A DNA stretch of 64,000 nucleotides. Origin: Dehalococcoidia bacterium. Lineage in GTDB: Bacteria; Chloroflexota; Dehalococcoidia; Bin125. The notes below the pieces were generated by a model, which saw only the letters and a program-made list of their open reading frames with translations, ran no database searches and was not told the origin of the DNA. The translations under genes and the position numbers were made by a program. The stretch's first letter is position 1. Each line of letters starts with the position of its first letter. This document shows, in pieces, positions 1 through 64,000 of the stretch. The stretch is taken from positions 771,617 to 835,616 of the forward strand of contig OZ253456.1 of the NCBI GenBank assembly GCA_965261225.1. The letters run 5' to 3'.

Positions 1-460
1 GATCGGCAAGATCGTCCTCCAGGGCCCCTGAGTCGGCTTGTCCCGGTATGGGATCGATAGCCAGCTCGAGGCTACCGGCGTCCGGGATGTTCCAGCGAAG
101 TCGAAATGACTGGAGAATGCCCAACGCTCGGCGCCCTCGGTCGGCGAGGCGCTGAACCGGGACGAGCTGAAAAATTGCCCTCCGCGACAGCGTCGCGACG
201 GCCTCGGCCAGATTGATCCCTTCAGTCGCTTCAACGTGTTGGTGAATCCATCCTTCCCCTCGCGAGATCTGGCCGAACTCTTTCAGCAGAACAGTTTTGC
301 CGACTCCCCGCAGACCGGTTAACAACGTGCTTCTCGCAGGACGACCAAGGGCCAGTCGCTTGACAGCGACCTCAAACTCCTTCAGTTCGTCATCGCGGCC
401 AACCAGAGCTGGTGGTGGTGTCCCCGCGCCGGGGCTGTAGGGATTCCTGACCCGGTCCAT
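1..460 (-). CDS. AAA/STAND-like ATP-binding protein, N-terminal part only (gene runs off the window start)
   Basis: Not in the ORF track because it is truncated. My translation of the minus strand from ATG (460-458) reads MDRVRNPYSPGAGTPPPALVGRDDELKEFEVAVKRLALGRPARSTLLTGLRGVGKTVLLKEF... It has a Walker A (GLRGVGKT) preceded by the VGRDxEL motif typical of AAA_16/Orc1-like ATPases. Confidence 0.7.
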   Translation of the reverse strand, partial: MDRVRNPYSPGAGTPPPALVGRDDELKEFEVAVKRLALGRPARSTLLTGLRGVGKTVLLKEFGQISRGEGWIHQHVEATEGINLAEAVATLSRRAIFQLVPVQRLADRGRRALGILQSFRLRWNIPDAGSLELAIDPIPGQADSGALEDDLAD

Positions 461-484
461 CGTTAGATTCTAACAAGTTTTACC

Positions 485-509
485 GCGTATAACTCGATCA
501 GTTATACGC
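485..509. promoter_or_regulatory. Perfect 10-bp inverted repeat, either an operator or a bidirectional terminator
   Basis: gcgtataact-cgatc-agttatacgc, read directly. It lies between the stop of the last dsbA-like gene (548) and the ATG of the ATPase gene (460), in an AT-rich spacer. Confidence 0.35.
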
Positions 510-547
510 GCATAAACTTGATATACATCCACCTGATTCGCCAGAAC

Positions 548-1222
548 TCACCCGGATTGAGCTGCCAGCTCCTTGACCCGCTCGATCAGCGCATCCGCCG
601 ACGTCGGGCCGCGCTCACCGTTGACCAGAATCGCCGGTGTGTTGGAGAGACCACGCGATACGGCGTCGGTGTGCTGACGGTAGATGCGGTCGAGGTGGGC
701 TTGGTCGTCCATGCATTGGGCAAACTGGTCAGTGTCGAGATCGAACTCCGAGGCCACGGCGACCGCGCCGTCTCGCGTGTACGCCTCACGGCTCGGACCC
801 TCGAAGTAGTAGTCGTGGAACTCCCACCAGGCGTCCTGATCGCCGGCGCACTCGGTCGCCAGCGAGGCCATCTCCGAGGGCAGGCCGTGATTGATGATGT
901 GGCGGTACTCGAACCGAGCCAGTCCGGTGGCAATTAGTTCCTCTTCGACGCGCGGCCCAACCTGGGTCGCGAAGTGGCGGCAGCCGCCTCAAAGGAAATC
1001 GGAATACTCCTCGATCACGACAGGCGCATCGGGGTCACCGAGCGAAGCCCGGTCGCGAATGACCTGCACCCGAGCTTCCTGCTCAACCTCCCCCGCCTGC
1101 TCCGTCTGTGCAGCTTGCGAATCGGTTTGCTGATCGTCGCCGTACCCGCCGCCGCAGGCCGCGAGCAGAATCGCGACAGCCACGATGGCGAGCACGCCTA
1201 TCAATATGCGTCGTGCGCTCAT
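548..1222 (-). CDS. DsbA-like thiol:disulfide oxidoreductase lipoprotein, predicted selenoprotein (U-G-G-C redox motif), paralog 1
   Basis: Track ORFs 989..1228 (N-terminus, lipobox LLAAC) and 548..871 (C-terminus) share one frame. The only interruption is TGA 989-991, read as ..EEYSDFL-U-GGC-RHF.., at the first Cys of the thioredoxin-fold CxxC. I translated 872-988 and found no other stop. Start taken at ATG 1222-1220 after GAGGGG. Confidence 0.8.
950..970 (-). promoter_or_regulatory. SECIS-like hairpin downstream of UGA 989-991
   Basis: RNA GCGACCCA-GGU-UGGGCCGC (one mismatch), starting 18 nt after the UGA. It encodes ..ATQVGPR.. Confidence 0.55.
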
Positions 1223-1224
1223 GA

Positions 1225-2148
1225 TCACCCCTCTTCTTCCTGCAATTGTGCCGCGAGTTCCATCACCTGTTCGATCAGAGCATCAGCGACGATCGCGCCG
1301 CCATTGCCGTTGATCCGCACGGTCGGCGTGCGGGAAAAGCCCGCTTCGGCCGCCGCGCGATGCTGGTTCTCGACGGCCTCAAGATGCGTCTGGTTGTCCA
1401 GGCATTGTGCGAACTGTTCAGTGTCCAGTGACAGCGACGCGGCAAACGCCACCGCGCCGTCGCGTGAGAAGTCCCAACTGGTCATGAAGTGGTCGTGGAA
1501 GTCCCACCAGCGACCCTGGTCGCCGCCGCACTCGGTCGCCAACGCGCCCAGCTCCGAAGGCAGCCCGTGGTTGATGATGTAAATGTACTCAAACCGCACC
1601 AGTCCAGTGCGGACCAACTCTTCGATCACCCGCGGCTCAACCTGAGCCGCGAACTTGCGACAAATCGGTCAAAGGAAATCGGCGTACTCGGTGATCACGA
1701 TCGCCGCGGCGGGGTCGCCGACGATATTTCGATTCGCAAACAGTCCTGCGCGGTGTCCAGACTCGATGATTTGGCCGACCATGGCCTGCTGCTCGGGCTC
1801 GTCTTCGGCCGGCTGTTCTTGTTGAGCCGGCGGATCAACCTCAGTCGACGCTTCGGTCGGTTGCTCCTGCGCGTCAGCCTGCTGAGGCGTCGCCGAATCG
1901 TCCGCGTCGTCGGCCGCCTGCTCGGACTGATCAGTCTGTGCGGCCTGCGCGGAGTCCTGAGACTCTGCCTCATCCTGCACCGATTCGCTCTCGCCGGCCG
2001 TGTATGGCGTGGCCGATTGTTCCTGCTGCTCTTGAGCCTCTGTTGCGGCAGCGGATCGTACCTGCGCAGGCTGAGGATCGTCAGCCCCCGACGAACAGGC
2101 CGCCAACAAGAGCACAACCGCTACGAGCGCCAGTCCCAACTTCAGCAT
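1225..2148 (-). CDS. DsbA-like lipoprotein, predicted selenoprotein (U-P-I-C), paralog 2
   Basis: ORFs 1669..2148 and 1225..1629 are in the same frame (924 nt). TGA 1669-1671 falls in ..ITEYADFL-U-PIC-RKFAAQVEPR.. Lipobox LLAAC is followed by an E/Q/A/D-rich linker. The stop overlaps the start region of paralog 1. Confidence 0.85.
1631..1650 (-). promoter_or_regulatory. SECIS-like hairpin downstream of UGA 1669-1671
   Basis: RNA GCGGCUCA-GGU-UGAGCCGC, a perfect 8-bp stem starting 18 nt after the UGA. Confidence 0.6.
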
Positions 2149-2150
2149 CG

Positions 2151-2960
2151 TCAGTCTCCCGCCTGTGCCTCGGACGCCTCAGCCGCCTCGCGGACCTGGT
2201 TGAGCAAGGCGCTCAGCGAGCGACCGCTCGGCTGTCCGTTGACCCTGATTGTCGGCGTCTGCCTGACTCCGTTGGCTCTCGCCTCCCACTGCATTCGCTG
2301 GATGCGATCTGCGTGTTCCTCATTGTCGATGCATTGCGCGAATCGCGCGACATCGAGGCCTTCATCGCGCGCGAGTTCGATCGCGCCGGCACGACTGAAC
2401 GTTCGCGCCAGTCCCTTGAGCAGATAGGCGTCGTGGAACTCCCACCATGCGCCCTGATCGCCCGCGCACTCAGTCGCCATCGCGGCGAACTCCGATGCCG
2501 CACCCAAGATGATGTAGTGCCGGTACTCGTACCGCGCCAGGCCGGTGCGTATCGTTTCTTCAATCAAGCGCGGCTCAAACTGAGCTGCAAAACTCCGGCA
2601 GCCCGGTCATTGAAAGTCGGAATACACGGTGATCAGGACCGGCGCCTCCGGATCGCCGAACACGTTGCGGACAAATGGCAACCCCCGTCGATGTCCAAAA
2701 TCGATCTCACCAGGCTTGGTTGCTGCCAGCTCGGAGTCCTGCTGCTGCGCGATCGACGCTTGACGCTCCGCGCGGTCGCTGCGCTGAGTGCCGGTCGCCG
2801 ACCCATCGCTCTGCTCCCCCGCGTCGCCGCCCGATCCACAGGCCGAAACGAGCAGCCCGAACCCCACCACCATTCCCACCAGTAACGCCGACAGTCGGAA
2901 GCCCACGAACATGAATCGACTGTACTCCAGGCAAGTACGCCAGGCGTTCACGAAACGCAT
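2151..2960 (-). CDS. DsbA-like lipoprotein, predicted selenoprotein (U-P-G-C), paralog 3
   Basis: ORFs 2607..2963 and 2151..2567 are in the same frame. TGA 2607-2609 falls in ..TVYSDFQ-U-PGC-RSFAAQFEPR.. Lipobox LVSAC. ATG at 2960 overlaps the TGA of paralog 4 (GAGGAGGAGTGATG). Confidence 0.85.
2568..2588 (-). promoter_or_regulatory. SECIS-like hairpin downstream of UGA 2607-2609
   Basis: RNA GCAGCUCA-GUU-UGAGCCGC (one mismatch), at the same offset as in the other paralogs. Confidence 0.55.
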
Positions 2961-3844
2961 CACTCCTCCTCCGCCTCTGCCATCTCTGCCGCCCGGTTGA
3001 CCGCCGCTTCGATGGCTTCGAACGTCGGAGCGACTCGCTCACCGTTGACAAACACACTCGGCGTCCCCTGCACCCCGCGAGCGAGCCCTTCGTCATGCGA
3101 GGCGTTGACCAGAGGGAACGTCTGACCCTCGCTCACACAAGTGACGAACTGCTCATAGTTCAAGCCCTCAAACGTGATCTGTCGGCGCAGACCAGCCTCG
3201 GTGTAGAGCGTGCCGTCGTCGGCCATGAAGCGATCATGCAAGGGCCAGAACGCGCCCTGATTCGCGGCGCATTCCACCACCACCGCGGCAAACACGGCCC
3301 GGTCGCCCAGGTACGGAAAGTGGCGGAAGACATACTTGGCCCGACCGGGCGCAATCAGTTGTTCAAGAATCATCGGCTCAACCTGAGCCGAAAAGCGCTG
3401 ACAGATCGGTCAAGTGAAGTCACCGTAGTAAAGGATTTCCACAGCCGAATCCGGGTCGCCAAGCACATGGCGCTCGGAGCGAATCCCCTTGTGCTCGCCA
3501 ACGATCTCCTCCGGCAAGACAACAACCTGCTGGTCTGCCCCGTCCTCCGGCTGAGCGGCAATCTGTTGCTCGGCTCGAGATTCCTCGGTCTGAGCCTGAT
3601 CGGCTCGCGCTTGTTCGACCTGAGCTTGTTCAGCCGGTGTCTCGGCTTGTTGCTCAAGCTGGGCCGGCTCATCGGCAACCGCGACATCTACGTCCTGTTG
3701 TTGTTCCTGCTCTGAAACCGTCGCCTGGCGTTCAACTCGTTGTGAGGTTTGGGAGCCTGTAGCTGCAGGTTCGGACTCACTCTCGGAGCCGCATGCAGCG
3801 GCGAACAAGCCAACAGCGAATAGACAGGCAAGTAGACGTTGCAT
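2960..3844 (-). CDS. DsbA-like lipoprotein, predicted selenoprotein (U-P-I-C), paralog 4 (first gene of the operon)
   Basis: ORFs 3410..3844 and 2960..3373 are in the same frame (885 nt). TGA 3410-3412 falls in ..ILYYGDFT-U-PIC-QRFSAQVEPM.. Lipobox FAAAC is followed by a Q/E/A-rich linker. Confidence 0.85.
3373..3391 (-). promoter_or_regulatory. SECIS-like hairpin downstream of UGA 3410-3412
   Basis: RNA UCGGCUCA-GGU-UGAGCCGA, a perfect 8-bp stem starting 18 nt after the UGA. Confidence 0.6.
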
Positions 3845-3985
3845 AACCTCAGCCTATCGGGGGAGCGGTGACCACTTGACGAGTGCCGAGAGTGCAACTA
3901 TCGTTCGATCTACACCCCCTGTACGCTTCGGCGACAGGGCGCGAGGCTGCCGCTAGGCAGCCTCAGCTATTTCCGGGATCACGTC

Positions 3986-4609
3986 ATCCGCGCGAACCTG
4001 TACGTTGACGGTTTCAATCTATATTACCGGGCCTTGCGCGGGACGCCTGATCGCTGGCTGGATCTCGGACGGTTGGCGCACCTCCTCCTGCCCGGCCATC
4101 AGCTCAACCGAATCCGTTACTTCACCGCTCGCGTGTCCAATCGCCCTGGCGACCCAACCCAAGCGCAGCGCCAACAGGCCTACATCCGAGCTCTCAGCAC
4201 TGTTCCCGATCTCAGCATCCACTACGGTCATCTGCTGTCGAAACGCAAGCGTCGACCACTAGCGGCGTCTCCGCCATCCGGCCCTCGCACGGTCGAGATT
4301 CTGGATACTGAGGAGAAGGGGTCAGATGTCAACTTGGCCTCTTATCTCTTGCTGGACGGCTTTGAAGAGGACTATGAACTGGCCGTCGTGGTCTCCAACG
4401 ATTCTGATCTCGAGCTCCCGATCACCATGGTGCGAGATCGGCTTGGCTAAGTGATCGGCGTCTTCGATCCGAGCGGCAGGCGCAGCTTTCAGTTGTCTCA
4501 AGCGGCGACTTGGTACCGTTCCTTGAGACGCGGTCCACTGAGCGCCAGCCGATTCCCTGAAAAGCTGTCCGACAACCAGGGTGTCATCACGAAACCGTCC
4601 GCCTGGTAG
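3986..4609 (+). pseudogene. NYN-domain (LabA-like) protein, apparently disrupted
   Basis: The frame of ORF 4034..4450 reads ..ANLYVDGFNLYYRALRG.., ..EEKGSDVNLASYLL.., ..VVVSNDSDLELP.. After an in-frame TAA (4448-4450) the same frame continues VIGVFDPSGRRSFQLSQAATWYRSLRRGPLSASRFPEKLSDNQGVITKPSAW* (stop 4607-4609), which looks like the normal C-terminus of this family. There is no ATG/GTG/TTG upstream of the YVDGFN motif before the upstream stop at 3869-3871. Confidence 0.55.
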
Positions 4610-4620
4610 GGCCATGGCGC

Positions 4621-6312
4621 CTAGCCCCGCAACCGCGACATCTCATCCCTGAGCTGCTGCAATCCCATCGGTCCCAGATCAAGCGCCGCCTGATGAAATC
4701 CCTTCAAATCAAACGCGTCGCCCAGCGACTCCCGCGCCGACTCCCGCGCCGCCAGCCATTCCCGTTCGCCCACCTTGTACGAGATCGCCTGACCGGGCCA
4801 GCCGAGGTAGCGGTCGACCTCGCTCGCGAGCATCTTCTGCGGGAAGAATGAGCGCTCGATCAGGAATGGCAGCGCCAGTTCGGGAGTCCAGGTTTCCCCG
4901 CCGTGGTACGGCTCCTGCTCCGGGATCGGCAGTTCCAGGTGCATCCCGATATCAATCACCACTCGCGCCGCGCGCAGTGCCTGGCTACTGAGCAGGCCCA
5001 TGTAGAAGGCGGGATCCTCGAGATAGCCCAGCTCCGCCATCAGCCGCTCGGCGTACAGCGCCCAGCCCTCGACATAACCCGACGTGCCCGCCAGCAGCCG
5101 CTGGTATCGCGTGAGCTGCTCGCCGAGATAGCGCGTGGTCCCAATCTGCAAGTGGTGTCCGGGCACGCCCTCGTGGTAGCAGACCGAGAGCTCGCGCCAG
5201 AGCGGGAAGCGAGTCTCGCCGCCGGTCGGATACCAGGTCCGGCCGGGACGCGAGAAGTCTTCCGACGGTCCCGTGTAATACATCGCCAACGCCCCACCGG
5301 GCGGCGCGATCATCGCCTCGATCTGCTGCACCGGCGCCGCGATGTCGAAGTGCGTGCCCTGCAGCGACTGCATCGTGTCGTCCTGCGTCTGCTGCATCCA
5401 CTCGCGGAACGCGTCCTCACCCTCAATCGCCCGAGCGTCGTCCGACTCAAGGATCGCAATCGCCTCAGCCGCCGTCGCGCCCGACGAAATCCGCTCCGCC
5501 GTCGACGCCATCTCCGACTGAATCCGCCACAGCTCTTCCCAGCCCCACTGATACGTCTCGTCAAGGTCGAGCTCAATCCCATTGAACCCACGAGAAGCCG
5601 CCTGATAACGCTCGCGACCAACCGGGTCATGAGGATTAGCCTTCGGCAAGTACACCGATTCCAACCACTCAGCCATCGCCGCATACCCCCGCTCCGCCGC
5701 CGCAACATTCGCACCACCATCAATACCCAGGCTGTCCACCAGATTCTGGAAAAACCCATTCCCAGTCCCCGCTTCACGCGGGGACCCGCTCGGTCCCGCC
5801 CCAGCCCACACCCGACACTGCGCAATCCCACCAAGAACCTGCCGCTGAGCCACCACAATCCCCTCATCCATCCCCGCCGCCAACGACGCCCGATAGTTCG
5901 CCAGCGCCTCCGGCACCGCGCCCATCCGCTCCACAATCCGCCCGTGATCCTCCTCCGTCTCGCGAGGCATCAGATCAAACACCTGCCGAGTGTTCTGCAG
6001 CGGAGAGGCGAGGATGTTCAGCGATCGCAGATGCTCACCCTGAGACTCCAGCTCGGTCTCAAAGTCAAAGCGCTCAAGCATCACATCCCGAGCCACCCGG
6101 TCCCGCTCCGTCTCCACATTAAGCAAGCGCAACGCCGCCTCCGCCTGCCGACGAATCGCCGACCGCTCCGCATGACCATCAGGAGAATAATCCGTCAGCT
6201 CCGTCTCCCGCCCCGGAATCCCCAAAGAATTCGCCATATTCGGATGGGCCGCCGCCAACGCCTCGACATACCAGTCCGAAATCTCCGAAGCGGTATTCAG
6301 TTCAGCACTCAT
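4621..6312 (-). CDS. DUF885 family protein (HExxH-like YHEGVPGHH motif)
   Basis: ORF 4621..6357. The sequence is typical of DUF885 (..WYPTGGETRFPLWRELSVCYHEGVPGHHLQ..). Start moved to the internal M (MSAELNTA..) because 6313-6357 overlaps an intergenic repeat copy. Confidence 0.8.
   Translation of the reverse strand: MSAELNTASEISDWYVEALAAAHPNMANSLGIPGRETELTDYSPDGHAERSAIRRQAEAALRLLNVETERDRVARDVMLERFDFETELESQGEHLRSLNILASPLQNTRQVFDLMPRETEEDHGRIVERMGAVPEALANYRASLAAGMDEGIVVAQRQVLGGIAQCRVWAGAGPSGSPREAGTGNGFFQNLVDSLGIDGGANVAAAERGYAAMAEWLESVYLPKANPHDPVGRERYQAASRGFNGIELDLDETYQWGWEELWRIQSEMASTAERISSGATAAEAIAILESDDARAIEGEDAFREWMQQTQDDTMQSLQGTHFDIAAPVQQIEAMIAPPGGALAMYYTGPSEDFSRPGRTWYPTGGETRFPLWRELSVCYHEGVPGHHLQIGTTRYLGEQLTRYQRLLAGTSGYVEGWALYAERLMAELGYLEDPAFYMGLLSSQALRAARVVIDIGMHLELPIPEQEPYHGGETWTPELALPFLIERSFFPQKMLASEVDRYLGWPGQAISYKVGEREWLAARESARESLGDAFDLKGFHQAALDLGPMGLQQLRDEMSRLRG
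5761..5793. repeat. Family A palindromic repeat copy lying inside the DUF885 coding sequence
   Basis: cccagtccccgcttcacgcggggacccgctcgg is identical to the intergenic copy at 29157-29189. Here it is translated in-frame as ..GAGPSGSPREAGTGNG.. Confidence 0.8.
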
Positions 6313-6329
6313 CAAAGACCTCATTCCCA

Positions 6330-6382
6330 AAAGCTCCCCCCTTGGGGGAGCTGTCACGAAGTGACTGAGGGGGCCGGCCCCC
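6330..6382. repeat. Family C palindromic repeat
   Basis: aaagctccccccttgggggagctgtcacgaagtgactgagggggccggcc. Related copies are at 8343, 20904, 25874, 25952 and 40447. Confidence 0.8.
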
Positions 6383-6450
6383 AGGAGTCACCCAAAGTCT
6401 ATGCCGCTCCCAAAGATCTCCCTGCTCGCACACCTCCGCACAGATCGCCT

Positions 6451-6725
6451 GCCATCTGCTTCCGGTCCCCTCTCCCTCTGGAGACCTGCGTGTAGACCCA
6501 GTCCGCACGATGTGGAAAAACTTCCCCCTCTTACCCCCTCTCCCTCTGGGAGAGGGCTGGGGTGAGGGTCCCCCCGGTCTAGTTATCTGGTGGCGGCCAC
6601 GCCTGCCTCGCGGCCCGGCCCTCACTCTAACCCTCTCCCAGAGGAGACCTGCGCGTAAGTCACCTGCGGTCTGATTCCGGTCCCCTCTCCCCGAGGGAGA
6701 GGGATAGGGAGAGGGCCGGCCCACG
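6451..6725. repeat. Cluster of family D repeats (ccctctccctctgggagagggctggggtgaggg type)
   Basis: Four full or partial units read at about 6451-6496, 6525-6572, 6612-6658 and 6664-6720. Each is internally palindromic. Confidence 0.75.
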
Positions 6726-6796
6726 ACCAACAAAGGCGGAACCCCCCCCACACACACACCATTGCCAACAAACGTTCTGGTCTCTACCCTGTCCCC

Positions 6797-7072
6797 ATGC
6801 CCACCCTCAACGTCCAAAACCGAACCCTCTTCCACGGAGACAACCTCCCCTTCCTCCGAGGCATCAACTCCAACACCATCCACCTCATCGCCACCGACCC
6901 GGGCTATGTCGCGCTAGACCACAACACCCCCAGGTCCGACGGAGGGCTCAACCACATCAGCAACCGCCTCCTCCTCTGCGGCTCCTGCAACCGAATCAAG
7001 AGCAACACCCTAACCCTCAGCGGCCCCCGCGCCGAAAACAAGAAACGCCGCCGGATGGCTGCGGAGAGCTAA
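6797..7072 (+). pseudogene. Internally deleted remnant of an N4/N6 DNA methyltransferase
   Basis: The 91-aa ORF starts like a DNA methylase N-terminus (NRTLFHGDNLPFLRGINSNTIHLIATDP..), where the DPPY/F motif is cut short. It then jumps to an HNH-like C-terminal tail (..LDHNTPRSDGGLNHISNRLLLCGSCNRIKSN..). It is far too short for an active enzyme. Confidence 0.6.
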
Positions 7073-7944
7073 TGGTGAAGACTGTCTACAAGATTGGTAA
7101 CACCCACATAGAGTCCGAAGCGCTCGAGATTCCGGACGTTGGGGACTGGGAGGAAAGATCTCATGAGCCACTTGCGCGGCTCCCGTTGAGCCCGAGGAAG
7201 AGCGGCGGCGGTAGGAAGCAAACTCCTCCAAGAGCCCCGAGTATAGATGTGAAGATGAATGTACCCAACGACTTCTACTATGACCAGATGGTCACCAACA
7301 ACCCCGTGTATCTGTGGGCTGCGCACTATACCGAGCAGGATGAAGTCTACGGCACCTCTTGCAATCAATATTTGATTGCCAGGGTAAAACCGAAGGACTA
7401 TAGGGCTGACGCGACACATGTGACCGTCTATCTGTCAGCGGTCTACCGTGGAACATTCGCGGACACACAGGAATTGCTGGATGCACAGAAGGCAAGACCA
7501 GAAGGAGATTTCGTAAACAACAACTGTGGTTGCAGGGGAGCTAGAGAAGGATTCTACGATTGGATTCAGCGGGTCTTTCGTAGTTCGCCGTACACCTACT
7601 CGCTTTCTCAAGTACCTGCAACGCATTCGGAGATCGGTAATGACACTCAGGTTCATGCCCCAGGGTTCTATGTTTCTCGAATAACCAGGTCTGGCCAAAT
7701 CGACTGGCAGTGTGTTTGTGGCGCCTGGACCCAAATCGCACCTATGGACCTTGGCAAGCTAGATGTCAATCCTCTTGTCTTTGCCGATCCCCGCTCGGCC
7801 CATGACCACATCAGACGCTTGCGAAATGGCATCCCGCAGAATTGGGAATTGATAGTGGCAGCAACAGTACTGGTCTCTTCGTTGCTCAGCGCCATCGCAT
7901 TTGCAATTGCAGAAGTCGTAATCCCACTGCTCCATTTGCACTGA
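7072..7944 (+). CDS. Hypothetical protein with a C-terminal TM helix, visibly lower G+C
   Basis: 290-aa ORF whose ATG overlaps the preceding stop (TAATG). No family recognised. C-terminal hydrophobic stretch LIVAATVLVSSLLSAIAFAIAEVVIPLL. Confidence 0.5.
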   Translation: MVKTVYKIGNTHIESEALEIPDVGDWEERSHEPLARLPLSPRKSGGGRKQTPPRAPSIDVKMNVPNDFYYDQMVTNNPVYLWAAHYTEQDEVYGTSCNQYLIARVKPKDYRADATHVTVYLSAVYRGTFADTQELLDAQKARPEGDFVNNNCGCRGAREGFYDWIQRVFRSSPYTYSLSQVPATHSEIGNDTQVHAPGFYVSRITRSGQIDWQCVCGAWTQIAPMDLGKLDVNPLVFADPRSAHDHIRRLRNGIPQNWELIVAATVLVSSLLSAIAFAIAEVVIPLLHLH

Positions 7945-7966
7945 GAGCGAGCGACCACATGCCACT

Positions 7967-8326
7967 CTAAGTCATGACCCCCAACTTCCCCACCAGCCGC
8001 TCGACTTCATCGAGGTACCACTCGACCTCGTCACTCTCGAAGGGCACGTCATAGAAGTTGATGTGCATCGTCTGCACGCAGCCGAAAAGTAGGCCGAGTT
8101 CGGTGTCGCCCCTTTCCTGAATCAGGGCGCGCAGTATCACCCACAACTCCCGGTGTCGATCGTGCGGCAGGCCCCGCTCATTGGCCGCCACCTTGAGCTC
8201 CGAGGCGACTGCATCCCAACCCCTCTCCAACGCCTCCGGCAAATCACCCTCCGCCAACAGCTCCCGCGCGTGGCGCAGATACTCCGCGCTCAACTCTCGG
8301 TAGTGATCCGTCTGCGCCGTCGTCAT
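7967..8326 (-). CDS. Small helical protein, PaREP1/HEPN-like
   Basis: 119-aa ORF. The pattern ..YLRHARELLAEGDLPEALERGWDAVASELKVAANERGLPHDRHRELW...MHINFY.. resembles PaREP1-type four-helix proteins. The assignment is from memory of the family pattern only. Confidence 0.5.
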   Translation of the reverse strand: MTTAQTDHYRELSAEYLRHARELLAEGDLPEALERGWDAVASELKVAANERGLPHDRHRELWVILRALIQERGDTELGLLFGCVQTMHINFYDVPFESDEVEWYLDEVERLVGKLGVMT

Positions 8327-8342
8327 GCCCCCATCCTAGAAG

Positions 8343-8391
8343 ACCTCCCCCTCTGGGGGAGGTGCCCCGAAGGGGCGGAGGGGGCCGCCCC
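8343..8391. repeat. Family C repeat variant
   Basis: cctccccctctgggggaggtgccccgaaggggcggagggggccgcccc. Confidence 0.6.
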
Positions 8392-8479
8392 ACACAACAT
8401 CCGCCAACCCCAACACACCGACAGAACAAATGTCCGCATACCATCGACTCCACCCGTCGCCAGCCCGAAGGAGCAGTCA

Positions 8480-8827
8480 ATGTCCGAGCAGAAGCCATTC
8501 ATCCCCTTCGAGGGCAACGCCATCCGCCGCGCCCTCGGCGAGCTCGCCGCCACCGGCCCTGGCTACGTCCGACTCGGCGCTCTCAAGGTCATGGCCTCCA
8601 TGCTCGGTCTCTCCGACGATCCCCTCGCCCACGCCGATCCCCAGCGCGATCGACGACTCGATGCCGCCCTCGATGAGGTTGAAGCCATCCTCGGCGAGGC
8701 GCTCCGCAGCGAGACCAGGGTGCAGACCGCCGACCCGGACTCCCAATCCGGCCCCGAAGGCGGCGACGATCAAGACAACCAGGCAGAGCAGCAGGAAGAA
8801 GCCGACGATGACGACGAACCACCATAA
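8480..8827 (+). CDS. Hypothetical acidic protein, in the position of a small terminase subunit
   Basis: Internal ATG of ORF 8153..8827, preceded by GAAGGAG. It reads MSEQKPFIPFEGNAIRRALGEL... with a D/E/Q-rich tail, and overlaps the terminase start by 20 nt. Confidence 0.5.
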   Translation: MSEQKPFIPFEGNAIRRALGELAATGPGYVRLGALKVMASMLGLSDDPLAHADPQRDRRLDAALDEVEAILGEALRSETRVQTADPDSQSGPEGGDDQDNQAEQQEEADDDDEPP

Positions 8828-10217
8828 TTCCTCAGACCGCACGGTCCGTAAGGCCCTCAAAGCCCTCCATCGGCTCCGTTTTTTTTCTCCCACAGAGCGC
8901 CAACAAGAACTCTACGAAGAGATCTTCGACGCGTCCCCGGACAGCCTCACCCTGCTCGGCTACGGAGGCGCCATGGGCGGCGGCAAAACTCGCGCCGTCG
9001 TCGAACTCGCCATCGACGCCGCCCTCGCCTTCCCCGGCAACAACATCCTCGTCGCTCGACAACACTTCACCGACCTCTCCGGAACCACCATGAAGGCGTT
9101 CTACAACGCCTGCCCCGATGAGTACATCCGCAGCACGCAATCCGCCCCGACGCCACTCGCCAGGATCGCCCTCCCAAAGCGCCCCAACGACCACATCTCG
9201 ACCATCAACTTCCGACACCTCACCGACTGGTCCGGCCTCGGATCCCAGGAATATGGCGCCGTGCTGATCGACGAAGCGGGAGAGGTCGCCGAGGAGGCCG
9301 CGCAGATGCTGCTCACCCGACTCCGGCACCCCGCCCAGCCCCAGCGCTGGTTCGTCGCCGCATCCAATCCCTGGCCGGGCTGGTTCGAGCGCTGGTTCGC
9401 CCGACGCGAGCTGGACGAGGAAGCCTTCGCCGAAGCCGACGGGCGGATCGTCTACATCCCGGCGAAGATTCCCGACAACCCGCACCTGCCCTCGACCTAC
9501 GCCGCCCAGCAACGAGCGATTCAGCCCGGCGAGTGGGTCGACCGCTTCATCGAGGGCAGCTTCGACGCCTTCGACGGGCAAATCTACCAGCACTTCAGCC
9601 CCGACACACACCGATGGGACGCGCCCCTGCCGCCCTTCGCCCGATACGTCGGCGGACTCGACTTCGGCGGGCAATCGCCCAAGGACCACTACACCGCCGG
9701 CATCGTCGCCGGCCTCACCGACCAGCGCGCGCCCTGCGGACCCAACATCCTGATCCGGCTGGGCGAGTTTGAGGAGCGCGGCCCCGGCGTCACCCAGCGA
9801 CTCGAGCAGTGGCAACAGTCCTGGCATCGCAAACTCGGCCCCATCCAATGGTGCGCCGACCGCTCACAGTCGGCCTGGATCGACCACCAACGCCGACAGG
9901 GCCACCACGTCGTCCCCAGCAAGGGAGGGCCGGACAGTGTCAACTGGGGCATCGCCTTAGTACAACAACGACTCAACGGAGACCCACCCAGCGCCTACTA
10001 CACCCCCGCAATGGATAAGTTCCCCGGCCGGATGCGTGAGTATCAGTGGGATCAGTCAACCACCGACCAGAGTCCAAAACCAAAGAAACGAAACGACGAC
10101 CTGCTTGACGCCGACCGCTACATGCACGAAATCGCAACCCAGCAACCAAGAACCAGGACAACATTCAAGCTCACCACCCCCGTCAGAGGCCGAGACGCCC
10201 GCTGGAGGGGAGCATGA
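8808..10217 (+). CDS. Phage terminase large subunit (ATPase plus nuclease)
   Basis: Frame of ORF 8430..10217, start taken at ATG 8808 (MTTNHHNSSDRTV..). Walker A YGGAMGGGKTRA, Walker B AVLIDEAGE, ..IPAKIPDNPHLP.., and nuclease part GGLDFGG...DDLLDADRYMHE. Confidence 0.8.
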   Translation: MTTNHHNSSDRTVRKALKALHRLRFFSPTERQQELYEEIFDASPDSLTLLGYGGAMGGGKTRAVVELAIDAALAFPGNNILVARQHFTDLSGTTMKAFYNACPDEYIRSTQSAPTPLARIALPKRPNDHISTINFRHLTDWSGLGSQEYGAVLIDEAGEVAEEAAQMLLTRLRHPAQPQRWFVAASNPWPGWFERWFARRELDEEAFAEADGRIVYIPAKIPDNPHLPSTYAAQQRAIQPGEWVDRFIEGSFDAFDGQIYQHFSPDTHRWDAPLPPFARYVGGLDFGGQSPKDHYTAGIVAGLTDQRAPCGPNILIRLGEFEERGPGVTQRLEQWQQSWHRKLGPIQWCADRSQSAWIDHQRRQGHHVVPSKGGPDSVNWGIALVQQRLNGDPPSAYYTPAMDKFPGRMREYQWDQSTTDQSPKPKKRNDDLLDADRYMHEIATQQPRTRTTFKLTTPVRGRDARWRGA

Positions 10218-10226
10218 CCCGTGAGG

Positions 10227-10487
10227 TCAGTCGAGGAAGGCGATGAGCAGACCGACAGCGCCGATAATCAATCCGGTCGCAATCATCATGGCGAGCAGCA
10301 GTTGCGTGCGCATCTCGGCCATGTCGCGCCGCATCTCTGTCATCAGCAACTTGAACTTCAGGTCCGACTCACGACGTCCGTACGTGTGGTTGTCAATCGC
10401 GTCTGCCGCCTCGTCAGCCTGCGCCTCCTCGACCCCCAACGAGTGGAAGGCGCGCCTGAGCCGGACGATCGGATTCATCGCCGCCAT
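10227..10487 (-). CDS. Tail-anchored small membrane protein, paralog A (DUF1640/XhlA-like architecture)
   Basis: 86 aa: MAAMNPIVRLRRAFHSLGVEEAQADEAADAI.., a charged helical middle, and a C-terminal TM LLLAMMIATGLIIGAVGLLIAFL. Confidence 0.7.
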   Translation of the reverse strand: MAAMNPIVRLRRAFHSLGVEEAQADEAADAIDNHTYGRRESDLKFKLLMTEMRRDMAEMRTQLLLAMMIATGLIIGAVGLLIAFLD

Positions 10488-10499
10488 GCTCGACCCTCC

Positions 10500-10793
10500 T
10501 CAGTTGACTGCGACGATGATGGCGACTGCGACGCCGACGATCACGATGATCTCGATCAACAGCTCCCGTCGATGCGCGATCATCATCTCCCGCATCTCGG
10601 CGGTCTGCTGCCGCAGCTCCGCCATCATGCGCTCAAAGCGCAGGTCCGATTCGCGCCGGCTGTAGCCGTATTCGCTGATCGCATCGGCGGCCTCTTCCGA
10701 AATGTCGTCAGCGGCGACATCGGTCAAGGGCGCACTCGCCCCCAACGAGCGAAACGCCCGTCGCAACCGCAGAATCGGATTCATCGCCGCCAT
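10500..10793 (-). CDS. Tail-anchored small membrane protein, paralog B
   Basis: 97 aa with the same N-terminal MAAMNPILRLRRAFRSLG and C-terminal ..HRRELLIEIIVIVGVAVAIIVAVN. A 12-nt gap containing GGAGGG separates it from its neighbour. Confidence 0.75.
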   Translation of the reverse strand: MAAMNPILRLRRAFRSLGASAPLTDVAADDISEEAADAISEYGYSRRESDLRFERMMAELRQQTAEMREMMIAHRRELLIEIIVIVGVAVAIIVAVN

Positions 10794-10805
10794 GCTCGAC
10801 CCTCC

Positions 10806-11054
10806 TCAGTTGAGTGCGACGATGATGGCGACTGCGACGCCGACGATCACGATGATCTCGATCAACAGCTCTCGTCGATGCGCAGCCATCATCTCCTGCA
10901 TCTTGGCCATCTCACGCTGGAACATCAACTCAGTCTCGCGTCGGCTAAAGGAATGATCGCCGAGCGCATCCGCTACCTCGTCGACCTGCTCATCATCCAC
11001 GCCCAACGAGCGAAATGCCCGTCGCAAACGCAGGATCGGGTTCATCGCCGCCAT
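10806..11054 (-). CDS. Tail-anchored small membrane protein, paralog C
   Basis: 82 aa. The N- and C-termini are identical to paralog B at protein level, and long DNA stretches are shared (10470-10580 versus 10776-10885). Confidence 0.75.
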   Translation of the reverse strand: MAAMNPILRLRRAFRSLGVDDEQVDEVADALGDHSFSRRETELMFQREMAKMQEMMAAHRRELLIEIIVIVGVAVAIIVALN

Positions 11055-11066
11055 GCCCGTTCCTCC

Positions 11067-11297
11067 TCAGTTGACCAGCGCCAGAAGCGCGACGCCCAGC
11101 CCGACGATGATCAGCACGCCGAGCAGCAACGGATTGCGATCCTCCGCCATGATCCTGGCGATCCGCTCCTCGAATTCGCGGCGACTCAGGTAGATGTCGT
11201 CCAGCACCGTCGACAGCTCGTCCGCCTCCTGAGGCTGCGCCCCGACCTGTCGAAACAAGCGGCGCAATCGCAAGATCGGGTTCATGCTCGACATCAC
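11067..11297 (-). CDS. Tail-anchored small membrane protein, paralog D
   Basis: 76 aa: MMSSMNPILRLRRLFRQVG..., C-terminal TM LLLGVLIIVGLGVALLALV. It lies 33 nt downstream of the methyltransferase stop, with GAGG before the ATG. Confidence 0.7.
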   Translation of the reverse strand: MMSSMNPILRLRRLFRQVGAQPQEADELSTVLDDIYLSRREFEERIARIMAEDRNPLLLGVLIIVGLGVALLALVN

Positions 11298-11330
11298 AGC
11301 CTCGCGTTCCTCGTCCCCAATATACCGTAC

Positions 11331-14300
11331 TTATCGCCTATCTGTTCTACGTTGAGAATCCTCCCCGTTCTCAGTAAAGACCACCCGAGACCGCTTCCCC
11401 CCATGAATCTGAGGCTCCCGAGCCAGCTTGCGCCGAATCAAATCAATCGGCCCATCGTCCGCCACCAAGGATTCCGGAAGCCCCAAAACATCAACCAAAA
11501 TCGCCCGGTCCAACTTCGCCCGAGCCGGGTCCTCATCAATCTGGTCAAAAGGAAGAAACCGCTCCGCAGAAAGCAACGCAAACTGCCGCTTGGCCTCGGT
11601 ATGCTGAGCATCGGTAAGGGTGCGGGTGTCGAGAGTAGGAATGTTAGGAATGCCGCTGACGGTTGTAGTGCCACGACCGTCTTGTGTCTTGTTGGCGACC
11701 CACCAGTGGATAAGCAGTCCGAGTGTCGAGTTGCACCACAGCGAGAACGCGTATTCGTGTTCAGAGTCTTGCAGGATGACAGAAGGCCACGCCCGCCCTC
11801 CAATGCACTTGCGCTCAGTCATTGCCACAATCAACGACTGAGAGTTGAATCGGAGATCGCGGTTATAGTGGGCTCGTGTAGCAGTCGCCCACACATGGGC
11901 GGCTTTGTCCTGCAACAATTCCTCCATACCCTCATCGATTCTCAACAATCCTTCGGAATCAGGTTCCACGGTCAGGCGACGTTCGCGTTTCGCCTTGTGC
12001 GCCCAAAGAGTTGGATACGTCGGTACAGGTCCTTGTGGAGGCGACTGAATGTCGAATGGCCCCCGAATTTGCCTCGCTCCGCCGACGAAGGACTGCTCTA
12101 TGCCATTGATGTCACGATCGACCGGGCCGCGTTCTGCAATTCTTCCTATAGGTACTACGGCGATAGGTATGTCCTCTGCTCCCGGTTCACCTATACGCTG
12201 CATTCTTCGCAGAGTAAGTTGGTGCGCGAACTGTGCCAATTCGAGATCGAGAATCCCGCAGAGAGTCCAGGGCCCCGATTCTTGAAGCGCCATAGAACTT
12301 ATCGTTCCGTAAGTTGCTCCGCCGAGTTGCAACGCTGTAACACCGCTACCGTCCTCAATAGAACGAACATTGGAGTTGCGCTGCAACTTACGTATCTCAT
12401 TGCCGAGTTGCTCTGCCTCGGTCGCCGTCGTTGGAAGCTTCCGCAAGACCACGAACCAGTTGTGGCGATCGTTGTCCTTCGCAACCTGATCGTGCGTGAG
12501 TACCACGAGGCATTCGGCCATTCCGGTGTCGGCAGAGAACGACCGGTCAAAGCTTCCCTCCGCCGCGATTGTGACAACGGTGGTCTCTCTGTAGTCATCT
12601 TGCCATTGACCTCGCAGTTTGTCCCAGGAACTGCCACTCATCGACGAAAGGGGCAGAACAAACGCCAAACTTCCGTCCTCGTTTCGCTTGCGATGTGCGA
12701 GTTCTGCGAACAATGCCGCCATACCTGCATTTCCTGCAGCGGCAGAGCCTTTAGTAAGAGATTTCTCGCGGCGAGACATCGCGTCCTGCTGCTGAGGCGT
12801 CGTCTCGAATGCAGAGTAGGCAGGATTTGGAACGTCGCTATGTGCACCCTCGTGGTTCGTCGGGCGCGTAAAGGGTGGATTCATGATCACCAGATCGAAC
12901 TTGTCGTGACCAACTCTTGTCCTCAAATCGGCAACATCTTCCGGAAGACGTCCTCCAGACGTGGTTGCAGATGCATCCTCAATCAGACTTGGCTGTACGT
13001 CTTTAGCGAGCAGCTCCAGCGACCCAATCGACGCCGACTCCCCGCCGTACGGCATCGTCAGCAGGCACTCACCATCGAAGGGCACGTCAGGATGTGCCCC
13101 CGCGAGCATCGTCGCCGTCAGATGCACCGCGATATTGAGCACATCGAGTCCGACCAGCCCGTTCTTCATCATCGGCGCGTGCAGCGCTCGCGGGTCGCCG
13201 CCGTTGAGCTCGTGCAGCAGCGAGATGCGCTGGTAGGCCGCCGAGAGCAGCGTCCCCGTGCCGCAGGCGAAGTCGCCGATCTGCAGCGAGGCGATCGTCT
13301 CCTCGTCGCCCCACTCCGCCCCACCCGGCGCACGGTCGGCGGGAATCGCCAACCCGGCCAGCAGCGCCGCCGCCGCCGGTCGCGTGTAGAATGTCGCCAG
13401 GAACTTCCGGTCCGCAATCAGACGCTGAAAGATCACCCCGGTCAGGTCGTGCGACTTGGTCACCCCGCGTTGCACCAGACGCAGCGCGCCCTTGCGCAAT
13501 GGCGTCAGCACCGCCGCGGCCGTCTCTTCCGGCAGCTTGCGGACAATCTCCGACGCCGTCGCGAAAATCGGCCAGTAGTTGATCTCCAGCACAGACTCCC
13601 ATTCCAGAGTCAGGGCGTCAATGTCGAAGTCGCCCGGCGGCAGCAGCTCACGCAGGTGTCGCAGACGTCGCTGCGCGCCTGCATCGGTGATGAAAAACTC
13701 GGCCCCGGCCAGCGCCTCATGGAAAATCAGCGCATTGATCACAACAGTCATCGCCATCCGGCGAGTCTGACCGCCCTGATCATCGGATTGTCCAAGCAGG
13801 TCGGCGATATCAGAGCCAATCGACCCCGTTGCGTGGGAGCCGTGCCGGTAAGTGAAGGCAGCCGCGGCGTCCTCAATGCTCTGCTCGAGGATCACACCCA
13901 TGCGCTCGACGCGCGGCGCCGGTGTCGAGGCCCGATGCGCCAACATCGCCAGGTCACGGGCAGAGCCCGTCAGCCAACCGCTCTGCGGCAAGCGCTCCAC
14001 GCCGCCGCCACGCGTGCGCGTCAGCAGCGCGTATTCCAGACCGTCCGTGGTCCGCAACGTCTGTCGCAATTCCTTTCCGTCGATCTCCCAAACCTCCGGC
14101 GGATAGACCAGCGCGATTACGCTCTCGATCGGCTTGCGGGTCTCGTTGACGACCTGTCCCAGCCGATCACGCGCATCCAATTCGGCGCTGTCGTAGTTCG
14201 CTTTGTCCGCCTCAATCGCCACAGGCCACTGCGCCGCTTCTTCAATCAGCACATCGGGCCGCTTGGCAGAGGATCGAATCGTGCGAGTCTCTTCGAAATG

Positions 14301-14378
14301 CACCTGCCAACTGTGAGGCCGAAGCTCCCGCAGCACCTCGCCCAGAGCGACATTGATCGTGTGCTCATGAGTAGGCAT
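11331..14378 (-). CDS. Large single-chain N6-adenine DNA methyltransferase with an N-terminal nuclease-like domain (type IIG/IIL-like restriction-modification enzyme)
   Basis: 1015-aa ORF. SAM motif I is DFACGTGTLL and catalytic motif IV is VIMNPPFTRP, a gamma-class order. The N-terminus has a possible PD-(D/E)xK-like signature (KRPDVLIEE..WPVAIEADK). The roughly 400-aa C-terminal region has visibly lower G+C, as expected for a target-recognition domain. Confidence 0.75.
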   Translation of the reverse strand: MPTHEHTINVALGEVLRELRPHSWQVHFEETRTIRSSAKRPDVLIEEAAQWPVAIEADKANYDSAELDARDRLGQVVNETRKPIESVIALVYPPEVWEIDGKELRQTLRTTDGLEYALLTRTRGGGVERLPQSGWLTGSARDLAMLAHRASTPAPRVERMGVILEQSIEDAAAAFTYRHGSHATGSIGSDIADLLGQSDDQGGQTRRMAMTVVINALIFHEALAGAEFFITDAGAQRRLRHLRELLPPGDFDIDALTLEWESVLEINYWPIFATASEIVRKLPEETAAAVLTPLRKGALRLVQRGVTKSHDLTGVIFQRLIADRKFLATFYTRPAAAALLAGLAIPADRAPGGAEWGDEETIASLQIGDFACGTGTLLSAAYQRISLLHELNGGDPRALHAPMMKNGLVGLDVLNIAVHLTATMLAGAHPDVPFDGECLLTMPYGGESASIGSLELLAKDVQPSLIEDASATTSGGRLPEDVADLRTRVGHDKFDLVIMNPPFTRPTNHEGAHSDVPNPAYSAFETTPQQQDAMSRREKSLTKGSAAAGNAGMAALFAELAHRKRNEDGSLAFVLPLSSMSGSSWDKLRGQWQDDYRETTVVTIAAEGSFDRSFSADTGMAECLVVLTHDQVAKDNDRHNWFVVLRKLPTTATEAEQLGNEIRKLQRNSNVRSIEDGSGVTALQLGGATYGTISSMALQESGPWTLCGILDLELAQFAHQLTLRRMQRIGEPGAEDIPIAVVPIGRIAERGPVDRDINGIEQSFVGGARQIRGPFDIQSPPQGPVPTYPTLWAHKAKRERRLTVEPDSEGLLRIDEGMEELLQDKAAHVWATATRAHYNRDLRFNSQSLIVAMTERKCIGGRAWPSVILQDSEHEYAFSLWCNSTLGLLIHWWVANKTQDGRGTTTVSGIPNIPTLDTRTLTDAQHTEAKRQFALLSAERFLPFDQIDEDPARAKLDRAILVDVLGLPESLVADDGPIDLIRRKLAREPQIHGGKRSRVVFTENGEDSQRRTDRR

Positions 14379-14410
14379 CGGGCGCTCAGTCTAGACGCCG
14401 TCCGCCACCC

Positions 14411-14803
14411 TCAAACCGACTCGATGACGAGGTTCGGGATGCGCTCGAAGTGGCGGCGGTTGTTGGTCAGTAGGGTCAGGTCGTGCTGTAGCGCCGTCGC
14501 CCCGATCAGGAGGTCCATGCTGCCGAACAAATTGCCTTGCCTGCGCAAACGATTGCGTTCGATTCCGAACAGGCGGGCTGTCTCGAAGTCGACTCCCAAC
14601 AGCACAAGGTCTCCAACAAACATCCGTAACTGCTGTTCACGTTGCGCACGATCAGGCGCGCCCGCGACTCCCTCGTATAGCTCGGCCAATGCGATCACAC
14701 TGATGGCAATGCCGAGAGGTTCCAGGGATACGATGCGACTCACAAGTCGTTCGATGCCGTTGAGGTACTCGATGGCCCAGTCGGAGTCCAACAGGTATTG
14801 CAT
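14411..14803 (-). CDS. vapC: PIN-domain toxin VapC
   Basis: Internal ATG of ORF 14411..14983: MQYLLDSDWAIEYL...ALAELYEG...MDLLIGATALQHDLTLLTNNRRHFERIP, which are PIN acidic motifs. Confidence 0.8.
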   Translation of the reverse strand: MQYLLDSDWAIEYLNGIERLVSRIVSLEPLGIAISVIALAELYEGVAGAPDRAQREQQLRMFVGDLVLLGVDFETARLFGIERNRLRRQGNLFGSMDLLIGATALQHDLTLLTNNRRHFERIPNLVIESV

Positions 14804-14807
14804 CGTC

Positions 14808-15056
14808 TCAGAGATGCCTGGGCGGTCGTGTGCCGTCGATGCGGGCTTGGTAGATGTCGCGGATGAATTGTTCGTGGTCATCGAACATATCAGCCCAGAC
14901 ACCTGCAGACCTGGCCAGCCCCCCCTTGTCGGATGGTGGCTGCTTGTGGTCATCCAGGGTGAGGACGACTTCCTGGTCTTCACTGAGGTCGATGTCCTCG
15001 AGCGGCTCGAGGACGCCGTTGTGGTAGCGGGCGCGGAAGTTCTTGAGCGTCATCAT
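14808..15056 (-). CDS. DUF104/AF2212-like antitoxin (VapB-type partner)
   Basis: 82 aa: MMTLKNFRARYHNGVLEPLEDIDLSEDQEVVLTL.. is typical of DUF104. It ends 4 nt upstream of vapC. Confidence 0.7.
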   Translation of the reverse strand: MMTLKNFRARYHNGVLEPLEDIDLSEDQEVVLTLDDHKQPPSDKGGLARSAGVWADMFDDHEQFIRDIYQARIDGTRPPRHL

Positions 15057-15116
15057 CGCCTCCGAGCTTCACCGTATCAGTCTGGCCCAGGCGCGGTCAC
15101 GCCCTACACTCTGCCC

Positions 15117-16334
15117 ATGACCGACCAACCTGGACCCCTCGACGGTGTGACTGTCCTCGACCTCACCGAGCACATTGCCGGGCCGTATTGCACCAAGCTG
15201 TTTGCCGACTTTGGCGCCGATGTGATCAAGGTCGAGCCTCACGACGGCGACGCGTCGCGGTCGGTCGGGCCGTACTACGAGGGCCTACCGGGGCTTGAGC
15301 GGTCGGGGACGTTCTTCTACTTCAACACCAACAAGCGCTCGCTCGTGCTCGACCTGGAGCACGCCGACGCCGGCACGGTAGTCGAGCGGCTGATTCAGCG
15401 CGCCGACATCGTGGTCGAGTCGCAGCCGCCGGGTCGGTTGGACGAGCTGGGCCTCGGCTGGGAGCGGATCTCGTCGTTGCGCGACGACCTGCCGCTGGTC
15501 TCGATCTCGCCGTTCGGCCACGACTCGCCCTACCGCGACTACAAGGTGTCGGACCTGGTGCTCTACGGCTTCGCCGGCGAGATGTACTCAATCGGCGTGC
15601 AGGACCGCGAGCCGGTCAAGATGTTTGGCACGGCCTCGCTGGTCGAGTGCGGCGCGGCCGCGGCGACGGCGTCCCTGGGCGCGCTGACAGCGGCCGAACT
15701 GCAGGGCATCGGCCAACAGGTCGACTTTTCCATGGCCGACGCACAGTTCAACGGTGTCGACCGTCGCCACGCCGCGACCATTGGCTGGGAGTTCGCGGGC
15801 CGCAAGTCGCTGCGCGCGCCCGGTCCGGCGGCCGGCATGCTGACCGGCGTCTATCCCTGCGCCGACGGCTACGTCGAGTTCTCGGGCGCCGCCATCCGCA
15901 TCCCCAGGCTGAACGAGATGCTCGGTCGTCCCGAGTGGCTGCAAGACGAGAAGTGGTGGCAGCCAGGCATCGGTCTGAACCCGGAGCTGGTGGACGAGTT
16001 CAACGCACACTTCCTGCCCTGGTCGCTAGAGCGAACCAAGCGAGACATCTGGGCTACGGCGCGAGAAGCCAGAGTGCTCTGCGGCCCACTCTTCTCAGTC
16101 GACGAATTGTTCGAGGACACCCACTTCAGCGACCGAGGCTTCTGGGCAACGGCCAATCATGCGGAGCTGGGAGAAGTCCAGCTCCCCGGCCGGCCACTAA
16201 TCATGCCGGCATCGCCGTGGAGCCTGAGGCGCCCACCGCCACTGCTCGGCGAGCATACGGACGAGGTGTTGTCGGAGTGCGGGTTTGGAGCGGAAGAGGT
16301 GGAGGCGCTGCGGAGGTCTGGAGTGGTAAAATGA
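15117..16334 (+). CDS. Family III CoA-transferase (CaiB/BaiF-like)
   Basis: 3' part of the artefactual 2037-aa ORF. ATG 15117: MTDQPGPLDGVTVLDLTEHIAGPYCTKLFADFGADVIKVEP..., C-terminal ..LGEHTDEVLSECGFGAEEVEALRRSGVV. Confidence 0.85.
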   Translation: MTDQPGPLDGVTVLDLTEHIAGPYCTKLFADFGADVIKVEPHDGDASRSVGPYYEGLPGLERSGTFFYFNTNKRSLVLDLEHADAGTVVERLIQRADIVVESQPPGRLDELGLGWERISSLRDDLPLVSISPFGHDSPYRDYKVSDLVLYGFAGEMYSIGVQDREPVKMFGTASLVECGAAAATASLGALTAAELQGIGQQVDFSMADAQFNGVDRRHAATIGWEFAGRKSLRAPGPAAGMLTGVYPCADGYVEFSGAAIRIPRLNEMLGRPEWLQDEKWWQPGIGLNPELVDEFNAHFLPWSLERTKRDIWATAREARVLCGPLFSVDELFEDTHFSDRGFWATANHAELGEVQLPGRPLIMPASPWSLRRPPPLLGEHTDEVLSECGFGAEEVEALRRSGVVK

Positions 16335-16377
16335 GGAGGATCGCAGCACTCGTTCGGGTCAAGAATGTGGGGATCGT

Positions 16378-16683
16378 ATGGCGCACAGACTGACTGGAAT
16401 CCTCTATGACGATGGCGAACCGCCTGCGGGTTTCCTCGTCTACTGCCCACAGCTGGACGTGCTAACCCAAGGTGACTCAGTTGACCACGCACGAGAAATG
16501 ATTCAAGACGCGGTGGAAGGTGTATTGGAGCTCCTGCCAGCAGTGGAGGTTGAGCGGCGTTTGAGTGGAGCATGGTCATCCTTGGATGACGTCTTCGCTG
16601 AAGAAGATGACTATTCGATAGTTGAAGTAGACCGATTCTCATTTGCGGTAGACGTACCGGTATCTGAGAGCACCATTGGCTAG
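16378..16683 (+). CDS. hicB: HicB-like antitoxin
   Basis: 101 aa with a UPF0150/HicB-like N-terminal fold pattern (..GFLVYCPQLDVLTQGDSVDHAREMIQDAVE..). It overlaps the following hicA by 8 nt. Confidence 0.6.
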   Translation: MAHRLTGILYDDGEPPAGFLVYCPQLDVLTQGDSVDHAREMIQDAVEGVLELLPAVEVERRLSGAWSSLDDVFAEEDDYSIVEVDRFSFAVDVPVSESTIG

Positions 16684-16894
16684 ATTGAGGCTATTGTCAG
16701 GTTGGCAAGTATGCGAGATTCTCTCGCGGAACGGAATCGAAGAACTGAGCCAGCGCGGCAGCCACGTGAGTTCCGTGCCGCCTGACGGCGATCTCGACAG
16801 ACCGCTCACTGTTCCGTTACATGGCGAAGTGCGTCCTGGCACCCTTGTTGCGATCATCAAACGCTCAGGCCTGCCGCGGTCGTTGTTCGAGTAG
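16676..16894 (+). CDS. hicA: HicA toxin (YcfA-like mRNA interferase)
   Basis: 72 aa: ..GWQVCEILSRNGIEELSQRGSHVSS...VPLHGEVRPGTLVAIIKRSGL.. Confidence 0.7.
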   Translation: MARLRLLSGWQVCEILSRNGIEELSQRGSHVSSVPPDGDLDRPLTVPLHGEVRPGTLVAIIKRSGLPRSLFE

Positions 16895-16911
16895 CGGGTA
16901 GCATTCCCTGC

Positions 16912-18237
16912 ATGGCTCTCCCGCTTGAAGGCGTACGAATTCTTGACCTCACCGTCGTCTGGGCGGGGACGTTTGGCACGACGTTGCTGGCTGACCTGGG
17001 CGCTGAGGTGATCAAGGTCGAGAACGTCCACGTCTGGCAGCCGATGACTCGCGGTGGGCAGGCTCGGCCGTCGGCGGAGATGGTCAAGGCTGGGGCGGGC
17101 TGGGCCACGGGATACCCGAACTCGGAGCCGGGTCCGCGTCCGTGGAACTATCCGCCAACGTTCGTGCAGCAGTTCCGCAACAAGCACTCGATGACCGTCG
17201 ACCTGCTCTCGGATGAGGGCCGCGAGATCTTCGCGAGCCTCGTCTCCAAGTCGGACGCGCTGGTCGAGAACAACGCGTCGGGCACGCTCGAAAAGCTGGG
17301 GATCGGCCCGGACTTCCTGCGCCAGGCTCGCGAAGACTTCATCGCGCTGCGCATGCCCGCGTATGGGTCGGACGGACCTTATCGCTTCGCCCGGGCGCTC
17401 GGCGTCCACCTTGAGTCGGTGATGGGACACACTCTCCTGCGCGGCTATCCCGACCTTGACCCGTCGTACATCACGTCGATCTTCTCGGGCGACTACCTCG
17501 CGGGCGCACACGCGGCATTCGCCGTGATGGCGGCGCTCCGGCATCGGCGCCGGACGGGCGAGGGACAGTTCATCGAACTCGCCCAGGCCGAGTGTGCGGG
17601 CGGCATGTTGGCCCAGGCCTTCATGGACTACTCAATGAATGGCGTTGTTCAGGAGCGAATCGGCAACAGGTCGGCGGACGGACATGCGCCGCACAACCTG
17701 TATCCCGCCAGGTCCGACGGTGATGGCGCCGACGGCGGTGATCGCTGGATTTCGATCACGGTGATGGACGACGATCAGTGGCTGGGGTTGCGAGAGGCGA
17801 TGGGAGATCCGGAGTGGGCGCGTGATCCGGCTCTGCGCCACGAGGCAGGCCGGCTGGAGCGCCACGACGAGTTGGACCAGCGAATCTCGGAGTGGACATC
17901 GACTCGCGATGACTACGAGCTGATGCACCTGTTGCAATCCCACGGCGTGCCGGCTGCGCCGGTATTGGATTCATCGCGTGTTCATGACGATCCCCACGTC
18001 CAGCATCGCGGACTCAACGAGTCACATGACCTGTTCGACGATGTCGGGACATTCCGGTTCAACACGCCGTTCCTGCGATTCTCCGAGACGCCGCTCAGCA
18101 TTCGTAAGCCGCCGGTCGCGTTGGGCGAGGACAACGAATATGTCTATCGCGAAGTTCTGGGTTACTCAGACTCGGAAATCGATGGACTTCGAGAACACGG
18201 TCACATCGGTATGGACTACGACCCAGAGATTCCGTAA
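16912..18237 (+). CDS. Family III CoA-transferase (CaiB/BaiF-like)
   Basis: 441 aa: MALPLEGVRILDLTVVWAGTFGTTLLADLGAEVIKVEN... Confidence 0.85.
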   Translation: MALPLEGVRILDLTVVWAGTFGTTLLADLGAEVIKVENVHVWQPMTRGGQARPSAEMVKAGAGWATGYPNSEPGPRPWNYPPTFVQQFRNKHSMTVDLLSDEGREIFASLVSKSDALVENNASGTLEKLGIGPDFLRQAREDFIALRMPAYGSDGPYRFARALGVHLESVMGHTLLRGYPDLDPSYITSIFSGDYLAGAHAAFAVMAALRHRRRTGEGQFIELAQAECAGGMLAQAFMDYSMNGVVQERIGNRSADGHAPHNLYPARSDGDGADGGDRWISITVMDDDQWLGLREAMGDPEWARDPALRHEAGRLERHDELDQRISEWTSTRDDYELMHLLQSHGVPAAPVLDSSRVHDDPHVQHRGLNESHDLFDDVGTFRFNTPFLRFSETPLSIRKPPVALGEDNEYVYREVLGYSDSEIDGLREHGHIGMDYDPEIP

Positions 18238-18373
18238 GCGGCGATGATCGTCGCTCATCGAATCTTGACTATGACTTGACCGTGCGCATACCGAACGTAG
18301 TCCGACCGCTTACACGCGATAAGTAATTTCTTGTCGTCGGGGATGTTCCCTGAGTGCAAGAAAGGAATGCGAT

Positions 18374-18925
18374 GTGGGTGAAACAGCAGGTCAGTGGTTG
18401 GGCAGAGCGTACAAGTGGCTGATGCCGATTGCATTGGTCGCAGCGATCAGCTTGGCAGCGGTCACCGTAATTTCGGCGGCCTCGGATCGCAATGTGCAAA
18501 GCGACGGGCCACGCTGGTCCGAAGGAACGGAAGAGGACAACGAAGACTCCGGCGGTGAATGTGGCCACGGCGGCAAGGGGCTCGGCCGTTGGTCGGGAAT
18601 CGCCGAGTTGGTCGGCACCGATAACGAAGGACTCAAGACCGCGTTTAGCGAAGGCAAGACGCTCGCTGAAATCGCCACGGAGAACGAGATCGAGGTGCAG
18701 TCGGTGATTGACGCCTTGGTCGAAGATGCCAACGAGCGCATTGATGCCGCATTCGAGGCTGGCAAGCTCACCGAGGAAGAGGGCGAGGCCAAGAAGAGTG
18801 ATGCCGCGACGAAGATCGAGGAGTTCGTGAACAACGGCTTCGACGGCGAGGGATTCGGCCATGGTGGCAAGTCGCGCTGGCGAGGCCACGGTCGTGGATT
18901 CGGCGGCAGCGTCGAGCACGGCTGA
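18374..18925 (+). CDS. Hypothetical membrane-anchored or secreted protein with a Gly-rich tail
   Basis: 183-aa ORF with a GTG start after AAAGGAA. N-terminal TM (WLMPIALVAAISLAAVTVI), then helical repeats reminiscent of DUF2680 (..LTEEEGEAKK..). The family assignment is weak. Confidence 0.5.
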   Translation: MGETAGQWLGRAYKWLMPIALVAAISLAAVTVISAASDRNVQSDGPRWSEGTEEDNEDSGGECGHGGKGLGRWSGIAELVGTDNEGLKTAFSEGKTLAEIATENEIEVQSVIDALVEDANERIDAAFEAGKLTEEEGEAKKSDAATKIEEFVNNGFDGEGFGHGGKSRWRGHGRGFGGSVEHG

Positions 18926-19470
18926 TCTTCGCCGGTAAGCAGTAGCGTGGGGGCGCCCTTCGTGGGCGCCCCATTTCCGCTGATTTAGCCGACGTTGACC
19001 GCTCGCTACTTTTCAACAGCTTCCGTTACACTTTGGAGAATTCGCGAAACGCCAACGGTCCACTTGGTTCCACTACGGAAAGTTGTCCGACGCGTCGATG
19101 AACTTTTCGACCAAGTCTGATTCTTCGCAGAAGAACCGCAGCAGGCGAATCGTGAAGCTTGCCAAGCGCAAATTGTGCCCGGCAAATGGACTACGCCATG
19201 TTCCCATCCATCGCAAAATGTTGCGTAGTTTCGATAGCACACGGTGTGTCGGCGAAGGTTTCGCACATTTTCGCTGGATTGGGATGACCAATAGCACTGT
19301 GTAGGTATGGTCTGATTCGAATACAATTAGGATCATAAGGACCCCTTTCAATTGAAAAAACGTATATGAAAACTAGAAATAGAACGAAATAATGTTCCTT
19401 ATAATGTTGATTTGTCTGCTGCTACATCATGTCCATCCCCTTCGCAATGATTTTCGCCAGAAAGAATCCC

Positions 19471-19495
19471 GCGGATCCACGACGGGTGGATCCGC
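19471..19495. terminator. Perfect 10-bp stem hairpin in an AT-rich spacer
   Basis: gcggatccac-gacgg-gtggatccgc. It lies downstream of the 820-aa CoA-transferase gene (minus strand) and of 18374..18925 (plus strand). No U-tract is present. Confidence 0.3.
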
Positions 19496-19676
19496 CCTAG
19501 CGCCGAATGACGCGGGCCGCAAGCTACTGAAGCGATAAGTCGCTGAGTCTACATTATAGCACGTGGGCCTATGGCTAAAATATATGGCAAGTTACATAAC
19601 CTGCATTTCAACTAATGTTTGCGGGAACGCGAGATTGTGAGTAGCATCCATTCTTGGCGAGTGAATCAGATCTCAC

Positions 19677-22088
19677 TCAGCCCAACGTCCCCGCTGCGGC
19701 GAGACGCACCATGTCGTCGTCGCTGTAGTTCAGGAGACCTTGCAGGACTTCTTCGGTGTGTTCCCCCCAGATTGGGGCTCGCACCGCTGGCAGACGTTTG
19801 CCGTCCCAGAGGATTGGCTCCTGTTGGATTTGGAACGTGGGGCCTTCAGGCGACTTGGCTGGGTTGTAGTTGTCGCGCATGGCGAGGTCCTGGCCGAGGA
19901 AGAAGTCCTCGAGCCGTTCGACTGGGCTGGCCGGGACTTCGGCGTTGATCAGCAGACGGTACGAAGTCCACTCGTCCTGGGTGCGGGTCCACTCTGAGAT
20001 TGCGGCTTCCAGCTCGTCCTCGTGCGCTTTGCGACCGCCGAAGTTGCCTAGTTCGTCGCGCGACACCAGGTCGGCGCGCCCGATGACACGGCAGAGGTTG
20101 CGCCAGTCGGCGTCGTTGCGGCAGGCGATGGCGACCCAACGGTCGTCGCCGGCGGCTGGGAAGATGCCGTGCGGCGACATGAATGGTGAGCGGTTGCCCA
20201 TTCGCGGACGCTCGCCCGCGCCGTTGAGCGCTTCGATCAGTTCCGTATCGAGCAGCTGGACTGCGGTTTCGTATTGCGCGATCTCGAGGTATCGGCCTTC
20301 GCCGGTCTGCTCGCGGTGGTCCAATGCAGCCATGACTGAAGTTGCCAGGTAGTAGGGGACGGTGAAGTCGGTATGCAGCGTGCCCAGACCAATCGGCGAG
20401 CGTCCGGGGAAGCCAGAGCGATAGGCCAGACCGCACATCGCGACAATGCCGTTGCCGTAGGAGCGCCACTCGGCGCGTGGACCCTCGATGCCCATTACGG
20501 CGACGTTGCAGACGATGATGTCCTCGTTGATTTTGCGCAGATCGTCGTAGCCGATGCCCCAGCGGTCGAGCCGATACGGCGTGTAGTTCGATGTGACGAG
20601 GTCGGCCTGCCTGGCGAGTTCGCGGACGGCGTCGATGCCCTGCTCGGTCTTGAGATTGAGCGTGACCGACTTCTTGCCGCCGGCGCAGTCGTTGAATGTG
20701 CCGTTGGTATTGATCGAGAAGTGGTCGGGCGGCTGGACGCCTCGATAGCGAATTGGGTCGATCCGCGATTCCGACTCGATCTTGAGCACTTCGGCGCCGA
20801 GGTCGGCCAACAATCGCGTGCCGAGCGAACCGGCGATTGCCCAGGTGAAGTCGAGGACACGGACGCCGTCGAGGGGTCGTCTTGGCGGTGGGGGTGACGC
20901 GAAGAGGACCCCCTCTGCCTTCGGCATCTCCCCCTGCAAGGGGGAGAGTTGATCGAGGCTCGCGAAGACGTCATCTGTGTGTTCGCCGAGGGCTGGGGCG
21001 CGCTTGGCCCGGGGCTCTTCGCCGCGAGTGCGGATGGCTGAACGTGGCAACGTCAGGGTTCTGCCGAGTTGCGGATGATCGACGGTTTGGTAGTAACCGC
21101 GAGCGTGCAGATGAGGATCGGCGGCGACTTCTTCGACCGTATTGATTGGCAACACCAGGAGTCCGAGTTCCTGTCCTCGGTCGTGCAGTTCGGTGATGGT
21201 CAGGGCCTGGCAGAGGCGGGCGATCCATGGTTTGATCTCGTCCGTCTGTTGCTCGCGCCAGAACTCGTCGTCCCACTGCTCACCGCGCAGCTCACCCTCC
21301 TCGAGCCCGAGCACGTCGTCGAGCCAGTTCACGAACCGGTACCAATGGGGCGGATGAATGGTGAAGGACAGCCAGTGACCGTCGCCTGCCTGGAACGTGG
21401 CGCCGGAGCCAATCGGGATGTGACGGTCGGGCGAAATGCCGTGCCAGGTCCACCAGTTGCCACTGGCGGTCTGGAGGGTGGTGAAGGTGACGGCTTCCTG
21501 CAGCGACACGGTGATTCGTCCCACGCCGCCACCGCGCCGCCGCTGCATGATCAGCGCCATTGCCGCCTCGGCCATGGCGATCGAGCCCTGCTTGTGCGAG
21601 AGGTTGCCGGCCGGCCAGACCGGAGGATCCTGGGGATGCCCGTTGAGCACGACGTGTCCACCGGCCGCCATCGCCGTGATGTCGGTCATCGGCTCGTCCG
21701 CGCCGCGACGGAATACCGCGTCGACGAGGGGAATCTCGGACGACCACTCAGCGTTGCGTCCGCGCTCCAGCCAGGCGGCGAGCGCTCCGGAGGACTCCAG
21801 CGGCGCGAGCACGGCGTCGAAGTGCGGCAGCATCGATTCGATCTGCGTCCAGGTGTCCGGGTCGTCGATATCGACGGCGACTGATCGCTTGCCGGCGTTG
21901 TAGAGCAGATGAGCCCAGCCGCGCTCGGCGCGTGGCGCGTCGCCCGGCATCGCCGGCTCGCGCATCCGCAGGTGGTCGCCACGGGCGTCTTCGACGCGAA
22001 TCACGTCGGCGCCGAGGTCGGCCAGGAGTCGAGCGCCGAGGGCGAGCGGTTCGTCGGTGAGGTCGAGAATTCGTGTGTCGTTGAGCAT
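19677..22088 (-). CDS. Tandem-domain (duplicated) family III CoA-transferase
   Basis: ORF 19677..22139, start taken at MLNDTRILDLTDEPLALGARLLADLGADVIRVED. A second complete CaiB-like domain starts at ..PLDGVRVLDFTWAIAGSLGTRLLADLGAEVLKIES.. The two domains are joined by a repeat-derived linker. Confidence 0.8.
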   Translation of the reverse strand: MLNDTRILDLTDEPLALGARLLADLGADVIRVEDARGDHLRMREPAMPGDAPRAERGWAHLLYNAGKRSVAVDIDDPDTWTQIESMLPHFDAVLAPLESSGALAAWLERGRNAEWSSEIPLVDAVFRRGADEPMTDITAMAAGGHVVLNGHPQDPPVWPAGNLSHKQGSIAMAEAAMALIMQRRRGGGVGRITVSLQEAVTFTTLQTASGNWWTWHGISPDRHIPIGSGATFQAGDGHWLSFTIHPPHWYRFVNWLDDVLGLEEGELRGEQWDDEFWREQQTDEIKPWIARLCQALTITELHDRGQELGLLVLPINTVEEVAADPHLHARGYYQTVDHPQLGRTLTLPRSAIRTRGEEPRAKRAPALGEHTDDVFASLDQLSPLQGEMPKAEGVLFASPPPPRRPLDGVRVLDFTWAIAGSLGTRLLADLGAEVLKIESESRIDPIRYRGVQPPDHFSINTNGTFNDCAGGKKSVTLNLKTEQGIDAVRELARQADLVTSNYTPYRLDRWGIGYDDLRKINEDIIVCNVAVMGIEGPRAEWRSYGNGIVAMCGLAYRSGFPGRSPIGLGTLHTDFTVPYYLATSVMAALDHREQTGEGRYLEIAQYETAVQLLDTELIEALNGAGERPRMGNRSPFMSPHGIFPAAGDDRWVAIACRNDADWRNLCRVIGRADLVSRDELGNFGGRKAHEDELEAAISEWTRTQDEWTSYRLLINAEVPASPVERLEDFFLGQDLAMRDNYNPAKSPEGPTFQIQQEPILWDGKRLPAVRAPIWGEHTEEVLQGLLNYSDDDMVRLAAAGTLG
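20904..20948. repeat. Family C repeat copy inside the CDS, forming the inter-domain linker
   Basis: gaggaccccctctgccttcggcatctccccctgcaagggggagag, compared with the intergenic copy gggaccccctcagccttcggcagctccccctgcgagggggagc at 25952-25994. It is translated as ..LSPLQGEMPKAEGVLF.. Confidence 0.75.
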
Positions 22089-22210
22089 TGCAACAGAATA
22101 GTGGGCGCCGTGTCGCGCTCCATGTGCAAGGCTCGCCAACGAGCTGCCTGGTTCGATCTCAATGGTTCCGCTTGCAGAGACTGATGCATCACTCCCCTCT
22201 CCTCCCTTGC

Positions 22211-22409
22211 GAGACCGATGCGTAACCCCCTAACCGCCCCGCCTCCGAGCGGGGGGCTGCTGCCTGCCCGGTTGACGTTTGCCGTCCATGCTCGTCGTGC
22301 ACATCTGGTCGAGAGCGACCAGTCGGTGTTCGGCAGGCGTGGCCCAAGCGGGTCCCCGCTCGGGGGCGGGGACGGGGAAGTTTCCCAAGCGCGACTTTTT
22401 CAACGGTCT
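22211..22409. repeat. Roughly 200-bp composite element (family B hairpins), left arm flanking the HTH gene
   Basis: It starts gagaccgatgcgtaac, contains gggtccccgctcgggggcggggacgg, and ends aagcgcgactttttcaacggtct. It is collinear with the copy at 58293..58500. Confidence 0.7.
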
Positions 22410-22464
22410 GCGCGAGGGGGGAAGGGGGATCGGAGTTGTTCGGAGGTTTCCTGACGGCGATCGG

Positions 22465-23307
22465 TCAGGGATGCGGGGTGGCGGCTTTCGCTTCGGCTTT
22501 GAGTTGGAGGGCGGCCTGTCGGAGTGGGTGGTCGGGGTTGTGTTGGGGGTAGTCGTTGATCCAGTCGCGGGTTGAGTGTTCGAGGAAGGCTCGGACTTCG
22601 TCGGGGACTGCGCTGGGCGGGGTGTGTTCGGTCGGGGGCGGGTTCTTTTGGTCGTTGTTGGCGGATTTGCCGTTGTGGGCTGGGTTTTGGCTGGTTTTCT
22701 GTTCGGATTTGTTCGATTTTGTTCGAATGGGTGCGGCTGGTTCCTCGGCTGGTTCCTCGGTGGGGGCACCGAGCGGGTCCCCGATCAAGTCGGGGACGCG
22801 GGGCGCGGTCGAGTCGGCTGGGCAGGTCATGGGTAGGTCGGGGTCGAGTTCGGTCTGAGCGGGGAGTTGGGCGTTTCGTTCGAGTTTGGCCGATTCCTGG
22901 GGGGTGGGCGGGTGCCTGCGGTTGAGCATGGGGTGGCGGTTGCCGTAGCGGTCGACGGAGACGCCGGCCTGGGTGAGCACGCCGACGCGCTGGTATTCGT
23001 CGTATCGGATCTTGGGGACGGCGGTGAGGAGCAGCCGGAGCTCGCGGACGGCGGCGAGTCGTCGGTCGTGATGTTCGTCGGAGAGGTCGGCAAGCTGGAT
23101 GACGTGGGAGACGATCTGGTCGGCGGCGAGTTCCTGGATCAGGTCGGTGCGGAAGAGTTCGAAGTCGCTGAGGTAGCCGGAGACGGTGGAGTGGGCGCAG
23201 TCCATGCGTTGGGCGATCTGACGGAGGCTGAGTCCCTGCTGCCGGAGTTGGTGCGCGTGGAGGAGTTTGGCGCGTCGGGCGGGGTTGGGGAAGTGGGGGA
23301 AGGACAT
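22465..23307 (-). CDS. HTH-domain protein with a low-complexity C-terminal half
   Basis: 280 aa. The N-terminal ..LRQQGLSLRQIAQRMDCAHSTVSGYL.. is a helix-turn-helix. No DDE or recombinase motifs were seen. Confidence 0.6.
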   Translation of the reverse strand: MSFPHFPNPARRAKLLHAHQLRQQGLSLRQIAQRMDCAHSTVSGYLSDFELFRTDLIQELAADQIVSHVIQLADLSDEHHDRRLAAVRELRLLLTAVPKIRYDEYQRVGVLTQAGVSVDRYGNRHPMLNRRHPPTPQESAKLERNAQLPAQTELDPDLPMTCPADSTAPRVPDLIGDPLGAPTEEPAEEPAAPIRTKSNKSEQKTSQNPAHNGKSANNDQKNPPPTEHTPPSAVPDEVRAFLEHSTRDWINDYPQHNPDHPLRQAALQLKAEAKAATPHP

Positions 23308-23419
23308 GGGGGGCTCCAGGGTGCGAGGTGAGGGGGCATGTATGAGAGTACATATGTTCTTGTTGGTTGATTGGGGTTGGGATGTGTCGTGGGCGACTGA
23401 GAGTTGGGAGCGGGAGGGA

Positions 23420-23541
23420 GGGGGCTGGTCCCCGCTCGGGGGCGGGGACGGTTAGGGCTCAGGCGCCAGTTCTGGTAGGTGGGACTGGAACGGGTCCCCG
23501 CTCGGGGGCGGAGACGGGAATCTGAGTTATGCATCGGTCTC
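23420..23541. repeat. Family B element arm in inverse orientation
   Basis: Two hairpins (ggtccccgctcgggggcggggacgg and gggtccccgctcgggggcggagacgg). It ends gttatgcatcggtctc, the reverse complement of the left terminus with one mismatch. Confidence 0.7.
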
Positions 23542-23807
23542 CGCACGGGGGGGGGAGCGGCCGTCGCGCAGCACATGCGTACCTGGGCGGCGGCAGCCTC
23601 CTCCGCGCCTGCGGCGCACCTCCCACAACGGGGGAGGTCTTGAACCACCGCGAGTTCGCGAGCAGCGAAACACGCCCGAAACATCTGACACATTGCCGAA
23701 ATGTACGCGCAACCGAAATGACATCTGGGCGCAACTCTTATGAAACCACAACATTGCCGACCTTCCATACGTTGCCTTCAGACCGGAATTCGGGAAGGGA
23801 GGCAATT

Positions 23808-25316
23808 GTGATACTTGCCCGATTGGTCAGGACACAGCCACTATCGTTTGGGGCTGTCCGCAAACCTGGACTGGGGTTATTCCTCGGTATCCTCACCGGC
23901 CTGTTGGCCACCGTTGGCATCGCCTATGGACAAAGCGTTGAAGAAAACGCTGCGGCGCTCGCCGACCTTGTCCTCGCGGTTGACACCATTTGGTTTGTCA
24001 TTGCCGGCGTCCTGGTGTTCTTCATGCAGGCTGGCTTCGGATTGCTCGAGGCCGGCTTCGTGCGTGTCAAGAACACCTCCAACATCCTGATGAAGAACGT
24101 GCTCGACGCGTCCGTCGGCGCGGTCGTCTGGTGGGCGGTTGGCTTCGGCTTCGCCTTCGGCGGCAGCCAGGGCGGACTGATTGGCGGTGACTCGTTCTTC
24201 CCCGCGCTCGGTGGACTGACCGACACCAGCGGCGGCGTCTCCGAGGCAGCCGTCTTCTTCTTCCAGTGGGCCTTCGCCGCCACTGCCGCGACCATCGTCT
24301 CCGGCGCCCTGGCCGAGCGAACCAAGTTCAGCGCCTACCTCTTCTACACCGTGTTCGTGACCGGCATCATCTACCCCATCGTGATTCACTGGGGCTGGGG
24401 CGGCGGCTGGCTCGGCGAACGTGGCTTCATGGACTACGCAGGCTCGACCCTGGTCCACAGCGTCGGCGCATGGGCCGGACTGATGGGCGCCATCATGGTC
24501 GGTCCGCGGATCGGCAAGTACGTCGGTGCGGAAATCCGCGCCATCCCCGGCCACAACATGACCCTCGCCACGCTGGGTATGTTCATCCTCTGGTTCGGTT
24601 GGTACGGGTTCAACGCCGGCTCCACCCTCGGACTCTCCGGTGGACTCGCGACCGAGGCCGCCTGGATTGCCATCAACACCACCCTCGCAGCCGGTACTGG
24701 TGCAGTCGTCGCCATGTCGGTCGCCAAATTCCGCTACGGCAAGGCCGACCTCGGTCTGACCGTCAACGGCGCGCTCGCCGGACTCGTCTCGATCACCGCA
24801 GGTTGTGGATTCGTCGAGCCCTGGGCCGCCGTCCTGATCGGCGGCATCGGTGGCGGACTGGTCGTCTTCGCGGTCGAAACGTTCGACCGGATCAAGATCG
24901 ACGACCCCGTTGGCGCAATCTCCGTCCACGGCGTCTGCGGCGTCTGGGGCACGCTCGCGGTTGGCCTCTTCGCCACCGCCGGCGCAGCCGAAGCCTGGGG
25001 CGCTCCCGGACACGGCCTGTTCATGGGCGGCGGCTTCCGCGCCCTGCTCGAGCAGCTGATCGGCGTCCTCTCGATCTTCGCCTGGGTCAGCGTGACCTCC
25101 GCCATCCTGTTCCTCGTGATCAAGAAGACCATCGGACTGCGTGTCTCGGAGAACGAAGAACTGGCCGGACTCGACGTGCAAGAGCACGGCATCGGCGCCT
25201 ACCCCGAGTTCCCGACTGTTGCGCCCGGCGTGGCTGTCGAAATCTCGGCTGGCGAGGAGAGTCCAGCACCGGCTGGCAGCCCATCAGGCGGTGGCGGAGG
25301 CAGCGGAGGCGACTAG
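23808..25316 (+). CDS. amt: Ammonium transporter
   Basis: Frame of ORF 23529..25316, with GTG 23808 after GGGAAGGGAGG. Motifs: ..FFMQAGFGLLEAGFVRVKNTSNILMKN.., ..AISVHGVCGVWGTLAVGLFA.. Confidence 0.9.
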   Translation: MILARLVRTQPLSFGAVRKPGLGLFLGILTGLLATVGIAYGQSVEENAAALADLVLAVDTIWFVIAGVLVFFMQAGFGLLEAGFVRVKNTSNILMKNVLDASVGAVVWWAVGFGFAFGGSQGGLIGGDSFFPALGGLTDTSGGVSEAAVFFFQWAFAATAATIVSGALAERTKFSAYLFYTVFVTGIIYPIVIHWGWGGGWLGERGFMDYAGSTLVHSVGAWAGLMGAIMVGPRIGKYVGAEIRAIPGHNMTLATLGMFILWFGWYGFNAGSTLGLSGGLATEAAWIAINTTLAAGTGAVVAMSVAKFRYGKADLGLTVNGALAGLVSITAGCGFVEPWAAVLIGGIGGGLVVFAVETFDRIKIDDPVGAISVHGVCGVWGTLAVGLFATAGAAEAWGAPGHGLFMGGGFRALLEQLIGVLSIFAWVSVTSAILFLVIKKTIGLRVSENEELAGLDVQEHGIGAYPEFPTVAPGVAVEISAGEESPAPAGSPSGGGGGSGGD

Positions 25317-25418
25317 CCAAATCGCTACCTTCGTGGCAGGCGGCGGTGGCCGACAGCACAGACCACCGCCGCGCACCACACCGCTCCAGTTCCAGTTCCA
25401 GTAGGAAGGAACACGATC

Positions 25419-25757
25419 ATGAAAATGGTGATCGCCATCATCCGCCCCGAACGACTCGCCGTCGTTCGCACGGCGCTCGAGGAAATCGGGATCGTCTCGA
25501 TGACCATCTCCGAAGTCCGCGGACGCGGCGCTCAGAAGGGTATCGTCCAGGAGTTCCGAGGACAGAAGGTGCAGGTCGACTACCTGCCCAAGATCAAGGT
25601 CGAAATCGTGATCAACACCACGCCGCTTGACGACGTGATTGAGGCGATTGTCGAGAACGCGGCATCCGGCAACATCGGCGACGGCAAGATCTTCGTGCTC
25701 GATGTCGAAGACGCCGTTCGAGTGCGCACCCGTGAACGAGGCCCGGCCGCCGTCTAG
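25419..25757 (+). CDS. glnK: P-II nitrogen regulatory protein
   Basis: 112 aa: MKMVIAIIRPERLAVVRTALEEIGIVSMTISEVRGRGAQKG...GDGKIFVLDVEDAVRVRT. It lies immediately downstream of amt. Confidence 0.9.
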   Translation: MKMVIAIIRPERLAVVRTALEEIGIVSMTISEVRGRGAQKGIVQEFRGQKVQVDYLPKIKVEIVINTTPLDDVIEAIVENAASGNIGDGKIFVLDVEDAVRVRTRERGPAAV

Positions 25758-25873
25758 CGACCGACGGCCGATCCCCCTTCGCGGGGACCGGTTGGGGCGG
25801 GGGCAACTCTACGGAGCAGCCCCCGCTTCATTCGTTTAACTCGCCAAACAAGTCCTGTCGCTCTGGCTCCTTT

Positions 25874-25996
25874 GCTCCCCCCTTGGGGGAGCTGTCGCGA
25901 AGCGACTGAGGGGGCCGGCCGCCCGAGTTTCAACTGACTGCCCGCCCAGAAGGGACCCCCTCAGCCTTCGGCAGCTCCCCCTGCGAGGGGGAGCAA
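25874..25996. repeat. Inverted pair of family C repeats
   Basis: gctccccccttgggggagctgtcgcgaagcgactgagggggccggcc ... gggaccccctcagccttcggcagctccccctgcgagggggagc. Confidence 0.8.
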
Positions 25997-26049
25997 AAGG
26001 AAGAGTGTGCAGTCGCTTTGCCGAATAGGGGGACTACCCTGACCTCCCC

Positions 26050-29000
26050 ATGACCCTCACGATCGAGCTCCTCCCCGACCCCGCCGCCAACGACCGCCGA
26101 CTGACCCAACTCGCCGCCGAACGACCCTCACCTCTCTCCCGCCTCAACATCCTCCACGGCTCCGCCCTGCAACGACTCTCGACACAGCGCATGCTCGCTC
26201 AGGCAAACGGCGGCGCGCTCGCCGGCGTCTATGGATTCACCCCGGTCGACCTGGCCCAGGCTGCCTCAGGATTCGGCGATGCGCCGGCTCGACAATCCTG
26301 GCCGGCCGGCGCCGACCTCACCACATTGCGCCGCGTCCTCCACGATGTCGAGATGGCAGCACTCGATCCCCAAGCCCCGGGAGTCGCGGCGGCGCTGCTC
26401 CGCACTCTCACCGACCTTAGGGAGGCGGCGCTCACGCCCGAGGTCCTGCCGGACGGCGACCTCGAAATCGTGTTCACCGCCTGGCGCGAGGCGACCGCCA
26501 CCGTCGCCGACCGCACCTCTCGCTACGAGGACGCCATTAGTCCGGCAACACCCGATCCCGCCTTCCGTGAAGCGCTCGGCGGCGCTCCGCTGATCGTTTC
26601 AGGCATCTACGACCTCACGCGAATCCAACGGCTCCTGCTCAAGCGCCTGGCCGACTCGACAGATGTACGAATGCTGCTGGTTGCGCCGTCCGACGATCCC
26701 GCGTCTCCGCCCCAGCGCTCCTTGACCGCGCTTCGACGAGACCTGAACGGCCGTGTGATTCGGCCCGACATCCGAGGGGCCAGCCTCGCACCCGATGAGT
26801 ATTTCAGCGTCGGCGATCCGACTGCCGAAGCCGACGAGATCGCTTCCCGCGTCCTGGCGCTCGCCGGCGACGGCGTCGCCTTCCACCGGATCGCAATCCT
26901 GCATCAGCAAGGCGCTCCCACCGATGATCGCATTTGCTCCGCGCTCGAGCGAGCCGACATTCCGAGCTGGAGAATCGGCGGACGCCAACTGGCGCGCACA
27001 CCGATTGGGCACGCAACACAGCGGCTGGCGCGTGTGCTGCTCAGCCCGGACACCGTCGAGCGATCGGAGCTGCTCGACTGGCTGTCGCACCGAGCCTTGC
27101 GCGAACGGCTGCTCGATCACCATCGACATCCGGCACAGTGGGAGCGCGCCTCTATCGACGCCGGCCTGACCCGGAACCTCTTCGCCATGGAAGAGCGATT
27201 GGATCGTTGGAGCGAAGCAAACCAGAACGGCGACGCAGAGGACCTGGTCGCCGTCGTTCACAACCTCAGCCAGCGCAGCCGAGAGCTACGGGAGGCCGAG
27301 TCGTGGGCCGCCGCTGCGGATCTCCTGATCGACGCCTTCGACCTCTACCTCGACGACGAACGAGCCGACCAATCACTCCGACTCGCCGCTCGCGATGTCT
27401 TCGACCAACTTCGCAGTCACGACGCGCTCGGCTCAACCTGGTCGCCACAGGATGGCCTCACGGCGCTGGGACGATCCTTCAGCTCCCGCGTAGTCCGAGA
27501 CCCGCGTCGCCTCATCGGCGGCGTCAATGTCGGGGCGGCGACCGGCCCCGCTCGCGGCATCCGTTATGACGCCATCTTCGCCGCCGGGGTGGCCGAGCGC
27601 ATCTTCCCGGCCGTCGGCAGACAGGACCCGCTGCTCCCCGACGCCGAGCGAGCCGCCATTAATCAGCGAGTACCGGACGCACTCGCCCTGCAGCGAGATC
27701 GAGGAGACAGCGACCGTCACGCCTGGGAGCTACTGCGGCGCGCTGCCCAACAACACTTCACCGCAAGCTGGAGCCGGCGCAGCAGCGCCGTCGGAGGACC
27801 TGCGCGGCCATCCTCGCTCATCCTCGAGACTGCCGCCGAGGGCATTGGCGCCACAAACGAATCGCACACCGAGTCAACACTCAGCGACATCGGACGCATC
27901 CAACGCATCGAGTCCGGCGTCGTCACGACGCTGCCAGGCGCCGCCGACATCGAAGCACACGACTGGACCGCGACGATCGCGGCCCCCGACGAGCAGTCCT
28001 TCGATCTCGCCCTCCTGTCATCGCCGAACGCCGACACACGCAGCGCGCTGCCGGAACTCTGGCCTCAAGCGGAATCCGCCGAACACGCCCGACTCCAACG
28101 CAACGCCGCCAGCTTCACCGAGTTCGATGGGCGTCTCGATTTCACCAGGATCGGCGAAAACTGGAATCCGCTCGAACGAACGTGGTCCGCCTCCGCAATC
28201 GAGACCTTCGTCACCTGCCCATACCGCTTCTACCTGAGACACATCGTCGGAGCCAGGGCCGAGCCAGACGCCGCCCGCCCCGATCAACCGCGACGAGACA
28301 TCCTGAGCCGTCTGATCCGCAGAATGCTGTCGACCTGGGCCGAAGACTTTGTACACAGCAAAGAAGATCGAACCTGGCTCGAATATGCGAGCAACGAGAC
28401 ACACTTCAACACCATCGCGCAACAAATGCTGGACACCGCCGCAGAATCAGGCGCGCTCGGACCCCCGGCATCCATCCCGGCAGTGCTTCAGGAACTGATG
28501 CAGGACCTCGATCGTACCCGCCGGCGAGAGGCCTCCGACGCCCGCGACGGCTGGAGTCCACTCGAAGTCGACGCCGCCTTCGAAGACGCGCCCATCCGCG
28601 TGACGGGCGGCAGGAACGTTCGATTCCGCGGCGTCATCGACCGTATCGACGAACACACCGACGCACGCCAACGCGCGGTCTCGTATTTCACGGGTCAAAC
28701 GCTTCCCGACGTGCGCGGATTCGTCAACGGTTCATCGTTCCTCGCGATTGCCAATCTGACCGCCCTGATTCAGCGCGGAGTCCCAATCCGGCAAGCAGAG
28801 GTCGAGCTGCGCTCGGTCACCAGGCGAGGCGCATTCGAGTCGCAGACCCTGCGCGGAGAATCGCTGACCACGCGCGGCGGTCGCTCAGCGCCCAGCGACG
28901 GCGAGCGACTGCGCGACACCCTCGCCCTCATCGCCGATCAACTCGAATCGGCCAACTTCATTCCCTACCCAGGCAACCCGCCACGCAACCGGCCAAACTG

Positions 29001-29121
29001 CCGGCAATGTCCCTACGAATCGGCCTGTACCGCCGACATCGCAGATCGATATCAAAAGAAGTCGCTACAGGACCAAGAAGCTGTCCGACCAATGGCAATC
29101 TTGCGGCGACAACGCTCATGA
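26050..29121 (+). CDS. AddB-like PD-(D/E)XK nuclease subunit with a C-terminal Cys cluster
   Basis: 1023 aa with no Walker A. The C-terminal nuclease/Fe-S signature is ..FVTCPYRFYLRHIVG.. and ..CRQCPYESAC.. It precedes a UvrD-type helicase. Confidence 0.75.
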   Translation: MTLTIELLPDPAANDRRLTQLAAERPSPLSRLNILHGSALQRLSTQRMLAQANGGALAGVYGFTPVDLAQAASGFGDAPARQSWPAGADLTTLRRVLHDVEMAALDPQAPGVAAALLRTLTDLREAALTPEVLPDGDLEIVFTAWREATATVADRTSRYEDAISPATPDPAFREALGGAPLIVSGIYDLTRIQRLLLKRLADSTDVRMLLVAPSDDPASPPQRSLTALRRDLNGRVIRPDIRGASLAPDEYFSVGDPTAEADEIASRVLALAGDGVAFHRIAILHQQGAPTDDRICSALERADIPSWRIGGRQLARTPIGHATQRLARVLLSPDTVERSELLDWLSHRALRERLLDHHRHPAQWERASIDAGLTRNLFAMEERLDRWSEANQNGDAEDLVAVVHNLSQRSRELREAESWAAAADLLIDAFDLYLDDERADQSLRLAARDVFDQLRSHDALGSTWSPQDGLTALGRSFSSRVVRDPRRLIGGVNVGAATGPARGIRYDAIFAAGVAERIFPAVGRQDPLLPDAERAAINQRVPDALALQRDRGDSDRHAWELLRRAAQQHFTASWSRRSSAVGGPARPSSLILETAAEGIGATNESHTESTLSDIGRIQRIESGVVTTLPGAADIEAHDWTATIAAPDEQSFDLALLSSPNADTRSALPELWPQAESAEHARLQRNAASFTEFDGRLDFTRIGENWNPLERTWSASAIETFVTCPYRFYLRHIVGARAEPDAARPDQPRRDILSRLIRRMLSTWAEDFVHSKEDRTWLEYASNETHFNTIAQQMLDTAAESGALGPPASIPAVLQELMQDLDRTRRREASDARDGWSPLEVDAAFEDAPIRVTGGRNVRFRGVIDRIDEHTDARQRAVSYFTGQTLPDVRGFVNGSSFLAIANLTALIQRGVPIRQAEVELRSVTRRGAFESQTLRGESLTTRGGRSAPSDGERLRDTLALIADQLESANFIPYPGNPPRNRPNCRQCPYESACTADIADRYQKKSLQDQEAVRPMAILRRQRS

Positions 29122-29154
29122 ACGCATCCATGAAGCGAAGGCCACAAATCGGAA

Positions 29155-29341
29155 TTCCCAGTCCCCGCTTCACGCGGGGACCCGCTCGGGGGGCACGGCT
29201 AATCTGGCGGTGGTGTTTCGGGCACGGGAGGAGCGGGTCCCCGCGTGAAGCGGGGACTGGGAGTCTGCGGATGGGGGCTGGGACAGGGAGATATCAGATG
29301 CCTTCTCCGAGCGGGTCCCCGATTGAATTGGGGACTGGATC
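29155..29341. repeat. Cluster of three family A palindromic repeats
   Basis: ttcccagtccccgcttcacgcggggacccgctcgg (forward), gagcgggtccccgcgtgaagcggggactgggag (reverse), and the variant gagcgggtccccgattgaattggggactgg. Confidence 0.8.
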
Positions 29342-29350
29342 ACTCACCGA

Positions 29351-32320
29351 ATGACCGACACGCCGTCACCACCCGCCGACCACGCTGTCCGCGAGCGCAT
29401 CATCAACGAGCTCGACACCTCGTTCTTCCTCGAGGCCGGCGCCGGTTCAGGCAAGACATCGGTGATCGTCGCCCGCGTCGTCAATCTCGTGCGCAATGGC
29501 CGCTCGCTCGACGAGATCGTGGCCATCACGTTTACCGAGAAAGCCGCCGGCGAGCTGCGCGAGCGCATCCGCGCTGAGCTGTCAGCGGCTGGCATGCACG
29601 AAGCCCTGCGCGACGTCGACGCTGCTCAGATCCAGACGATCCACGCCTTCGCCGCCAACATTCTGCGGGAACGATCGCTGGACGCCGGCCTCGACCCCGA
29701 CTTCAACGTCCTTGACCAACTCCAGGCCGATCTCCGCTTCGCGCAGTCCTGGCGCTCGTGGCTCTGGAGCAACGACGCTCCTCTCCAACCCATGCAGCGT
29801 GCGCTCGACCGGGGACTGCAACTGCGCGACCTCCAGCTCGCCGCAGAGCAACTCGCCCGCAACCGCGACCTCACGGGCGCCCGCTCCGACATGCAGCCGT
29901 CGGAAGAAGTCCCCGAGGACCAACGCGAGCGCGATATCGCCCTCAACGACCTGACCGACGCCCTGCGCGAGTTCATCGAACAGGACGCCAACCAGCGCCG
30001 ATCCGACGGCGTACTCAGCTACGACGACCTCCTGCTGGAAGCACGCGACCTGCTCGTCCGCTCCAAGGCAACGCGCGAGCATTTGCGCAGCAGATATCGA
30101 ACCATCCTGGTCGATGAGTTTCAGGACACCGACCCGCTGCAAGCGCAGATTGCGCTGTTGCTCGCCGCCGAGCCAGACACCGACGACTGGACCCAAGCCA
30201 GTCCCGGACCCGGTCGACTGGTCCTGGCCGGCGACCCTAAGCAATCGATCTACCGTTTTCGCCGCGCCGACATCGACATCTACGAGCAGGTGCGGGACAT
30301 CTTCCGTGCCGCGTCGGACACCTCGGACATCGCCAGCCTGACCGTCAACTTCCGCGCCCGACCGCAACTCTGCGACTGGCAAAACACCGTGCTGCCGGGC
30401 GTGATCAAGCCTGATCAGGACTATCCGCGAGCCCAGGCTCGCTGGGAAGCGACCGTGCCGCATCGCCAGGACCGGGGACCGGCCGTCGCGGTGATCCCCT
30501 CGAATCGGAGATTCGAACGCGCTCCCGAGGCTCGGGGCGCAGAAGCCAAGCTGATCGCCAACCTGATCACGCACATGCAGCAGCCCGATGCCTCCCTGGG
30601 CCATCTGCCCGCGCCGGATGGCCTGCAACCGCCGCAATTCCGCGACATCGCCGTGCTCGTCCGGACCAGGACCGGCGCCGACCTCTACACGTCGGCGCTT
30701 GATCGGGCCGGCATTCCCTACCACTTCGATAGTGGCCAGGGCTTCTACCAGAAGCCAGAAATCCGAGCCGTCGCCCATCTGCTGCAAGCGCTGGACGATC
30801 CGACGGACGAAGTCGCCGCACTCGCAACGCTCAAATCGCCGCTCGTCGCCGCCTCCGACACCGAGCTCCTTGAGCTGCGCTCTGCGCTTGGAACCCAACC
30901 GATTCGGTTGAATACCCACGCGCTACCCGACGCCTATGAGGGCCGTCTACGGGAACCGATCCGGTCGCTCGGCGAGCTTCGCGACGATCTGAACCGCTTC
31001 AGTCTGCCCGAGCTGATTGATCACGTCATTCGCGCCTCCGGCCTGTTGCTTGCGCAGGCTGTCGGAGTTCAATCCGGCCGGATGCGCCAGCGCCAGGCCA
31101 ACCTGCGGATGCTCGTGCAGCGAGCAGCGCATTTCGCCGACAACAACGACGACAGCCTGCGACCCTTTGTGCGTTGGCTCTCGCAGCGTGGAGTCCGCAA
31201 TCTGCCCGAGTCGGAGTCGCCTACGACGGAGGCCGACGACGACGCCGTCCGCTTCCTCACCATCCACCAGGCCAAGGGGCTCGAGTTCCCAATTGTGATC
31301 GTGCCCAAGCTGCAGGACCAGCCGGCCTCGGGCAACCAGTTCATCGTTGACCGACCGAACCAGCGCCTCGAGTTCAAGCTGGGCGACGACCGCACATCAT
31401 TCCGCACGCCGGGCTACGCCGTCGCCGAACGCCGAGATCGCGCGTACGCCGACGCCGAGGCCCGGCGGATGCTCTACGTCGCTGCCACCCGAGCCCGCGA
31501 TTGGCTCATCTTGCCCTCATTCCCGGCCGACAGCATCTCGCGCCGAGACTCGTTTCACACCTATCTCGACGACGCCGTCCCGCACTGGCTCATGCGCGAC
31601 GCCGATCCCAACACACTCGTCCTCACACCGCAAACGTTCGACGCGGCGCCCACACCGACGCCAACCCTTCACACGCCTCCGCACCAGGACTTGCGTCCGC
31701 AGTGGCAAGAACGACATCAAGACGCCGTCAATGGAGGATCGCGAACCATCGAGACCGTAACGCCATCAAGTCTCAACCCACACACACCGAACGAGGGCGC
31801 AGATGTCGGAGTCGACCAGAGCGAACGCGACTACGCCTCAGTCAATCCGCTCGACTTCGGCAAGGCCGTCCACGAGTCGCTCGAAGCCGCAGACTTCAAC
31901 AACTTCGAAGTCACGCGCCACCGTACAGTACGAATCTGCCACAAGCTTCACGTTCCACCCGAACAAGTCATCAAACACATCGAGCGAGCGATCGCGTCGG
32001 AGATCATACAACGCGCCTCGAGGTCAGTGTCAGTACATCGAGAGCTTCCACTGGCCACGATCAAGACTCACGAAGGCAAGACCGTCATCACAGAGGGCGT
32101 CGCTGATCTCGTGTTCAGCGAAGGAGGGCATTGGGTACTAGTCGACTACAAGTCCGACGAAGACATCCCGCCCGAACGTCTTGATACTTACAACAAACAG
32201 ATTCAACAATACGTGTCAATGCTGACAGCAACTGGAATAGAGGTCGCAGAAGCGTACATAGTACGAACCGCCACAGGCCAGGCACTCCCAGTACCGCTTG
32301 ATGAGACATCCGGCGCATAA
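29351..32320 (+). CDS. UvrD/AddA-like ATP-dependent helicase with a C-terminal RecB-type nuclease
   Basis: 989 aa. Walker A LEAGAGSGKTSV, ..ILVDEFQDTDPLQ.., ..FLTIHQAKGLEFP.., and nuclease ..ADLVFSEGGHWVLVDYKSD.. Confidence 0.85.
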   Translation: MTDTPSPPADHAVRERIINELDTSFFLEAGAGSGKTSVIVARVVNLVRNGRSLDEIVAITFTEKAAGELRERIRAELSAAGMHEALRDVDAAQIQTIHAFAANILRERSLDAGLDPDFNVLDQLQADLRFAQSWRSWLWSNDAPLQPMQRALDRGLQLRDLQLAAEQLARNRDLTGARSDMQPSEEVPEDQRERDIALNDLTDALREFIEQDANQRRSDGVLSYDDLLLEARDLLVRSKATREHLRSRYRTILVDEFQDTDPLQAQIALLLAAEPDTDDWTQASPGPGRLVLAGDPKQSIYRFRRADIDIYEQVRDIFRAASDTSDIASLTVNFRARPQLCDWQNTVLPGVIKPDQDYPRAQARWEATVPHRQDRGPAVAVIPSNRRFERAPEARGAEAKLIANLITHMQQPDASLGHLPAPDGLQPPQFRDIAVLVRTRTGADLYTSALDRAGIPYHFDSGQGFYQKPEIRAVAHLLQALDDPTDEVAALATLKSPLVAASDTELLELRSALGTQPIRLNTHALPDAYEGRLREPIRSLGELRDDLNRFSLPELIDHVIRASGLLLAQAVGVQSGRMRQRQANLRMLVQRAAHFADNNDDSLRPFVRWLSQRGVRNLPESESPTTEADDDAVRFLTIHQAKGLEFPIVIVPKLQDQPASGNQFIVDRPNQRLEFKLGDDRTSFRTPGYAVAERRDRAYADAEARRMLYVAATRARDWLILPSFPADSISRRDSFHTYLDDAVPHWLMRDADPNTLVLTPQTFDAAPTPTPTLHTPPHQDLRPQWQERHQDAVNGGSRTIETVTPSSLNPHTPNEGADVGVDQSERDYASVNPLDFGKAVHESLEAADFNNFEVTRHRTVRICHKLHVPPEQVIKHIERAIASEIIQRASRSVSVHRELPLATIKTHEGKTVITEGVADLVFSEGGHWVLVDYKSDEDIPPERLDTYNKQIQQYVSMLTATGIEVAEAYIVRTATGQALPVPLDETSGA

Positions 32321-32373
32321 GGCCAGTCGCAGCCCCGAGAGCAAGTGTGGAAAATCGGCTGACCTCTACCTCC

Positions 32374-32520
32374 GTCATACGCGCGCTCCGCCGCGGGTAT
32401 CTCGCAGTGCTCGGCAGGAAAGTGAATATTCAGCTGAGCGATTGAAACGGGCGCGATTCCCCAGGTTCAAGCGTCGGTGCAGCACTCGGCGAGATTCCCG
32501 CGGCGGAGCGCGGGAATGAC
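32374..32520. repeat. MITE-like element with about 28-bp terminal inverted repeats (family E)
   Basis: gtcatacgcgcgctccgccgcgggtatc ... gattcccgcggcggagcgcgggaatgac. Confidence 0.65.
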
Positions 32521-32658
32521 GAATCCCGAGTTTCTGAGACACCCAGCCCAAGCTGGGAGCTGGGAAGTAACCCCTCAAATAAACAGGCCCTAGCCCGACC
32601 AGCCGGTATCGTCAGTCCGTACGACAAGGAAACCTGAAATTCGCCGTAGGAGTCCCGT

Positions 32659-34221
32659 ATGGTCGCCAATCCGCCCACCCCGCAGCAGGTCCGTGAGGAC
32701 CTCTATCTCCGACGCCAGAAGATCGTCTCGGAAATGGGTTCGCCCGACCGCATCGCCCGCCAACACGCTCGCGGACGCCTGACGATCCGCGAACGCCTCG
32801 ACAAGCTCTTCGACCCGGGCAGCTTCCGCGAGATCGGCACTTTTGCGGTGTCCGAAGTCCCCGTGGTCCGCGATCGCACGCCGGGCGACGGTAAGATCGG
32901 CGGCTGGGGCACGATCGATGGCCGGCCAGCCACCGGCGCCGGCGACGATGTCACGGTGCTGCATGGCTCTTCCTCAGTAGTCGGCGGCAAGCGACAGAAG
33001 CGCATCTACGAGCAGGCGCTCGAGCAAGGCGTGCCCTACGTCTACTTCGGCGAGACCGGCGGCGCTCGCCTGCCCGATTCGCTTGGCTCCGAAGGCTTCA
33101 GCAAGATTTCGCCCAGCCTCGAAACCGCCCGCCGCCGCCGTCGCATCCCCCTCGCCACCGCCATCGTCGGCGAATCGTTCGGCGGCTCCAGTTTCCACAG
33201 CGCCTTCTCCGACTTCACCACTCAGGTTCGAGGCTCGGCGCTCAACGTGTCGTCACCGCGAGTTATCGAAATCGCCACCGGCGAATTGATCTCGCTTCAA
33301 GACCTCGGCGGAGTCGATATCCACCTCGACCTCACCGGACAGATCGACCAGTCGGCAGAGACCGAGGAAGAGGCGATCGAACAGATCAAGTCCTTCCTCT
33401 CATACTTGCCGTCCAACTGCTGGGAAGCCCCGCCGTTCCGCGACGGCTACGACCACGCAGAGCACGACCCGCAAATCGCCGATCTCGTTCCCACGCGCCG
33501 TCAGCGCGCGTATGACATGCATCGCGTGCTTGAGCGCATCGTCGACGACGGCGAGATGCTGGAACTCAAGCCACGATTCGGCCGCTCGCTGATCACCTCG
33601 CTGGCCCGAATCGGCGGTCAGACCGTGGGCATTCTCGCCAGCAATCCGATGTTCAACGCCGGCGCGCTGGACCCCAACACCTGCGACAAGGCCACGCAGT
33701 TCGTCTGCATGTGCGAGGCCTTCAACATCCCCACGATCTGGCTCCAGGACGTACCCGGTTTCATCGTCGGCTCGCAGCCCGAGCACGCTCGTCTGCTACA
33801 CAAGGCGATCATGTTCCTCGAAGCCCTGTCGCTGATGACCGTCCCACGCATGACCGTCGTCATGCGCAAGGCCTTCGGCCTCGCCTACTTCTCGCTCTCC
33901 GGCAACAGCATGGACAACTCGCTGATGACTGCCTGGCCCGGCGCAGAGATCTCCTTCATGGACCCCGGCGTCGGCGTCAACGTCGTCCACGCCCGAGACA
34001 TCGCCAACGCGGCCGACCCCGACGCCGAGCGCCAGCGTCTAGTCGACGAGTGGACCCTCGGCCACGAGCCCTGGGGCGCCGCCGGTCTGATGAACCTCGA
34101 CGAGATCATCGACCCCGCCGACACCCGCCGCTGGCTGCTCGAATCCCTCCAGCGCTACCCCGTCTCAATCCCCCGGCGAGGAGAAGTCAAAGAACTCGCC
34201 ACCTGGCCGACATGTGTGTGA
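32659..34221 (+). CDS. Acyl-CoA carboxylase carboxyltransferase (beta) subunit
   Basis: 520 aa: ..ARGRLTIRERLDKLFDPGSFREIG.., ..ILASNPMFNAGALD.., which is the carboxyl_transferase domain pattern. Confidence 0.85.
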   Translation: MVANPPTPQQVREDLYLRRQKIVSEMGSPDRIARQHARGRLTIRERLDKLFDPGSFREIGTFAVSEVPVVRDRTPGDGKIGGWGTIDGRPATGAGDDVTVLHGSSSVVGGKRQKRIYEQALEQGVPYVYFGETGGARLPDSLGSEGFSKISPSLETARRRRRIPLATAIVGESFGGSSFHSAFSDFTTQVRGSALNVSSPRVIEIATGELISLQDLGGVDIHLDLTGQIDQSAETEEEAIEQIKSFLSYLPSNCWEAPPFRDGYDHAEHDPQIADLVPTRRQRAYDMHRVLERIVDDGEMLELKPRFGRSLITSLARIGGQTVGILASNPMFNAGALDPNTCDKATQFVCMCEAFNIPTIWLQDVPGFIVGSQPEHARLLHKAIMFLEALSLMTVPRMTVVMRKAFGLAYFSLSGNSMDNSLMTAWPGAEISFMDPGVGVNVVHARDIANAADPDAERQRLVDEWTLGHEPWGAAGLMNLDEIIDPADTRRWLLESLQRYPVSIPRRGEVKELATWPTCV

Positions 34222-34252
34222 TCTCGGTAGGCTGAAGGTATCGGAGGTGGCA

Positions 34253-34561
34253 ATGACCAACATCGTGGACCGCATACCGGCCGAGATTGAGCCCGTTGAC
34301 CCTTCCGATCCCGAATACGAAGTGCTTAAGGCCATTTCGGTTGCGGGGAAGCGCAATCTGGATTTCTACCTGGAACACGAGAAGGATCTTAACGAACAAT
34401 TTCCGGGACCGTGCACCATTCTGATATTCAACGGAAGTGAAGCGACAGGCTGCGTTAGCTTCGATGAGATGATGGAACTCCTGGACACGCTGGACGATGT
34501 CGAACGCTCCGCCGCACTGCAGTTCGAGCAGCCGGAAACCGGAGCCGTATGGGTTCTGTGA
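34253..34561 (+). CDS. Small hypothetical protein upstream of the aspartic protease
   Basis: Internal ATG of ORF 34214..34561 after GGAGGTGG. 102 aa with lower G+C. It overlaps the next gene by 13 nt. Confidence 0.5.
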   Translation: MTNIVDRIPAEIEPVDPSDPEYEVLKAISVAGKRNLDFYLEHEKDLNEQFPGPCTILIFNGSEATGCVSFDEMMELLDTLDDVERSAALQFEQPETGAVWVL

Positions 34562-35028
34562 GCAGGCAGTTTCCCGGCTTCTTCCGCGACTTTGGCGCTA
34601 CCTCTCACTCTCAACTCGTCGTTACGGCGCGGCCGCGAGTCGATGTCATCGTGTCTTTCGGCCGAGGCCGACTGCAACTGCCCTTCCTGATAGACACGGG
34701 GGCGGATTTCACAGTCCTACAGCCCGACCACGCTGCACGGCTTCTTAGAGACAGTGGCCAATCCGTCCCAGAGGCGAGACGCGCCGATTATCTGACCATC
34801 AATGGAATCGGTTCGAGCTCCGAGCGAACCATCGTGCGACGAGTCGGGCTGTTCTTTTCTGATGAGGATGGCGAGGGCTACTGGTTTTCCCAGTCAATCC
34901 TGTTTGCTGACGCAGCTTCAGGGCGGCCATGGCGTGTTCCTTCAATCCTCGGTCGAGACGTGCTTCGAGGCTTCGACCTCAACCTGTCCTACGACCCACC
35001 ATCCGTCACCCTGACCCTCAACAAGTAG
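34549..35028 (+). CDS. Retropepsin-like (clan AA) aspartic protease
   Basis: 159 aa with catalytic LIDTGADFTVL and the C-terminal ..SILGRDVLRGF.. motif. Confidence 0.75.
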   Translation: MGSVSRQFPGFFRDFGATSHSQLVVTARPRVDVIVSFGRGRLQLPFLIDTGADFTVLQPDHAARLLRDSGQSVPEARRADYLTINGIGSSSERTIVRRVGLFFSDEDGEGYWFSQSILFADAASGRPWRVPSILGRDVLRGFDLNLSYDPPSVTLTLNK

Positions 35029-35090
35029 ACCGCCGGGCTGCCATTCGACGCTGCATCGCCTCCGACGGTTTTGCTATCTTGTGGCCCGTC

Positions 35091-35282
35091 TCAATCTTGT
35101 TTTGCGCCTGCACGCAGCACCCTCGGCGCCAACCGATCCTCACGCTCATCGATGTAGACATCTACCGCCTCCGGATCTCGCAGACCCAACTCCCGCAGCG
35201 CCCAGCTCAACGCTTTGATCCGCAAGGGTTGAGGCAACTCTTCCAGATCAAACATGATCGCGCTGACTTCCGGATCGGCCAT
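35091..35282 (-). CDS. Small hypothetical protein
   Basis: Internal M of ORF 35091..35330 (MADPEVSAIMFDLEELPQPLRIKALSWALRELG..). It lies just downstream of the FAD oxidoreductase gene. Confidence 0.4.
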   Translation of the reverse strand: MADPEVSAIMFDLEELPQPLRIKALSWALRELGLRDPEAVDVYIDEREDRLAPRVLRAGAKQD

Positions 35283-35286
35283 CGTC

Positions 35287-36759
35287 CTACGCCTGAGCCG
35301 CGCTCCGACCCGCGATCCGACCAAACACACTTCCGGCCATCAGCCCAGAGCCACCCGCATAGTTGTTGTAGAACAGCCCACCGACCAATTCGCCCGCGGC
35401 GTACAACCCCGACATCGGCCGCTCTTCCGAATCCAACACCTGACCGCTGCGTGGATCGATCTTGAGTCCGCCAAACGTGAACGTGATCCCGCAGGTCACG
35501 GCATATCCCTGGTACGGCGGAGAGTCAAACGGCAGCGCCCAATTCGACTTGGGCGGGCGAATGCCGGTCGTACCGACGCCGTCGAGCTCCGACGGATTGA
35601 ACTGCTCGGCCCCGTTCTCGGGACAGGACTCGTTGTACGCATCGATCGTGTGCTCAAGCCCCTCGGGATCGACGCCCAATGCGTCAGCCAAATCGCGGAT
35701 CGTATCCGCCTGCGCCATCGTGACCTGTCGGACGTGGTACTCGTCACGCAACAGGTGCGCGGTGCGCTGATCGAAGAGTTGGAATGCCGCCCGCTCCGGC
35801 TGAGCCAGAATCGCGCGACCGTATCGCGCGTACGTGTAGTTGCGCAGGTCGGCGCCTTCATCGACGAAACGTTGACCGTCGATGTTGACGACCAATCCAT
35901 ACGGATACGAATGCTTCTGATAGAGGTCGGCGACAATCCGATTGCCCGTCGGCGGAGCATTGAGGTCCCATGCGACCGCATGCGCACCCGACCAGTTGCC
36001 GAACGGCTGCGCTCCGGCATCAATCGCCGCTCGGATCGCATCGCCGGTATTGAACCGCGTCCCGCGCACCTTGGCCATATCCCAGCCCGGACCGAGATAG
36101 CGCGTCCGCATCTCAGTGTTGGCTTCAAAGCCACCCGCCGCCAACACCACCGCGTCCGCCTCGACTTCCTCAACGGTGTCATCCGTCCACAGCTCAACGC
36201 CTGCAATCCGACGACCGTCGCGCAGCAGATTCACCACCTTGCAGCCGTAACGCACATTCACGCCAGCCCGCTTTGCTGCATCAAACTCCTGGTCCGACAA
36301 GCCCTTGCCGGCGCCCACCGCCTCGACCGTGAGCCCGCCGTAGAAAACCAACTTCCCGTCCACCTCATTCGCCTGCCGGCCCGTCATCAAGGCGAATCGC
36401 ACACCCTGATCGTGCAGCCACTCCATCGTCGGCTCGGCCTCGCGGACGAGCGCTGAAGCCATACCGTCGTCGATCAATCCATCCGTCACACGCGCCAGGT
36501 CCGAGCGAAACTTCGCGGTCGGATAGGTCCCCACATCAACTCGATCAATCTCAGCCTCGCTCAGGTCGGGGATGATCCGCAGGATGTCGTCGATGCCGTT
36601 GTAAGGGAAGCGAAAGCCGCCGCCGGTGAAGTATGTATTGCCTCCGCGCTCGCCCTCCGGCGCCTTCTCCAACACCGTCACATCCGCCCCGGACTCCCTT
36701 GCCGACAACGCTGCGCACAACGCCGCGTTCCCCGCTCCCACGACAATGACATGGGTCAC
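35287..36759 (-). CDS. FAD-dependent oxidoreductase (fumarate reductase flavoprotein/TcuA-like)
   Basis: 490 aa with N-terminal dinucleotide fold MTHVIVVGAGNAALCAALSARESGADVTVLEK and C-terminal ..GLYAAGELVGGLFYNNYAGGSGL.. Confidence 0.8.
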   Translation of the reverse strand: MTHVIVVGAGNAALCAALSARESGADVTVLEKAPEGERGGNTYFTGGGFRFPYNGIDDILRIIPDLSEAEIDRVDVGTYPTAKFRSDLARVTDGLIDDGMASALVREAEPTMEWLHDQGVRFALMTGRQANEVDGKLVFYGGLTVEAVGAGKGLSDQEFDAAKRAGVNVRYGCKVVNLLRDGRRIAGVELWTDDTVEEVEADAVVLAAGGFEANTEMRTRYLGPGWDMAKVRGTRFNTGDAIRAAIDAGAQPFGNWSGAHAVAWDLNAPPTGNRIVADLYQKHSYPYGLVVNIDGQRFVDEGADLRNYTYARYGRAILAQPERAAFQLFDQRTAHLLRDEYHVRQVTMAQADTIRDLADALGVDPEGLEHTIDAYNESCPENGAEQFNPSELDGVGTTGIRPPKSNWALPFDSPPYQGYAVTCGITFTFGGLKIDPRSGQVLDSEERPMSGLYAAGELVGGLFYNNYAGGSGLMAGSVFGRIAGRSAAQA

Positions 36760-38438
36760 TTTGACTCCCTCTTTACCTGGCTCGTTCCGACTGGTTGTTG
36801 CTCACGGAGGCCATTGAGTCCGTTGTCTCTGCGCATGTCCTTACGCAGTCCATTCTCACTATGCGACACCGACTTCTGTCCTCGGAACAACGGCACCATC
36901 AGAGAAATCTCGAACTCTATTGCCTCGCGAACGACCTGCACACCCTCCGCAGCCTTCACCGCCGCCTTGCGCACGCCGCGCTGGCCGCCGACCATTGAGA
37001 ACAGAATCGCCGGCGCGGTGGTGAACGCGGCGACCAACAGCGCTGTTCGGAAACCATCAACGACCAGTTCAGGAGCGCCAACCGTCTCTCCGACCGGTCC
37101 AGCGACCGAGACGAAGATCGCAACCCAGACCGCCGCGCCGATCGCGTTGCCGATCGTTCGAGCCGTCGTCTGCGCGGCCGACGCCGTTCCCAGGCGCTGG
37201 GGCGGCACGGCCGACATGATGACCGACGTATTGGGCGAACTGAACGTGGACGTGCCGATGCCCAGGAGCAACATTCTGAGGGCGAAGTCAACCGGCGAGG
37301 TATCAATCGTCGTTCGCGAGAGCAGGAAGAGCGATATGCAGACCATGATCATCCCGGCCGTGGTCAGCGGCCGCGAACCAAAACGGTCCGACAGGCGACC
37401 CGAGACCGGCGCCCACAACATCATCATCATCGGCATCGGCAGCATGACGGCGGCAACCTCGATTGGTGAGAAGCCTCGACCCGATTGCCACAACCAGGGC
37501 GTGAGATACAGGGACGCACTCATCCCCATAAACTGCAAAATCGCCGCCGATATGCCGAAACTGAAGCCCCGTCCCTTGAACAATCCCAGGTCAACAATGG
37601 GCGAGGAGGCTCGGCGCTCGACGACGATGAATCCGACCAGGAACGATGCGCTCAGGGCAAACATCGTGACCATGAGCGGCGATGTCCAACCAAGACTTCC
37701 GCCACGGTTGATCCCGAATGTCAGAAAGCCCAGCATCCCAAAGAGCAAGAGCGCGCCGGGAATGTCGAGGCCCTTGGGCCGGTTATCAGGCGAGCCGTCA
37801 ACCAGCAGACGCCAGGCGAGGAATGTGCCAACCACGCTGAACGGTACGCGCGTCCAGAAGATGGCGCGCCAGTCGATCAGATCGAGCAAGACGCCGCCGA
37901 GCGCCGGTCCGGCCATTGCGCCGGCGCCGACCGTCGAGACCATCAGTCCCAGCCCGGTCCCCCGCTTCGAGGGTGGAAACGCCGCGGTGATGATTGCCGC
38001 GCCGTTCGCCATCGTCATTGCGGAACCGACCGCCTGCAGGATCCGAGTGCTGATCAGTTCTTCCAGCGAACCGGCAAGCGCGGACAACCCCGTGGCAACT
38101 GTGAGTACCACAAAGCCGACCACATACAGCCTCTTGCGGCCGTAGATGTCGCCGATGCGACCCATCGTCAAGGACAGGCCGGTGCTGACGACGATGAACG
38201 AGAGCGCCACCCAGACCACGTCGTCCGCCGGCCGGCCGAACTCGTTGCTCAGCGTCGGCAGGGCGATGTTCGTGATCGAGTTGTCGACCACGCCGAGGAA
38301 CGTGCCCACACAGACAACGATCGCCGCCACCCAGTAGTACGGGATCGGCCCGAGCGACGGCCCGGTCACCATCGGACGATCATCGTCCAGCTGGTGGCCG
38401 ACGGCGCTGCGCGGAGCTGAGCCATTCCTCTGCGACAT
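36756..38438 (-). CDS. MFS transporter, DHA2 (EmrB/QacA)-like
   Basis: 560 aa with many TM segments: ..DNSITNIALPTLSNEFG.., ..GRIGDIYGRKRLY.., ..ILQAVGSAM.. The stop overlaps the ATG of the oxidoreductase gene. Confidence 0.85.
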   Translation of the reverse strand: MSQRNGSAPRSAVGHQLDDDRPMVTGPSLGPIPYYWVAAIVVCVGTFLGVVDNSITNIALPTLSNEFGRPADDVVWVALSFIVVSTGLSLTMGRIGDIYGRKRLYVVGFVVLTVATGLSALAGSLEELISTRILQAVGSAMTMANGAAIITAAFPPSKRGTGLGLMVSTVGAGAMAGPALGGVLLDLIDWRAIFWTRVPFSVVGTFLAWRLLVDGSPDNRPKGLDIPGALLLFGMLGFLTFGINRGGSLGWTSPLMVTMFALSASFLVGFIVVERRASSPIVDLGLFKGRGFSFGISAAILQFMGMSASLYLTPWLWQSGRGFSPIEVAAVMLPMPMMMMLWAPVSGRLSDRFGSRPLTTAGMIMVCISLFLLSRTTIDTSPVDFALRMLLLGIGTSTFSSPNTSVIMSAVPPQRLGTASAAQTTARTIGNAIGAAVWVAIFVSVAGPVGETVGAPELVVDGFRTALLVAAFTTAPAILFSMVGGQRGVRKAAVKAAEGVQVVREAIEFEISLMVPLFRGQKSVSHSENGLRKDMRRDNGLNGLREQQPVGTSQVKRESK

Positions 38439-38569
38439 TGCCGCCTCTTCAGAGGCCCGTCCGGAATCGGACCAGACGCGCCGCAGATGTCAGTTTAGAT
38501 GGTCAGTTCGGATAGACGAACTAACAGCGCAGCGCTTCAGATAACCCCTCACGACCACCTCTTCGTTCC

Positions 38570-38790
38570 GTCACTCCCACTCCCTTTCCGTCATTCCCGC
38601 TGCCCTTCCGTCATTCCCGCGGAGGCGGGAACCACGATCCTCGACCGGTTGGAAGAAATGAAAACCGACGCCGTCGCACGGACTGCCCGCACGGGACGAT
38701 CGGGGGACGGCAACAGTTTGAGGTGCTTGCGCAGTTGGGTGCTTCGTGGTTCCCGCCTCCGCGGGAATGACGGAGGGGGTCGGGAGTGAC
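38570..38790. repeat. MITE-like element with about 45-bp terminal inverted repeats (family E, gtcattcccgcggaggcgggaacc core)
   Basis: gtcactccc...ccgtcattcccgcggaggcgggaaccacg ... cgtggttcccgcctccgcgggaatgacgg...gggagtgac. Confidence 0.75.
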
Positions 38791-38825
38791 AGATATTCAG
38801 TTATCCAGCGCTCTAGACTCAGCCC

Positions 38826-39878
38826 ATGACCACAAAGACACACATACTTTCCGACGAACTGTCCGCCATCGACTGGTGCTACGAACAGGGTTGGACCGAC
38901 GGACTGCCCGTCGTTCCTCCGGCGCGCGAGCGGGTCGAGCGATTCCTGATGGCCGCCGGCCGTCCGCCTGAGGAGATCGTGGCCCGACATCCCGCCACCG
39001 GACGTGAGTGCAGCGTGCAATCGGCAGCGGTCAACGCCGTCATGTCAGGCTGCTTGCCGCAGTACTTCCCGACCGTGCTGGCCGCGCTCGAAGGTCTCAA
39101 TGAAGACGCCTACAACTTCCACGGCTCGACCGCCAGCACCGGCGGATCCGCTCCCGTGGTTATCATCTCCGGCGACATCCGCGATGAAATCGGGATGAAC
39201 GCCAGCGTCAATGTGTTTGGTCCAGGTAACCGCGCCAACGCCACCATTGGCCGTGCGATTCGCCTGGTGATCATGAACATCTTCCAGATGATCCCCGGCA
39301 TCTCCGACCGCTCGACCACCGGCTGGCCCGGCAAGTACGGCTGCTGCATCGCCGAGAACATCCTCAATAGCCCCTGGGAACCGCTGCACGAATCGCTCGG
39401 CTTTCCGGCCGAGGTGTCGACCGCCACGGTTTTTGCCGCGTCCGGTTTCTACAACATCGAGAATCACTACACCAGCGACCCTGAGCTGCTGCTCAACACC
39501 TTCGCCGACTCCATGGCATCGCTGGGGGCGCTGACGGATGGGCAATCGCTGGTCGTGATGTCGCCTGAGCACGCGCAGATTGCGGCGTCGGGCGGGATGA
39601 CCAAGCAGGACGTTCAGGCGTACCTGCTCGAGCACGCCGCCCGCGCTCCCGAGGACCTGCTGAGCACGGGCAAGTGGCCGTCGGGTCAGCCACAGGATGG
39701 ACTCGCCGAGGGCGACCGCGGCAACGGCCTGTTCCACCGCGGACGCAGTCCTGACGACATCCTGCTCGTCGTCGCCGGCGGCGAGGCCGGCGGACACTCC
39801 GCCTTCCTGCCCTCGTGGAGCCGTGGTCGTAACTCGATTTATCAAACCAAAGCAATCGGCGTCTGCCTGGACTGCTAA
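38826..39878 (+). CDS. Conserved hypothetical protein, partner of the UGSC selenoprotein
   Basis: 350 aa: ..WCYEQGWTDGLPVVPPARERVERFL.., ..GPGNRANATIGRAIRLV.. No function is known to me. Confidence 0.7.
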   Translation: MTTKTHILSDELSAIDWCYEQGWTDGLPVVPPARERVERFLMAAGRPPEEIVARHPATGRECSVQSAAVNAVMSGCLPQYFPTVLAALEGLNEDAYNFHGSTASTGGSAPVVIISGDIRDEIGMNASVNVFGPGNRANATIGRAIRLVIMNIFQMIPGISDRSTTGWPGKYGCCIAENILNSPWEPLHESLGFPAEVSTATVFAASGFYNIENHYTSDPELLLNTFADSMASLGALTDGQSLVVMSPEHAQIAASGGMTKQDVQAYLLEHAARAPEDLLSTGKWPSGQPQDGLAEGDRGNGLFHRGRSPDDILLVVAGGEAGGHSAFLPSWSRGRNSIYQTKAIGVCLDC

Positions 39879-39910
39879 CGCAGACCGCAGCGCGTAAGAC
39901 GGAGCACATC

Positions 39911-40438
39911 ATGGCGCTAGAACTCTTCGACCCAACCGGCGAGCCGACACCGACCGGCTTCTGCTCGGCGCCGAGGCTGTCCTCGCTCGAGGGCCTGCGT
40001 ATCGGCCTCTTTTCCAACGGCAAGGTCAACGCCGACAAGCTGCTGCGCTACACCGCCGAGGTATTCGAGAAGCAGGAGCATTGCAGCATCGTGATCGACT
40101 CCGGCAAGCGCAACGCCAGCCGGATCGCCGAACCGCAGGTGTTGGAGCGGATCGCCATCGATGTCGATTTCCTGATCACCGCGGTGGGTGATTGAGGCTC
40201 CTGCTCAACGTGCAGTGTGCACGACGGCATCTCCTTCGAGCAGTACGGCAAGCCCGGCCTGGTTCTCTGTACGCACCCATTCGACCCCACCGGCCGCATG
40301 ATCGCCAAGACCCTCGGCATGCCCGATTTCAAGTACGCGCTGGTCGATCACCCAATCGGCAGCGCCGGAATCGAAGGCCTGCAAATGAGGGCGCTAGAAG
40401 CCTACGAGCAAGGCCGCCGAATCCTCCTCGGCGCGTAG
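39911..40438 (+). CDS. UGSC-motif protein, predicted selenoprotein
   Basis: ORFs 39911..40195 and 40217..40438 are in the same frame (offset 306 nt). The only interruption is TGA 40193-40195, read as ..LITAVGD-U-GSC-STCSVHDG.. GGAG precedes the ATG. Confidence 0.8.
40209..40223 (+). promoter_or_regulatory. SECIS-like hairpin downstream of UGA 40193-40195
   Basis: CGUGCA-GUG-UGCACG, a perfect 6-bp stem starting 13 nt after the UGA. Confidence 0.5.
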
Positions 40439-40446
40439 TCCCAAGA

Positions 40447-40698
40447 GCTTCCCCAAAGGGGGAGCTGTCCCGGAGAGACTGAGGGGGCCGCGCCGCAGTC
40501 CTCTGCTCGTAGTCTTTCGTTGACCGTCGCCAATTCTCCGCCCAGTCCCCGCTCCTGAAGGGTGTCTCAGAAGTCGGACTTCCCAGTCCCCGCTTCACGC
40601 GGGGACCCGTTCCCCTGGAGCCGTTATGTCGACCAGCGCAGCCGTGCGCTCTACAAACGCCGACCGAGCGGGTCCCCGCGTGAAGCGGGGACTGGAAC
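40447..40698. repeat. Repeat cluster: one family C copy plus an inverted pair of family A copies
   Basis: 40447-40494 gcttccccaaagggggagctgtcccggagagactgagggggcc; 40581-40615 tcccagtccccgcttcacgcggggaccc; 40666-40698 gagcgggtccccgcgtgaagcggggactgg. Confidence 0.8.
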
Positions 40699-40722
40699 GC
40701 CAATCGCTCACCAGCCCAGGCG

Positions 40723-41877
40723 TCACTCAGGACCGACCAACTCCCGACCAATCAGCATCCGCCGAATCTCCGACGTCCCAGCGCCAATCTCCAGCAGCTT
40801 TGCATCGCGCACATACCGCGCCACGCGGCTCTCGCTCATATACCCGTAGCCGCCGTGGATCTGCACGGCCTTGTCGGCGACCCGACTCGACATTTCAGCC
40901 GAGTAGAGAATTGCAGCAGCCGCCTCCTTGTTACTGCGAATCCCCCGTGAGGCCGCTTCCTCGACCACGTGCGCTGTCCGATAGACCAGCCAGCGCGCCG
41001 CTTCCAACTCCGTGTACATGTCGGCGAGCATCGCCTGGATTAGTTGAAAGTCGCCGATTCGCTGTCCGAACTGCCGACGGTTGCGCGCGTATTCCACTGC
41101 CACATCGAGCGCCGCCTGCGCGATGCCCAGCGGCTCGCCGGCAAGGAACGCTCGCTCGACCGAGAGGCCTTGCATCATCACCGCAGCTCCCGAGCCTTCG
41201 CCGCGCAACACGTTGGACATCGGCACAATGCAGTCTTCCAGGAGCAACTCGGCCGTCGGCGAGCCTCGATGTCCGACCTTGTCCAACACTTGTCCGACGC
41301 TGAAGCCTTCGTACCCCGACTCGACGATGAACGCCGTCAGACCACGCGAACCGGCCTCCACATCGGTCTTGGCGTAGAGCACCAGCGTGTCGGCGACCGA
41401 CCCGTTGGTAATGAACATCTTGCTGCCGTTGAGCCGGTAGACATCGCCGTCGCGCACGGCAGTGGTGCGAATACCCATCGCATCCGATCCGGCCTCCGGC
41501 TCAGTCAGAGCCAGCGCTCCAATCGCGCTGCCGTCGCACAGGCTCGGAAGATACTGTTCTTTCTGTGCTTCGCTGCCGTTCGACGCAATGTTGTTGGCGC
41601 ACAAGTTGGCATGGGCACCGTATGACAGCGCTACCGACGCACTGGCTCTGGCGATCTCTTCGGTTGCAATCACACCGGCCAACAACCCCGCGTTGGAGCC
41701 TCCATACTGTTCATCGATTGTGACACCCAACAATCCAAGATCGCCGAGCATCGGCCATAAGTGTGCGGGAAACCGATCTTCGCGATCAATATCATCTGCG
41801 ATCGGATCAATCTCTGCGCGAGCGAAATCACGTACTGTTTGCTGTATCAACCGATGCGCTTCGCTGAGTTCAATCAT
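40723..41877 (-). CDS. Acyl-CoA dehydrogenase (isovaleryl-CoA dehydrogenase-like)
   Basis: ORF 40723..41895. ..ALALTEPEAGSDAMG.., ..FITNGSVADTLVLYAKTD.., ..QIHGGYGYMSE.. The ATG at 41877 has the better GGAG spacing. Confidence 0.85.
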   Translation of the reverse strand: MIELSEAHRLIQQTVRDFARAEIDPIADDIDREDRFPAHLWPMLGDLGLLGVTIDEQYGGSNAGLLAGVIATEEIARASASVALSYGAHANLCANNIASNGSEAQKEQYLPSLCDGSAIGALALTEPEAGSDAMGIRTTAVRDGDVYRLNGSKMFITNGSVADTLVLYAKTDVEAGSRGLTAFIVESGYEGFSVGQVLDKVGHRGSPTAELLLEDCIVPMSNVLRGEGSGAAVMMQGLSVERAFLAGEPLGIAQAALDVAVEYARNRRQFGQRIGDFQLIQAMLADMYTELEAARWLVYRTAHVVEEAASRGIRSNKEAAAAILYSAEMSSRVADKAVQIHGGYGYMSESRVARYVRDAKLLEIGAGTSEIRRMLIGRELVGPE

Positions 41878-41954
41878 CGCGCTCGCTCCATCCATCGCTC
41901 ATCCAGCCGAACCTCGTCACGAGCATACATCGCCGCGGCTGCTAGACTCCCCGC

Positions 41955-42464
41955 ATGATCACGACCAACCAGCGCGCCGCACAGTTCGCCGAGGGTCTGC
42001 ACGCCGCGCAGGGCGAATATCGCCGCTGCGACTCCTGGGACGACATTTGGGCCTATGCAACGTCACTGAGCGATGAGTCACCCGCTGTCTCCCCGGCTGC
42101 GCATGAACAGTTACAACGCGGACAGCTTCCCGACAGTAACGATCCGTTACGCTCCATCGCCGACCGGCCTGTCGGAATCGCACTGGCGGAATTGGCGATC
42201 GCCGAAACGGGTTCGGTACTACTGATCGAACCGTCGCCCATCGATCGGGCCGTCTCATTGTTGACACGGCATCTGATCGTCGCCGTACAGGAGAGCGACA
42301 TCGTCGACGAACTTAGCGACGGGTTCGCCTGGCTGGCGCAGCAGCCCCGAGCCGCCGCCTATGCCACCTTCGTCACTGGTCCATCTCGCACCGCCGACAT
42401 CGAGCGCTCACTCACCATCGGAGTGCAGGGTCCGAGCCGGCTGACCGTGGCGGTGCTGCCATGA
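41955..42464 (+). CDS. lutC: LutC/YkgG-family (LUD domain) protein
   Basis: 169 aa: ..IAETGSVLLIEPS...LTRHLIVAVQESDIV.., ..FVTGPSRTADIE.. Confidence 0.7.
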   Translation: MITTNQRAAQFAEGLHAAQGEYRRCDSWDDIWAYATSLSDESPAVSPAAHEQLQRGQLPDSNDPLRSIADRPVGIALAELAIAETGSVLLIEPSPIDRAVSLLTRHLIVAVQESDIVDELSDGFAWLAQQPRAAAYATFVTGPSRTADIERSLTIGVQGPSRLTVAVLP

Positions 42465-44632
42465 GTACGAGCTTCAAGACGCGCTACAAGCTTGCGGTCA
42501 GCGATCCCGAGCTGAACCCACGACTGCTCGCCTTCCAACGTTCCTGGCGTGAGAGCCGCGATGCGCAGGTCAAACGCCTGGAGCAGCGCACCGAACGGTC
42601 GTTTGACGACCTGCGCCAGGAATTCGCAGCCGTCAAGGATTACACGCTGGAGCGCTGGGACGACCACATCGCCCAGTTTCGAGCCAATGCCCAGGCCGCC
42701 GGCGCAATCGTCGTGGAACTGAGCACCGCCGAGGACGCCGTCAACTACATCGCCGAAGTATGTAAGTCGCGCGGCATCGAACTGATCGTCAAGAGCAAGT
42801 CGATGGTCTCGGAAGAGATCGAGCTCAACCACGAGCTCGAAGCGCGTGGCATCACGGCCATCGAGACCGACCTCGGCGAATGGCTGTTGCAGCTCGCCGG
42901 CGAGCGACCCTCGCACCTGGTCATGCCCGCCATCCACCAGAAGCGGCAGTACGTGGCAGAAATCCTGGGCAAGGAACTCAACCGCGTATTCGACCCCGAC
43001 GACATCCCGGCGATGGTCGCCAGCGCTCGCGACGGCCTGCGCGGACACTACCTCTCCGCAGGCGCCGGACTGACCGGCGCCAATGCGCTGATCGCCGAGA
43101 CCGGCAGCATCATGGTCGTGACGAACGAGGGCAACATGCGTCTTGCGACGTCGCTGCCCGATGTGCATTTCGTCACCGCGGGTATCGAGAAACTGATTCC
43201 GACCTGGGCCGACGCCGAGCGCCAGCTCCAGCTCCTGCCGCGCTCCGCCACGGCGCAAACACTGAGCACCTATACCACCTGCATCACCGGAGCCCAGCCG
43301 GGCAAGGAGATGCACATCATCCTGCTCGACAACGGGCGGCGAGCCATGCGCGAGTCGGACAGCATCGCCGACGCCCTGCGCTGCATCCGCTGCGGGGCCT
43401 GCGCCAATGTCTGTCCGCCCTATCAGGTGGTCGGTGGACACACCTTCGGCCACATCTACACCGGCGCGATCGGCCTGGTCAACACCACGTTCCACCACGG
43501 CCTCGAGGAAGCGGCCGGTCCGCAGGGATTGTGCGTGTCCTGCGGTGCGTGCGAGACGGTCTGCCCGGTCGCAATCCCGCTGCCCAGGCAGATCCTCGAG
43601 ATCAGGCGTCAGGCAAATGAGGCCGGACACGCGCCTGCCTGGGAGCGCCTGGCATTGCGGCTGTGGGCCAAGCCGCGACTGTTCCACACCCTGATGGGAA
43701 TCGGCTCCCTCGCTTCAGGCGCCGCGAGGCTGCTCGGCCTGGTGCGACGCGATCACCTGCGACTCCCACTTCCCAAACGCCTGCGTTGGCGTTCGCTGCC
43801 GGCGCTGCCGCTTCGCAACGGTCAGACGCTGATCAAAAGCCGAAAACCACAGCCGCCGATTGCGGAGACTGCTGCGACGGGCAATTCGGTGGACCTGTTC
43901 GCGCAGTGCCTCGCCGATCGCATGCTGCCCACAGCTGTTGACGCCGCAGCGCGCCTGATTGAAGCCGGCGGAGCATCGGTGGAACTGCCCCAGTCGCAAC
44001 ACTGCTGCGGTCTGCCGGCATTCGACGCCGGAGACTGGAAAACCGCGCGCAAGATGGCGCGGCAAACGATCGAAGCGCTCGAAAGTAGTTCCAACGAGAT
44101 CGTCACACCGGCGCCAAGCTGCGTGATCGCGATGCAGGAGCACTGGCCCGACCTCTTCCGCGACGATCCGAACACGCTGGAGCGAGCCGCAGCGGTGAGC
44201 AGCCGGGTACACGACCTCGCCGCCTGGCTCGATGGACCCGGTCGGCTTCCCGACGGCTGCCTCACCAGTCCGAGCCAATCTGCGTGGACGGCGCACCGAT
44301 TCTGCCAGGCCTCAAATCGCGGCGATCCCTTCGCACGCATCGACCAACTTGTCGAGCGACTGACCGGTGAAACGCCGTTGCCATTGGAAGAGCCGGAGGT
44401 CTGCTGCGGCTTCGGCGGACTGACGTCGATGGCGGCGCCCGAAGTGGGCGAAGGCATACTTGATCGCAAGCTCAACTGCGTCGCCGAGAGTGGCTGCGAA
44501 ACGTTGATCACCAACAATCCCGGCTGCGCGCTGCATTTGCGAGCCGGCGCAGTGGCGCGTGGAGCGACACACGAGACCATGCACTACGCCGAGTTCCTCG
44601 CCGACCGCCTGCCCAAGAATCCAAAGCCGTGA
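42461..44632 (+). CDS. LutB-like iron-sulfur protein fused to a LutA-like CCG-domain oxidoreductase
   Basis: 723 aa. LUD domain, then two ferredoxin motifs (CIRCGACANVCP, CVSCGACETVCP), then CCG motifs (..SQHCCGLPAF.., ..EVCCGFGG..). Confidence 0.75.
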   Translation: MSTSFKTRYKLAVSDPELNPRLLAFQRSWRESRDAQVKRLEQRTERSFDDLRQEFAAVKDYTLERWDDHIAQFRANAQAAGAIVVELSTAEDAVNYIAEVCKSRGIELIVKSKSMVSEEIELNHELEARGITAIETDLGEWLLQLAGERPSHLVMPAIHQKRQYVAEILGKELNRVFDPDDIPAMVASARDGLRGHYLSAGAGLTGANALIAETGSIMVVTNEGNMRLATSLPDVHFVTAGIEKLIPTWADAERQLQLLPRSATAQTLSTYTTCITGAQPGKEMHIILLDNGRRAMRESDSIADALRCIRCGACANVCPPYQVVGGHTFGHIYTGAIGLVNTTFHHGLEEAAGPQGLCVSCGACETVCPVAIPLPRQILEIRRQANEAGHAPAWERLALRLWAKPRLFHTLMGIGSLASGAARLLGLVRRDHLRLPLPKRLRWRSLPALPLRNGQTLIKSRKPQPPIAETAATGNSVDLFAQCLADRMLPTAVDAAARLIEAGGASVELPQSQHCCGLPAFDAGDWKTARKMARQTIEALESSSNEIVTPAPSCVIAMQEHWPDLFRDDPNTLERAAAVSSRVHDLAAWLDGPGRLPDGCLTSPSQSAWTAHRFCQASNRGDPFARIDQLVERLTGETPLPLEEPEVCCGFGGLTSMAAPEVGEGILDRKLNCVAESGCETLITNNPGCALHLRAGAVARGATHETMHYAEFLADRLPKNPKP

Positions 44633-44641
44633 GGTAGCCGA

Positions 44642-45556
44642 ATGCCCACCGTCATCGACGTCCATGTCCACCTCTGCCGAACTCCACAGCAAGAAGCGAT
44701 CGTCTTCCCGCGCCGAGGCTTGCCACTCTCATGGCGCTGGGCCAACGGCGACGCCTGCGGCGAGTACATGGCCCGCAACGACGTCGAGGCGATTGTCGGC
44801 CTGAACTACATGGTCGTCCCGGAGATGTTTGAACAACAACGGGAGCGTCGTCCTGAAGCGTCGGACGAGGACCTCTACGACAGGCTGAGACAGCGGGTCC
44901 GCGGTTTCAACACGTGGACCCTGGAGCGTCAGCAAGAGGACCCGAGAATCCGCACTTTTCTTTGCTGCGATATCGGCGCCTGGCGCGATACCGATCTGCT
45001 GATGGAGGAGTTGGAGCGAGGCGTCGCGTTGGGCGCGCGCGGGGTGAAGATGCATCCCGGTCTCGGTCGTTATTTCCCCGGGGACGAGCGCATGATGCCG
45101 CTCTACGCACGGCTCGAGGAGCTCGGATTGCCCATCCTCAGCGACACCGGCGCATTGCGTGGCGGTCCCGGCGAGGACGCCTACGGCATGCCTGACCACT
45201 TCATCCCCGTCTTTGAACGCTTCCCCAAGCTGCAATTGATCATGGCGCACATGCCGGGCGCTTATTGGGATCAGCGCATCGAGATCGCCAGGCGCTTCCC
45301 CCAGGTCCTGTTCGACACCGCCGGAGGCTTCGACGACGGCCACTTCACCTGCCGCGACGGTCGTCGAGCCTGCGCAATCGAGGACGCGGCGCGATTGATA
45401 CGCACACTCGGTACAGAACGAGTCCTGTTCGGTTCAGACGCACCCGGCGCAGACCAGCGTCCACAGGTACTGCAACTGTTAAGAAGCGGGTTAACCGATA
45501 GCGAACTCGACCTGGTCTTAGTAGAGAACGCACGTCCCGTGCTCGGGCTGGGCTGA
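44642..45556 (+). CDS. Amidohydrolase-2 family metal-dependent hydrolase
   Basis: 304 aa: MPTVIDVHVHL.., ..GVKMHPG.., ..IMAHMPG.., ..VLFGSDAP.. Confidence 0.7.
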   Translation: MPTVIDVHVHLCRTPQQEAIVFPRRGLPLSWRWANGDACGEYMARNDVEAIVGLNYMVVPEMFEQQRERRPEASDEDLYDRLRQRVRGFNTWTLERQQEDPRIRTFLCCDIGAWRDTDLLMEELERGVALGARGVKMHPGLGRYFPGDERMMPLYARLEELGLPILSDTGALRGGPGEDAYGMPDHFIPVFERFPKLQLIMAHMPGAYWDQRIEIARRFPQVLFDTAGGFDDGHFTCRDGRRACAIEDAARLIRTLGTERVLFGSDAPGADQRPQVLQLLRSGLTDSELDLVLVENARPVLGLG

Positions 45557-45676
45557 CGACCTGAATTGACATGCCGTCGCCAAGGGGTACAATGGCGGAG
45601 CAGGTAGGCGAGCGCTACTGGCCGTTCGCTGGTGGACAGGGGGTATTCCCCCCGCCTTCCTGCCGCAATCATCCAC

Positions 45677-46432
45677 ATGTACCTCCTCTACCTCGACGAA
45701 TCTGGATCAACCGGCTCAGGCTACTTCGTAGTCGGAGGTCTTGCTGTCCATGAGCAGGATGCATGGCCACTTGCTCAACGAGCGGAACTGCTCTCGAATC
45801 GCATCAGCAACTACGGACGCGGCGCAGAATTTCATGCCAGCCCGATGCGGCGAGGCAAAGGTGAATGGCACACCGTTTCTCCTAGAGAACGAGACCTGAT
45901 TACTAGTGAGATCGCCGAGATACTCACGACAGATCTTCCCGAGACGAAGCGGCCTCCAGTGTTGTTTGCCACTGCTCTTCACAAAGCCTCGGCTCGTCAA
46001 CACAATCCATATGAGCGGACCTACGAGGAGTTCTTCGCGCGGTGCAACGGCTATCTGGGGCGACGCGCCAGTGCCGGCGATCGGCATCGTTGCGTCGCTA
46101 TCTCCGACAAGAGCGACCATCTTGAGGCGGCTTTGCAGAGGCGCATGCAAGAATGGATGGTGAGTGGAGCCTCAACCGGTGCAAGAATCGGCAGGATGTC
46201 CAGTTACGCAGAAGTGCCGCTGTTCGTTGACAGTCGAGCGAGCCGCCTTGTGCAACTCGCGGACTTCGTCGCCTTCTGGATCTTTCGCGCTTACACGAAT
46301 CAGGATCACGAGATTCTGGACAGGCTGCTGCCTGCATTCGATCAAGAGGACAGCGGGCCGATCCACGGGCTCGTACACCTGGTCGACGACTATTCGACCT
46401 GCTCGTGCGCAGCCTGCCTCTCTCGACGCTGA
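45677..46432 (+). CDS. DUF3800 domain protein
   Basis: Internal ATG of ORF 45632..46432: MYLLYLDESGSTGSGYFVVGGLAV.. ... ..SRLVQLADFVAFWIFR.. Confidence 0.7.
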   Translation: MYLLYLDESGSTGSGYFVVGGLAVHEQDAWPLAQRAELLSNRISNYGRGAEFHASPMRRGKGEWHTVSPRERDLITSEIAEILTTDLPETKRPPVLFATALHKASARQHNPYERTYEEFFARCNGYLGRRASAGDRHRCVAISDKSDHLEAALQRRMQEWMVSGASTGARIGRMSSYAEVPLFVDSRASRLVQLADFVAFWIFRAYTNQDHEILDRLLPAFDQEDSGPIHGLVHLVDDYSTCSCAACLSRR

Positions 46433-46452
46433 ACACGCCGTAGACTCCGCTC

Positions 46453-47628
46453 ATGAGCAACCAACCCGACCGCAGTGCGCTGCGCAATCTCCAGGACAAG
46501 ACCGCCATCGTCGGTGTCGGCACGACCGAGTTTGGCTCGATTTACCGCGACCTTGACCCTGAACGTTCTGCCTACGAACTCGGCCTCATCGCCTTTCGCG
46601 AAGCCCTAACGGACGCCGGCCTGAAACGCACCGATGTCGACGGCGTGATCGTCTCGCGACTGCCGCACTATGGGCGGATGTGCGAGATGATTGGTCTGCG
46701 CCATCCACGCTTCGTCAACGTCCTGCCGGGCGAAGGTCGACAATCAGGCATCGCCTTGCAGTATGCGGCGCTGGCCGTCGCCAACGGCATGGCCGATGTT
46801 GTCGCCTGCATCTACGGCAACAACGGACGCTCGACCGGGGCGCGCTACGGCGGCGAGAATCGCGGCATCTCAACCCAGGCCATGTTCGAAGCGCCGTACG
46901 GCATGACCTCGCCGGGCGCGGTGACTTCGATGATGTTCCGCCGGCACCAGTATCGATACGGCACCACGACCGAACCCTTGGGACACCTCGCAATCTCCAA
47001 CCGCGCCAATGCGGCGCTCAATCCCAACGCGGTGATGCAACGTCCGATCACGATGGACGACTACGAGGGCGCTCGCTACATCGCCGAGCCGCTCTGCCTC
47101 TTCGACTACTGCCTGATCAACGACGGCGGCGTTTGCTTCATCGTCACGTCAGCCGAGCGCGCCCGCGATCTCAAGCACACTCCGGTGCTAGTCCACGCGA
47201 CGTCGCAGGCGTCGGACATCACGCCCGTCTACGTCGCGGATGACTTCTGGCACGAGCCGATGTCACAGATCGCCGACGACCTGTTCACCCACTCGGACGT
47301 TCAGCGTGACGACCTGGCGTTCGCTCAGCTCTACGACAACTTCACGCCAACGATGCTCTTCACACTGGAAGGCATGGGATTCTGTGAGCGTGGTGAAGGC
47401 GGCGACTGGATCACGCCCGAGCGGATCGGCCTGCACGGTGAGCTGCCGCTCAACACCGGCGGCGGACACACGAGCGAGTCCTACATGCAGGGCTGGGCGC
47501 TCCATGTCGAGGCGGTCCGGCAGTTGCGCCAGGAATGCGGCGAGCGGCAGGTTGACGACGCACAGTACGGCCTTTATGCCTGCGCCGCGCCGTTGGCCAC
47601 GGGACACATTCTGCGTCGCGGTGATTAG
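46453..47628 (+). CDS. Thiolase-like (SCP-x/lipid-transfer type) protein
   Basis: 391 aa: ..KTAIVGVGTTEFG.., ..LNTGGGHTSESYMQGW.. Confidence 0.8.
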   Translation: MSNQPDRSALRNLQDKTAIVGVGTTEFGSIYRDLDPERSAYELGLIAFREALTDAGLKRTDVDGVIVSRLPHYGRMCEMIGLRHPRFVNVLPGEGRQSGIALQYAALAVANGMADVVACIYGNNGRSTGARYGGENRGISTQAMFEAPYGMTSPGAVTSMMFRRHQYRYGTTTEPLGHLAISNRANAALNPNAVMQRPITMDDYEGARYIAEPLCLFDYCLINDGGVCFIVTSAERARDLKHTPVLVHATSQASDITPVYVADDFWHEPMSQIADDLFTHSDVQRDDLAFAQLYDNFTPTMLFTLEGMGFCERGEGGDWITPERIGLHGELPLNTGGGHTSESYMQGWALHVEAVRQLRQECGERQVDDAQYGLYACAAPLATGHILRRGD

Positions 47629-47640
47629 GGGAGACAACTG

Positions 47641-48087
47641 ATGACGACGCCAACCACTGACCAGATCGCGGGACAGTCCTACGAGAAGCCGCTGCCGCCG
47701 ATGCTCGGCCTGACCAAGCCGTTCTGGGACGGCTGCCGCGAAGGCATCCTGCAAATTCAGTTCTGCAACATCTGCGACCTGCCCTGGTTCCCGCCGGCCG
47801 AGGCCTGCCCTCGCTGTCTACAGGACGACTGGGAATGGCGACCCATTTCCGGACACGGGACAGTCTGGTCCTGGATACGCATGTGGCAGAAGTACTTCCC
47901 CGGCTGGGAGCCCGACGAGTATCCCTACACGGTCGCCCTGATCAAGCTCGAAGAGGGACCGTACATGTACTCAACGCTGGTCGACATCGAAGACAAAGAT
48001 GTCAGTTGCGATCTCAATGTCGAAGTCGATTTCCGCATGGTCAACGACGAGATCACACTACCGGTCTTCCGACCAACACACGGCTAG
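47641..48087 (+). CDS. DUF35 OB-fold/zinc-ribbon protein (thiolase partner)
   Basis: 148 aa: ..PFWDGCREGILQIQFCNICDLPWFPPAEACPRCL.. Confidence 0.8.
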   Translation: MTTPTTDQIAGQSYEKPLPPMLGLTKPFWDGCREGILQIQFCNICDLPWFPPAEACPRCLQDDWEWRPISGHGTVWSWIRMWQKYFPGWEPDEYPYTVALIKLEEGPYMYSTLVDIEDKDVSCDLNVEVDFRMVNDEITLPVFRPTHG

Positions 48088-48093
48088 CCTGCA

Positions 48094-48615
48094 ATGTCCC
48101 ACCAGCCGGAATCGTATGAGCAGGGTTGGCCGGCTCGCGATTTTGACGAAGCAGCCCGAGACTATCTGCTAGATGAAGCCCGGCCACGCGTGCAAGAACA
48201 GATCGCGCATATTGGCGCACAGGACGTGAAGACGGTCGCGTTGTTCACAGCAAGCGCAATCGTGTTTACTGCGACAGGGTTGATCGGGGACGTGAGATTT
48301 GCGCTCACGCCGGTGGCGATTCTCACACTGGCCACCATTGCTGCATCATTAGGTTCGTGGTTTTTCCTGGGTACGGCATATTGGACGCGGGACGTTAAAG
48401 TAGGCATCGATCTGGAGATCATTCAGACCAGCTACGCAGGCGCCTCAGAGCGAACCCTGCGAGATGCTTCGCTCGAAGCACTAGCTTATGCCTTCAAATT
48501 CAATCAGCAAGTGGTCGCCGACAAGGCCACGTGGATCCGGCGGTCCTTCATTGCAGTCGCCGTACAATTCCTGCTTCTAGTCGCTTCGGTACTCGCCAAT
48601 TCAGCCGTCGGGTAG
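48094..48615 (+). CDS. Hypothetical membrane protein (about 3-4 TM segments), lower G+C
   Basis: 173-aa ORF with an N-terminal soluble helix followed by TM segments (..KTVALFTASAIVFTATGLIG.., ..VAILTLATIAASLGSWFFLG..). Confidence 0.55.
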   Translation: MSHQPESYEQGWPARDFDEAARDYLLDEARPRVQEQIAHIGAQDVKTVALFTASAIVFTATGLIGDVRFALTPVAILTLATIAASLGSWFFLGTAYWTRDVKVGIDLEIIQTSYAGASERTLRDASLEALAYAFKFNQQVVADKATWIRRSFIAVAVQFLLLVASVLANSAVG

Positions 48616-48660
48616 CAAGAGCCGCCGATCGTGGATCCAGTGCCCGGTGCGGAATCGTAA

Positions 48661-48816
48661 TCAGGCGCCGCGAGTTTCTGTGGTTATTGGTAGCGGTCGC
48701 CTTTTCTTAGTCTTCGCCGCCGTCTGACCCGCGGAACTCGGCGTGACGTTCTTTGCCACGCTCGGCGTCTCTTTGCCCTGCTTGGGTTTGCCACTCTTCT
48801 TGCGGAACAGAGCCAT
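48661..48816 (-). CDS. Possible small basic protein (51 aa)
   Basis: Below the ORF-track cutoff. My translation reads MALFRKKSGKPKQGKETPSVAKNVTPSSAGQTAAKTKKRRPLPITTETRGA*, preceded by GGGAGG. Confidence 0.35.
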   Translation of the reverse strand: MALFRKKSGKPKQGKETPSVAKNVTPSSAGQTAAKTKKRRPLPITTETRGA

Positions 48817-48861
48817 CAATGACCTCCCACAGAGTCAATCCGTCCAATGTCCTCAGCATAG

Positions 48862-50043
48862 CTACTCTCTGGTTCGGCCAAGCACGCCTATCAGCACTTC
48901 CTGCTGATGCTCCCCGAGCCTCGGCGCTGGACGCCTGACCGACGCCGGCGTCCTCTCAAAGTCCCAGGGCGGCGCGACCTGTTGCAGGACTGAACCGTCT
49001 CCCTGCTCTACGCCAACGATCGCCCCGACCGCCTCAACCTGTGGATCCCGGCTGAGCCGCTTATAGTCGTGCATCGGGAAGGCCCAGCCGCCATGACGCT
49101 CGACGATCTCGATCACCTTCTCAGCGTCAAAGTTGGCGAATCCGCGTTCCCAGAGCGGCTTCAACTCGGCCGCGTAGCGACCGGCGCCTCCCGCTCCATC
49201 AGTCCGTAGTCGGTCGAAGTCCGGATGTGTTCGTACCCAGTCCATGCCCAGTTCATCAATCAGGGCCTCAAAGGCGTCGCCACTGATTCGCGCCAGCGAG
49301 AAGTAGATGGGCAGGTCGCGACATTGATAACCATGATCAGGAGGCTTGATGTAGGAGTCGAGGTGGAATCCCCACCACTCGTCGGGATTGGACAGCGCGA
49401 CCCAGAGTGTCGAGCGCATCGCAAGCAGGCTGCCGAACAGCGATACCTCGACTCGCTGCCCGCCTGTCGGCGCAGAGGGATCGGAATCGTCTCGCGCGTA
49501 GAGCGCGGCGCAGATCGCCTGGATCGCGTAGTTGGCGGCATACATCGAGCCAATGTCCCCGCCCTGGCGCACCGGTTCCTCGCCGATCACTCCGAGCGAC
49601 GCCGTCGATTCGCTGGCCAATTGCGCAGCAAGCTCGGAAGTCGGCCGGTCGTTCCACGGACCATGTGGTCCGAATCCTGAGAATGCGCAGTAGACGAGGC
49701 CGGGAGCGTCAAGCGAATCCCAACTCAATGCGTCGGGCAAGCCGACTTTGTCGACGATTGCCACATCAGCGCCGGCAAGCAGTTGCCGCGCAGCCTCAAG
49801 ATCGCGTTGCGACGACCAGTCGAGCGTGACACATCGCTTGTTGCGATTGAGGGCCTGAAACAGGGCCGAAGCTCCGCTCTCCGTCTGCGGCGACCAACTG
49901 CGCGCTCGGTCGCCCGACGGCGGCTCAATCTTGATCACATCTGCCCCGGCGTCGCCCAGCGACATGGCCGTGTACGGGCCTGCGACGCCTTCAGAAATCT
50001 CGACGACCCGGTATCCATCCAGTGGACCGGGCATGTCAGTCAC
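48862..50043 (-). CDS. Family III CoA-transferase (CaiB/BaiF-like)
   Basis: 393 aa: MTDMPGPLDGYRVVEISEGVAGPYTAMSLGDAGADVIKIEP.. Confidence 0.85.
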   Translation of the reverse strand: MTDMPGPLDGYRVVEISEGVAGPYTAMSLGDAGADVIKIEPPSGDRARSWSPQTESGASALFQALNRNKRCVTLDWSSQRDLEAARQLLAGADVAIVDKVGLPDALSWDSLDAPGLVYCAFSGFGPHGPWNDRPTSELAAQLASESTASLGVIGEEPVRQGGDIGSMYAANYAIQAICAALYARDDSDPSAPTGGQRVEVSLFGSLLAMRSTLWVALSNPDEWWGFHLDSYIKPPDHGYQCRDLPIYFSLARISGDAFEALIDELGMDWVRTHPDFDRLRTDGAGGAGRYAAELKPLWERGFANFDAEKVIEIVERHGGWAFPMHDYKRLSRDPQVEAVGAIVGVEQGDGSVLQQVAPPWDFERTPASVRRPAPRLGEHQQEVLIGVLGRTRE

Positions 50044-51265
50044 CCACCACGGGTGACGGCTCTGACGCTGTGATGCGGCGCAGACTCAGCTCATCGAGGA
50101 TGTCGCCGGTGTGCTCGCCGGGCATTGGCGTGCCGAACCAGCGAGCCGGCGTTCTCGACAGCTCCCAGGGCGGACCCCCGGACCAGACATCACCCCAGCC
50201 GGACGTGGTGACTTCGCGCAGGTAGCCGTTCTCGATGGCTTGCGCGTGTTGTTGCAAGGATTCGAATGAGATTGGGTAGCCACATGGCACGCCGGCGTCT
50301 GCGAGGCGCAACATCCAGTAGTTGCGGGGACGCTGCAGGAAGGCTCCCTGAAGTAGCAATGCCAACTCGTCTCGGTGCGCGACGCGGTCGAGGTTGGTTA
50401 CGAATCGTGGATCGACTGCGAGTTCGCTCAGACCGGCGACCCGCGCCTCCGATGCATTCAGCGCATCGCAAAGTCTGGTCCATTCGTCCTCGCTCGTCGC
50501 CGCGACACCGATCCAATCGCCGCCCTGGCATTGAAATGCCTGGTCGGGCGCGGCCGCGAAGCCGGCAGAGCCTAACGGTTGGTGTTGGACACCTGTAGCC
50601 AGGTATTCCGCGATCCTCCCGCTCTGCAGGGACATGCCTGCGCGCAACATGCCGACGTGAATCCGCTGTCCCTTGCCCGTGCGTTTGTGAGCCAACAGAC
50701 CCATCAACACCGCTTGCGCAGCGACGTTGCCGGTGCTCGCATCCAGCTGGGTGAAGTGTCGGTAGACCTCCGGCTTGCCGTCTCGCTTGCCGTTCACCGA
50801 CCAGAAGCCGGTGAAGTACTGGCACTGCACGTCGGCGCCCGGCTTGTCACGCATCGGGCCGACCTCGCCCCAGCCGGTGATGGCGGTGTAGATGATGTTG
50901 GGATTGGCCGCCGCGACCTGTTCGTAGCCGACGCCCATGCGATCGGCGGCGCCGGGTCGCATATTGATCATGAAGACATCGCAGGTCTGCAGCAGTTCGT
51001 ATGCAGTCTGCCGATCCGACGGCGACTTCAGATCGAGGAACAGCCCACGCTTGTTCATGTTCCAGGTGATGTAGCCGACCGAGGTCCCGTTGATGGCCGG
51101 CGGCACACCGGCGCCCAGCGTGCGCGGGTCGACGCCGGGCTGCTCAATGTGAATCACATCCGCGCCCAGGGCGCCCAACTGCATCGACGCCCACGGCCCC
51201 ACCATCCACAGCGTCAGATCGAAGACGCGAACCCCATCAAGCGGTCCGGGCATATCAGCCTCCAT
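50036..51265 (-). CDS. Family III CoA-transferase (CaiB/BaiF-like)
   Basis: 409 aa: ..MPGPLDGVRVFDLTLWMVGPWASMQLGALGADVIHIEQ.. It overlaps the next gene by 8 nt. Confidence 0.85.
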   Translation of the reverse strand: MEADMPGPLDGVRVFDLTLWMVGPWASMQLGALGADVIHIEQPGVDPRTLGAGVPPAINGTSVGYITWNMNKRGLFLDLKSPSDRQTAYELLQTCDVFMINMRPGAADRMGVGYEQVAAANPNIIYTAITGWGEVGPMRDKPGADVQCQYFTGFWSVNGKRDGKPEVYRHFTQLDASTGNVAAQAVLMGLLAHKRTGKGQRIHVGMLRAGMSLQSGRIAEYLATGVQHQPLGSAGFAAAPDQAFQCQGGDWIGVAATSEDEWTRLCDALNASEARVAGLSELAVDPRFVTNLDRVAHRDELALLLQGAFLQRPRNYWMLRLADAGVPCGYPISFESLQQHAQAIENGYLREVTTSGWGDVWSGGPPWELSRTPARWFGTPMPGEHTGDILDELSLRRITASEPSPVVGD

Positions 51266-51379
51266 CCAAAGTTGGCATCCGCCGACATGATAGGTCTGAC
51301 CTAGCAGGCTGCTGAAAAGTCGAGTAGCCCGTGGATCTGACGGAGTGGGAATGTTTGGCGGCGCGGCCTTGCTGACCAG

Positions 51380-51961
51380 ATGAGACTGACGGATGCTCAG
51401 TACGAGCGGGTCGCGCCGTTGCTGCCCAGGCGCGAGGCAAGTCGACGATTCCCCAGCGCCAAGTCCTGGATGCGCTGATCTATATCGCGAAAGAGGGCTG
51501 CACCTGGCGTGGCTTGCCGCCGGAGTTCGGCCACTGGCGCACGATCTACATGCGGCTCAATCGCTGGTCGCCGACGAGCGCACGCCAGTGATCATCGGAC
51601 GCTCACCTGGTCAGACCGGCGACGCGCCGGCTGGTCGCGAGCTGCTGCGCCGGCTCGGTCCGGTCAGCGGTGGCCCGGCTCTGATCATGGACCGCGCCGA
51701 CCACGGCAATGAGACGCGTCAACTGGCGCGCGACCTGGGCTACCGCCCGGTCGTCCCGCCGCCCAGCTACGGCAATCCGGCCTGGACCTACGACCGCGAA
51801 TTCTTCCGCCGACGCAACGAGGTCGAGCGCTGCTGCTGCCGGCTGAAGCGCTTCCGCCGGATCGCGACCCGCTACGCGCCGCCCGCTACGACAAACTCGA
51901 CCTCATCTTCCTCAGCGTCATCCATCTCGCCCTGATCTACGACGCACTCCAACTACTGTGA
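51380..51961 (+). mobile_element. Degraded IS5-family (IS427-group-like) transposase gene
   Basis: N-terminus MRLTDAQYERVAPLLP.. then, after a frame change, ..RQVLDALIYIAKEGCTWRGLPPEFGHWRTIYMRLNRW.. The middle is missing. The C-terminus reads ..DRADHGNETRQLARDLGYRPVVPP...RRRNEVERCCCRLKRFRRIATRY..DKLDLIFLSVIHLALIYDALQLL*, spread over several frames. Confidence 0.7.
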
Positions 51962-51998
51962 ACAGCCCCGAGCCCGAGACGGCAAGCGCCACGCTCAG

Positions 51999-52391
51999 CT
52001 CCTGGTCCAAGGCCCACTCGAACACTGACTCGTCCGTATCGCTGTCCTGCTCGCCGGAGACCAGCTTGCGGGCCAGGACCAGCATTAGGTCGTCGCCGTC
52101 ATCGCCGTGGGCGGTAAGCCCGTCCTCGGGCAATTCGCCTTCGACCGCGAGCGAACTCTGCAGCTTCTGCGCCACGAGTGTGAGTGCGTCCGCCTGGAGG
52201 GCGTTCCGGTAGGCCATGAACACGACCTTGACCGGCTCGGTCTGGCCGATTCGCCAGGAGCGGCGCAAGGCCTGGCGCTGGAAACCATGATCGAGGTGGG
52301 CACGCCGGCGCCGACTGCGCGGCGGTAACGGCGACTGCTGGCGCGGGTGGAGAACAGCGGCCTGGTCCAGCCGACTGCCTGCGGCTGGACG
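51999..52391 (-). pseudogene. C-terminal fragment of an SNF2/DEAD-like helicase
   Basis: Part of ORF 51918..52493: ..RRSWRIGQTEPVKVVFMAYRNALQADALTLVAQKLQSS.. (helicase motif VI, RIGQ). No N-terminal helicase domain lies upstream. It abuts the IS remnant. Confidence 0.5.
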
Positions 52392-52573
52392 GGTCGGCGC
52401 GCCTCGGGCCGGATCCTTGCCAAGCACAAGAACTGCATCAGTATCGGAGCTGGTCCTCACGTTGTTGCTCCGATCTAACCGGTACGCTTGCACCCTCTGA
52501 CCAATCGTCGTCCGTCAGCCTTATCCACTGTTCCGGCTGTTGACCACTGCCGCGACCCGAGGAGGAACGTCGG

Positions 52574-53332
52574 ATGAACAGACAAAACAGCGGCGAGGTT
52601 GAGCTAACGGGCGAAGAGATCTTTTCGCTCATGTTCCTGTTGTTACTGGCAGCGATCATGTGGTTTTTCGGCGGGCTGGTAACAAACGGCGTTGACAACT
52701 TCTTCCGCTTCGGTCCCAACCATGTATGGACTGAGACCACACTGCCAGGTATCGAGTTAGCGATCGTCCCACTCACGGCGCTCGCCGTCGTACGGTGGCG
52801 CTTCGGCGTGGACCGGATCCTGGCGCTGCGCGGGAACCGCGTCGGTCCGTTACTCCCGCTGTTGATGTCGGCCTCGCTGTTCGGATTGGTCACGTACCTG
52901 GTCGCGACTTGGATATCACCGCAGGCAGTGCTCGGGTTGCAGCTTGAGTTTGGCCCGCTGCGCTGGCTGGGCATCGTGCTCATGGCGGGCTTCACCTGGG
53001 TCTGCATGCCGCTTTTTCCTCGGGTCTCCGCGACATTAGCCGGCATGATTGCCGGACCTGCGCTGTTCGCCATCTTTGGTTACTCGTTCTTCGGCTCCTG
53101 CATGCCCGAATACGTGGGCCCGGGAATCGAACGAAATCTTGCTTGGGGCTTACTCGTTGTCAGCCCGCTCGCAACGCTCGTCTGGGCCGGAGGCGCACTC
53201 TGGCTGTGGGCGCGCGCCCGGACTGGCACTGAGATGCACGCTTCTTCCAATCCGCTGCACTTCGCGGTCTGGAGTGGCGCGATCATGCTGGGATTGGCGA
53301 TACTCGGAACCCTCCCTTTCACAGCCTGTTGA
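52574..53332 (+). CDS. Hypothetical polytopic membrane protein
   Basis: 252-aa ORF with about 7 hydrophobic segments. No family recognised. Confidence 0.5.
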   Translation: MNRQNSGEVELTGEEIFSLMFLLLLAAIMWFFGGLVTNGVDNFFRFGPNHVWTETTLPGIELAIVPLTALAVVRWRFGVDRILALRGNRVGPLLPLLMSASLFGLVTYLVATWISPQAVLGLQLEFGPLRWLGIVLMAGFTWVCMPLFPRVSATLAGMIAGPALFAIFGYSFFGSCMPEYVGPGIERNLAWGLLVVSPLATLVWAGGALWLWARARTGTEMHASSNPLHFAVWSGAIMLGLAILGTLPFTAC

Positions 53333-53862
53333 CGCTGATGCTCTTGTCGTTCGGGAGCACGCGGCGCCGTCACATTATCGCGGCGGCCAACTGTCGCCAG
53401 TCCACTAAACTGGACGAAATCAAGAGCCTTTGAGCTGACATTTGCGCTTGTTCTGTAGGCGAACTCGGGGTTACAGCGCCCAGAACCACACCTTCCACGG
53501 TTGAGCAGCGCTCAGGCCGGTTGGAACTGACGGCCGGCAGACTGCGAGTTGGAGTTTGGCGCTCCGAGTGTGGTCGCCACAGCCACTTGGCGATGTGCAG
53601 TACGGACCTGGATCGCACCGCACCTCAGCGACTTTCAGGCGCAAGACGGCTCAGGCCAGACGTGGCTCGCTGATTAGCAGGTTGGCCAAGCCGAGCAATA
53701 GCGCCAGTGGGCTGACAGGCGGCAGGCGCCGACGCCGCACAGGACGCATCGCCATTTTCTAAACGGTAGCTTCGATAGTGCATTCCGGGCCGTCAAGGCT
53801 CGGCGCGAGTGGGCTGGTCTGGTCGCGAGCGGTGGTCGACATGCCGTCGAAACGGGTGACGC

Positions 53863-54599
53863 ATGATTGACGCAGCGAATACCGCCTGAGTGCTGATCTG
53901 CTCGGCCCTCGTCTTACTTATGATCCCTGGTCTGTTGTTCTTCTACGGTGGACTTGTACGCAAGAAGAATGTCGCCGGGACGCGCTAATGCAGGTCATCG
54001 TGACGATGGGCGTGGTTGGCGTCGTCTGGGTGTTGTGGGGTTATAGCCTGGCCTTCGGCCCCTCGCTCGGCGGCTTCATCGGCAACCTCGAGTGGTTTGC
54101 CCTCTCAGGCGTCAGCGCGATGGAGCCCGGGCCCTACTCGGACACCATCCCGCATCAGGCGTTCATGATCTTTCAAGGTATGTTCGCCCTGATCACGCCG
54201 GCTGCCGGATTCGTCGGCGTCATGCCGGCGCTCGTGATCGGTCTGGTGGCGGGCGTCGTTTGTTACTGGGCGGTGGAGTTGCTCGGCAAGCTGCGGATCG
54301 ACGACTCACTGGCGGTGTTGGGCGTGCACGGCAGTGGCGGGACCTGGGGCGCGATCGCCACCGGGCTGTTCGTCGGCATTGGCTACGGAGCGCTGGCCGA
54401 CGGCGTCAGTCGCGGCGAGCAGATCCTCTACCAGCTGATCAGCATTGGCGCGGCCTGGGGCTGGTCGCTCGTCGCCACCGCAGTCATCTTGCTGGCGATC
54501 AAATACGCCATGGGACTTCGGCTGCCGGACCGCGATGAGGAGCTCGGTTTAGACCTGTCCCAGCACGACGAAACCGCCTACACGTTTGACGACCGCTAG
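53863..54599 (+). pseudogene. Degraded ammonium transporter gene
   Basis: MIDAANTA-TGA-VLICSALVLLMIPGLLFFYGGLVRKKNV.. carries a stop where Amt proteins have Trp. A frame change follows near 53985 into ORF 53988..54599. That ORF jumps from ..FQGMFALITPA directly to the C-terminal third (..DDSLAVLGVHGSGGTWGAIATGLF..), so roughly 200 aa appear to be missing. Confidence 0.75.
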
Positions 54600-54843
54600 G
54601 CAGCTGTGCGGAACAGGGAACCGGACAGCGGCATGCTCACGCCGCGTCAGAATGCCGGAGCCGAAGTGGTCTTAGCGGTGTGGATGGCTAACAGACCACA
54701 GTCCGACCTACCAAACCGGACGAAATCAAGAGCCTTCGAGTTGATCGTCTCGCTGGACCTTTGGTCAGGCCTATGCCGAGTCGTGGCCGGTCGCGCGCAG
54801 GCCGATACCCGGATGCACGGTCAGATCTTGGAAACAGGACAGC

Positions 54844-55581
54844 CTAGCTTGCCGGGTCGATTCCGAGCGACTGCGCAAGTGAGGCGACGGGGGCTACCGC
54901 TTGCTCCACTGCGTTCTCGATCGCACGCTGCCAATATTGCGCGACCGGTTCCAGGTCCTCGGCGCCGAAGCGACGCTCCCGAATATCGAACGAATCGGCG
55001 CGGTAGACCACAGCGTCCACCGGCGGGCCGACGTCTGCAGCGCTCGCCTCCGTCGAGTTGAACGAGAGCAGTCCCAGGCGCAGCGCCCGTTCCAATGAGG
55101 CGTCGTAGCGCAGCGTGCGATCGAGAATGGGTTTCCCGAAGCGGGTGTCGCCGATGATCAGATACGGAGTGCCGCTGGAGACCTCGACCCAGTTGCCCTG
55201 GGGATAGAGCAGGTAGAGGTGAGGAGCGTCATCCTCGACAAACTGGCAGCCGACGATGCAGTGCAGGTCAAAACTTAATCCTGCCTTGATCAGCCACTCA
55301 TTGTCCTCGTTGTAGACCCGCCGCATTTCTTCGGCCAGGGCGTTCACAGCCTGGTAGGAGTATGTGAGTTGGTTCCCGTTCTGTCGCCAGCGTTCCTCGA
55401 AGTAGGTGATCGCCTTGTCGCGAACCGAGCGCAGACCGCTGGTCAGCACGAACATGGCGTGCCCGTCGCCCTGGTGTACGGCGATCTTCTTGGCCGTCGA
55501 CACTTCGGAGCCGCTGGTGATCCGCGTGTCGGCGATCGCGACCAGGCCGTCCCGGCACTTGATGCCCAAACAGAATGTCAT
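54844..55581 (-). CDS. Anbu-type proteasome beta-subunit homologue (peptidase T1 family)
   Basis: 245 aa with N-terminal MTFCLGIKCRDGLVAIADTRITSG.. (Thr directly after Met). It is encoded with alpha-E and cpATP-grasp genes. Confidence 0.75.
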   Translation of the reverse strand: MTFCLGIKCRDGLVAIADTRITSGSEVSTAKKIAVHQGDGHAMFVLTSGLRSVRDKAITYFEERWRQNGNQLTYSYQAVNALAEEMRRVYNEDNEWLIKAGLSFDLHCIVGCQFVEDDAPHLYLLYPQGNWVEVSSGTPYLIIGDTRFGKPILDRTLRYDASLERALRLGLLSFNSTEASAADVGPPVDAVVYRADSFDIRERRFGAEDLEPVAQYWQRAIENAVEQAVAPVASLAQSLGIDPAS

Positions 55582-56561
55582 GTCAAACCTTGGTCAATCT
55601 TCGCTTGGTGTTGAGTTTGGCCGGCGTTGGGCTCTGCGTGGAAGATATCTTCCGTGATGGCGAGGTTGATTTCGATCAATCGCTGCTGGAAGTCGTCGAT
55701 GAACTCGTGCAGACCATCGTCGATGAGATGTTGCATGTCCATGGCGCCGACATCCAGATGCAACATCGCAATGCCTCGTTCGGCTGCTGCTCGTCTGCGT
55801 TTGGGCGTCTGCGCCGTCGCCTGTTGGCAGTGACGCTGGAGCGCCTGCACGCAGAAGGCGAGACTGCGCGGAAACTCCTGCGAGAAGATCAGCAGCTGTG
55901 CCACCTGGATGCCATCGACTTCGCTGTTTCCCATCCGACGGTAGGCCTCCCGGGCCGAAGCTGAGCGCAGCACCGCCATCCAATGGAAGCGGTCGAAGGG
56001 TCCGCCGACCGAATCCCCCCGCGGCAGCAGGATGTGATACTTCGCGTCGATGATGCGGCTAGTCATGTCCGCCCGCTCGAGATACATCCCGCAGCGGAAC
56101 CACTCACGACCTTCATCCCTGAGCACGGTGTTGTCGTAGAGCCCGAGAATCGTCTGCGTGCGCCGCTGAGTCTCTGTGCAGAACTCGTGAAGGTCGTTGA
56201 CGGTGTACCGCTTACGAAGCGCGAGGAACAGATAGATGGCGTTGATCTCCTCCCAGACCTCCCGTGAGATGTGTTCTCGCAGTCCGCGCGCCAGCTCTCG
56301 CGCTTGGACGAGCGTCGAACGCAGCGAGGCCGGGTTTTGCATCGCGTAGATCAGGAATTCCGAATGGGTGAGTTCGGGCGATGCGCTCAGCGAGTCCCGG
56401 AAGAGTTGATTGGAGGCCGTCGTGCTGACCAGGCCGTGCCAAATCTCCTGACCACTCTCGAGCGATACCTCGTGCTCGACACGCACCATCCGGGCAATGT
56501 TCTCGGCGCGCTCCAGGTAGCGTCCGAGCCAGTACAGGTTCTCGGCCACGCGGCTCAGCAT
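55578..56561 (-). CDS. Alpha-E domain protein (DUF403)
   Basis: 327 aa: MLSRVAENLYWLGRYLERAENIARMVRV.. Confidence 0.8.
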   Translation of the reverse strand: MLSRVAENLYWLGRYLERAENIARMVRVEHEVSLESGQEIWHGLVSTTASNQLFRDSLSASPELTHSEFLIYAMQNPASLRSTLVQARELARGLREHISREVWEEINAIYLFLALRKRYTVNDLHEFCTETQRRTQTILGLYDNTVLRDEGREWFRCGMYLERADMTSRIIDAKYHILLPRGDSVGGPFDRFHWMAVLRSASAREAYRRMGNSEVDGIQVAQLLIFSQEFPRSLAFCVQALQRHCQQATAQTPKRRRAAAERGIAMLHLDVGAMDMQHLIDDGLHEFIDDFQQRLIEINLAITEDIFHAEPNAGQTQHQAKIDQGLT

Positions 56562-58021
56562 CAGCCAGGCTCCTCGTTCAGCACCCAGGTGTCCTTGCTG
56601 CCGCCGCCCTGCGAGGAGTTGACGACGTATGATCCCTCACGCAAGGCCACGCGCGTCAGGCCTCCGGGAATTACCCAGGTCTCCTGGCCCGAGAGCACAA
56701 ACGGGCGCAGGTCCGCCCGGCGCGGTTTCAGTTGGTCGTCGTCAAACGTGGGAATCGTGCTGAATTGGAGAAGCGGCTGGGCGATCCAATTTCGCGGCTC
56801 CGCCTCGACCTGGGCCAGCCTCGCCTCGAGTTCGGCGCTTGAGGCTTGTTCGCCAATCAGCACTCCATAGCCGCCGGAGGCGTTGGCGGGCTTGATCACG
56901 AGCTCTCGCGCATGGGCGCGAATGTGTTTCAGCTCGGACGGAACCAGCGGCGAGTAGGTCTCGACGTTCGCGAGGATGGGGTCTTCGTCCAGATAGAAGC
57001 GGATAATCTCGGGCACCCAGCGATAGACGACCTTATCGTCGGCGACGCCGGCGCCGGGTGCATTGACCAGGCTCACGTGACCGTTGAGATAGGCGCGCAT
57101 AAGTCCCGGCACGCCCAACAGCGAGTCCGTCCGGTAGACCGTCGGGTCGAGGAATTCATCGTCAATCCGCCGGTAGATGACGTCGATCCGCTCCAGGCCG
57201 GTGGTCGAGCGCAGGTAGACGAAGTCGTCGTCTCCGACGATCAGGTCGGAGCCCTCGACGAGCGGAAGACCCATCTGGTTGCTGAGAAACGAGTGCTCGA
57301 AGTAGGCGGAGTTATAGATGCCTGGAGTGAGCAGCACCGCACGGGGCGGATCGCTGCTGTCTGCCGGTCGCACGGACAGCAGCATGGCCATGAGCTGGTT
57401 GGGATAATCAGCGACGGCGCGCACGCCCCAGCGAGGGAACAGATCAGGCACGACCCGCAGCATCACGGTACGGTTCTCGAGCACGTATGACACGCCCGAA
57501 GGCGTTCTGAGATTGTCCTCCAGCACGACCAGCCCGCGCTGCTTGTCGCGGAGCAGATCACACCCGGCGACGTGCGCGTAGACATCCAACGGTGGCCGGA
57601 AGCCCGCCATCTCCGGCTTGTAGCCCGGGGAACTCAGGACGATCTCTGCTGGAATCACCTGCTCCTTGATGATTCGCTGCGCCCCATAGATGTCCAGCAG
57701 AAACAGGTTGAGTGCTTGCAGGCGCTGTTTCAGGCCGGCTTCGACGTCCGACCACTCTTGCGCTCCGATGATCCGCGGGATCAAGGAAAACGGGAAGATT
57801 CGCTCCGTTCCTTCATCCTCCGAATAGACGTTGAAGGTGATACCCGCGCTTAACAGCGCGAGGTCCGCGCGCTCCTCGCGTTGCAGGTGATCCTCCAGCG
57901 ACCAGCCTTGCAGAATCTCGCCAAGCTTTCGGTAGTCACTCCGGAACGCTCCGGTTTCGTCGAACATTTCATCGTCCGACAAATCGGCGGCCTGATAGCC
58001 CTGTAGGAGATCGTTCGTCAT
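56561..58021 (-). CDS. Circularly permuted type-2 ATP-grasp protein (DUF404/DUF407)
   Basis: 486 aa: ..GITFNVYSEDEGTERIFPFSLIPRII.., ..LVVLEDNLRTPSGVSYVLENR.., ..ELVIKPANASGGYGVLIG.. Confidence 0.8.
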   Translation of the reverse strand: MTNDLLQGYQAADLSDDEMFDETGAFRSDYRKLGEILQGWSLEDHLQREERADLALLSAGITFNVYSEDEGTERIFPFSLIPRIIGAQEWSDVEAGLKQRLQALNLFLLDIYGAQRIIKEQVIPAEIVLSSPGYKPEMAGFRPPLDVYAHVAGCDLLRDKQRGLVVLEDNLRTPSGVSYVLENRTVMLRVVPDLFPRWGVRAVADYPNQLMAMLLSVRPADSSDPPRAVLLTPGIYNSAYFEHSFLSNQMGLPLVEGSDLIVGDDDFVYLRSTTGLERIDVIYRRIDDEFLDPTVYRTDSLLGVPGLMRAYLNGHVSLVNAPGAGVADDKVVYRWVPEIIRFYLDEDPILANVETYSPLVPSELKHIRAHARELVIKPANASGGYGVLIGEQASSAELEARLAQVEAEPRNWIAQPLLQFSTIPTFDDDQLKPRRADLRPFVLSGQETWVIPGGLTRVALREGSYVVNSSQGGGSKDTWVLNEEPG

Positions 58022-58292
58022 AGCCTGAGCCTATAGGCCAAACATCTACCGCAGCAGTCAGCGCCGCCAGGCACGACGAAGCGCGATCCAGCGGTCAGTC
58101 TGTCCAGATGCTCCGGAGAATGGAACGCGAGATACGGCGGCGTTGGCATTTGGGCATTGAGTAGCGATTGAGCGCCTGGCTCCAGCTCGATGATCCGTTT
58201 GCTGAAGACCTCGTTAACGCACAGCGCCTCGCATGCGCTGATTGGTCGGGTGCGGGCGATCGGATGGAGAACGCTGGGGTTCCCGCGTTGTG

Positions 58293-58500
58293 GAGACCGA
58301 TGCGTAACTCCAGCACTCCCGGTTTTCCGTCCCCGCCCCCGAGCGGGGACCTGCCCCCGTTCCCCACAGGCCGAACGACAAGGGTGCGGTGCATATCTGG
58401 TGAAGAGCGACCACGAGGTCGTAGCCTCGAGAAGCGGAACGGGTCCCCGCTCGGGGGCGGGGACGGACAAGATCTCCAAGCGCGACTTTTTCAAAGGTCT
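58293..58500. repeat. Solo copy of the roughly 200-bp family B composite element
   Basis: gagaccgatgcgtaac...ccgtccccgcccccgagcggggacc...gcatatctggtgaagagcgacc...gggtccccgctcgggggcggggacgg...aagcgcgactttttcaaaggtct, collinear with 22211..22409. Confidence 0.75.
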
Positions 58501-59210
58501 CGTTGTGGGACTTGAACCGTGCGCAGATTGCGGCGCATCCGAGGTTCCGAGTCGGCCCCTATAGCGCCACCTCCCAGGCGAACGTTCGCAGTATGGTCTC
58601 GCTTGGTGCTCTCGATCGCCTGCCAGATTCGGTCCAGCCGGCGTCTCAGACTCCGCACCATGGTCGGCGAGGTCTGGATCGTCATGCCTCGGCGCGGCCT
58701 TCAGCCGGGTCCCGTCGCAAACGACCGAACACGCTGCGGCGAATGGGCAGATGGCAACGATGAAGCCGGAGAGCTCTGCCTTCATGGCGCGCGGTACGTT
58801 GGCGAGGGCAAACGCACCCGATGGCGTAGGCATTGGTACTCGTAGAGCGTGCAACTGCCGTATGCAACCGTACATACAATTGACCGTGGAAACGCATGCT
58901 GCAAGAAGGTGCATATCGTTTCCGAATATACGGACATGCGCCGCCAATCTATCACCATAACGTTGAGTACAAATGCCTACCAGGAAGTGTTGCATCACGG
59001 CCCTTGTGCAGTCCCTTGCCGCGGCTATAGGCTTGCATGCAGTGCCGAGGCCCAACGGCAGCCCATTGGAGTTGTTCCGTACAAATCGGAGCAAGTAGGC
59101 TTCGTTGGAACCAAGGCGATCATCACCAGCCCTACAGACCAAACGACGACGGGTCCAACAGCGGCCAAGCAGGGCCGACAGCCGTTGTATTCGAATGTAA
59201 AGGTGCGGAA

Positions 59211-62200
59211 ATGGCTATGAAACTGCCCGCGATCCGAACCATTCAGTCCTCCGCTCATCTTCAGCGAACGTCCGAAGCCGGAGTGCGACCGAGGAGGTTC
59301 CGGCCGCGGCCCGTCCTGGCCCTGGCGGTCCTGCTGCTGGCTGTTGTGAGCTTCGTGGGCGTGGGGGGGGGGGGGGGGGGGGGGTCCTCTCGGTTGCCCA
59401 GGCTCAGCAATCCGATGGCGCTATCAGCGACCTGACCCTGACCAGCGACACCCCCGGCGTCCTTGACGTCGCCTGGGACGCGCCCAGCGGCGACGCCCCG
59501 ACCGACTACCGGGTCAACTGGGCACGCAGCGATGCGGACTGGCCCTCATGGACCGACGAGTCCGCCAACCTGCACCCGACAACTACCAGCCAGCAGCTCA
59601 CCGGACTCGTCCAGGGCGCGGAGTATAAAGTCCGCGTCCGCGCCCGCTACCACAAGGGCGCCCACGCCGCCAGCCCCTGGAGCGGACCCTGGGACGACGC
59701 CACCCACACAGTCGCCGCCGCCGTCAGCGTCCCAATGGTCGTGCAGCCCCAGCAGGACCCAGGCGCCATTGCCGGCCTGACCCTGACCAGCGACACGACC
59801 GGCGTGCTTGACGTCGCCTGGGACGCGCCCGCCGGCGACGCCCCGACCGACTACCGGGTCAACTGGGCACGCAGCGATGCGGACTGGCCCTCATGGACCG
59901 ACGAGTCCGCCAACCTGCACCCGACAAGCACCAGCCAGCAGATCGCCGAGCTCGTCCAGGGCGCGGAGTACAAGGTCCGCGTCCGCGCCCGCTACCACAA
60001 GGGCGCCCACGCCGCCAGCCCCTGGAGCGGACCCTGGGACGAAGCCACCCAGACAGTCGCCGCGGCGCCCACAGTAGGCCCCCGCACTGTCGACGAGCCG
60101 CCAATCACGCCGCCCCCGCCAGTCACGCTGACCCCGCCCGTGCTGACCGTCATCGAGCCCGAAGAGCCCGTGCTCAACGTCTTCAAGCCCGAAGAGCCCC
60201 TGTCCTCCCCGTCCCTGCTCACCGTGATCAAGCTCGACGGGCCCGTGCGCGACGCGCCCGTGCTGACCCCGCCCGTGCTCAACGTGATCAAGCCCGACGA
60301 GCCCGTGCTGACCCCGCCCACGTTCACCGTCATCGAGCCCGAAGACACCGATGAGCCCGACGAGCCCCTCATTTCACTCCGGCAGCACAGCAGCGGCCAA
60401 CCCGTGCAACTCGCCGGTAACGAAGGAGAAACCGCCAGCGGCACTGTGACCGTCGGACCCCAGGGTGCGGCGTACCGGGCCGCGGCTGTCTCCTTCACGC
60501 CGGGCAGCGGCGCCGCCTGGTACGAACTCAGCTCCATCAAATTCACCGCCGGGACGGCCTCAACCTTGTCAACCGCTACTCCGGTGCGCGTGACGATCCA
60601 CCTCGACAACGGCGGCAACCGTCCCGCCGAGAGCGCCCTGTACGTCGCCTACGCCCTTTTCGCCTCGGCTCAAATGTCGGCTGCGGCTATGGAGGCGAGG
60701 TTCCCGGCCCACGCGATACTCCAGCCCAACACCAAGTACTGGGTGGTCTTCCACGAGTTGAGCGGGCTGCGTTCCTTCACCCTCAATAAGACACTTTCCG
60801 ACGACGAAGACAGCGGTTCCGGCTTCGCAATCGGCGACGATGCGTACACGATCGACTACCTGGCCGTGACCTCGGCCAACACCTGGAGCGTTGTCAGCCC
60901 TGCTGCGGCCATCAAGTTGTCGTTCTGGGGTTATGCGGCGACTGAGGCTGTGCTGGTCGGCGCGCATGGGCTGCGCGACACTGCTGCCGACGGTCCGTTG
61001 TTGCGGTTCGGCAACGAGCGTATCACGAAGGTGTGGCTGAACCTGCCCAAGAATGGCGCCTTTACAGGCGCCGGGAACCCGCGGTTCGTGTGCGAACCGT
61101 CGGCCCGTCAGGACGACGGGGTCGACGGCAACGCAGACGACAGCGAGACGTCGTGGCGGCTGTGCAGCTCGAACCGTCATCACGATCAGCTCTGGGCCGG
61201 CGGGCGGTCGTTCACCGCGGGGCCGAACCCGTCCGGGTACACGATCACCGCCCTCGGCGCGGACATCGACCACAAGGTCGGCACGATCACTCCGACCGCG
61301 GAGCTCTATCCCGTCGCTGCCTTCCAGCGCGCGTTGGGCGACCGGGCCCTCGATCCCAGGGGCTCGGCGCTGGCGACTTATCGGGCGGCGAACACGACTG
61401 CGTCGCCTGACCGGTTCGCTCGCGTGTCGGGCCCCGAACGGCTCCAGGTCGACCCCGGCTCCACGTTGGTGGCGTACTTCTCCAACGCGGCCAGCAACAT
61501 CCAGGGCGCTCATAACTATTTCGAGATGCCCAACGCCGCGGAGGGCATGGATGGCGGCGGCGAGTCCGGCTGGAGCCTCGGCGGGGAGTACGGCCGCCGG
61601 TTCGATTACCCGTACTGGTTCTTCCCCGGGATCAGCTTGAACGCAACCGGAGGCCTCCTGAAGCGGATCCCGCTCAACGTCTACGGCTGGCCCAACCAGC
61701 CACCGGCCACCACCCACAAACCCGAGCAGCCCCGGGTCGACCTTGGCAGTGTGAGGCTGCTCGACAACCTGGGCTCGTCGATGGATTTCGAGGTCAAGGT
61801 TTCCGGCACCGACGCCTCGCTCGCGCAGGCGTTCACGACCGGGACCCACGTATCGACCCGGAGCAACACAGATGGCTACGCGGCGGCACGGTTGCAGGTC
61901 AGGGTCGCGTCCACGGAGGGGTTCGTGGGCGGGCTGACGGCCGCCATCCACGCGGACGACGACGGGCAACCGGCGACAGCGGCGCTGAAGGTGATGAGCC
62001 TGCAGGCCTACCCGCGCCCGGGCGTCGCCACCTTCTACGCTCCCGGCCTTAAGCTCACACTCGCGGCGGACACGACCTACTGGGTGGTCGTCGGCGCGCC
62101 GACGAGCATGACAAGGGCTCGCGAGATCGGGCTTGGTTCGACCGAGGACAGCTACGACGAATGCGTCGCCGGGGACTGGTCGTTCGCCGGCGTCGTCCAT

Positions 62201-62662
62201 GAGTATGACGGCGCCACACTGAATCCGCTGGAAGGTCTCCGTCTCCAGATGGCGATCGAGGGCTCCAAGAGATCTGGCACGGCCAGATCCTTCGAGCCGG
62301 CCTGCGGCCGGCTGATCCCCGACGGCCCCGCCGTGAACGGCCGTCTCGTCCACACCGCGGACGCGAACGGCTTCCTCAACGTGGGCGACACAGACTGGTT
62401 CGTGGTCAAGCTCGTTGCCGGCGTGAAATACCGGTTCGAGATCGGGACAGGCAAGTCGTACTACCGGCTCAGGATCTACGACCACGCGAATATACATCTC
62501 CAAGCGAGCGTCGACCCCGCATCAGGAGGTTCAGACCCCGATCGAAGCGGCATCCTGAATTACACGCCTGACAACACGGGCATCTACTACGTGTCCGTGT
62601 CGGCCCCGAAGGGCGGGCTCGGGACGCGGGAGTACAGCCTGTCCGCCCGAATAATCCCGTGA
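59211..62662 (+). CDS. Large secreted/surface protein (two FN3-like repeats, Pro-rich spacer, large central domain, C-terminal PPC domain), out of frame at a poly-G tract
   Basis: The N-terminal ORF (frame of 59037..59435; ATG 59211 after AAAGGTG) encodes MAMKLPAIRT...RPVLALAVLLLAVVSFVGV(G)n. After the G-run, the frame of ORF 59735..62662 is already open from about 59384 and reads VLSVAQAQQSDGAISDLTLTSD.., an AQA signal-peptidase site. The C-terminal ..GDTDWFVVKLVAGVKYRFEI...IYYVSVSAP..GTREYSLS.. is PPC-like. Confidence 0.7.
59363..59384 (+). repeat. Homopolymeric G tract (22 G by my count)
   Basis: Read directly: gtg + gggggggggggggggggggg + tcc. It lies within the signal-peptide coding region of the large surface protein. 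Confidence 0.9.
59429..60118 (+). repeat. Tandem duplication, 2 x 345 bp (115 aa), encoding FN3-like modules
   Basis: The unit starting gacctgaccctgaccagcgacac at 59429 recurs at 59774. The two copies are nearly identical for about the first 290 nt of each unit and then diverge. Confidence 0.85.
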
Positions 62663-63147
62663 TCGCCCGATCTCGACGACCGCTCCGCTGATCTGTCCAG
62701 CGGGGCCGTCGTCGAGATTCGCACGGGTGCGCAGGGTCTGAGGATCGTCGTCCACGACCAGCGCGCGCAGGGGCTGGCTGCCATATCCGGCCCGGGCCGA
62801 GGCCGACGGCGCCAGATACCGGTCAACCCGCTCACACGCCGCTCACACGCCGCTCACCCTGACCCTGAGTGGAACGCAGATGTGCGAAACGGATGGTGGA
62901 GTTGGCGGATTCTCCTCGCGGTTTGACGGCGGAATGCGTTACCACGTCTACCTCGGCATCATGGACATGGCCGAAGTACCGGTGCGCTGCCCGACGCCCA
63001 TGGCTGTGCCCGCGCGCCGACGGTCAGGATTGAGCTCGACTTCCGCACCGAAGGTCACTGACTGTCAATGCTCGGCGAAGAGGCGCCCGACGGATGAGTT
63101 TGCAGCGTCGCATTGCCGCCGCGCTGAGACCGTTGCTGGGGCTGGAC

Positions 63148-63471
63148 TCAGTCCTTGGACCAGTAACCCTGATCCGACGGGAACATCGTCGAGGTTCGCG
63201 TGATCTCGACATCGCCCTCGAGCGTGTCGCGGGCGGCCGACCAGACGGCGTAGTGCGGCGCGGCTCGGTGGGCGGCCATCGCGGCTTCGTCTTCGTAGAC
63301 CTCGTAGAAGTAGTAGGTCAGCTCGTCTTCGGTGTCCTGCAGGACGTTGAAGCGCATGCAGCCCGGCTCGTCCCCTTCGGAGCCGAGTGCATCGACCTCG
63401 ATCGCGTGGAGAAACTTCTCCAGCCCGTCGGACTTGACCTTGACCTTGACCCAAATGGCGATGTTACTCAT
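63148..63471 (-). CDS. Antibiotic-biosynthesis-monooxygenase (ABM) domain protein
   Basis: 107 aa: MSNIAIWVKVKVKSDGLEKFLHAIEVDALGSEGDEPGCMRFNVLQDTEDELTYYFYEVYEDEAAMAAHRAAPHY.. Confidence 0.75.
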   Translation of the reverse strand: MSNIAIWVKVKVKSDGLEKFLHAIEVDALGSEGDEPGCMRFNVLQDTEDELTYYFYEVYEDEAAMAAHRAAPHYAVWSAARDTLEGDVEITRTSTMFPSDQGYWSKD

Positions 63472-64000
63472 GCGTTCTCTTCCAAATCCTGTTCCTGCCG
63501 CTTCCTGGTTGCGGCGCTCAGGCTAGTGCCTGTTCAGGCAGGCGGCGATGTGTTCATTCGAGGGGTTTGTTGTGGTCATGGCAGTTTCAGGTTTCAGGTG
63601 GAACTTTTTTCTGGGGGTGGTTCGGCGACGATCTCCCGTGCATGGCTAGAGATCGTGGTTCAGGTCTTTCAGGTTTTTTCAGGTTTTTTCGGTCTGGATG
63701 AGGGAACTCTGGTCGGTTTTTGTTCGGATTTGTTCGGATCTGTGCGGATTGGGAGGAAGCGGTTCGGTGGGTTGTCGCGCGGTGCGCGGCCGGTGTTCGA
63801 GGTCGTGGGTTGTTGAAAGGTGTGGGGTTGCCATTGGCTCCGCCTTTCGAGCGCTCATGTGTTCTAATGTTAGCGTGGCTCGGCGGGGTCGGAGCTCAGG
63901 CGCATGGGTTGGTCTGGGGTTGGAGGTCGCGGGTGTTCTGAGCGAACCAGCCTTTGCGGCAGGGTGCTAGCTTGTCGCTGAGTTCGGCAACATCGACCAA

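Follow-up and report, generated by a model that had tools for sequence, protein, structure and literature searches.

Minus-strand translation of the 64-kb stretch of DNA analysed here (the window) joined eight open reading frame fragments into one array of four co-linear genes (3844-2960, 2960-2151, 2148-1225 and 1222-548), each interrupted by exactly one TGA. This agreed with the first-pass annotation, both in the coordinates and in the context of each TGA. In all four genes the codon takes the position of the first Cys of the thioredoxin-fold CxxC. The features of the array and two further genes of the window are the following:

2960..3844, minus strand: gene A, 'T-U' orthologue group; lipoprotein signal MQRLLACLFAVGLFAAAC, acidic Q/E/A linker, DsbA-like domain
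3410..3412, minus strand: in-frame UGA of gene A (predicted Sec codon), context YGDFT-U-PIC-QRF
3372..3392, minus strand: SECIS-like hairpin of gene A, UCGGCUCA-GGU-UGAGCCGA
2151..2960, minus strand: gene B, 'Q-U' group; lipobox LVSAC, active site U-P-G-C
2607..2609, minus strand: in-frame UGA of gene B (predicted Sec codon), context YSDFQ-U-PGC-RSF
2569..2589, minus strand: SECIS-like hairpin of gene B, GCAGCUCA-GUU-UGAGCCGC, one A.C mismatch
1225..2148, minus strand: gene C, 'L-U' group (PNC/GNC/PIC subgroup); lipobox LLAAC, active site U-P-I-C
1669..1671, minus strand: in-frame UGA of gene C (predicted Sec codon), context YADFL-U-PIC-RKF
1631..1651, minus strand: SECIS-like hairpin of gene C, CGCGGCUCA-GGU-UGAGCCGCG
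548..1222, minus strand: gene D, 'L-U-GGC' subgroup; lipobox LLAAC, short linker, active site U-G-G-C
989..991, minus strand: in-frame UGA of gene D (predicted Sec codon), context YSDFL-U-GGC-RHF
951..971, minus strand: SECIS-like hairpin of gene D, CGCGACCCA-GGU-UGGGCCGCG
4621..6357, minus strand: DUF885 gene, directly upstream of the array
39911-40438: UGSC-family selenoprotein gene, D-U-GSC (NF041046, E 1.4e-33)

Gene A, with active site U-P-I-C, stops at a TGA (2962-2960) that is overlapped by the ATG of gene B at 2960. The overlapping or abutting starts and stops reported earlier were found at all three junctions, which read TGATG (1-nt overlap), TGAcgATG and TGAtcATG, each with a GGAGG-like purine run ahead of it. 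Gene D starts at ATG 1222 or, alternatively, at GTG 1228. Starting gene B at an internal ATG (2912) would make its signal peptide shorter and more typical. TGA is also an ordinary stop, as previously noted, since 18 of 25 checked ORFs end with it, all four array genes among them. The DUF885 gene adjoins the array in essentially all related genomes.

All four proteins passed a pattern check for lipoprotein signals (positively charged n-region, hydrophobic h-region and lipobox [LVI..][AST..][GAS]C), with lipoboxes FAAAC, LVSAC, LLAAC and LLAAC in genes A to D. The signal peptides are followed by acidic, Q/E/A/D-rich linkers with a net charge from -3 to -26, the latter value corresponding to gene C, whose linker is about 106 aa long. 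The conserved block ECAGDQ..WW.FHD completes the set of features described for these proteins in the first-pass annotation, and it was also recovered in the four of them.

With U written as C, the Pfam family Thioredoxin_4 (PF13462) spans the TGA in all four genes, with E values from 7e-27 to 2e-22 and scores of 80.5-95.1 bits (cutoff 23.2), while the gathering score of PF01323 (DSBA) was reached by three of them (A, B and D). The expected alignment with solved DsbA homologues was obtained: the U column coincides with the first Cys of CPxC in 3GYK and in C. diphtheriae DsbA (4PWP/4PWO). B. subtilis BdbD and M. tuberculosis DsbA were also matched by sequence. T104 and P105 of the 'GTP' motif (cis-Pro loop) are invariant in 39 sequences, and P105 presumably adopts the cis conformation. 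In addition, a Cys homologue of 41% identity (P0069) was modelled with AlphaFold (pLDDT 91); its model shows the helical insertion within the thioredoxin fold and matched the folds of TsdA, DsbA and BdbD. ScsC and DsbG structures were also among its fold matches, and FrnE structures ranked low.

A hairpin of 7-9 bp with a small G-containing loop starts 17 nt past each array TGA. In gene D, a compensatory C-G pair occupies the place where the other three genes have U-A. The 63-nt segment of gene C folds with -32.2 kcal/mol (z = -4.07). Since single-sequence folding energy was unremarkable for the other three (z = -1.2, +0.1 and +0.75), the case for the hairpins rests on comparative data. These came from 136 TGA sites corresponding to 130 non-redundant genes of about 37 species. 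In the alignment of homologues, stem columns 21-29/33-41 enclose a GGU/GUU loop, the G of column 30 (last base of the 5' arm, beside the loop) is invariant, and 89.5% of the cells are paired, compared with 28-37% when the partner column is slid. Three pairs covary, and U-A, C-G and G-C are the combinations seen in the hairpin; pair 27-35 is UA in 99 cases, CG in 18 and GC in 3, and pair 29-33 is AU in 107 and GC in 6. Synonymous-codon entropy is 0.0-0.4 bits at codons +7 to +12 versus 0.9-1.9 at equally conserved residues elsewhere, the frozen synonymous choice being confined to the stem region. Part of the conservation acts on the protein, since a portion of the peptide encoded by the hairpin, Q-x-E-P, is also present in the Cys-type actinobacterial DsbA 4PWP. 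A search for TGA followed by xxTGY and a hairpin retrieved exactly the four array sites in the 64 kb, with 0.00 expected from 100 shuffles. Thus, the hairpin anticipated 3' of each TGA is present, conserved and covarying. Rfam gave no match to the hairpins at the gathering threshold in the whole window, and only noise with E up to 10 in the region 500-3900. Intrinsic terminators were considered and discarded, as a T-rich tail follows the stem in gene A only.

Arrays of 2-5 such genes were found in about 37 species-representative Dehalococcoidia/Chloroflexota genomes, and the TGA is invariant across the 130 homologous genes. These species keep the TGA inside the gene and do not encode separate genes ending there, in line with the initial proposal. 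Outside other phyla, TGC or TGT was seen only in L040 and in a single paralogue, L035. All genes of this type lack the hairpin sequence, and in 15 such homologues, 13 of them from other phyla, the Cys aligns with the U column. Synonymous changes equal or exceed non-synonymous ones in most comparisons of orthologue pairs on both sides of the TGA, and the two halves of the genes look to be under purifying selection. A lipobox-type signal peptide was recognized by pattern in 123 of the 130 genes. In a database of 5.8 billion proteins, all 67 close protein clusters (67/67) are C-terminal fragments of 108-150 aa, and full-length Cys homologues appear only at 43% identity or less. The public gene calls examined do fragment the genes, as had been predicted: each is cut in two, an N-terminal piece that carries no annotation and a stub labelled 'thioredoxin domain'.

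Selenocysteine machinery was also searched for. No selA, selB, selD or tRNA-Sec was found in the 64-kb window or in the flanking DNA analysed. ARAGORN and Rfam (gathering threshold) detected no tRNA-Sec and no other RNA family in the whole window, and when the E. coli proteins SelA, SelB and SelD were used as tblastn queries on the window and on 58 loci, the only hit was an EF-like gene in an archaeal locus. The relative bin125 (L010), which carries the same four-gene array, has one SelA and one SelB (Slaby et al. 2017, Table S4), and in BSepDB the ten bacteria richest in selenoproteins include Dehalococcoidia MAGs. The UGSC gene of the window has an in-frame UGA with a G-containing stem-loop downstream, which speaks for Sec decoding of UGA elsewhere in this genome too. 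Its family (NF041046, motif D-U-GSC) is unrelated to the array proteins in fold and motif.

Among known families, the best curated match was NCBIfam NF041057, found in all four proteins with E values from 4.5e-31 to 4.3e-41. Since the scores (108.3, 123.7, 136.5 and 141.1 bits) are below its equivalog cutoff of 190 bits, the array proteins are divergent relatives and not members. This model is the 'Rcas_1661 family thioredoxin-like (seleno)lipoprotein', corresponding to the UxxC 'DsbG-like protein' family in the 2026 selenoproteome review (PMC13188914); the name 'Rcas_1661' itself was not met in the literature searched. The model, named for a Chloroflexi locus tag, shares with the array proteins the UxxC thioredoxin-like domain and the N-terminal lipoprotein signal, aligning near full length to gene A but only over the domain in genes B-D. 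The array differs in its 2-5 paralogues per operon and its long acidic linkers.

The 'DsbA-like protein' selenoprotein family (UxxC; COG2761/PF01323) was first reported from the Sargasso Sea (PMC1088965) and later counted as 45 genes in 41 organisms (PMC5029168). As in the array, Sec replaces the first Cys of CxxC in a DsbA-superfamily domain, and the UGA is followed by a SECIS with G in a small apical loop. The array proteins, however, are lipoproteins and, in a comparison limited to Pfam scores, reach only 23-37 bits for PF01323, far less than for PF13462. Cys-type DsbA proteins of monoderms (BdbD 3EU3; C. diphtheriae DsbA/TsdA 4PWP, 7UNN; M. tuberculosis DsbA 4K6X, 4JR4), as well as Wolbachia alpha-DsbA1 (3F4R), belong to the same fold family by sequence, with E values from 1e-13 to 1e-8. 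Monoderm DsbA and the array proteins have in common membrane anchoring or export, predicted in the case of the array, and the cis-Pro 'TP' loop, and the group B dipeptide is CPSC-like, as in the Cys-type enzymes. On the other hand, monoderm DsbA has Cys where Sec is predicted in the array, its structures share a low identity of 20-34% with the modelled Cys homologue, and it lacks the additional conserved Cys pair (ECAGDQ ... QC) of the Dehalococcoidia proteins.

The reading that we favour with considerable confidence is that the four genes form one operon of Sec-containing DsbA/BdbD-type extracytoplasmic thiol-disulfide oxidoreductase lipoproteins in Dehalococcoidia-class Chloroflexota. Given the invariant TGA, the covarying hairpin, the selection on the genes, the Cys homologues, the UGSC gene and the SelA and SelB of a relative, Sec decoding of the four UGAs is very likely on sequence grounds. 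SelB and Sec-tRNA(Sec) would read the in-frame UGA as selenocysteine by means of a SECIS hairpin within the coding sequence, with the stem 17 nt and the apical GGU/GUU loop 26 nt past the UGA, while the terminal UGA of each gene, with no hairpin, would lead to termination. The products, four paralogous selenoproteins of ancient divergence, would be exported and, with a lipid attached to the lipobox Cys, anchored outside the cytoplasmic membrane by long acidic linkers that are probably disordered. Both selenium incorporation and this membrane topology are what we infer for the products. Their U-x-x-C centre would perform thiol-disulfide (selenenylsulfide) exchange with exported proteins, and the variety of x-x dipeptides (PIC, PGC/PSC, PNC/GNC, GGC) suggests that redox potentials or clients may differ.

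The type of reaction leaves room for another possibility, less likely but to be taken seriously: the Sec proteins may not be DsbA-type oxidases but extracytoplasmic reductases or isomerases (DsbG, ScsC or TlpA-like) or surface peroxidase-like defence enzymes. The 'DsbG-like' model NF041057 as best curated match and the ScsC and DsbG structures among the fold matches agree with it, as does general selenium chemistry: a disulfide is more easily reduced than a selenenylsulfide, and Sec performs better both as a nucleophile and as a leaving group. Moreover, no DsbB, VKOR or CcdA-type redox partner was found among the window ORFs scanned. Against this, the closest solved relatives by both sequence and fold are the monoderm oxidases BdbD, C. 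diphtheriae DsbA/TsdA and M. tuberculosis DsbA, and most of group B has the BdbD-like xPSC motif.

It is improbable that a suppressor or reassigned tRNA inserts Cys, Trp or Gly at the UGA, or that tRNA(Sec) charged with Cys does so. Cys would be chemically compatible with the position, and the Sec machinery was not found within the window. Nevertheless, UGA is the main ordinary stop in the window and ends the array genes too, so that global reassignment does not apply. A position-specific, covarying hairpin of the bacterial SECIS type is a requirement of SelB-dependent decoding, and SelA and SelB accompany the same array in a relative within a selenoprotein-rich clade.

Slightly more improbable still is that translation ends at the UGA to yield separate products, an N-terminal acidic lipoprotein and a C-terminal thioredoxin-like piece, the hairpin serving in attenuation or mRNA stability. 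A terminator-like scan did flag the hairpin of gene A, although this is the only stem with a T-rich tail. Sec insertion is generally inefficient, and truncated products probably exist too. However, the thioredoxin fold and the Pfam match cross the TGA, and the C-terminal piece would have neither a signal peptide nor the start of the xxC half-site. The first in-frame starts after the TGA vary among the paralogues (ATG 3373, TTG 2567, GTG 1629 and ATG 871), and the stretch from the TGA to each of them is conserved at the protein level. Finally, it is scarcely credible that the TGAs stem from faulty sequencing or assembly, or that they are mutations which turned the genes into pseudogenes: standard gene callers do read them as stops, giving eight fragments, but the same codon is TGA in 130 genes of 37 independently assembled species, from short-read and long-read assemblies, both halves are under purifying selection, and four independent events at the same catalytic codon of one operon are implausible.

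With Sec-containing lipoproteins as the preferred reading, the first-pass description of the array as unusual stands in part. UxxC selenoproteins of the DsbA-like and DsbG-like types were already on record in 2004-2005, a curated NCBIfam model exists and Dehalococcoidia were already known to be selenoprotein-rich, whereas multi-paralogue Sec arrays had no description in the literature searched. These proteins thus appear to be a known kind of selenoprotein, and the new part a conserved operon of 2-5 Sec paralogues mis-annotated as fragments; neither a new decoding mechanism nor a new protein class is involved. The split-gene pattern repeats in 67 protein clusters and in at least 37 species, and with the array genes recognized, each genome gains 2-5 selenoproteins in a clade already rich in them. 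Abundant symbionts, many apparently from marine sponges, would spend selenium on several cell-surface disulfide-exchange enzymes. Since all the copies have retained Sec from before the divergence of the species, having Sec outside the cytoplasm seems to bring a genuine advantage, either in catalysis or under oxidative stress.

As a more speculative and rather doubtful extension, the conserved paralogue set (T-U-xxC, Q-U-PSC, L-U-(P/G)NC and L-U-GGC), in which every type retains Sec, might constitute a lineage-specific, selenium-based extracytoplasmic redox module of mostly sponge-associated Dehalococcoidia, going beyond a known selenoprotein present in four redundant copies. One form of it would be a relay dividing oxidase, isomerase and reductase/peroxide-scavenging roles without classical DsbB/VKOR. 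For comparative biochemistry, the arrays offer a natural series of U-x-x-C variants and one natural Cys revertant without the hairpin.

Translation of the minus strand between 548 and 3844 gave four successive reading frames, each interrupted by a single TGA (U below, read as predicted selenocysteine, Sec). The coordinates and CxxC contexts of these tandem DsbA-like genes, hereafter the array, agree with the first-pass annotation:

Gene A, 2960-3844, minus strand; in-frame TGA at 3412-3410, context YGDFT-U-PIC
Gene B, 2151-2960, minus strand; in-frame TGA at 2609-2607, context YSDFQ-U-PGC
Gene C, 1225-2148, minus strand; in-frame TGA at 1671-1669, context YADFL-U-PIC
Gene D, 548-1222, minus strand; in-frame TGA at 991-989, context YSDFL-U-GGC

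When Cys was substituted for the TGA, Thioredoxin_4 (PF13462) matched each of the four proteins, scoring 80-95 bits (cutoff 23) and aligning across the TGA without a break in every case. Three of the four also reached the gathering score of DSBA (PF01323). The lipobox and acidic linker described for each protein were both present in all four, as an N-terminal lipobox-type signal peptide (…FAAAC, …LVSAC, …LLAAC, …LLAAC) followed by a Q/E/A/D-rich acidic stretch of 19 to about 106 residues, with a net charge down to -26. The gene junctions (TGATG, TGAcgATG and TGAtcATG), with a GGAGG-like run upstream of each, fit one translationally coupled operon, as their overlapping or nearly abutting start and stop codons had suggested. 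The combined pattern of TGA, xxTGY and a downstream hairpin was matched four times in the 64 kb, exactly at the array sites, with 0.00 matches expected in shuffles.

The hairpin expected just 3' of each UGA was found in 4/4 genes as the same local stem-loop, (C)GCGGCUCA-GGU-UGAGCCGC(G), with the stem beginning 17 nt past the UGA. Since the single-sequence folding energy was significant for gene C only (z = -4.07), comparative evidence was relied upon. Across 123 distinct 54-nt segments aligned without gaps, 89.5% of the cells at the nine proposed pairs were paired, compared with 28-37% in a control with the 3' partner slid by 1-3 columns. Covariation was observed at pair 27-35 (U-A in 99, C-G in 18 and G-C in 3 segments, 3 unpaired), at pair 29-33 (A-U 107, G-C 6) and at pair 22-40, which occurs as five standard pair types; gene D carries the C-G variant (ACCC/GGGC). 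Codons +7 to +12 (GCG GCU CAG GUU GAG CCG), which coincide exactly with the hairpin, had a synonymous-codon entropy of just 0.00-0.39 bits; for well conserved codons of Gly, Ala, Pro and Arg near the site it was 0.9-1.9 bits. This drop over the hairpin reflects selection on the RNA, beyond the peptide A-A-Q-V-E-P alone. The small apical loop, which contains a G, lies 26 nt past the UGA and agrees with the bSECISearch consensus, reportedly 16-37 nt after the UGA. The geometry also agrees with the bacterial SECIS description of the Sargasso Sea study (PMC1088965).

Conservation of the TGA was evaluated by searching 5.8 billion proteins with the gene B domain. All 67 close clusters (52-99% identity) were C-terminal stubs of 108-150 aa covering just 52-76% of the query, which shows that gene callers everywhere stop at the array TGA codon. 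Among the matches listed, full-length Cys-containing DsbA-family proteins appeared only at ≤43% identity, the few named ones coming from candidate-phyla bacteria and DPANN-type archaea. The fragmentation anticipated for standard gene callers was also seen in two related complete chromosomes, with 8 called pieces for 4 genes in one and 4 pieces for 2 genes in the other.

When one genome was scanned for each GTDB species, 37 Dehalococcoidia/Chloroflexota MAGs were found to carry the array. A six-frame motif scan counted 136 TGA-x-x-TGY sites; the arrays hold two to five genes each, the largest being five U genes at L009:4171-7597 (+), a locus in a related genome. Conservation of the TGA across related species effectively rules out that it represents damage. 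In the motif scan, TGC or TGT at the U position was confined to a single L035 paralogue, to L040 (both are fetched loci) and to non-Chloroflexota loci. Domain clustering resolved the groups 'T-U', containing gene A (35 genes from 35 loci, one in each), 'Q-U', containing gene B (38 genes, likewise one in each of 38 loci), and 'L-U', containing genes C and D (52 genes in 34 loci, with motif variants PNC/GNC and GGC). Members of one group share 65-74% identity and different groups about 37-44%, and the order A-B-C-D is kept across relatives; from these comparisons, the duplications predate the species, with the TGA kept in every copy. The L035 Cys paralogue (L035:4075, plus strand, R-C-ERC), the only one in the clade, occupies the usual 'T-U' slot and is a natural Sec-to-Cys control. 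The hairpin sequence is absent from it and from the remaining 14 homologues with TGC/TGT, of which 13 belong to other phyla.

Codon substitutions were compared among orthologues in five relatives over 35 codons before the TGA and 120 after it. Synonymous changes equaled or exceeded non-synonymous ones in most comparisons on either side, and the first candidate start codons past the TGA are not the same among paralogues. Both halves of each gene are thus probably translated. A separate C-terminal product was rejected, as it would be devoid of signal peptide and active site.

No tRNA genes, Rfam matches or SelA, SelB or SelD homologues were found in the window. Every in-frame TGA in it was scanned for coding potential, and the highest-ranked site lies outside the array:

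Predicted fifth selenoprotein gene, 39911-40438, plus strand; TGA at 40193-40195, motif D-U-GSC, NF041046

This 175-aa ORF matches the NCBIfam 'UGSC family (seleno)protein' NF041046 (E 1.4e-33, 116 bits, cutoff 125) and has a stem-loop, CGUGCA-GUG-UGCACG, 13 nt past the UGA. It is split in the ORF list (39911-40195 and 40217-40438), and neither Pfam nor NCBIfam gave a match for the gene upstream, 38826-39878. TGA terminates 18 of the 25 ORFs checked, the four array genes included, which rules out genome-wide UGA reassignment, as previously argued from its ordinary use as a stop. The same four-gene array is present in bin125 of Slaby et al. 2017, for which their Table S4 gives one COG1921 (SelA) and one COG3276 (SelB), and that study reported enrichment of SelA and SelB in sponge-symbiont bins. 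In addition, the ten most selenoprotein-rich bacteria in the BSepDB paper include two MAGs of Dehalococcoidia (49 and 46 selenoprotein genes). Together, the UGSC gene, the TGA stops, the bin125 genes and the BSepDB ranking support Sec decoding indirectly. Bin125 is confirmed as sponge-derived, from Aplysina aerophoba; isolates SB066x, IRC, RHO and PNGco look sponge-derived, judged by label only.

From this comparative sequence evidence, it is strongly supported that the array is a real set of four predicted selenoprotein genes. Their interpretation as Sec-containing extracytoplasmic oxidoreductases holds, with TGA and hairpin conserved and one domain spanning the TGA. In the alignment to solved Cys-type homologues of the DsbA type, U falls on the first Cys of CPxC, the position assigned to it beforehand. 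The structures closest by sequence were as follows.

Solved structures matched by sequence
3GYK, Silicibacter thioredoxin-like oxidoreductase
4PWP and 7UNN, C. diphtheriae DsbA and TsdA
3EU3, B. subtilis BdbD
4K6X and 4JR4, M. tuberculosis DsbA

The fold of the AlphaFold model (pLDDT 91) of a 41%-identical Cys homologue matched the same DsbA/BdbD-type structures. The invariant Thr-Pro of the array proteins appears to correspond to the DsbA cis-Pro loop. The second conserved block, ECAGDQ, was present as described, and its invariant Cys belongs to an additional invariant pair (ECAGDQ…QC) that may form a structural disulfide; Wolbachia alpha-DsbA1 has a structural disulfide. Most likely, the proteins would be exported, lipidated and held on the outer side of the membrane by the acidic linker; there they would perform thiol-disulfide exchange through a selenenylsulfide intermediate, acting as oxidases, isomerases or reductases. 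No DsbB, VKOR or CcdA genes were found among the window ORFs scanned.

UxxC selenoproteins of this type are already known: a 2005 Sargasso Sea study first described 'DsbA-like' ones (PMC1088965), which were subsequently counted in 41 organisms (PMC5029168), and 'DsbG-like' ones predate them. A 2026 review equates the latter with NCBIfam NF041057 (PMC13188914), named by NCBI 'Rcas_1661 family thioredoxin-like (seleno)lipoprotein'. All four array proteins match this model (E 4.5e-31 to 4.3e-41), but none reaches its cutoff of 190 bits (scores 108-141); they are therefore divergent relatives, homologous to the family and outside the equivalog. The literature search found no description of tandem arrays of UxxC DsbA-like or DsbG-like genes and no selenoproteome analysis of sponge symbionts, and the genes may already be listed individually in BSepDB. 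The array had been considered unusual, which stands for the tandem operon but not for the protein type; it is a systematically mis-annotated new subgroup within known UxxC selenoproteins, the conserved multi-paralogue operon apparently being the sole new element.

The neighbor of the array is:

DUF885 gene, 4621-6357, minus strand; E 4.5e-145

It was found in 36 related species; in 34 it shares the strand of the array and lies directly upstream, and in 2 it is downstream on the opposite strand. Its conservation, at 80-95% identity, exceeds that of the DsbA-like genes. A 138-aa ORF between the two (4034-4450, plus), opposite in strand to both, looks NYN/LabA-like by eye and occurs in some relatives only, with a 100% identical copy at locus L005. 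This slot is variable, since L001 has an aspartic-protease-like gene there. A terminase-large-subunit-like gene (8430-10217, plus; Terminase_3, E 1.8e-8) recurs at 62-83% identity, mostly near DUF885, in 12 fetched loci from 11 related species, two from one genome, and looks like a conserved chromosomal gene, not a recent-prophage marker. Four small paralogues of 76-97 aa lie in tandem (10227-11297, minus); all start with MAAMNPI or MMSSMNPI, and three have a hydrophobic C-terminal segment (…IVIVGVAVAIIVAVN-stop); upstream of them lies a 1015-aa gene (11331-14378, minus) with an NPPF N6-methyltransferase-like motif. The 2037-aa ORF at 10221-16334 (plus) is probably spurious apart from its 3' end, a family III CoA-transferase. 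At least four such genes occur (15.1-16.3 kb, 19677-22139, 48862-50043 and 50036-51265), alongside acyl-CoA dehydrogenase, thiolase-like, carboxyl-transferase and amidohydrolase genes. A 203-aa ORF (53988-54599, plus) aligns with just positions 265-399 of the 399-position ammonium-transporter profile, its C-terminal third, and may represent a gene that is disrupted or mis-started; a short DDE-transposase-like ORF (51393-51935, plus) lies about 2 kb upstream of it, and a full-length Amt gene is present at 23529-25316.

Follow-up and report, generated by a model that had tools for sequence, protein, structure and literature searches.

In Escherichia coli fdhF and fdnG and in Moorella thermoacetica, the SECIS element is an apical hairpin that shows a G-U or G-G loop to SelB at a set distance from the UGA codon. 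For bacteria in general, the bSECISearch model (Zhang and Gladyshev 2005, restated in PMC13188914) allows a loop of 3-9 nt and a stem of 4-16 bp, and expects a G within the first two loop positions, 16-37 nt between UGA and loop, and a minimum free energy (MFE) of -7.5 kcal/mol or lower (PMC13188914). Selenoproteins with a thioredoxin-like fold include marine-metagenome DsbA-like proteins (COG2761/PF01323) with a UxxC motif and a predicted bSECIS (PMC1088965), and NF041057, the Rcas_1661 family thioredoxin-like (seleno)lipoprotein, which PMC13188914 includes under the name 'DsbG-like protein' among its selenoprotein families (UxxC). Dehalococcoidia metagenome-assembled genomes (MAGs) are among the most selenoprotein-rich of bacteria (PMC13326102). 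Here we analyse a 64-kb stretch of DNA (hereafter, the window) from a Dehalococcoidia (Chloroflexota) bacterium, in which four tandem genes, A to D, lie on the minus strand.

Four thioredoxin-like genes with in-frame UGA codons

Each of the four genes carries a single in-frame TGA, located at the first Cys position of a CxxC active site (Table 1). When homologues were aligned at this codon, TGA was found in 156 and TGC or TGT in 20. The Pfam domain Thioredoxin_4 (PF13462) matches all four proteins far above its gathering threshold of 23.2 bits (95.1, 95.1, 81.6 and 80.5 bits for A, B, C and D; E 7e-27 for gene A) and the match runs across the TGA in 4/4 genes, so that a complete thioredoxin domain requires the TGA to be read through. 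We consider it very probable, from this positional conservation, that the four UGAs are read as selenocysteine (Sec). All four genes also terminate with TGA; that of gene A, at 2962-2960, is overlapped or abutted by the start of gene B (GTG 2963 or ATG 2960). For paralogue C, all 46 public protein clusters found are C-terminal fragments of about 133 aa that begin after the UGA and are named 'thioredoxin domain-containing protein' or similar, indicating that annotators took the TGA as a stop.

The paralogues are 31-36% identical in protein to paralogue A, and the four-gene array is conserved in relatives, some of which have three or five copies. Lipobox-like sequences were read by eye from the translations (FAAAC, VSAC, LAAC and LAAC for A, B, C and D). 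In NCBIfam, each of the four proteins matches NF041057 best and essentially nothing else (E 1e-31 to 1e-41), with scores of 108.3, 123.7, 136.5 and 141.1 bits that stay under the curated 190-bit cutoff. The same holds for eight Chloroflexota relatives (seven Sec forms and the Cys form L051), which reach at most 171 bits. By these scores the A-D proteins are classed as relatives of NF041057 and not as equivalog members. The match to PF01323 is weaker than the Thioredoxin_4/COG1651-like match, and the closest solved structure for the gene C protein is Bacillus subtilis BdbD (3EU3, E 2.6e-14).

Table 1. Genes, in-frame UGA codons and candidate SECIS hairpins of the four-gene array (window coordinates)
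Feature	Position	Strand	Description
Gene A	2960-3844	-	Lipoprotein signal (…LFAAAC), acidic/Gln-rich linker, DsbA-like thioredoxin domain, motif U-P-I-C
UGA of gene A	3410-3412	-	Residue 145, in UxxC
Candidate SECIS hairpin A	3373-3391	-	UCGGCUCA-GGU-UGAGCCGA, 8/8 pairs, -11.7 kcal/mol
Gene B	2151-2963	-	Architecture as in A, motif U-P-G-C
UGA of gene B	2607-2609	-	Residue 119, in UxxC
Candidate SECIS hairpin B	2570-2588	-	GCAGCUCA-GUU-UGAGCCGC, 7/8 pairs, one A·C; 19-mer -7.0 kcal/mol
Gene C	1225-2148	-	Architecture as in A, lipobox LLAAC, motif U-P-I-C
UGA of gene C	1669-1671	-	Residue 160, in UxxC
Candidate SECIS hairpin C	1632-1650	-	GCGGCUCA-GGU-UGAGCCGC, 8/8 pairs, -13.2 kcal/mol
Gene D	548-1228	-	Architecture as in A, lipobox LLAAC, short linker, motif U-G-G-C
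UGA of gene D	989-991	-	Residue 80, in UxxC
Candidate SECIS hairpin D	952-970	-	GCGACCCA-GGU-UGGGCCGC, 7/8 pairs, one A·C; 19-mer -8.1 kcal/mol

A hairpin in fixed register after each UGA

In each of A-D, a 19-nt segment able to form a stem with a 3-nt loop starts exactly 18 nt 3' of the in-frame TGA, placing the start of the loop 26 nt from the UGA (18-nt spacer plus 8-nt stem arm). A preliminary description of this locus had reported the 18-nt offset and the sequences of the stems and loops, all of which proved correct. It had also given every hairpin an 8-bp stem, which holds for A and C, while B and D form seven of eight pairs with one A·C mismatch each; its coordinates were right for A and ran 1-2 nt too far at the ends for B, C and D. 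The change in stem D that it took for compensatory is a true double change, in which one U-A pair of the other paralogues has become C-G, a variant that recurs in 17 D-type sequences of the covariation alignment described below; stem D also contains the A·C mismatch, which is uncompensated. This mismatch weakens the stem; it is conserved in the D clade and in some B genes, and is accounted for by an invariant Pro codon in which no compensating change can occur. Hairpin C can be extended outward by 1-4 pairs (about 1628-1654), giving 9-12 bp in all. A possible lower stem that takes in the UGA was seen in the D clade only, and none such is conserved in A, B or C.

With flanks included, the resulting 27-nt segments fold at -12.5, -8.6, -17.7 and -11.0 kcal/mol for A, B, C and D. 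Relative to shuffled sequences, these segments gave z = -4.1, -2.5, -4.2 and -1.1, and 63-nt windows gave z = -1.2, -0.1, -4.6 and +0.9 (same order). The comparison with shuffles was thus mixed: folding was no better than the controls for B and D and for three of four 63-nt windows, an outcome that the preliminary description had named as refuting its reading. Single-sequence thermodynamics for B and D are unconvincing, although shuffling is a weak test of so short a hairpin (19 nt) in DNA of 62% GC.

Chance occurrence was also estimated within the window. At least 7/8 pairs around a 3-nt loop are possible at 0.8% of all window positions, or at 0.13% when the loop is required to read G[G/U]N, and 20 of the 1812 TGA triplets in the window, the four of A-D included, have a hairpin of that kind at +18. 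Random TGAs in DNA this rich in GC are often followed by a hairpin that fits the bSECIS model, and one hairpin copy alone is not beyond chance. Judged across paralogues and relatives, recurrence in the same register in four paralogues and in 135/149 homologues is beyond chance. None of the four terminal TGA stops of genes A-D, all of which were checked, is followed by the hairpin.

Conservation of the stem-loop at the RNA level

The hairpin was compared between Sec and Cys forms in a set of about 170 relatives, comprising 149 non-redundant TGA forms from Dehalococcoidia and other Chloroflexota and 20 Cys forms. In the A-D register, at least 7/8 pairs are present in 135 of the 149 TGA forms, and none of the 20 Cys forms has more than 5/8 pairs at the fixed register. 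The median energy of the 19-mer is -12.7 kcal/mol in TGA forms versus -1.6 kcal/mol in Cys forms (Mann-Whitney p = 6e-14), a contrast of which part could reflect divergence, as the Cys controls are all distant (at most 45% identity to the window proteins). Among the homologues collected, the A-D clades themselves yielded no Cys form. At one locus (L034), two Cys paralogues adjoin a Sec paralogue, and both are without the hairpin. The +18/26-nt spacing is invariant in about 140 homologues. The more distant Sec forms of Anaerolineales/Chloroflexia type (e.g. L059) have a different hairpin, with a loop starting 23 nt past the UGA, and have lost the conserved Pro at +12. Across this comparison set, the data show the A-D type of hairpin to be present only where the codon is UGA.

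To examine covariation, 135 sequences were aligned. Compensatory changes were observed at four stem pairs: pair 27-35 (U-A 112, C-G 17, G-C 3), pair 29-33 (A-U 117, G-C 7, G-U 1), pair 22-40 (G-C 110, A-U 4, U-A 1) and pair 21-41 (C-G 58, U-A 10, U-G 10), the count coming largely from a few clades and representing about six independent events. In total, 86.6% of cells are paired, versus 32-40% when partners are slid. The lower stem tolerates U-G wobbles (39 at pair 19-43, 44 at pair 20-42 and 10 at pair 21-41), and RNAalifold recovered the four apical pairs and no others from the full alignment. In the loop, base 1 (column 30) is G in 135/135 sequences, while at base 2 (column 31) 102 sequences have G and the other 33 have U. 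Both comparative checks set out in the preliminary description, on Cys homologues and on orthologue covariation, therefore came out in favour of its reading of the hairpins as functional elements, which is further supported by suppressed synonymous variation and by agreement with the bSECIS model (both below).

We consider it highly likely, given these patterns, that the four hairpins are bSECIS elements and that the operon in which they lie encodes four extracytoplasmic lipoproteins, DsbA/DsbG-like thiol-disulfide oxidoreductases; we infer that the hairpins bind SelB. By the established bacterial pathway, a tethered complex would bring Sec-tRNA(Sec) to the A site of a ribosome arriving at the UGA, in competition with RF2, and translation would continue to yield the full-length protein, its redox centre being U-x-x-C; the terminal TGA of each gene, having no hairpin, would end translation. 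Sec use by this genome is supported indirectly by a fifth selenoprotein gene of the window, unrelated to A-D. It encodes a UGSC-family (seleno)protein with UGA at the family's Sec position, and 3' of this UGA lies the apex CA-GUG-UG, the same apex as in A-D. On the opposing side, a tRNA search of the 64-kb window found none, no tRNA-Sec was found in any homologue locus examined, and the ten larger window ORFs checked for selA, selB, selC and selD held nothing related. The related genomes found include sponge-associated MAGs.

In other systems, a structure 3' of a stop codon can promote its read-through, and on that precedent the hairpins could act independently of SelB, as a pause or road-block for near-cognate read-through of UGA (e.g. 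by Cys or Trp) or as an aid to export or folding during translation. We regard this as highly improbable. The hairpin is tied to a UGA at a catalytic Cys position, the classic Sec/Cys pair, its spacing lies within the SECIS range, and its loop obeys the rule G[G/U]N, as do SelB-dependent elements, with an invariant G at a synonymous site that a pure pause element would not need. The UGSC gene moreover represents a second curated (seleno)protein family in the window, and the class Dehalococcoidia is documented as Sec-using (PMC13326102).

The palindrome might instead be a by-product, without RNA function, of the conserved peptide A-A-Q-V-E-P in helix alpha-1 past the CxxC. This peptide is conserved and adjoins the active site, Cys-containing BdbD likewise keeps F at +6 and P at +12, and AQVEP recurs unchanged in the Cys form L051. 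However, L051 encodes it as GCC CAG GTG GAG CCG and forms no hairpin, while Sec forms encode A-A-Q-V-E-P as GCG GCU CAG GUU GAG CCG, in rare and self-complementary codons. GCU makes up 6% of Ala codons elsewhere versus 110/116 in the stem-loop, and GUU 7% of Val codons elsewhere versus 90/91. Synonymous codon entropy at codons +7 to +12 is 0.16, 0.35, 0.00, 0.09, 0.07 and 0.17 bits, against expected values of 1.57, 1.57, 0.69, 1.45, 0.87 and 1.46 bits, a drop that covers exactly the six stem-loop codons and leaves those on either side normal. Furthermore, residue +10, encoded at the loop, may be V, F, A, S, D or L with the RNA constraints kept, and several amino-acid replacements arising in one arm (Glu to Gly or Ala, Gln to Arg) are accompanied by a synonymous third-position change opposite them in the other. 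Substitutions in these homologues show the stem-loop to be conserved at the RNA level, independently of the encoded peptide, and the by-product reading, to which we give very little credence, appears already largely refuted. As A-A-Q-V-E-P occurs also in a Cys relative, and the Sec forms use rare self-complementary codons, the putative SECIS looks to have been tuned from an existing peptide: codons of a pre-existing helix alpha-1 would have been adjusted at synonymous sites.

An inverted repeat could also work in DNA, where a protein would bind the palindrome, or in an antisense transcript folded into a hairpin. As DNA, the core comes close to a perfect palindrome, and the A·C mismatches conserved on the sense strand would become G·U wobbles when read from the antisense strand. 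This, too, we find very hard to credit, since the distance to the sense-strand UGA does not vary in about 140 genes, the loop is asymmetric and shows G[G/U]N in the sense direction, the lower-stem U·G wobbles (pairs 19-43, 20-42 and 21-41) work on the sense strand only, the repeat is absent from Cys forms, and the invariant Pro codon accounts for the A·C mismatch. Finally, that the TGAs are plain stops in split or decaying genes, as the post-UGA fragments making up the 46 public paralogue C clusters might suggest, or are reassigned genome-wide, with the hairpins irrelevant, has almost no probability and seems already refuted by conservation: TGA occupies the same catalytic position in 156 homologues with purifying selection on both halves and a Pfam domain spanning it, a domain could not function without its signal peptide and the first residue of its active site, and genes A-D themselves end in TGA.

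Implications and comparison with known systems

Reading the hairpins as SECIS elements has consequences for annotation, since 3-5 DsbA/DsbG-like selenoprotein genes per such genome would be cut at the UGA by public gene calls; as these calls start after the UGA, the signal peptide, linker and catalytic Sec are missing from databases. It would also place several Sec-containing thiol-disulfide oxidoreductases outside the Dehalococcoidia cytoplasm. In terms of method, synonymous-site entropy together with the Sec/Cys contrast separates RNA from peptide constraint in a dual-coding element, and the consensus GCGGCUCA-GKN-UGAGCCGC at +18 can be used as a search seed. More speculatively, and with considerable doubt, we suggest that Dehalococcoidia may have a lineage-specific SECIS class, in which a GC-rich stem bears the apex C-A-G-[G/U]-N-U-G, a further context rule places a U immediately before the UGA, and rare codons preserve the signal at synonymous sites; such a class would have arisen from retuned A-A-Q-V-E-P helix codons and been long kept in a conserved four-gene extracytoplasmic selenolipoprotein battery. 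If so, the apex shared with the UGSC gene would be a SelB recognition signature for finding the rest of the selenoproteomes of Dehalococcoidia, reported to be very large.

Among described proteins, NF041057 shares with the A-D proteins a Chloroflexota origin, a lipoprotein signal, a thioredoxin fold and the motif U/C-x-x-C, whereas A-D score below its cutoff, have long acidic/Gln-rich linkers and occur as a paralogue array. BdbD (3EU3), an extracytoplasmic DsbA-like thiol oxidase, is likewise membrane-tethered and has F at +6 and P at +12 after its CPxC motif, but it uses Cys, not Sec, and the bdbD gene, unlike A-D, needs no SECIS. The marine DsbA-like selenoproteins (PMC1088965) are also UxxC thiol-disulfide oxidoreductases with a predicted bSECIS, from an uncultured marine-type bacterium, and belong to a different subfamily.

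For the RNA, no Rfam family matched within the window at gathering thresholds, and relaxing the search to E up to 10 over positions 500-3900 gave chance-level matches only. The A-D hairpins have no sequence similarity to the SECIS elements of E. coli fdhF/fdnG or M. thermoacetica. They share with these an apical G-loop hairpin and the dual coding of protein and RNA, and differ in having no bulged U in the upper stem, a loop of 3 nt rather than 4-6 nt and, in A, B and C, a UGA that lies outside a conserved lower helix. With the published bSECIS model, the hairpins agree in every sequence feature. Each closely follows, within coding sequence, an in-frame UGA whose counterpart in 20 homologues is a Cys codon; a loop of 3 nt (5 nt in CAG-UUG variants) sits on a stem in which seven or all of the 8 pairs form and which reaches 12 bp in C; the loop reads G[G/U]N throughout, with 26 nt between UGA and loop; the MFE is low enough, for hairpin B only with flanks; and the compensatory changes and collapse of synonymous entropy indicate an RNA structure under selection. 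The N1-G-[G/U]-N-N2 pattern of the model is the same, with A and U as the closing pair, and the sequence of the stem (GCGGCUCA/UGAGCCGC) varies unusually little among paralogues whose proteins are only about one-third identical. With a loop at the small end of the range and an A·C in B and D, the hairpins differ from the model in nothing essential; by these features they are ordinary bacterial SECIS elements, and the known working of bacterial SECIS is unchanged.

Four UGA-interrupted genes and their hairpins

Genes A-D, four neighbouring DsbA-like lipoprotein genes, are closely packed across 548-3844 of the minus strand, with stop and start codons overlapping or separated by a gap of 0-3 nt, and each reading frame carries a single TGA interruption. 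The products share an N-terminal hydrophobic signal with a lipobox-like Cys, an acidic/Gln-rich low-complexity linker and a DsbA-like thioredoxin domain, and the paralogues have only 31-36% protein identity to A. In all four genes the Pfam Thioredoxin_4 match crosses the internal TGA (E 1e-22 to 7e-27), and TGA is not reassigned, because the terminal stop of each gene is TGA too. The top match for all four proteins was NCBIfam NF041057 (108-141 bits, under the 190-bit cutoff), and eight related Chloroflexota proteins (seven selenocysteine (Sec) forms and the Cys form L051) likewise scored under this cutoff; the A-D proteins are thus related to a known selenolipoprotein family but fall outside the curated equivalog. 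Searching with the protein of paralogue C retrieved 46 public clusters (P0001-P0046), named, where a name was given, 'thioredoxin domain-containing protein' or 'protein-disulfide isomerase'. All 46 are ~133-aa fragments beginning after the UGA and none is full length, so public MAG annotations mis-call this family systematically.

Coordinates of genes, hairpins and other features in the window
Feature	Position	Strand	Motif or sequence	Details
Gene A	2960-3844	-	U-P-I-C	internal TGA 3412-3410
Gene B	2151-2963	-	U-P-G-C	internal TGA 2609-2607
Gene C	1225-2148	-	U-P-I-C	internal TGA 1671-1669
Gene D	548-1228	-	U-G-G-C	internal TGA 991-989
Hairpin A	3391-3373		UCGGCUCA-GGU-UGAGCCGA	8/8 pairs
Hairpin B	2588-2570		GCAGCUCA-GUU-UGAGCCGC	7/8 pairs, one A·C
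Hairpin C	1650-1632		GCGGCUCA-GGU-UGAGCCGC	8/8 pairs, extends to 9-12 bp
Hairpin D	970-952		GCGACCCA-GGU-UGGGCCGC	7/8 pairs, one A·C
Possible lower helix, D clade	about 940-998	-	UUUCC-UUUGA with UCGAAGAGG	-7 to +2 (UGA included) with +43 to +51
Inverted repeat	484-510	-	CGCGTATAAC-TGATCGA-GTTATACGCG	perfect 10-bp, ~40 nt past D stop
UGSC-family (seleno)protein gene	39911-40438	+	U-G-S-C	UGA 40193-40195; NF041046, 116 bits, cutoff 125
UGSC-gene hairpin	40209-40223	+	CGUGCA-GUG-UGCACG	loop begins 19 nt after UGA
ORF with phage terminase large-subunit match	8430-10217	+		Terminase_3, E 1.8e-8
2037-aa ORF	10221-16334	+		directly after Terminase_3 ORF
Neighbour gene	4621-6357	-
Neighbour gene	16912-18237	+
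Neighbour gene	19677-22139	-
Neighbour gene	23529-25316	+
Neighbour gene	32659-34221	+

A 19-nt inverted repeat with a 3-nt loop starts exactly 18 nt 3' of each internal TGA, the offset claimed in the preliminary description. The hairpin sequences reported there were correct on re-reading of the window, three of the end coordinates were 1-2 nt off, and the proposed 8-bp stems are strictly true for A and C, with one pair fewer in B and D.

Taken alone, each of these hairpins is unremarkable in the window. Structures with at least 7/8 pairs and a 3-nt loop occur at 0.8% of all window positions, and such a hairpin lies at +18 after 20 of 1812 TGA triplets. Scanning all read-through TGAs with generic rules for bacterial selenocysteine insertion sequence (bSECIS) hairpins returned dozens of equally good hairpins in non-coding frames, and the bSECIS model alone is therefore without specificity in the window; a filter by GC content per codon position was too strict, keeping C alone of A-D, and exposed the UGSC gene. 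A window-wide scan with the pattern GGCTCANNNTGAGCC gave nothing convincing besides A, B and C, and Rfam gave zero matches at gathering thresholds across the window and only chance-level matches at E up to 10 over 500-3900. Comparison with shuffled controls, which had been proposed as a check, decides neither for nor against SECIS function: for A-D, z was -1.2, -0.1, -4.6 and +0.9 in 63-nt windows, with only C significant, and -4.1, -2.5, -4.2 and -1.1 in 27-nt segments. We did not take the 63-nt test as decisive because the element is 19 nt long within 62% GC sequence.

Elsewhere in the window, the spacer between gene D and the gene after it contains the inverted repeat, which for this genome is rich in AT and is followed by no T run; it could be an operator or terminator-like element. 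The terminase-like ORF and the ORF behind it may be a prophage or mobile-element remnant. The five neighbour genes encode, in the order of the table, a DUF885 protein, two CoA-transferase family III proteins (one of them double-length, at 820 aa), an ammonium transporter and a carboxyl transferase; none of the five is a selenium-metabolism gene.

Selenocysteine and cysteine forms among relatives

Scanning one genome for each prokaryotic species yielded 74 loci, 73 of them from Chloroflexota (mostly Dehalococcoidia MAGs, several from sponge metagenomes) and one, L071, from a Gemmatimonadetes MAG. The closest has 93-96% protein identity to the window, and the A-B-C-D array is kept in many relatives, with three or five members in some. 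A tblastn search of these loci with the four domains identified the U-aligned codon in 178 genes, as TGA in 156 (Sec forms), TGC/TGT in 20 (Cys forms) and others in 2. With duplicates removed, 135/149 TGA genes have at least 7/8 pairs at this same register (positions +21 to +39, counted from the codon's first base), whereas none of the 20 Cys genes, all distant at no more than 45% identity to the window proteins, has more than 5 of 8; median 19-mer energies were -12.7 and -1.6 kcal/mol, respectively (Mann-Whitney p = 6e-14). The expectation that Cys homologues would lack the hairpin was thus borne out, with the distance of the Cys forms as a caveat. No Cys form was found inside the A-D clades, the search with paralogue C giving only the post-UGA fragments. 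The Anaerolineales Cys form L051 encodes the same peptide, F-A-Q-V-E-P, with the codons GCC CAG GTG GAG CCG and has no hairpin, and at locus L034, where two Cys paralogues lie beside one Sec paralogue in one genome, the hairpin is present in the Sec paralogue only.

The canonical sequence is absent from nine more divergent TGA forms, most of which carry an alternative hairpin in that region, such as CCGC-UGGC-GCGG in L059, whose loop begins 23 nt after the UGA. In the Anaerolineales/Chloroflexia-type Sec forms L059, L064, L068 and L073 (about 3061-3130), with the motif U-PYCGRF-AAGAGRQ, the conserved ...VEP... is replaced, including the Pro at codon +12 from the Sec-UGA, and most carry a different hairpin; L051, a related Cys form, retains FAQVEP. 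Within this clade, the demands of the RNA appear to have prevailed over those of the peptide. Another type of Dehalococcoidia paralogue (L039, L047, L048 (3883) and L056; U-PGC-xxF-AR-x-A-x-P) is a lipoprotein with a long linker and a different short hairpin, which in L047 is CGCCC-GUG-GGGCG with its loop ~22 nt after the UGA; this type is without counterpart in the window.

Covariation and synonymous-site constraint

Covariation was scored on a gap-free alignment of 135 distinct sequences, using the structure originally proposed and three extra pairs. Pairing was found in 86.6% of alignment cells, compared to 32-40% with the 3' partners slid by 1-3 columns, and the observed covariation score was reached by no shuffle. 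Substitutions are distributed over pairs 27-35 (U-A 112, C-G 17, G-C 3), 29-33 (A-U 117, G-C 7, G-U 1), 22-40 (G-C 110, A-U 4, U-A 1, wobbles 7) and 21-41 (C-G 58, U-A 10, U-G 10), and represent roughly six independent events, judged from clade membership; the proposed test against orthologues favours the hairpin. In the D clade, where Glu (GAG) is replaced by Gly (GGG), the partner base has gone from U to C, and in the L026, L030 and L031 C genes, where Glu is replaced by Ala (GCG), it has gone from U to G; the partner in these Glu replacements is the third base of an Ala/Thr codon. Likewise, Gln (CAG) to Arg (CGG) is accompanied by U to C at the next codon's third base. That a synonymous site follows an amino-acid replacement 6-8 nt away cannot be explained by protein selection. 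In D, the conserved A·C mismatch results from an Ala to Thr change; the facing base is the first of an invariant Pro codon, and that codon is unable to compensate. RNAalifold on all 135 sequences returned four apical pairs only, because clade-specific A·C mismatches veto the lower pairs.

A possible lower stem including the UGA, searched for across clades, emerged in the D clade only (gene D and 19 orthologues) and is not claimed here; it shows several U-A/U-G switches and a single compensatory change. Between this possible helix and the SECIS hairpin sits a small additional hairpin, GGCGGCUGCCGCC; A and C have no equivalent consensus.

Codon entropy was calculated for 143 Sec genes from sequences with the majority amino acid, taking codon usage in the remainder of the same genes as the expectation. 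Observed and expected values were 0.16 and 1.57 bits at codon +7, 0.35 and 1.57 at +8, 0.00 and 0.69 at +9, 0.09 and 1.45 at +10, 0.07 and 0.87 at +11, and 0.17 and 1.46 at +12, with normal entropy at +1 to +6 and from +13 on. At their fixed sites GCU accounts for 110/116 Ala codons and GUU for 90/91 Val codons, compared to 6% and 7% elsewhere. In 135/135 sequences the loop opens with G, supplied by the third position of the Gln codon, and the second loop base is only G or U although the encoded +10 residue varies (V, F, A, S, D, L). These frozen synonymous sites and fixed loop bases separate the RNA constraint from the peptide constraint, and conservation of the peptide alone is contradicted by at least two of our tests. 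Local gene conversion could be invoked for the uniformity of the stem-loop, but it would homogenise the flanks too, and the flanking codons show normal entropy.

At codon -1 (window 3415-3413, 2612-2610, 1674-1672 and 994-992), a rare U-ending codon is held at a synonymous site in A, C and D orthologues: ACT in 33/33 A orthologues (6% of Thr codons elsewhere) and CTT in 53/58 C and D orthologues with Leu (3% of Leu codons elsewhere). In B this codon is CAA or CAG, and the base directly 3' of the Sec-UGA is C, G or A, never U. The codon -1 bias may reflect a context rule for Sec insertion versus termination.

Taken together, the Sec/Cys contrast, covariation and synonymous sites support the SECIS interpretation of the preliminary description, itself slightly idealised in its details: the A-D hairpins are very probably bacterial SECIS elements, which would be bound by SelB. 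Two or more tests also contradict each of the other readings, which are read-through or pausing caused by a structure independent of SelB, a palindrome acting in DNA or in antisense RNA, and plain stop codons.

A fifth candidate gene and comparison with known selenoproteins

The UGSC-family gene is a fifth candidate. Its hairpin is identical in a 78%-identical orthologue (L115), in which two upstream synonymous sites differ. The hairpin apex, CA-GUG-UG, resembles the CA-GGU-UG of the DsbA-like genes, and both fit CA-GKN-UG, a similarity that we regard as a lead and not a result. The Sec/Cys comparison for this gene comprises only two versus two sequences, one Cys form having a strong hairpin by chance. 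Judged by its sequence, the gene may be read as an independent sign of Sec use in this genome. We found no tRNA in the 64-kb window and no tRNA-Sec in loci L001-L074; selA, selB and selD were not seen in the sequence covered, and ten larger window ORFs are unrelated to Sec machinery.

Searching metagenomes for the exact 19-mer outside the F/W/Y codon context gave 40 matches. One is a family variant (L101), and none reveals a further selenoprotein family that has the identical hairpin. L110 was rejected as a further Sec gene: a TGA lies 18 nt upstream of its 19-mer, yet is antisense to a sulfatase gene. The UGA context is absent from the remaining matches.

Knowledge of UxxC selenoproteins of the DsbA-like and DsbG-like kinds dates back to 2004-2005 (PMC1088965, PMC1794560), and the DsbG-like family of a 2026 review (PMC13188914) is NF041057, "Rcas_1661 family thioredoxin-like (seleno)lipoprotein". 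Two Dehalococcoidia MAGs are among the ten most selenoprotein-rich bacteria in the BSepDB paper (PMC13326102); Sec use in Dehalococcoidia is thus documented, and genes A-D may already be catalogued in BSepDB. The nearest solved structure to their products, BdbD of B. subtilis, is Cys-containing. As far as sequence comparison can tell, the A-D element is a bacterial SECIS of regular form, carried by unannotated relatives of a selenoprotein family that is already known. It is of use in annotation and illustrates dual coding in a worked case, but would be no surprise to a specialist. [quoted passage not shown] The A-D elements agree with it in every respect, with a 3-nt loop (G-[G/U]-U) closed by an A-U pair, stems of 8-12 bp, a spacing of 26 nt and energies of -8.6 to -17.7 kcal/mol with flanks.

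Follow-up and report, generated by a model that had tools for sequence, protein, structure and literature searches.

The window analysed here, a stretch of 64,000 nucleotides from a Dehalococcoidia bacterium, carries a gene (39911–40438, + strand) that is, by sequence comparison, a new member of the known UGSC selenoprotein family, located directly downstream of a gene for a 350-residue protein from a large unnamed family (38826–39878, + strand). Comparative sequence data strongly support two conclusions, namely that the in-frame UGA codon of the UGSC gene (40193–40195) is read as selenocysteine (Sec), aided by a conserved hairpin 13 nt downstream, and that the upstream protein is a near-constant companion of UGSC, the two genes forming a single operon-like module. 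What is new here is the link to the partner family, the variety of its domain fusions, the covariation of the SECIS element and the system-level reading built on them.

The UGSC gene and its in-frame UGA codon

The UGSC gene is 175 codons long, the 95th specifying Sec, and is preceded by a GGAG (39901–39904, + strand) that was read from the sequence as its likely ribosome-binding site, 6 nt upstream of the ATG at 39911. Its frame contains a single internal stop, the TGA at 40193–40195, in the translated context FLITAVGD-U-GSCSTCSVHD. The U-G-S-C redox motif spans 40193–40204 (+ strand) and consists of TGA (Sec95), GGC, TCC and TGC (Cys98). The frame is open from 40196 onwards; the GTG at 40217 merely marks the restart of the ORF lister, and no ribosome-binding site was seen before it in the window sequence. 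The 175-aa product matched the Pfam family PF24696 ('UGSC family') over residues 5–172 with 150.3 bits (cut-off 25, E = 7.6e-44). Its sole NCBIfam match was NF041046 ('UGSC family (seleno)protein'; E = 1.4e-33), with a score of 116 bits against a curated cut-off of 125 bits when U was written as C in the query. The same product name is borne by the RefSeq fusion protein WP_431428495.1. Among 22 diverse family members, position 95 (with Sec written as Cys) was invariant and Cys98 was conserved in at least 90%, the remaining Cys positions of the window protein lying outside the conserved columns. The window gene shares the GD-U-GSC motif, its length and the HMM families with the known members and displays no essential difference from them. 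Reviews up to 2026 list the function of the family as uncharacterised. The sequence-only reading, which had joined two ORFs of one frame across the TGA, gave the RefSeq-type name and described the family as known yet functionally uncharacterised, was correct on all of these points.

For comparison, 79 UGSC copies were obtained from 77 of 80 related genome loci, which had been seeded with the partner protein. One of the 80 loci, L077 (chromosome OZ247431.1), stems from a relative with 96% identity. TGA was present at the same codon in every one of the 79 copies, and reading continued in frame to the same C-terminus. The tblastn matches spanned the TGA at full length in 77 loci, with alignments running from residue 1 to 175, so that the homologues extend past the equivalent of position 40192 and retain the downstream half in frame. 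Sec forms were found at 120 further metagenome loci in a DNA pattern scan. Contiguous full-length Cys homologues with the motif GDCGSC exist as well, as does one Ser form, and the 2008 GOS paper reported 255 Sec against 21 Cys forms. A 2007 paper reports a UGSC gene in Hyphomonas neptunium. A word-index search with full-length UGSC returned four proteins only, because gene callers split the Sec forms.

A SECIS-type hairpin downstream of the UGA codon

In bacterial SECIS elements, a stem-loop begins a short distance 3' of the UGA and its small apical loop contains a G. This geometry is matched by a hairpin at 40209–40223 (+ strand), whose 6-bp stem is formed by CGUGCA (40209–40214) and UGCACG (40218–40223) around the apical loop GUG (40215–40217), and which starts exactly 13 nt past the TGA, as the sequence-only reading had specified. 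Among 76 distinct sequences, pairing was retained in 100% of 456 cells. The Cys codon within the hairpin was TGC in all copies (79/0, versus 51/28 for the other Cys codon), the Ser codon was AGT in 79/79, and the Thr position was occupied by ACG in 74 copies and ACA in 3, with ACA found only together with CAT. Unlike these codons, the Cys and Ser codons of the UGSC motif that lie outside the hairpin were free to vary. In the 120 metagenome loci, the fifth pair (C40213-G40219 in the window) was C-G in 87 cases, G-C in 32 and G-U in 1, with no mismatch, the Val codon being GTG opposite TGC and GTC opposite TGG. At the second pair, G-C, G-U and A-U were all seen, and the loop started with GU in all of 80 sequences. 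Judged by these alignments, the structure is conserved beyond coding need, and it is this conservation and covariation that argue for its reality. Its stability did not differ unusually from that of shuffled sequence (z = −0.17 to −1.14), nor did that of its surroundings, and stability was therefore not counted as evidence. Rfam yielded no match at gathering thresholds over the whole window.

An extended SECIS element was tentatively delineated at 40202–40229 (+ strand), in which the minimum free energy (MFE) fold pairs 40202–40204 and 40206 with 40226–40229 as a lower stem around the upper hairpin. For this lower stem, 97.4% of cells were pairable and one pair was mismatched in 16/76 sequences; no two-sided pair changes were seen in the 76 sequences. 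The hairpin represents one of the cleaner bacterial SECIS cases in which structure emerges from codon-level covariation.

The Sec reading follows from the uniform TGA, the in-frame C-terminal half, the Cys homologues and the family HMM matches, together with the pairing, the frozen synonymous sites and the C-G/G-C covariation of the hairpin, and from the presence of four more UxxC genes with a similar hairpin in the window. That the TGA is instead an ordinary stop, leaving a 94-aa protein and a separate small ORF or a pseudogene, with the hairpin as a by-product of the amino-acid sequence, would agree with the splitting of UGSC at the TGA by public gene callers (P0121 among others) and with the unremarkable free energy of the hairpin, but is already contradicted by the comparative data and can hardly be upheld, as the downstream half is kept in frame in 79/79 copies, the Cys homologues are contiguous, the GTG at 40217 has no visible ribosome-binding site, the synonymous sites are frozen, and protein coding cannot account for the compensatory C-G/G-C changes.

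The partner protein and its linkage to UGSC

The partner gene encodes the proposed catalytic subunit, contains the motifs GWTDGLPVVPP and GPGNRANATIGRA, and stops 32 nt before the ATG of the UGSC gene. The earlier suggestion that its product probably works with UGSC gained considerable weight. UGSC was found at 77/80 partner-seeded loci, which belong to Chloroflexota, Alpha- and Gammaproteobacteria as well as single loci labelled Entotheonella, Burkholderiaceae and Flammeovirgaceae. The two genes shared a strand, with UGSC at most 100 nt downstream of the partner, in 70/79 copies, the median gap being 21 nt. Conversely, the partner was found at 97/98 informative UGSC-seeded metagenome loci, and two loci (L024 and L080) carry tandem duplicated pairs. 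Among the best 150 partner-family representatives, 9 were full fusions of UGSC and partner, 20 contained the C-terminal half of UGSC followed by the partner, and 5 the partner followed by an N-terminal half of UGSC that ends at the Sec codon; single-chain fusions thus occur in both orders. Cooperation of the two proteins is indicated by their co-occurrence in both directions and by these gene fusions. The 2008 GOS paper mentions a 'UGSC/Unknown_1' fusion, and 'Unknown_1' may be identical to the partner family; motif searches in the supplements of that paper returned nothing.

Besides UGSC, the partner is fused to several redox modules. These comprise thioredoxin-like domains (P0215, P0245 and P0248; two with CxxC, one with CxxT), the catalytic chain of ferredoxin-thioredoxin reductase (P0241 and P0221) and a thioredoxin-reductase-type flavoprotein with a CAVC motif (P0195). 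A Sec-UGSC gene is located immediately 5' of the thioredoxin-reductase and ferredoxin-thioredoxin-reductase fusions, and hence all three components sit together; P0195 and its adjacent UGSC are found at loci L088/L089. The reductase-type and thioredoxin-like fusions likely show the direction of electron flow.

The partner and its distant homologues gave no match to Pfam or NCBIfam even at E ≤ 10. More than 5,693 homologues were detected, every source name carried being 'hypothetical', and the family comprises 6,292 clusters at 50% identity (E ≤ 1e-3). Structure prediction with AF2 from an 80-sequence alignment gave a model with a pLDDT of 94.2 and a pTM of 0.93, which was used in place of a model from a 14-sequence alignment (pLDDT 60, meaningless Foldseek matches). 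Foldseek searches of the PDB with this model returned no convincing match, and comparison of the partner and UGSC profiles with PDB sequences produced noise only. Two candidate identities were rejected. Class I fumarate hydratases were matched at E = 9.7e-4, yet with TM-scores of 0.19–0.32 and an rmsd of 15–17 Å, with two conserved cysteines in the partner versus three cluster ligands, and with no Pfam match. Toblerone-fold cyclic amide hydrolases were matched at E = 2e-3 to 3e-2 with TM-scores of 0.16–0.24.

Just two cysteines of the partner are family-wide, Cys76 (codon 39051–39053, + strand; motif NAVMxGC-P) in 75/80 and Cys174 (codon 39345–39347, + strand; motif PGKYxxC-IAE) in 77/80 diverse members. 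Glu177, close to Cys174, was 99% conserved and is one of a set of family-wide polar residues that also includes Asp25, Asn70, Thr105, Asn125, Arg136, Asn138, Arg143, Trp184 and His249. The window protein ends in a C-L-D-C tail (Cys347 and Cys350; 39864–39875, + strand) that was invariant in 14 close homologues. Only about 20% of the wider family carry this CxDC tail; the fusion proteins lack it, and so does the partner that accompanies a Cys-form UGSC. By this distribution, it is specific to the partner subfamily that is paired with a separate Sec-UGSC gene.

Gene neighbourhood and further selenoprotein genes in the window

Across the 80 loci, no third gene was conserved beside the pair across phyla, and synteny around it was clade-specific, in Dehalococcoidia only. 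Loosely recurring neighbours encode acyl-CoA dehydrogenase, CoA-transferase III, enoyl-CoA hydratase, Amidohydro_2 proteins, esterases and transporters. They point loosely to organic-acid or acyl-CoA catabolism, a signal too weak to name a substrate. Oxygenase genes (Baeyer-Villiger-type monooxygenase and TauD-like dioxygenases) also occur beside the pair in its hosts. Among the window ORFs scanned, no reductase gene adjoined the pair.

The window further contains four Thioredoxin_4/DsbA genes (PF13462) with a conserved in-frame TGA and UxxC motif. They resemble the UGSC gene in this motif and in a short GC-rich hairpin with a small G-containing apical loop (GGCUCA-GGU-UGAGCC, about 20 nt after the UGA, compared with CGUGCA-GUG-UGCACG). 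Their products, unlike UGSC, fall into another fold family (PF13462) and seem to be exported, given a signal peptide and a lipobox-like N-terminus (predicted lipoproteins), and the genes lack a dedicated partner. Neither formate dehydrogenase nor glycine reductase was found among the 20 long window ORFs scanned against Pfam, in line with the sequence-only reading, which had counted five selenoproteins and no classical one. In the same scan, none of the sel genes (selA, selB, selC, selD) was seen, and no tRNA gene lies within the window.

Proposed mechanism and alternative readings

We favour, with some reserve, a reading in which the partner is a cysteine-dependent reductase and UGSC its selenol/thiol redox carrier. 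The 175-aa UGSC protein, with Sec95 and Cys98 (U-x-x-C) as its only conserved redox residues, would act like a dedicated selenium-containing thioredoxin that receives electrons from a disulfide reductase and passes them to the partner. The latter would be the catalytic subunit of a thiol-dependent oxidoreductase, with Cys76 and Cys174 plus the family-wide polar residues as its candidate reactive centre; these polar residues, if they line a pocket, would suit a small anionic substrate. In the subfamily with the CxDC tail, transfer may run via this flexible C-terminal segment, which would resemble the pair of cysteines at the C-terminus of class I ribonucleotide reductase. This relay is proposed because the partner is fused to thioredoxin-like, ferredoxin-thioredoxin-reductase and thioredoxin-reductase modules, and because only Cys76 and Cys174 are family-wide, the CxDC tail being limited to the subfamily whose Sec-UGSC is a gene of its own.

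The arrangement resembles thioredoxin/thioredoxin-reductase systems that serve dedicated client reductases such as MsrA/MsrB, ArsC or the class I ribonucleotide reductase, in which a small U/C-x-x-C protein is encoded beside or fused to a Cys-containing client and reductase-type modules are found in the same operon or polypeptide. The R1 subunit of class I ribonucleotide reductase carries a C-terminal cysteine-pair tail, to which the CxxC tail of the partner is similar. Unlike the proteins of these systems, UGSC has no detectable thioredoxin-fold sequence and occurs nearly exclusively as a Sec form, and the partner falls outside the known reductase families and has no solved structural relative. 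The 2008 GOS paper suggested a thioredoxin fold for UGSC; at the level of sequence this assignment found no support, as the UGSC profile aligned to the partner-fused thioredoxin-like domains with an hhalign probability of 0.8% and no PDB sequence was matched.

Glycine and D-proline reductases are multi-subunit, thiol-linked enzymes that depend on a UxxC or CxxU selenoprotein, whose gene adjoins that of a non-selenoprotein subunit; the selenoprotein GrdB or PrdB attacks the substrate while a second subunit holds it, and is afterwards re-reduced through thiols. By analogy, Sec95 could itself be the catalytic nucleophile, UGSC and partner sharing a composite active site in which the partner binds or activates the substrate, which we consider unlikely overall. 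Near-universal Sec would seem to exceed the need of a simple shuttle and favours such a direct catalytic role, Sec being kept in 79/79 copies, at the 120 further loci and in 255 versus 21 forms in GOS. The single-chain fusions in both orders agree with it, as does the observation that a reductase fused to the partner does not replace UGSC, which stays a separate gene. On the other hand, some fusions have a CxxC thioredoxin-like domain in the position of UGSC, UGSC also occurs in Cys forms and in one Ser form, and the partner retains two invariant cysteines of its own. The likeness to GrdA, GrdB and PrdB lies in the UxxC/CxxU selenoprotein beside a non-seleno partner (PrdB is given with a UxxC motif in the GOS paper). 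It does not extend to sequence: UGSC, the partner and their homologues showed no match to GRDB (PF07355) or Gly_reductase (PF09338), nor any similarity to the GrdE/PrdA families, even at E ≤ 10, and no pyruvoyl-type proprotein was evident. The hosts also differ, those of UGSC being mostly known as aerobic heterotrophs and not as Stickland fermenters.

Less probable still is that the partner is a metal-dependent or Fe-S enzyme, for instance a hydro-lyase-like one, whose cofactor is maintained, repaired or delivered by UGSC or whose ligand thiols are kept reduced by it, in which case UGSC would carry no catalytic electrons. The best Foldseek matches of the partner, to class I (Fe-S) fumarate hydratases (E = 9.7e-4, probability 0.7–0.8), weak NifU-like matches in two fusion proteins (E of about 0.008) and conserved Cys, His and Glu residues that could bind a metal are consistent with this role. 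However, the TM-scores are only 0.19–0.32 at an rmsd above 15 Å, the NifU matches are below the Pfam cut-off and the Pfam Fe-S hydro-lyase families were unmatched. Class I Fe-S hydro-lyases use three cluster ligands, whereas the partner family has only two family-wide cysteines.

Implications

Taken at the level of the system, UGSC and the 350-aa family could constitute a widespread, previously unrecognised selenium-dependent oxidoreductase system that reduces a small metabolite, its catalytic subunit having no solved structural relative and its electrons entering through thioredoxin-reductase-like or ferredoxin-thioredoxin-reductase-like inputs; we put this forward as a tentative proposal, at nearly even confidence. 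No family model covers the roughly 6,300 partner clusters, and gene callers probably split them wrongly where they are fused to Sec-UGSC. By tying UGSC through adjacency and fusion to one large unannotated family, the present data make the question of its function an experimental one, and a defined in vitro system follows from them, in which reductase, UGSC and partner are combined with candidate substrates. If the proposal is true, the system would operate in abundant bacteria of aquatic habitats, in soil bacteria and in sponge symbionts, which would account for the place of UGSC among the commonest ocean selenoproteins.

UGSC gene and family assignment

The UGSC gene (39911-40438, + strand) forms one translated frame of 175 codons whose sole interruption is TGA 40193-40195, and a putative ribosome-binding GGAG (39901-39904, +) precedes its ATG at 39911. 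The ORF listing gives 39911..40195 and 40217..40438, yet the frame is open from 40196, and translation of 39911-40438 yields ...DFLITAVGD-U-GSCSTCSVHDGISFEQ... around the TGA. Both the single frame proposed by the sequence-only reading and its coordinates were recovered. The same reading had placed the protein in the UGSC family, as did HMM comparisons in which U was entered as C: Pfam PF24696 ('UGSC family') matched with 150 bits (cut-off 25), and NCBIfam NF041046, described as 'UGSC family (seleno)protein', with E 1.4e-33 and 116 bits, slightly below its 125-bit equivalog cut-off. The literature record of this family dates from 2007 or earlier. Sec forms outnumbered Cys forms by 255 to 21 sequences in the marine metagenome survey of 2008 (GOS), and reviews up to 2026 still give the function as unknown. 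The window sequence adds a new selenoprotein to a known, functionally uncharacterised family, and its gene is in this respect ordinary.

Homologues were sought in 80 genome loci gathered via the partner, a 350-aa protein encoded upstream. These loci belonged to Dehalococcoidia/Chloroflexota, Alpha- and Gammaproteobacteria, with single loci labelled Entotheonella, Burkholderiaceae and Flammeovirgaceae. By tblastn, 79 UGSC copies were identified (35-91% identity), all with TGA as the Sec codon in the motif GD-U-G[SR]C-S[TS]CS; the alignments cross the TGA up to the C-terminus, so that homologues neither end at this codon nor lose the frame downstream of it. Contiguous Cys forms (GDCGSC) were found, both as free proteins and within fusions. 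One Ser form (P0122, GDSESC; loci L082-L084) was encountered with no partner gene alongside, its neighbours being Amidohydro_2, a TetR regulator and two acyl-CoA dehydrogenases; it may be degenerate or repurposed. Two alphaproteobacterial loci carry tandem partner-UGSC pairs (L024, about 3416-4998 and 5989-7602; L080, about 3324-4990 and 5974-7593), in which the second UGSC paralogue is 35-37% identical to the window protein and keeps both TGA and hairpin.

Comparative analysis of the SECIS hairpin

The perfect hairpin CGUGCA-GUG-UGCACG described earlier is present (arms 40209-40214 and 40218-40223, +), its stem beginning exactly 13 nt after the TGA. Since the folding energy of this hairpin is unremarkable (z between +0.8 and -1.1) and Rfam returned no match for it, the case was built on comparative evidence. 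Among 76 distinct sequences, 456/456 stem cells were paired, the second stem pair being G-U in 45, G-C in 28 and A-U in 3. The Cys codon within the stem was TGC in 79/79 copies; three codons upstream, in the UGSC motif, Cys was encoded by TGC in 51 and by TGT in 28. Likewise, the loop Ser was encoded by AGT in 79/79 copies and the other two Ser positions were spread over six codons, and the hairpin Thr codon was ACG in 74 and ACA in 3, the latter solely where CAT stands opposite. In distant homologues the 5' arm carries Trp (TGG) in place of Cys (TGC). A metagenome scan by DNA pattern, with no constraint on the opposite codon, returned 120 loci, in which the third bases of codons 6 and 8 formed C-G in 87, G-C in 32 and G-U in 1, with no mismatch; the Val codon follows the opposite arm, GTG with TGC and GTC with TGG. 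Such compensatory substitution at a synonymous position cannot be accounted for by protein coding. On these alignments, the predicted SECIS has codon-level proof, and the locus is almost certainly a genuine Sec gene. Positions 40202-40204 and 40206 may also pair with 40226-40229 (+) as a lower stem, which is compatible, not proven.

An analogous, conserved hairpin, (C)GGCUCA-GGU-UGAGCC(G), lies about 20 nt after the UGA in the four DsbA-like UxxC genes of the window. These lipoprotein-like DsbA/Thioredoxin_4 genes stand in tandem at 548-3844 (-), match Pfam PF13462 (E 1e-22 to 7e-27) and contain in-frame TGA codons (first bases 991, 1671, 2609 and 3412) in the motifs FLUGGC, FLUPIC, FQUPGC and FTUPIC.

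Linkage of UGSC to the partner protein

The partner ORF (38826-39878, +) has the motifs noted before and stops 32 nt ahead of the UGSC start codon. UGSC copies were present in 77/80 partner-seeded loci, a contig edge truncating one of the three exceptions; 77/79 copies were on the same strand and 70/79 within 100 nt downstream (median gap 21 nt). Independent seeding by the UGSC Sec motif, with 22 contigs excluded as too short to be informative, yielded a partner homologue in 97 of 98 informative metagenome loci, adjacent and on the same strand in 90 (upstream in 69, downstream in 21). Outside the Dehalococcoidia clade, no other conserved neighbours of the pair were found. Among the best 150 family representatives, nine are full-length Cys-UGSC proteins fused N-terminally to the partner, 20 start with the UGSC C-half, the gene call beginning just past the Sec codon, and five terminate in the UGSC N-half; in four of these the sequence ends with ...D, immediately ahead of the Sec codon, and for one of the five the absent C-half was called 21 nt downstream. 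Upstream of a Cys-form UGSC, at a distance of 4 nt, lies a partner homologue of 37% identity, and at a distant locus reached via the partner-family protein P0154 an extra partner paralogue directly follows Sec-UGSC in reversed gene order. Linkage from both seedings and the fusions agree with the proposal that the upstream gene probably works with UGSC, and the sequence-only reading was judged correct overall, in observation and interpretation. As judged from gene order and fusions, UGSC and partner very probably constitute a functional pair.

Properties of the partner family

The partner matched no Pfam or NCBIfam model, nor did its distant relatives at E<=10, and all named database copies are 'hypothetical protein'. 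A word-index search gave more than 5,693 matches; in an exhaustive search E<=1e-3 was reached by 6,292 clusters (50% identity) and E<=1e-30 by 1,646. Residues conserved among 80 diverse members are D25-G-L-P28, N70-A-V-M-A-G-C76-P, T105, N125, G-x-G-x-R136-A-N138, G142-R143, C174-x-x-E177, W184 and H249. C76 and C174 are the only family-wide cysteines; C18 and the C-terminal C347-x-D-C350 are limited to the subfamily of the window, and the CxDC tail is missing where UGSC is fused or in Cys form. From the two Arg and four Asn among the polar residues conserved family-wide, we infer that the substrate may be an anionic small molecule.

The AF2 model built from the 80-sequence alignment was confident (pLDDT 94.2, pTM 0.93) and had no convincing Foldseek match in the PDB. 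The best hits, class I fumarate hydratases (E 9.7e-4), were rejected at TM 0.19-0.32 and rmsd above 15 A, as were the next, Toblerone-fold hydrolases (TM about 0.17). Judged against the PDB, the predicted fold is treated as one without a solved relative. Six proteins of about 710-740 aa (P0127, P0133, P0136, P0140, P0144 and P0161) contain two partner domains in tandem; the P0127 gene follows an SBP_bac_5 transporter gene, and UGSC is absent from the 4 kb upstream and the ~0.5 kb downstream to the contig end.

Redox fusions and proposed mechanism

The partner is fused to thioredoxin-like AhpC-TSA/Redoxin domains in P0215, P0245 and P0248 (motifs CATC, CPTC and CPTT), to the ferredoxin-thioredoxin reductase catalytic chain in P0241 and P0221 (CPC...CPC...CHC) and to a low-Mr thioredoxin-reductase-type flavoprotein in P0195 (CAVC). 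A Sec-UGSC gene lies directly upstream of the thioredoxin-reductase and ferredoxin-thioredoxin-reductase fusions, so that a single unit there encodes disulfide reductase, UGSC and partner. The linker of P0215, P0245 and P0248 shares P-G-C-G-S-[RK] some 30-40 residues ahead of the partner domain, its C-G-S echoing the U-G-S of UGSC.

The fusion pattern would imply a thiol/selenol redox relay, and its simplest reading is a three-part scheme. The partner would be the client enzyme, with C76 and C174 requiring reduction at each turnover, UGSC (U-x-x-C) its dedicated carrier, and the reductase modules the source of electrons for UGSC; in the window's subfamily, the CxDC tail may connect UGSC with the active site as an electron relay. 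This carrier-to-client mechanism is, on balance, somewhat probable. A serious rival holds that Sec itself is the catalytic nucleophile, as in glycine or proline reductase, which would better explain the near-absence of Sec replacement, but neither UGSC nor the partner resembles Grd or Prd components. The reading of the partner as a metal or Fe-S enzyme is weak, its sole basis being the weak fold matches and sub-threshold NifU matches.

Genomic neighbourhood

The pair is neighboured in the window by genes for a FAD_binding_2 flavoprotein, an MFS transporter, an acyl-CoA dehydrogenase, LutB/LutC-like proteins, Amidohydro_2, a thiolase-like protein, a carboxyl transferase and three family III CoA-transferases (19677-22139, -; 50036-51265, -; about 15100-16334, +). 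The CoA-transferase, acyl-CoA dehydrogenase, thiolase-like, carboxyl transferase and LutB/LutC-like genes are a dense catabolic set. Recurring in other loci are CoA-transferase III, acyl-CoA dehydrogenase, enoyl-CoA hydratase, MaoC, esterases, Baeyer-Villiger-type monooxygenase, Amidohydro_2 and ABC or TRAP transporters. These neighbours fit organic-acid catabolic islands and pick out no single reaction.

The 387-nt gap between the partner gene and the divergent MFS gene contains a 35-nt inverted repeat (38603-38637 and 38744-38778, 97% complementary, arms 106 nt apart), whose core has no second occurrence within the window, and a 20-nt tandem direct repeat (38566-38605). Candidate identities for the inverted repeat are a small element of mobile or REP-like type and a regulatory site. 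An ORF bearing a domain of the phage terminase large subunit (8430-10217; Terminase_3, E 1.8e-8) is followed by an open frame of 2,037 aa (10221-16334), which has a family match (CoA-transferase III) only in its last ~370 residues and is therefore probably not one gene. At locus L071, on a contig labelled Candidatus Fonsibacter ubiquis, the pair is flanked by a Baeyer-Villiger-type monooxygenase and a type-B carboxylesterase. Long overlapping antisense ORFs are abundant on this contig; they usually accompany high G+C, and the Candidatus Fonsibacter lineage is AT-rich. Judged from this pattern, the contig may be mis-binned.

Significance

These results add to the family record a strict link of UGSC to an unnamed enzyme family for which no related structure is solved, a set of fusions that would imply a thiol/selenol relay, and codon-level proof of the predicted SECIS. 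Together, linkage, fusions and SECIS make a long-standing unknown directly testable.

Follow-up and report, generated by a model that had tools for sequence, protein, structure and literature searches.

A 22-nt poly-G tract in the signal-peptide region of a predicted secreted FN3 protein gene from an uncultured Dehalococcoidia lineage: a probable slipped-strand switch

The window (the whole 64,000-nt stretch of Dehalococcoidia DNA that was analysed, 63% G+C) has a large gene interrupted by a run of G. Inspection of the sequence gives exactly 22 G at 59363-59384, which corresponds to codons 51-58 of the ORF. The run lies between the two halves of a signal peptide, followed by the frame of a protein with fibronectin type III (FN3) and choice-of-anchor-R domains. 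The features of the locus are as follows.

58022..59210, no strand assigned: upstream region of 1.2 kb without coding sequence, in which there are REP-like GC hairpins (58323-58500) and a weak remnant resembling TauD; identical to the sister-strain locus L001 from 58932
59211..59435, + strand: upstream frame in the state of the assembly (OFF), by translation: start, signal-peptide n- and h-regions, seven Gly, 16 out-of-frame codons, TGA
59363..59384, + strand: poly-G tract (G22), slippage-prone, translated as consecutive Gly where the h- and c-regions of the signal peptide join
59384..62662, + strand: downstream frame with the c-region VLSVAQA/QQ (slash, cleavage site) and the mature protein, 1092 intact codons; 0 stops, indels multiples of 3
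59392..60036, + strand: pair of FN3 domains in tandem, the 345-nt copies of this duplication (repeat D3) being 90% identical; Pfam fn3, E=2.9e-19; pN/pS 0.3-0.4
60136..60342, + strand: Pro/Glu-rich repeat linker with PVLTVIEPEEP-type units (repeat family D4)
60380..62300 (approximate), + strand: all-beta C-terminal body with two choice-of-anchor-R domains, fast-evolving (NCBIfam NF041539; AF2)
62390..62659 (approximate), + strand: weak C-terminal PPC-like domain (PF04151, E=0.002; its 19.4 bits fall short of the cut-off, 25.9)

The upstream frame opens at ATG 59211, where an AAGGTG Shine-Dalgarno-like motif is placed 5 nt ahead of the start codon. It begins with MAMKLPAIRT and ends in VSFVGV before the run (full translation ahead of the Gly codons, MAMKLPAIRTIQSSAHLQRTSEAGVRPRRFRPRPVLALAVLLLAVVSFVGV). 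The frame then passes through 7 Gly codons and 16 sense codons to a TGA at 59433-59435, and the product of the G22 allele is 74 aa. The +2 frame reads VLSVAQAQQSDGAISDLTLTSD... and is open until the stop that ends at 62662. The first-pass annotation, which was made from the letters alone, had reported a 22-nt run at this position, the early TGA and the uninterrupted +2 frame; the count and coordinates are correct, and translation gave the same two frames. It had also calculated that 23 or 20 G would restore a single ORF for a protein of roughly 1150 aa. In-silico substitution of the run with 20, 23 or 26 G results in one ORF of 1149, 1150 or 1151 aa, respectively, in agreement with that calculation. 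A change in repeat number toggles the gene between a full-length product (1149-1151 aa) and a truncated one (74 aa). No ATG, GTG or TTG occurs in the downstream frame between the upstream stop (59198) and ATG 59735; therefore, this frame cannot initiate independently ahead of that codon. P0001, the full-length gene call from a related assembly, was started at the second ATG (59217).

A G or C run of about 7 nt or more within a reading frame is the usual mark of a slippage-prone simple sequence repeat, and the G22 run has this property. It is also an outlier in the window. The G runs of 4, 5 and 6 nt number 107, 35 and 5, there are none of 7 or 8 nt, and single runs of 9 and 22 nt are present. 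The sole G9 run of the window is at 23547-23555. At the G frequency of this DNA (0.298), chance would give about 2e-7 runs of 22 G in 64 kb. A search of the genome for other G/C tracts of at least 10 nt had been proposed earlier. Carried out over the window and 150 kb of related loci, and valid for that scope, it found no homopolymer longer than 9 nt besides the tract itself. In the available sequence there is thus no sign of a genome-wide contingency set, since a further long tract was not seen.

The leader has a hydrophobic core, VLALAVLLLAVVSFVGV, and a c-region, VLSVAQA, with the Gly run between them. Helix-breaking residues are normal at the h/c boundary of signal peptides. A stretch of 6 or 7 Gly ahead of the c-region may impair signal-peptide processing. 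More than 100 homologues have a common leader and the motif AQAQQxDGAIS just ahead of the first FN3 domain. The AxA cleavage site that had been proposed after VLSVAQA agrees with this family, in which AQA/QQ is kept in more than 100 members, and the conservation of the motif is consistent with a signal-peptidase site. A Tat signal, suggested by RPRRF, was considered and rejected. By inspection only, the RR departs from the consensus S/T-R-R-x-F-L-K, and in the paralogues of ~650 aa it sits ~20 residues ahead of the h-region.

The C-terminal body belongs to the choice-of-anchor R domain proteins. NF041539 matches two stretches, the better one at residues 420-548, with E=6.4e-25 and a score of 87.9 bits where the cut-off is 30, and the homologue P0008 bears this name in NCBI. 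AF2 predicts an all-beta structure for residues 346-1150 (mean pLDDT 65); the first 49 residues of the model, on the linker side, have a pLDDT below 50. A fold search of the PDB with this model gave generic beta-sandwich or lectin-like matches only (TM <0.2), which assign no function. The weak PPC-like domain is annotated as PF04151 in precomputed records of the homologues P0008, P0026 and P0068. The Pfam and NCBIfam scans of the protein give fn3, choice_anch_R and the weak PPC only, and homology to PilC/PilY1 is absent. The product is presumably secreted or located at the surface, a prediction based on the leader and the domains. The first-pass annotation had called it a surface protein. The signal peptide, the two FN3 domains, the two choice-of-anchor-R domains and the weak PPC domain are in keeping with that name, but no anchor motif was seen in the repaired protein and "secreted or surface" is the safer description. 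Three members of the family, P0003, P0004 and P0005, have a frameshifted tail. The distant homologue P0008 is annotated as coming from Candidatus Poriferisodalis, a name which we take to indicate a sponge associate.

The promoter of the gene is presumed to be within 58022..59210. The promoter scan found no sigma-70-like site upstream of the gene, and the Rfam, tRNA and promoter/terminator scans around it found nothing. The TauD-like trace covers 58018-59142. An ammonium-transporter fragment at 53988-54599 is a pseudogene remnant. Sister strains also have a broken SBP_bac_5 gene, with 1-nt indels that include one common to two strains. Since such indels are outside of homopolymers or common to several strains, they are real, and the lineage holds real pseudogenes. 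The FN3 gene is missing at this locus in seven other loci (L009-L015), in which the ATP-grasp neighbour is 96-98% identical. The absence of the gene in the sister strains shows that it sits in a variable island. Neighbouring variable regions of sister strains encode giant proteins of the cadherin, LRR and Calx-beta types. A second copy of the family at 14453-15037, suggested by short inverted matches, was rejected; tblastn found no paralogue, and the region has PIN-domain and Eco57I-type methylase genes.

Two independent assemblies of the same species have a G run at the identical site. Over the locus, identity to the window is 96% in one of these assemblies and about 91-97% in the other. The first (L001, a 3.6-Mb contig) has a G9 allele, which is out of frame. 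Its contig name ends in '_16x_c', which was read as 16x coverage and circular. The second is the GTDB species representative CAXXUV01, in which a 5-nt insertion (ATTGC) is followed by G15 and the frame is restored. The entries L002 and L003 are this one contig; therefore, there are three orthologous alleles in total, including that of the window. In L002/L003 the gene is called at full length (P0001, 1147 aa). The L001 orthologue, P0002 (966 aa), is called from an internal codon, as is the gene in the ORF listing of the window. Given the flanks of the window, the in-frame lengths are 3n+2, and both G22 and G9 are out of frame. The 13-nt difference in the tract is the sole difference between the window and L001 in 694 nt (58932-59625). 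Since these flanks are invariant, the tract evolves much faster than its surroundings. The alleles thus comprise two OFF lengths (22 and 9) and one ON form (ATTGC+15) in close strains with conserved flanks.

An in-frame paralogue from another genome (L016, contig tag '_42x_c') carries G9-T-G6 at the equivalent point of its signal peptide. The sister genes in L007 and L008 have TTC GGG GGC GTC at the position of the tract, which is plausibly the seed from which the run expanded. The occurrence of same-site G runs in two independent assemblies of the species indicates that the tract is genuine and not an assembly artefact. A poly-G read artefact of two-colour chemistry was ruled out, because the run has unique conserved coding flanks on both sides and recurs in independent assemblies. 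Further alleles were sought in JGI metagenome contigs. A DNA pattern search with the tract flanks had no match there, a protein-based search found no relatives of the locus, and protein cluster look-ups returned singletons only.

The downstream frame (~3.3 kb) is intact in all three alleles, which differ from each other by 192-300 substitutions and 6-12 indel events. The number of stops is zero, compared with 3.9-5.6 expected under neutral substitution with the observed spectrum (probability of no stop, 0.02, 0.003 and 0.007). Between the window and L001 there are six indel events, each a multiple of 3. For the FN3 domains together with the linker the pN/pS ratio is 0.3-0.4; the C-terminal body, where the divergence is patchy and mosaic, has a ratio of 1.4-1.6 (Fisher p about 0.01-0.015). 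The overall dN/dS is 1.1-1.6. Neutral decay predicts a ratio of ~1 throughout, so the structured pN/pS argues against it. The FN3 domains are under purifying selection. The pattern as a whole fits a functional protein, the outer part of which may be under diversifying selection or reshuffled by recombination. The gene is otherwise intact and under selection by the three measures of stops, indels and pN/pS. Additional disabling mutations had been named at the outset as the sign of a plain pseudogene; they were looked for in the three alleles, and ~3.3 kb contained no stop and no frameshift.

Taken with the three lengths at one site, both frame states and the invariant flanks, an ORF that is kept open by selection suggests that the locus is a contingency switch. 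The G22 locus is probably a functioning slipped-strand switch for a predicted secreted FN3 protein in Dehalococcoidia. Slipped-strand mispairing at replication, the presumed mechanism, would alter the number of G. Lengths of 3n+2 (20, 23 and so on) would join the start and the n- and h-regions to VLSVAQA/QQ and the mature protein, which is the ON state. Other lengths, as in G22, would stop translation after 74 codons, and no downstream start would give an exported product (OFF). The Gly run would leave with the signal peptide, so its length should alter expression and not the mature protein. We infer that the switching is reversible and occurs at a high rate within the population, that the product is exported and that it may have a role in host or phage interaction. 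The comparison of lengths is based on consensus assemblies, namely three orthologous alleles and one paralogue. The first-pass annotation had offered two alternatives, an ON/OFF switch at present in the OFF state or a miscall of the homopolymer length. As to what the tract is, the three lengths, both frames, the invariant flanks and the selection on the ORF support the first, but the OFF state of the window is uncertain, because a 1-nt miscall of G22 in a consensus assembly flips the frame.

A homopolymer miscall could account for this state. The true dominant length may be 23 (or 20) G, with the gene intact and ON, and this explanation concerns the present state only and is compatible with a hypermutable tract. 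One extra G results in a perfect ORF of 1150 aa, and selection acts on a downstream ORF that is intact. In long reads, the errors that remain are chiefly indels in long homopolymers. The names of the related contigs are in the style of a long-read metagenome assembler with coverage tags as low as 4-16x, and the low-coverage relative L008 (tag '_4x_') has a frameshift in the middle of the gene. Assemblies of this type are unreliable by about 1 nt when a homopolymer is 22 nt long. However, a miscall leaves the existence of the tract and its lengths of 9, 15 and 22 nt in three assemblies unexplained. The G9 allele, which is far easier to call, is likewise out of frame on a contig tagged 16x and circular. 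The assemblies are also not generally indel-ridden, since the other 1-nt indels of the sister strains are outside of homopolymers or common to strains. A 1-nt miscall in the window is quite possible, though we think it less likely than not. The length differences of 7 and 13 nt exceed calling error, so the tract is real and length-variable regardless of the state of the window.

It is improbable that the locus is a plain pseudogene, knocked out by a slip and heading for loss within an island that decays and varies between strains, with a tract that regulates nothing. Such decay would be in line with the two out-of-frame alleles of the three, the neighbouring remnants (TauD-like, 58018-59142; ammonium-transporter, 53988-54599), the frameshifted SBP_bac_5 gene of sister strains, the loss of the gene from L009-L015, the overall dN/dS of 1.1-1.6 and the frameshifted tails of P0003, P0004 and P0005. 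It does not agree with a ~3.3-kb frame free of stops and frameshifts despite 192-300 substitutions and 6-12 indel events, with the purifying selection on the FN3 domains and linker, or with a C-terminal pN/pS that is significantly above 1 instead of ~1. The species representative also has an in-frame allele. With such a long tract, in-frame revertants should arise constantly and the inactivation would be unstable, as can be expected from the mutability of poly-G in Campylobacter jejuni (PMC3401435). Rescue or tuning at the RNA level, with graded instead of binary output, would also explain why out-of-frame alleles retain an ORF under selection. As the run exceeds the length of the RNA-DNA hybrid, RNA polymerase could slip and produce mRNAs of mixed lengths, which would make OFF alleles leaky, or a G-quadruplex in the mRNA or the non-template strand could throttle alleles of at least ~15 G. 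The folding energy of the G22 leader RNA is -105.8 kcal/mol with G-quadruplex energies, which give a four-tier quadruplex, and -61.5 without; by the same calculation the G9 allele cannot form a G-quadruplex. This reading is purely computational. Insect endosymbionts have frameshifted genes that transcriptional slippage rescues at poly(A) tracts, but slippage of bacterial RNA polymerase is documented mainly at A/T runs and not at G runs. Nothing requires control of this kind, as DNA-level switching accounts for the same facts, and it seems very improbable.

The proposed DNA-level switch is of a kind that is already known, while the phylum and the protein are new to it within a limited literature search. 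Neisseria pilC is turned ON and OFF by homo-G tracts in its signal-peptide region (PMC5354566). The design in N. gonorrhoeae and N. meningitidis is similar to that of the present gene, in that a poly-G tract in signal-peptide coding sequence switches a large exported protein (here, predicted to be exported) by frameshift and is lost with the leader, which leaves the mature protein as it was. The proteins and phyla differ, as an FN3/choice-of-anchor-R protein of Chloroflexota is compared with a PilC/PilY1 pilus-tip adhesin of Pseudomonadota. The tract is also far longer here (22 nt), and switching was measured for pilC while it is deduced from sequence here. In C. jejuni, the mutability of poly-G rises about 10-fold from G8 to G11 with a modal length of 9 (PMC3401435), and each genome has about 29 poly-G/C loci (PMC4965091). 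These loci resemble the present one in having intragenic poly-G in surface-structure genes and lengths that vary between strains (in C. jejuni, also within strains). Unlike in C. jejuni, there is one locus per genome in the DNA examined here, with lengths of 9-22. G22 is much longer than the tracts of proven phase-variable genes.

The poly-A tract in inlA of Listeria monocytogenes is a 5' homopolymer in which a frameshift leads to a very short product with frequent reversion, an example of such tracts as a general means of inactivating genes reversibly (PMC2831843). The present gene is similar in having a 5' homopolymer in a gene for a predicted secreted or surface protein. In contrast to the poly(A)/poly(T) tracts of about 7 nt of the inlA type, it has G22 in a genome of 63% G+C where runs longer than 6 are almost absent. 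The protein also resembles the "eukaryote-like" families (FN3, cadherin, LRR) of sponge-associated bacteria, with a large, multi-copy family of FN3 proteins, presumably secreted, and a conserved leader. Within the limited literature search, slippage switching was not found reported for those families, and neither was phase variation for Chloroflexota, whether sponge-associated or not.

Nearly all known cases of phase variation by slippage come from cultured pathogens and commensals. The present locus has a pilC-like design in an uncultured Dehalococcoidia lineage, with a predicted secreted protein whose outer part seems to be diversifying. The FN3 "eukaryote-like" class is thought to mediate symbiont-host contact, and the bacterium is presumably host-associated. 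In a more far-reaching interpretation, which we regard as doubtful, and provided that the lack of earlier reports in the limited search is real, no contingency locus would have been recognised in Chloroflexota before this one; Dehalococcoidia that are probably host-associated would switch a fast-diversifying secreted FN3 protein as bet-hedging against host recognition or phage, as part of their means of persisting, and the long tract may add graded control at the RNA level. If the switching is true, stochastic ON/OFF expression would be a testable element of the persistence of these bacteria. A consensus assembly does not justify treating the frame of a 22-nt homopolymer as a biological fact. 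If the switching is true, gene catalogues from metagenome-assembled genomes would also undercount such genes, as gene callers split them or start internally in the way seen with P0002.

The region around the FN3 gene, which encodes a secreted or surface protein with a 22-nt G run (59363-59384) in its signal-peptide part, is a hot spot for the exchange of "eukaryote-like" protein genes. In the sister-strain loci L013-L015, and in the flanks of L007, a locus with a sister gene, other giant proteins predicted to be secreted occupy the same neighbourhood and replace the FN3 gene; these match cadherin-like, Calx-beta, LRR and arylsulfotransferase families. In the window, a 1.2-kb gap (58018-59142) separates the ATP-grasp gene from the FN3 gene, and nothing in it is convincing as a gene. 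A stretch of 41 residues there weakly resembles taurine dioxygenase (E = 3.4e-6), and in L001, a contig of the same species, an intact TauD gene is located further downstream.

Palindromic, GC-rich repeats that resemble REP elements are present as several families in the intergenic DNA of the window. They are composed of short C-run/G-run hairpins, such as GGTCCCCGCTCGGGGGCGGGGACGG, and one pair of them is upstream of the FN3 gene. Two short tandem arrays of another repeat family, D7, are far apart from each other.

Repeats and a mobile-element-like block in the window
6325-6384, 8336-8395, 25866-25925, 40439-40498: REP-like repeats, group 1, intergenic
22349-22409, 23425-23551, 58323-58500: REP-like repeats, group 2, intergenic
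5747-5791, 29143-29338, 40568-40695: REP-like repeats, group 3, intergenic
22686-22741 and 63707-63762: D7 tandem arrays, 10-nt period, GATTTGTTCG-like
8430-14983: mobile-element-like block, comprising the next three entries
8430-10217: phage-terminase-like ORF
11331-14378: Eco57I-type restriction-modification methylase
14411-14983: PIN-domain gene

Apart from G22, the sole long G run in the window is a G9 (23547-23555), which sits inside a REP-like element and 18 nt into an ORF (23529-25316) for an ammonium transporter. The amt domain begins at residue 152, and the real start of the ORF may be downstream of the G9. A 203-aa ORF (53988-54599) matches the same transporter family at profile positions 265-399 only, the C-terminal third, and is probably what remains of a gene. 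The lineage has a second G run of variable length, in an intergenic hairpin, CTCCCCCGCA(G)nAG, at about 3924 in L009-L012, upstream of a carboxyl-transferase gene; the four sister strains have A+G6, G8 or G9.

Of these sister strains, L009 has an unbroken SBP_bac_5 gene, but in L010, L011 and L012 (about 2230-3670) 1-nt indels have split it. Since one of the indels is common to two strains, the breakage indicates that pseudogenisation is real and ongoing in the lineage. Three members of the FN3-gene protein family (P0003, P0004 and P0005) have frameshifted tails at their C-termini, and the contig that carries one of the three has the tag "4x". Such tails mean either that breakage is frequent in the family or that low-coverage contigs contain errors. 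Another member, P0009, has four copies of VVVQPQQ between FN3 domains (residues about 165-192).
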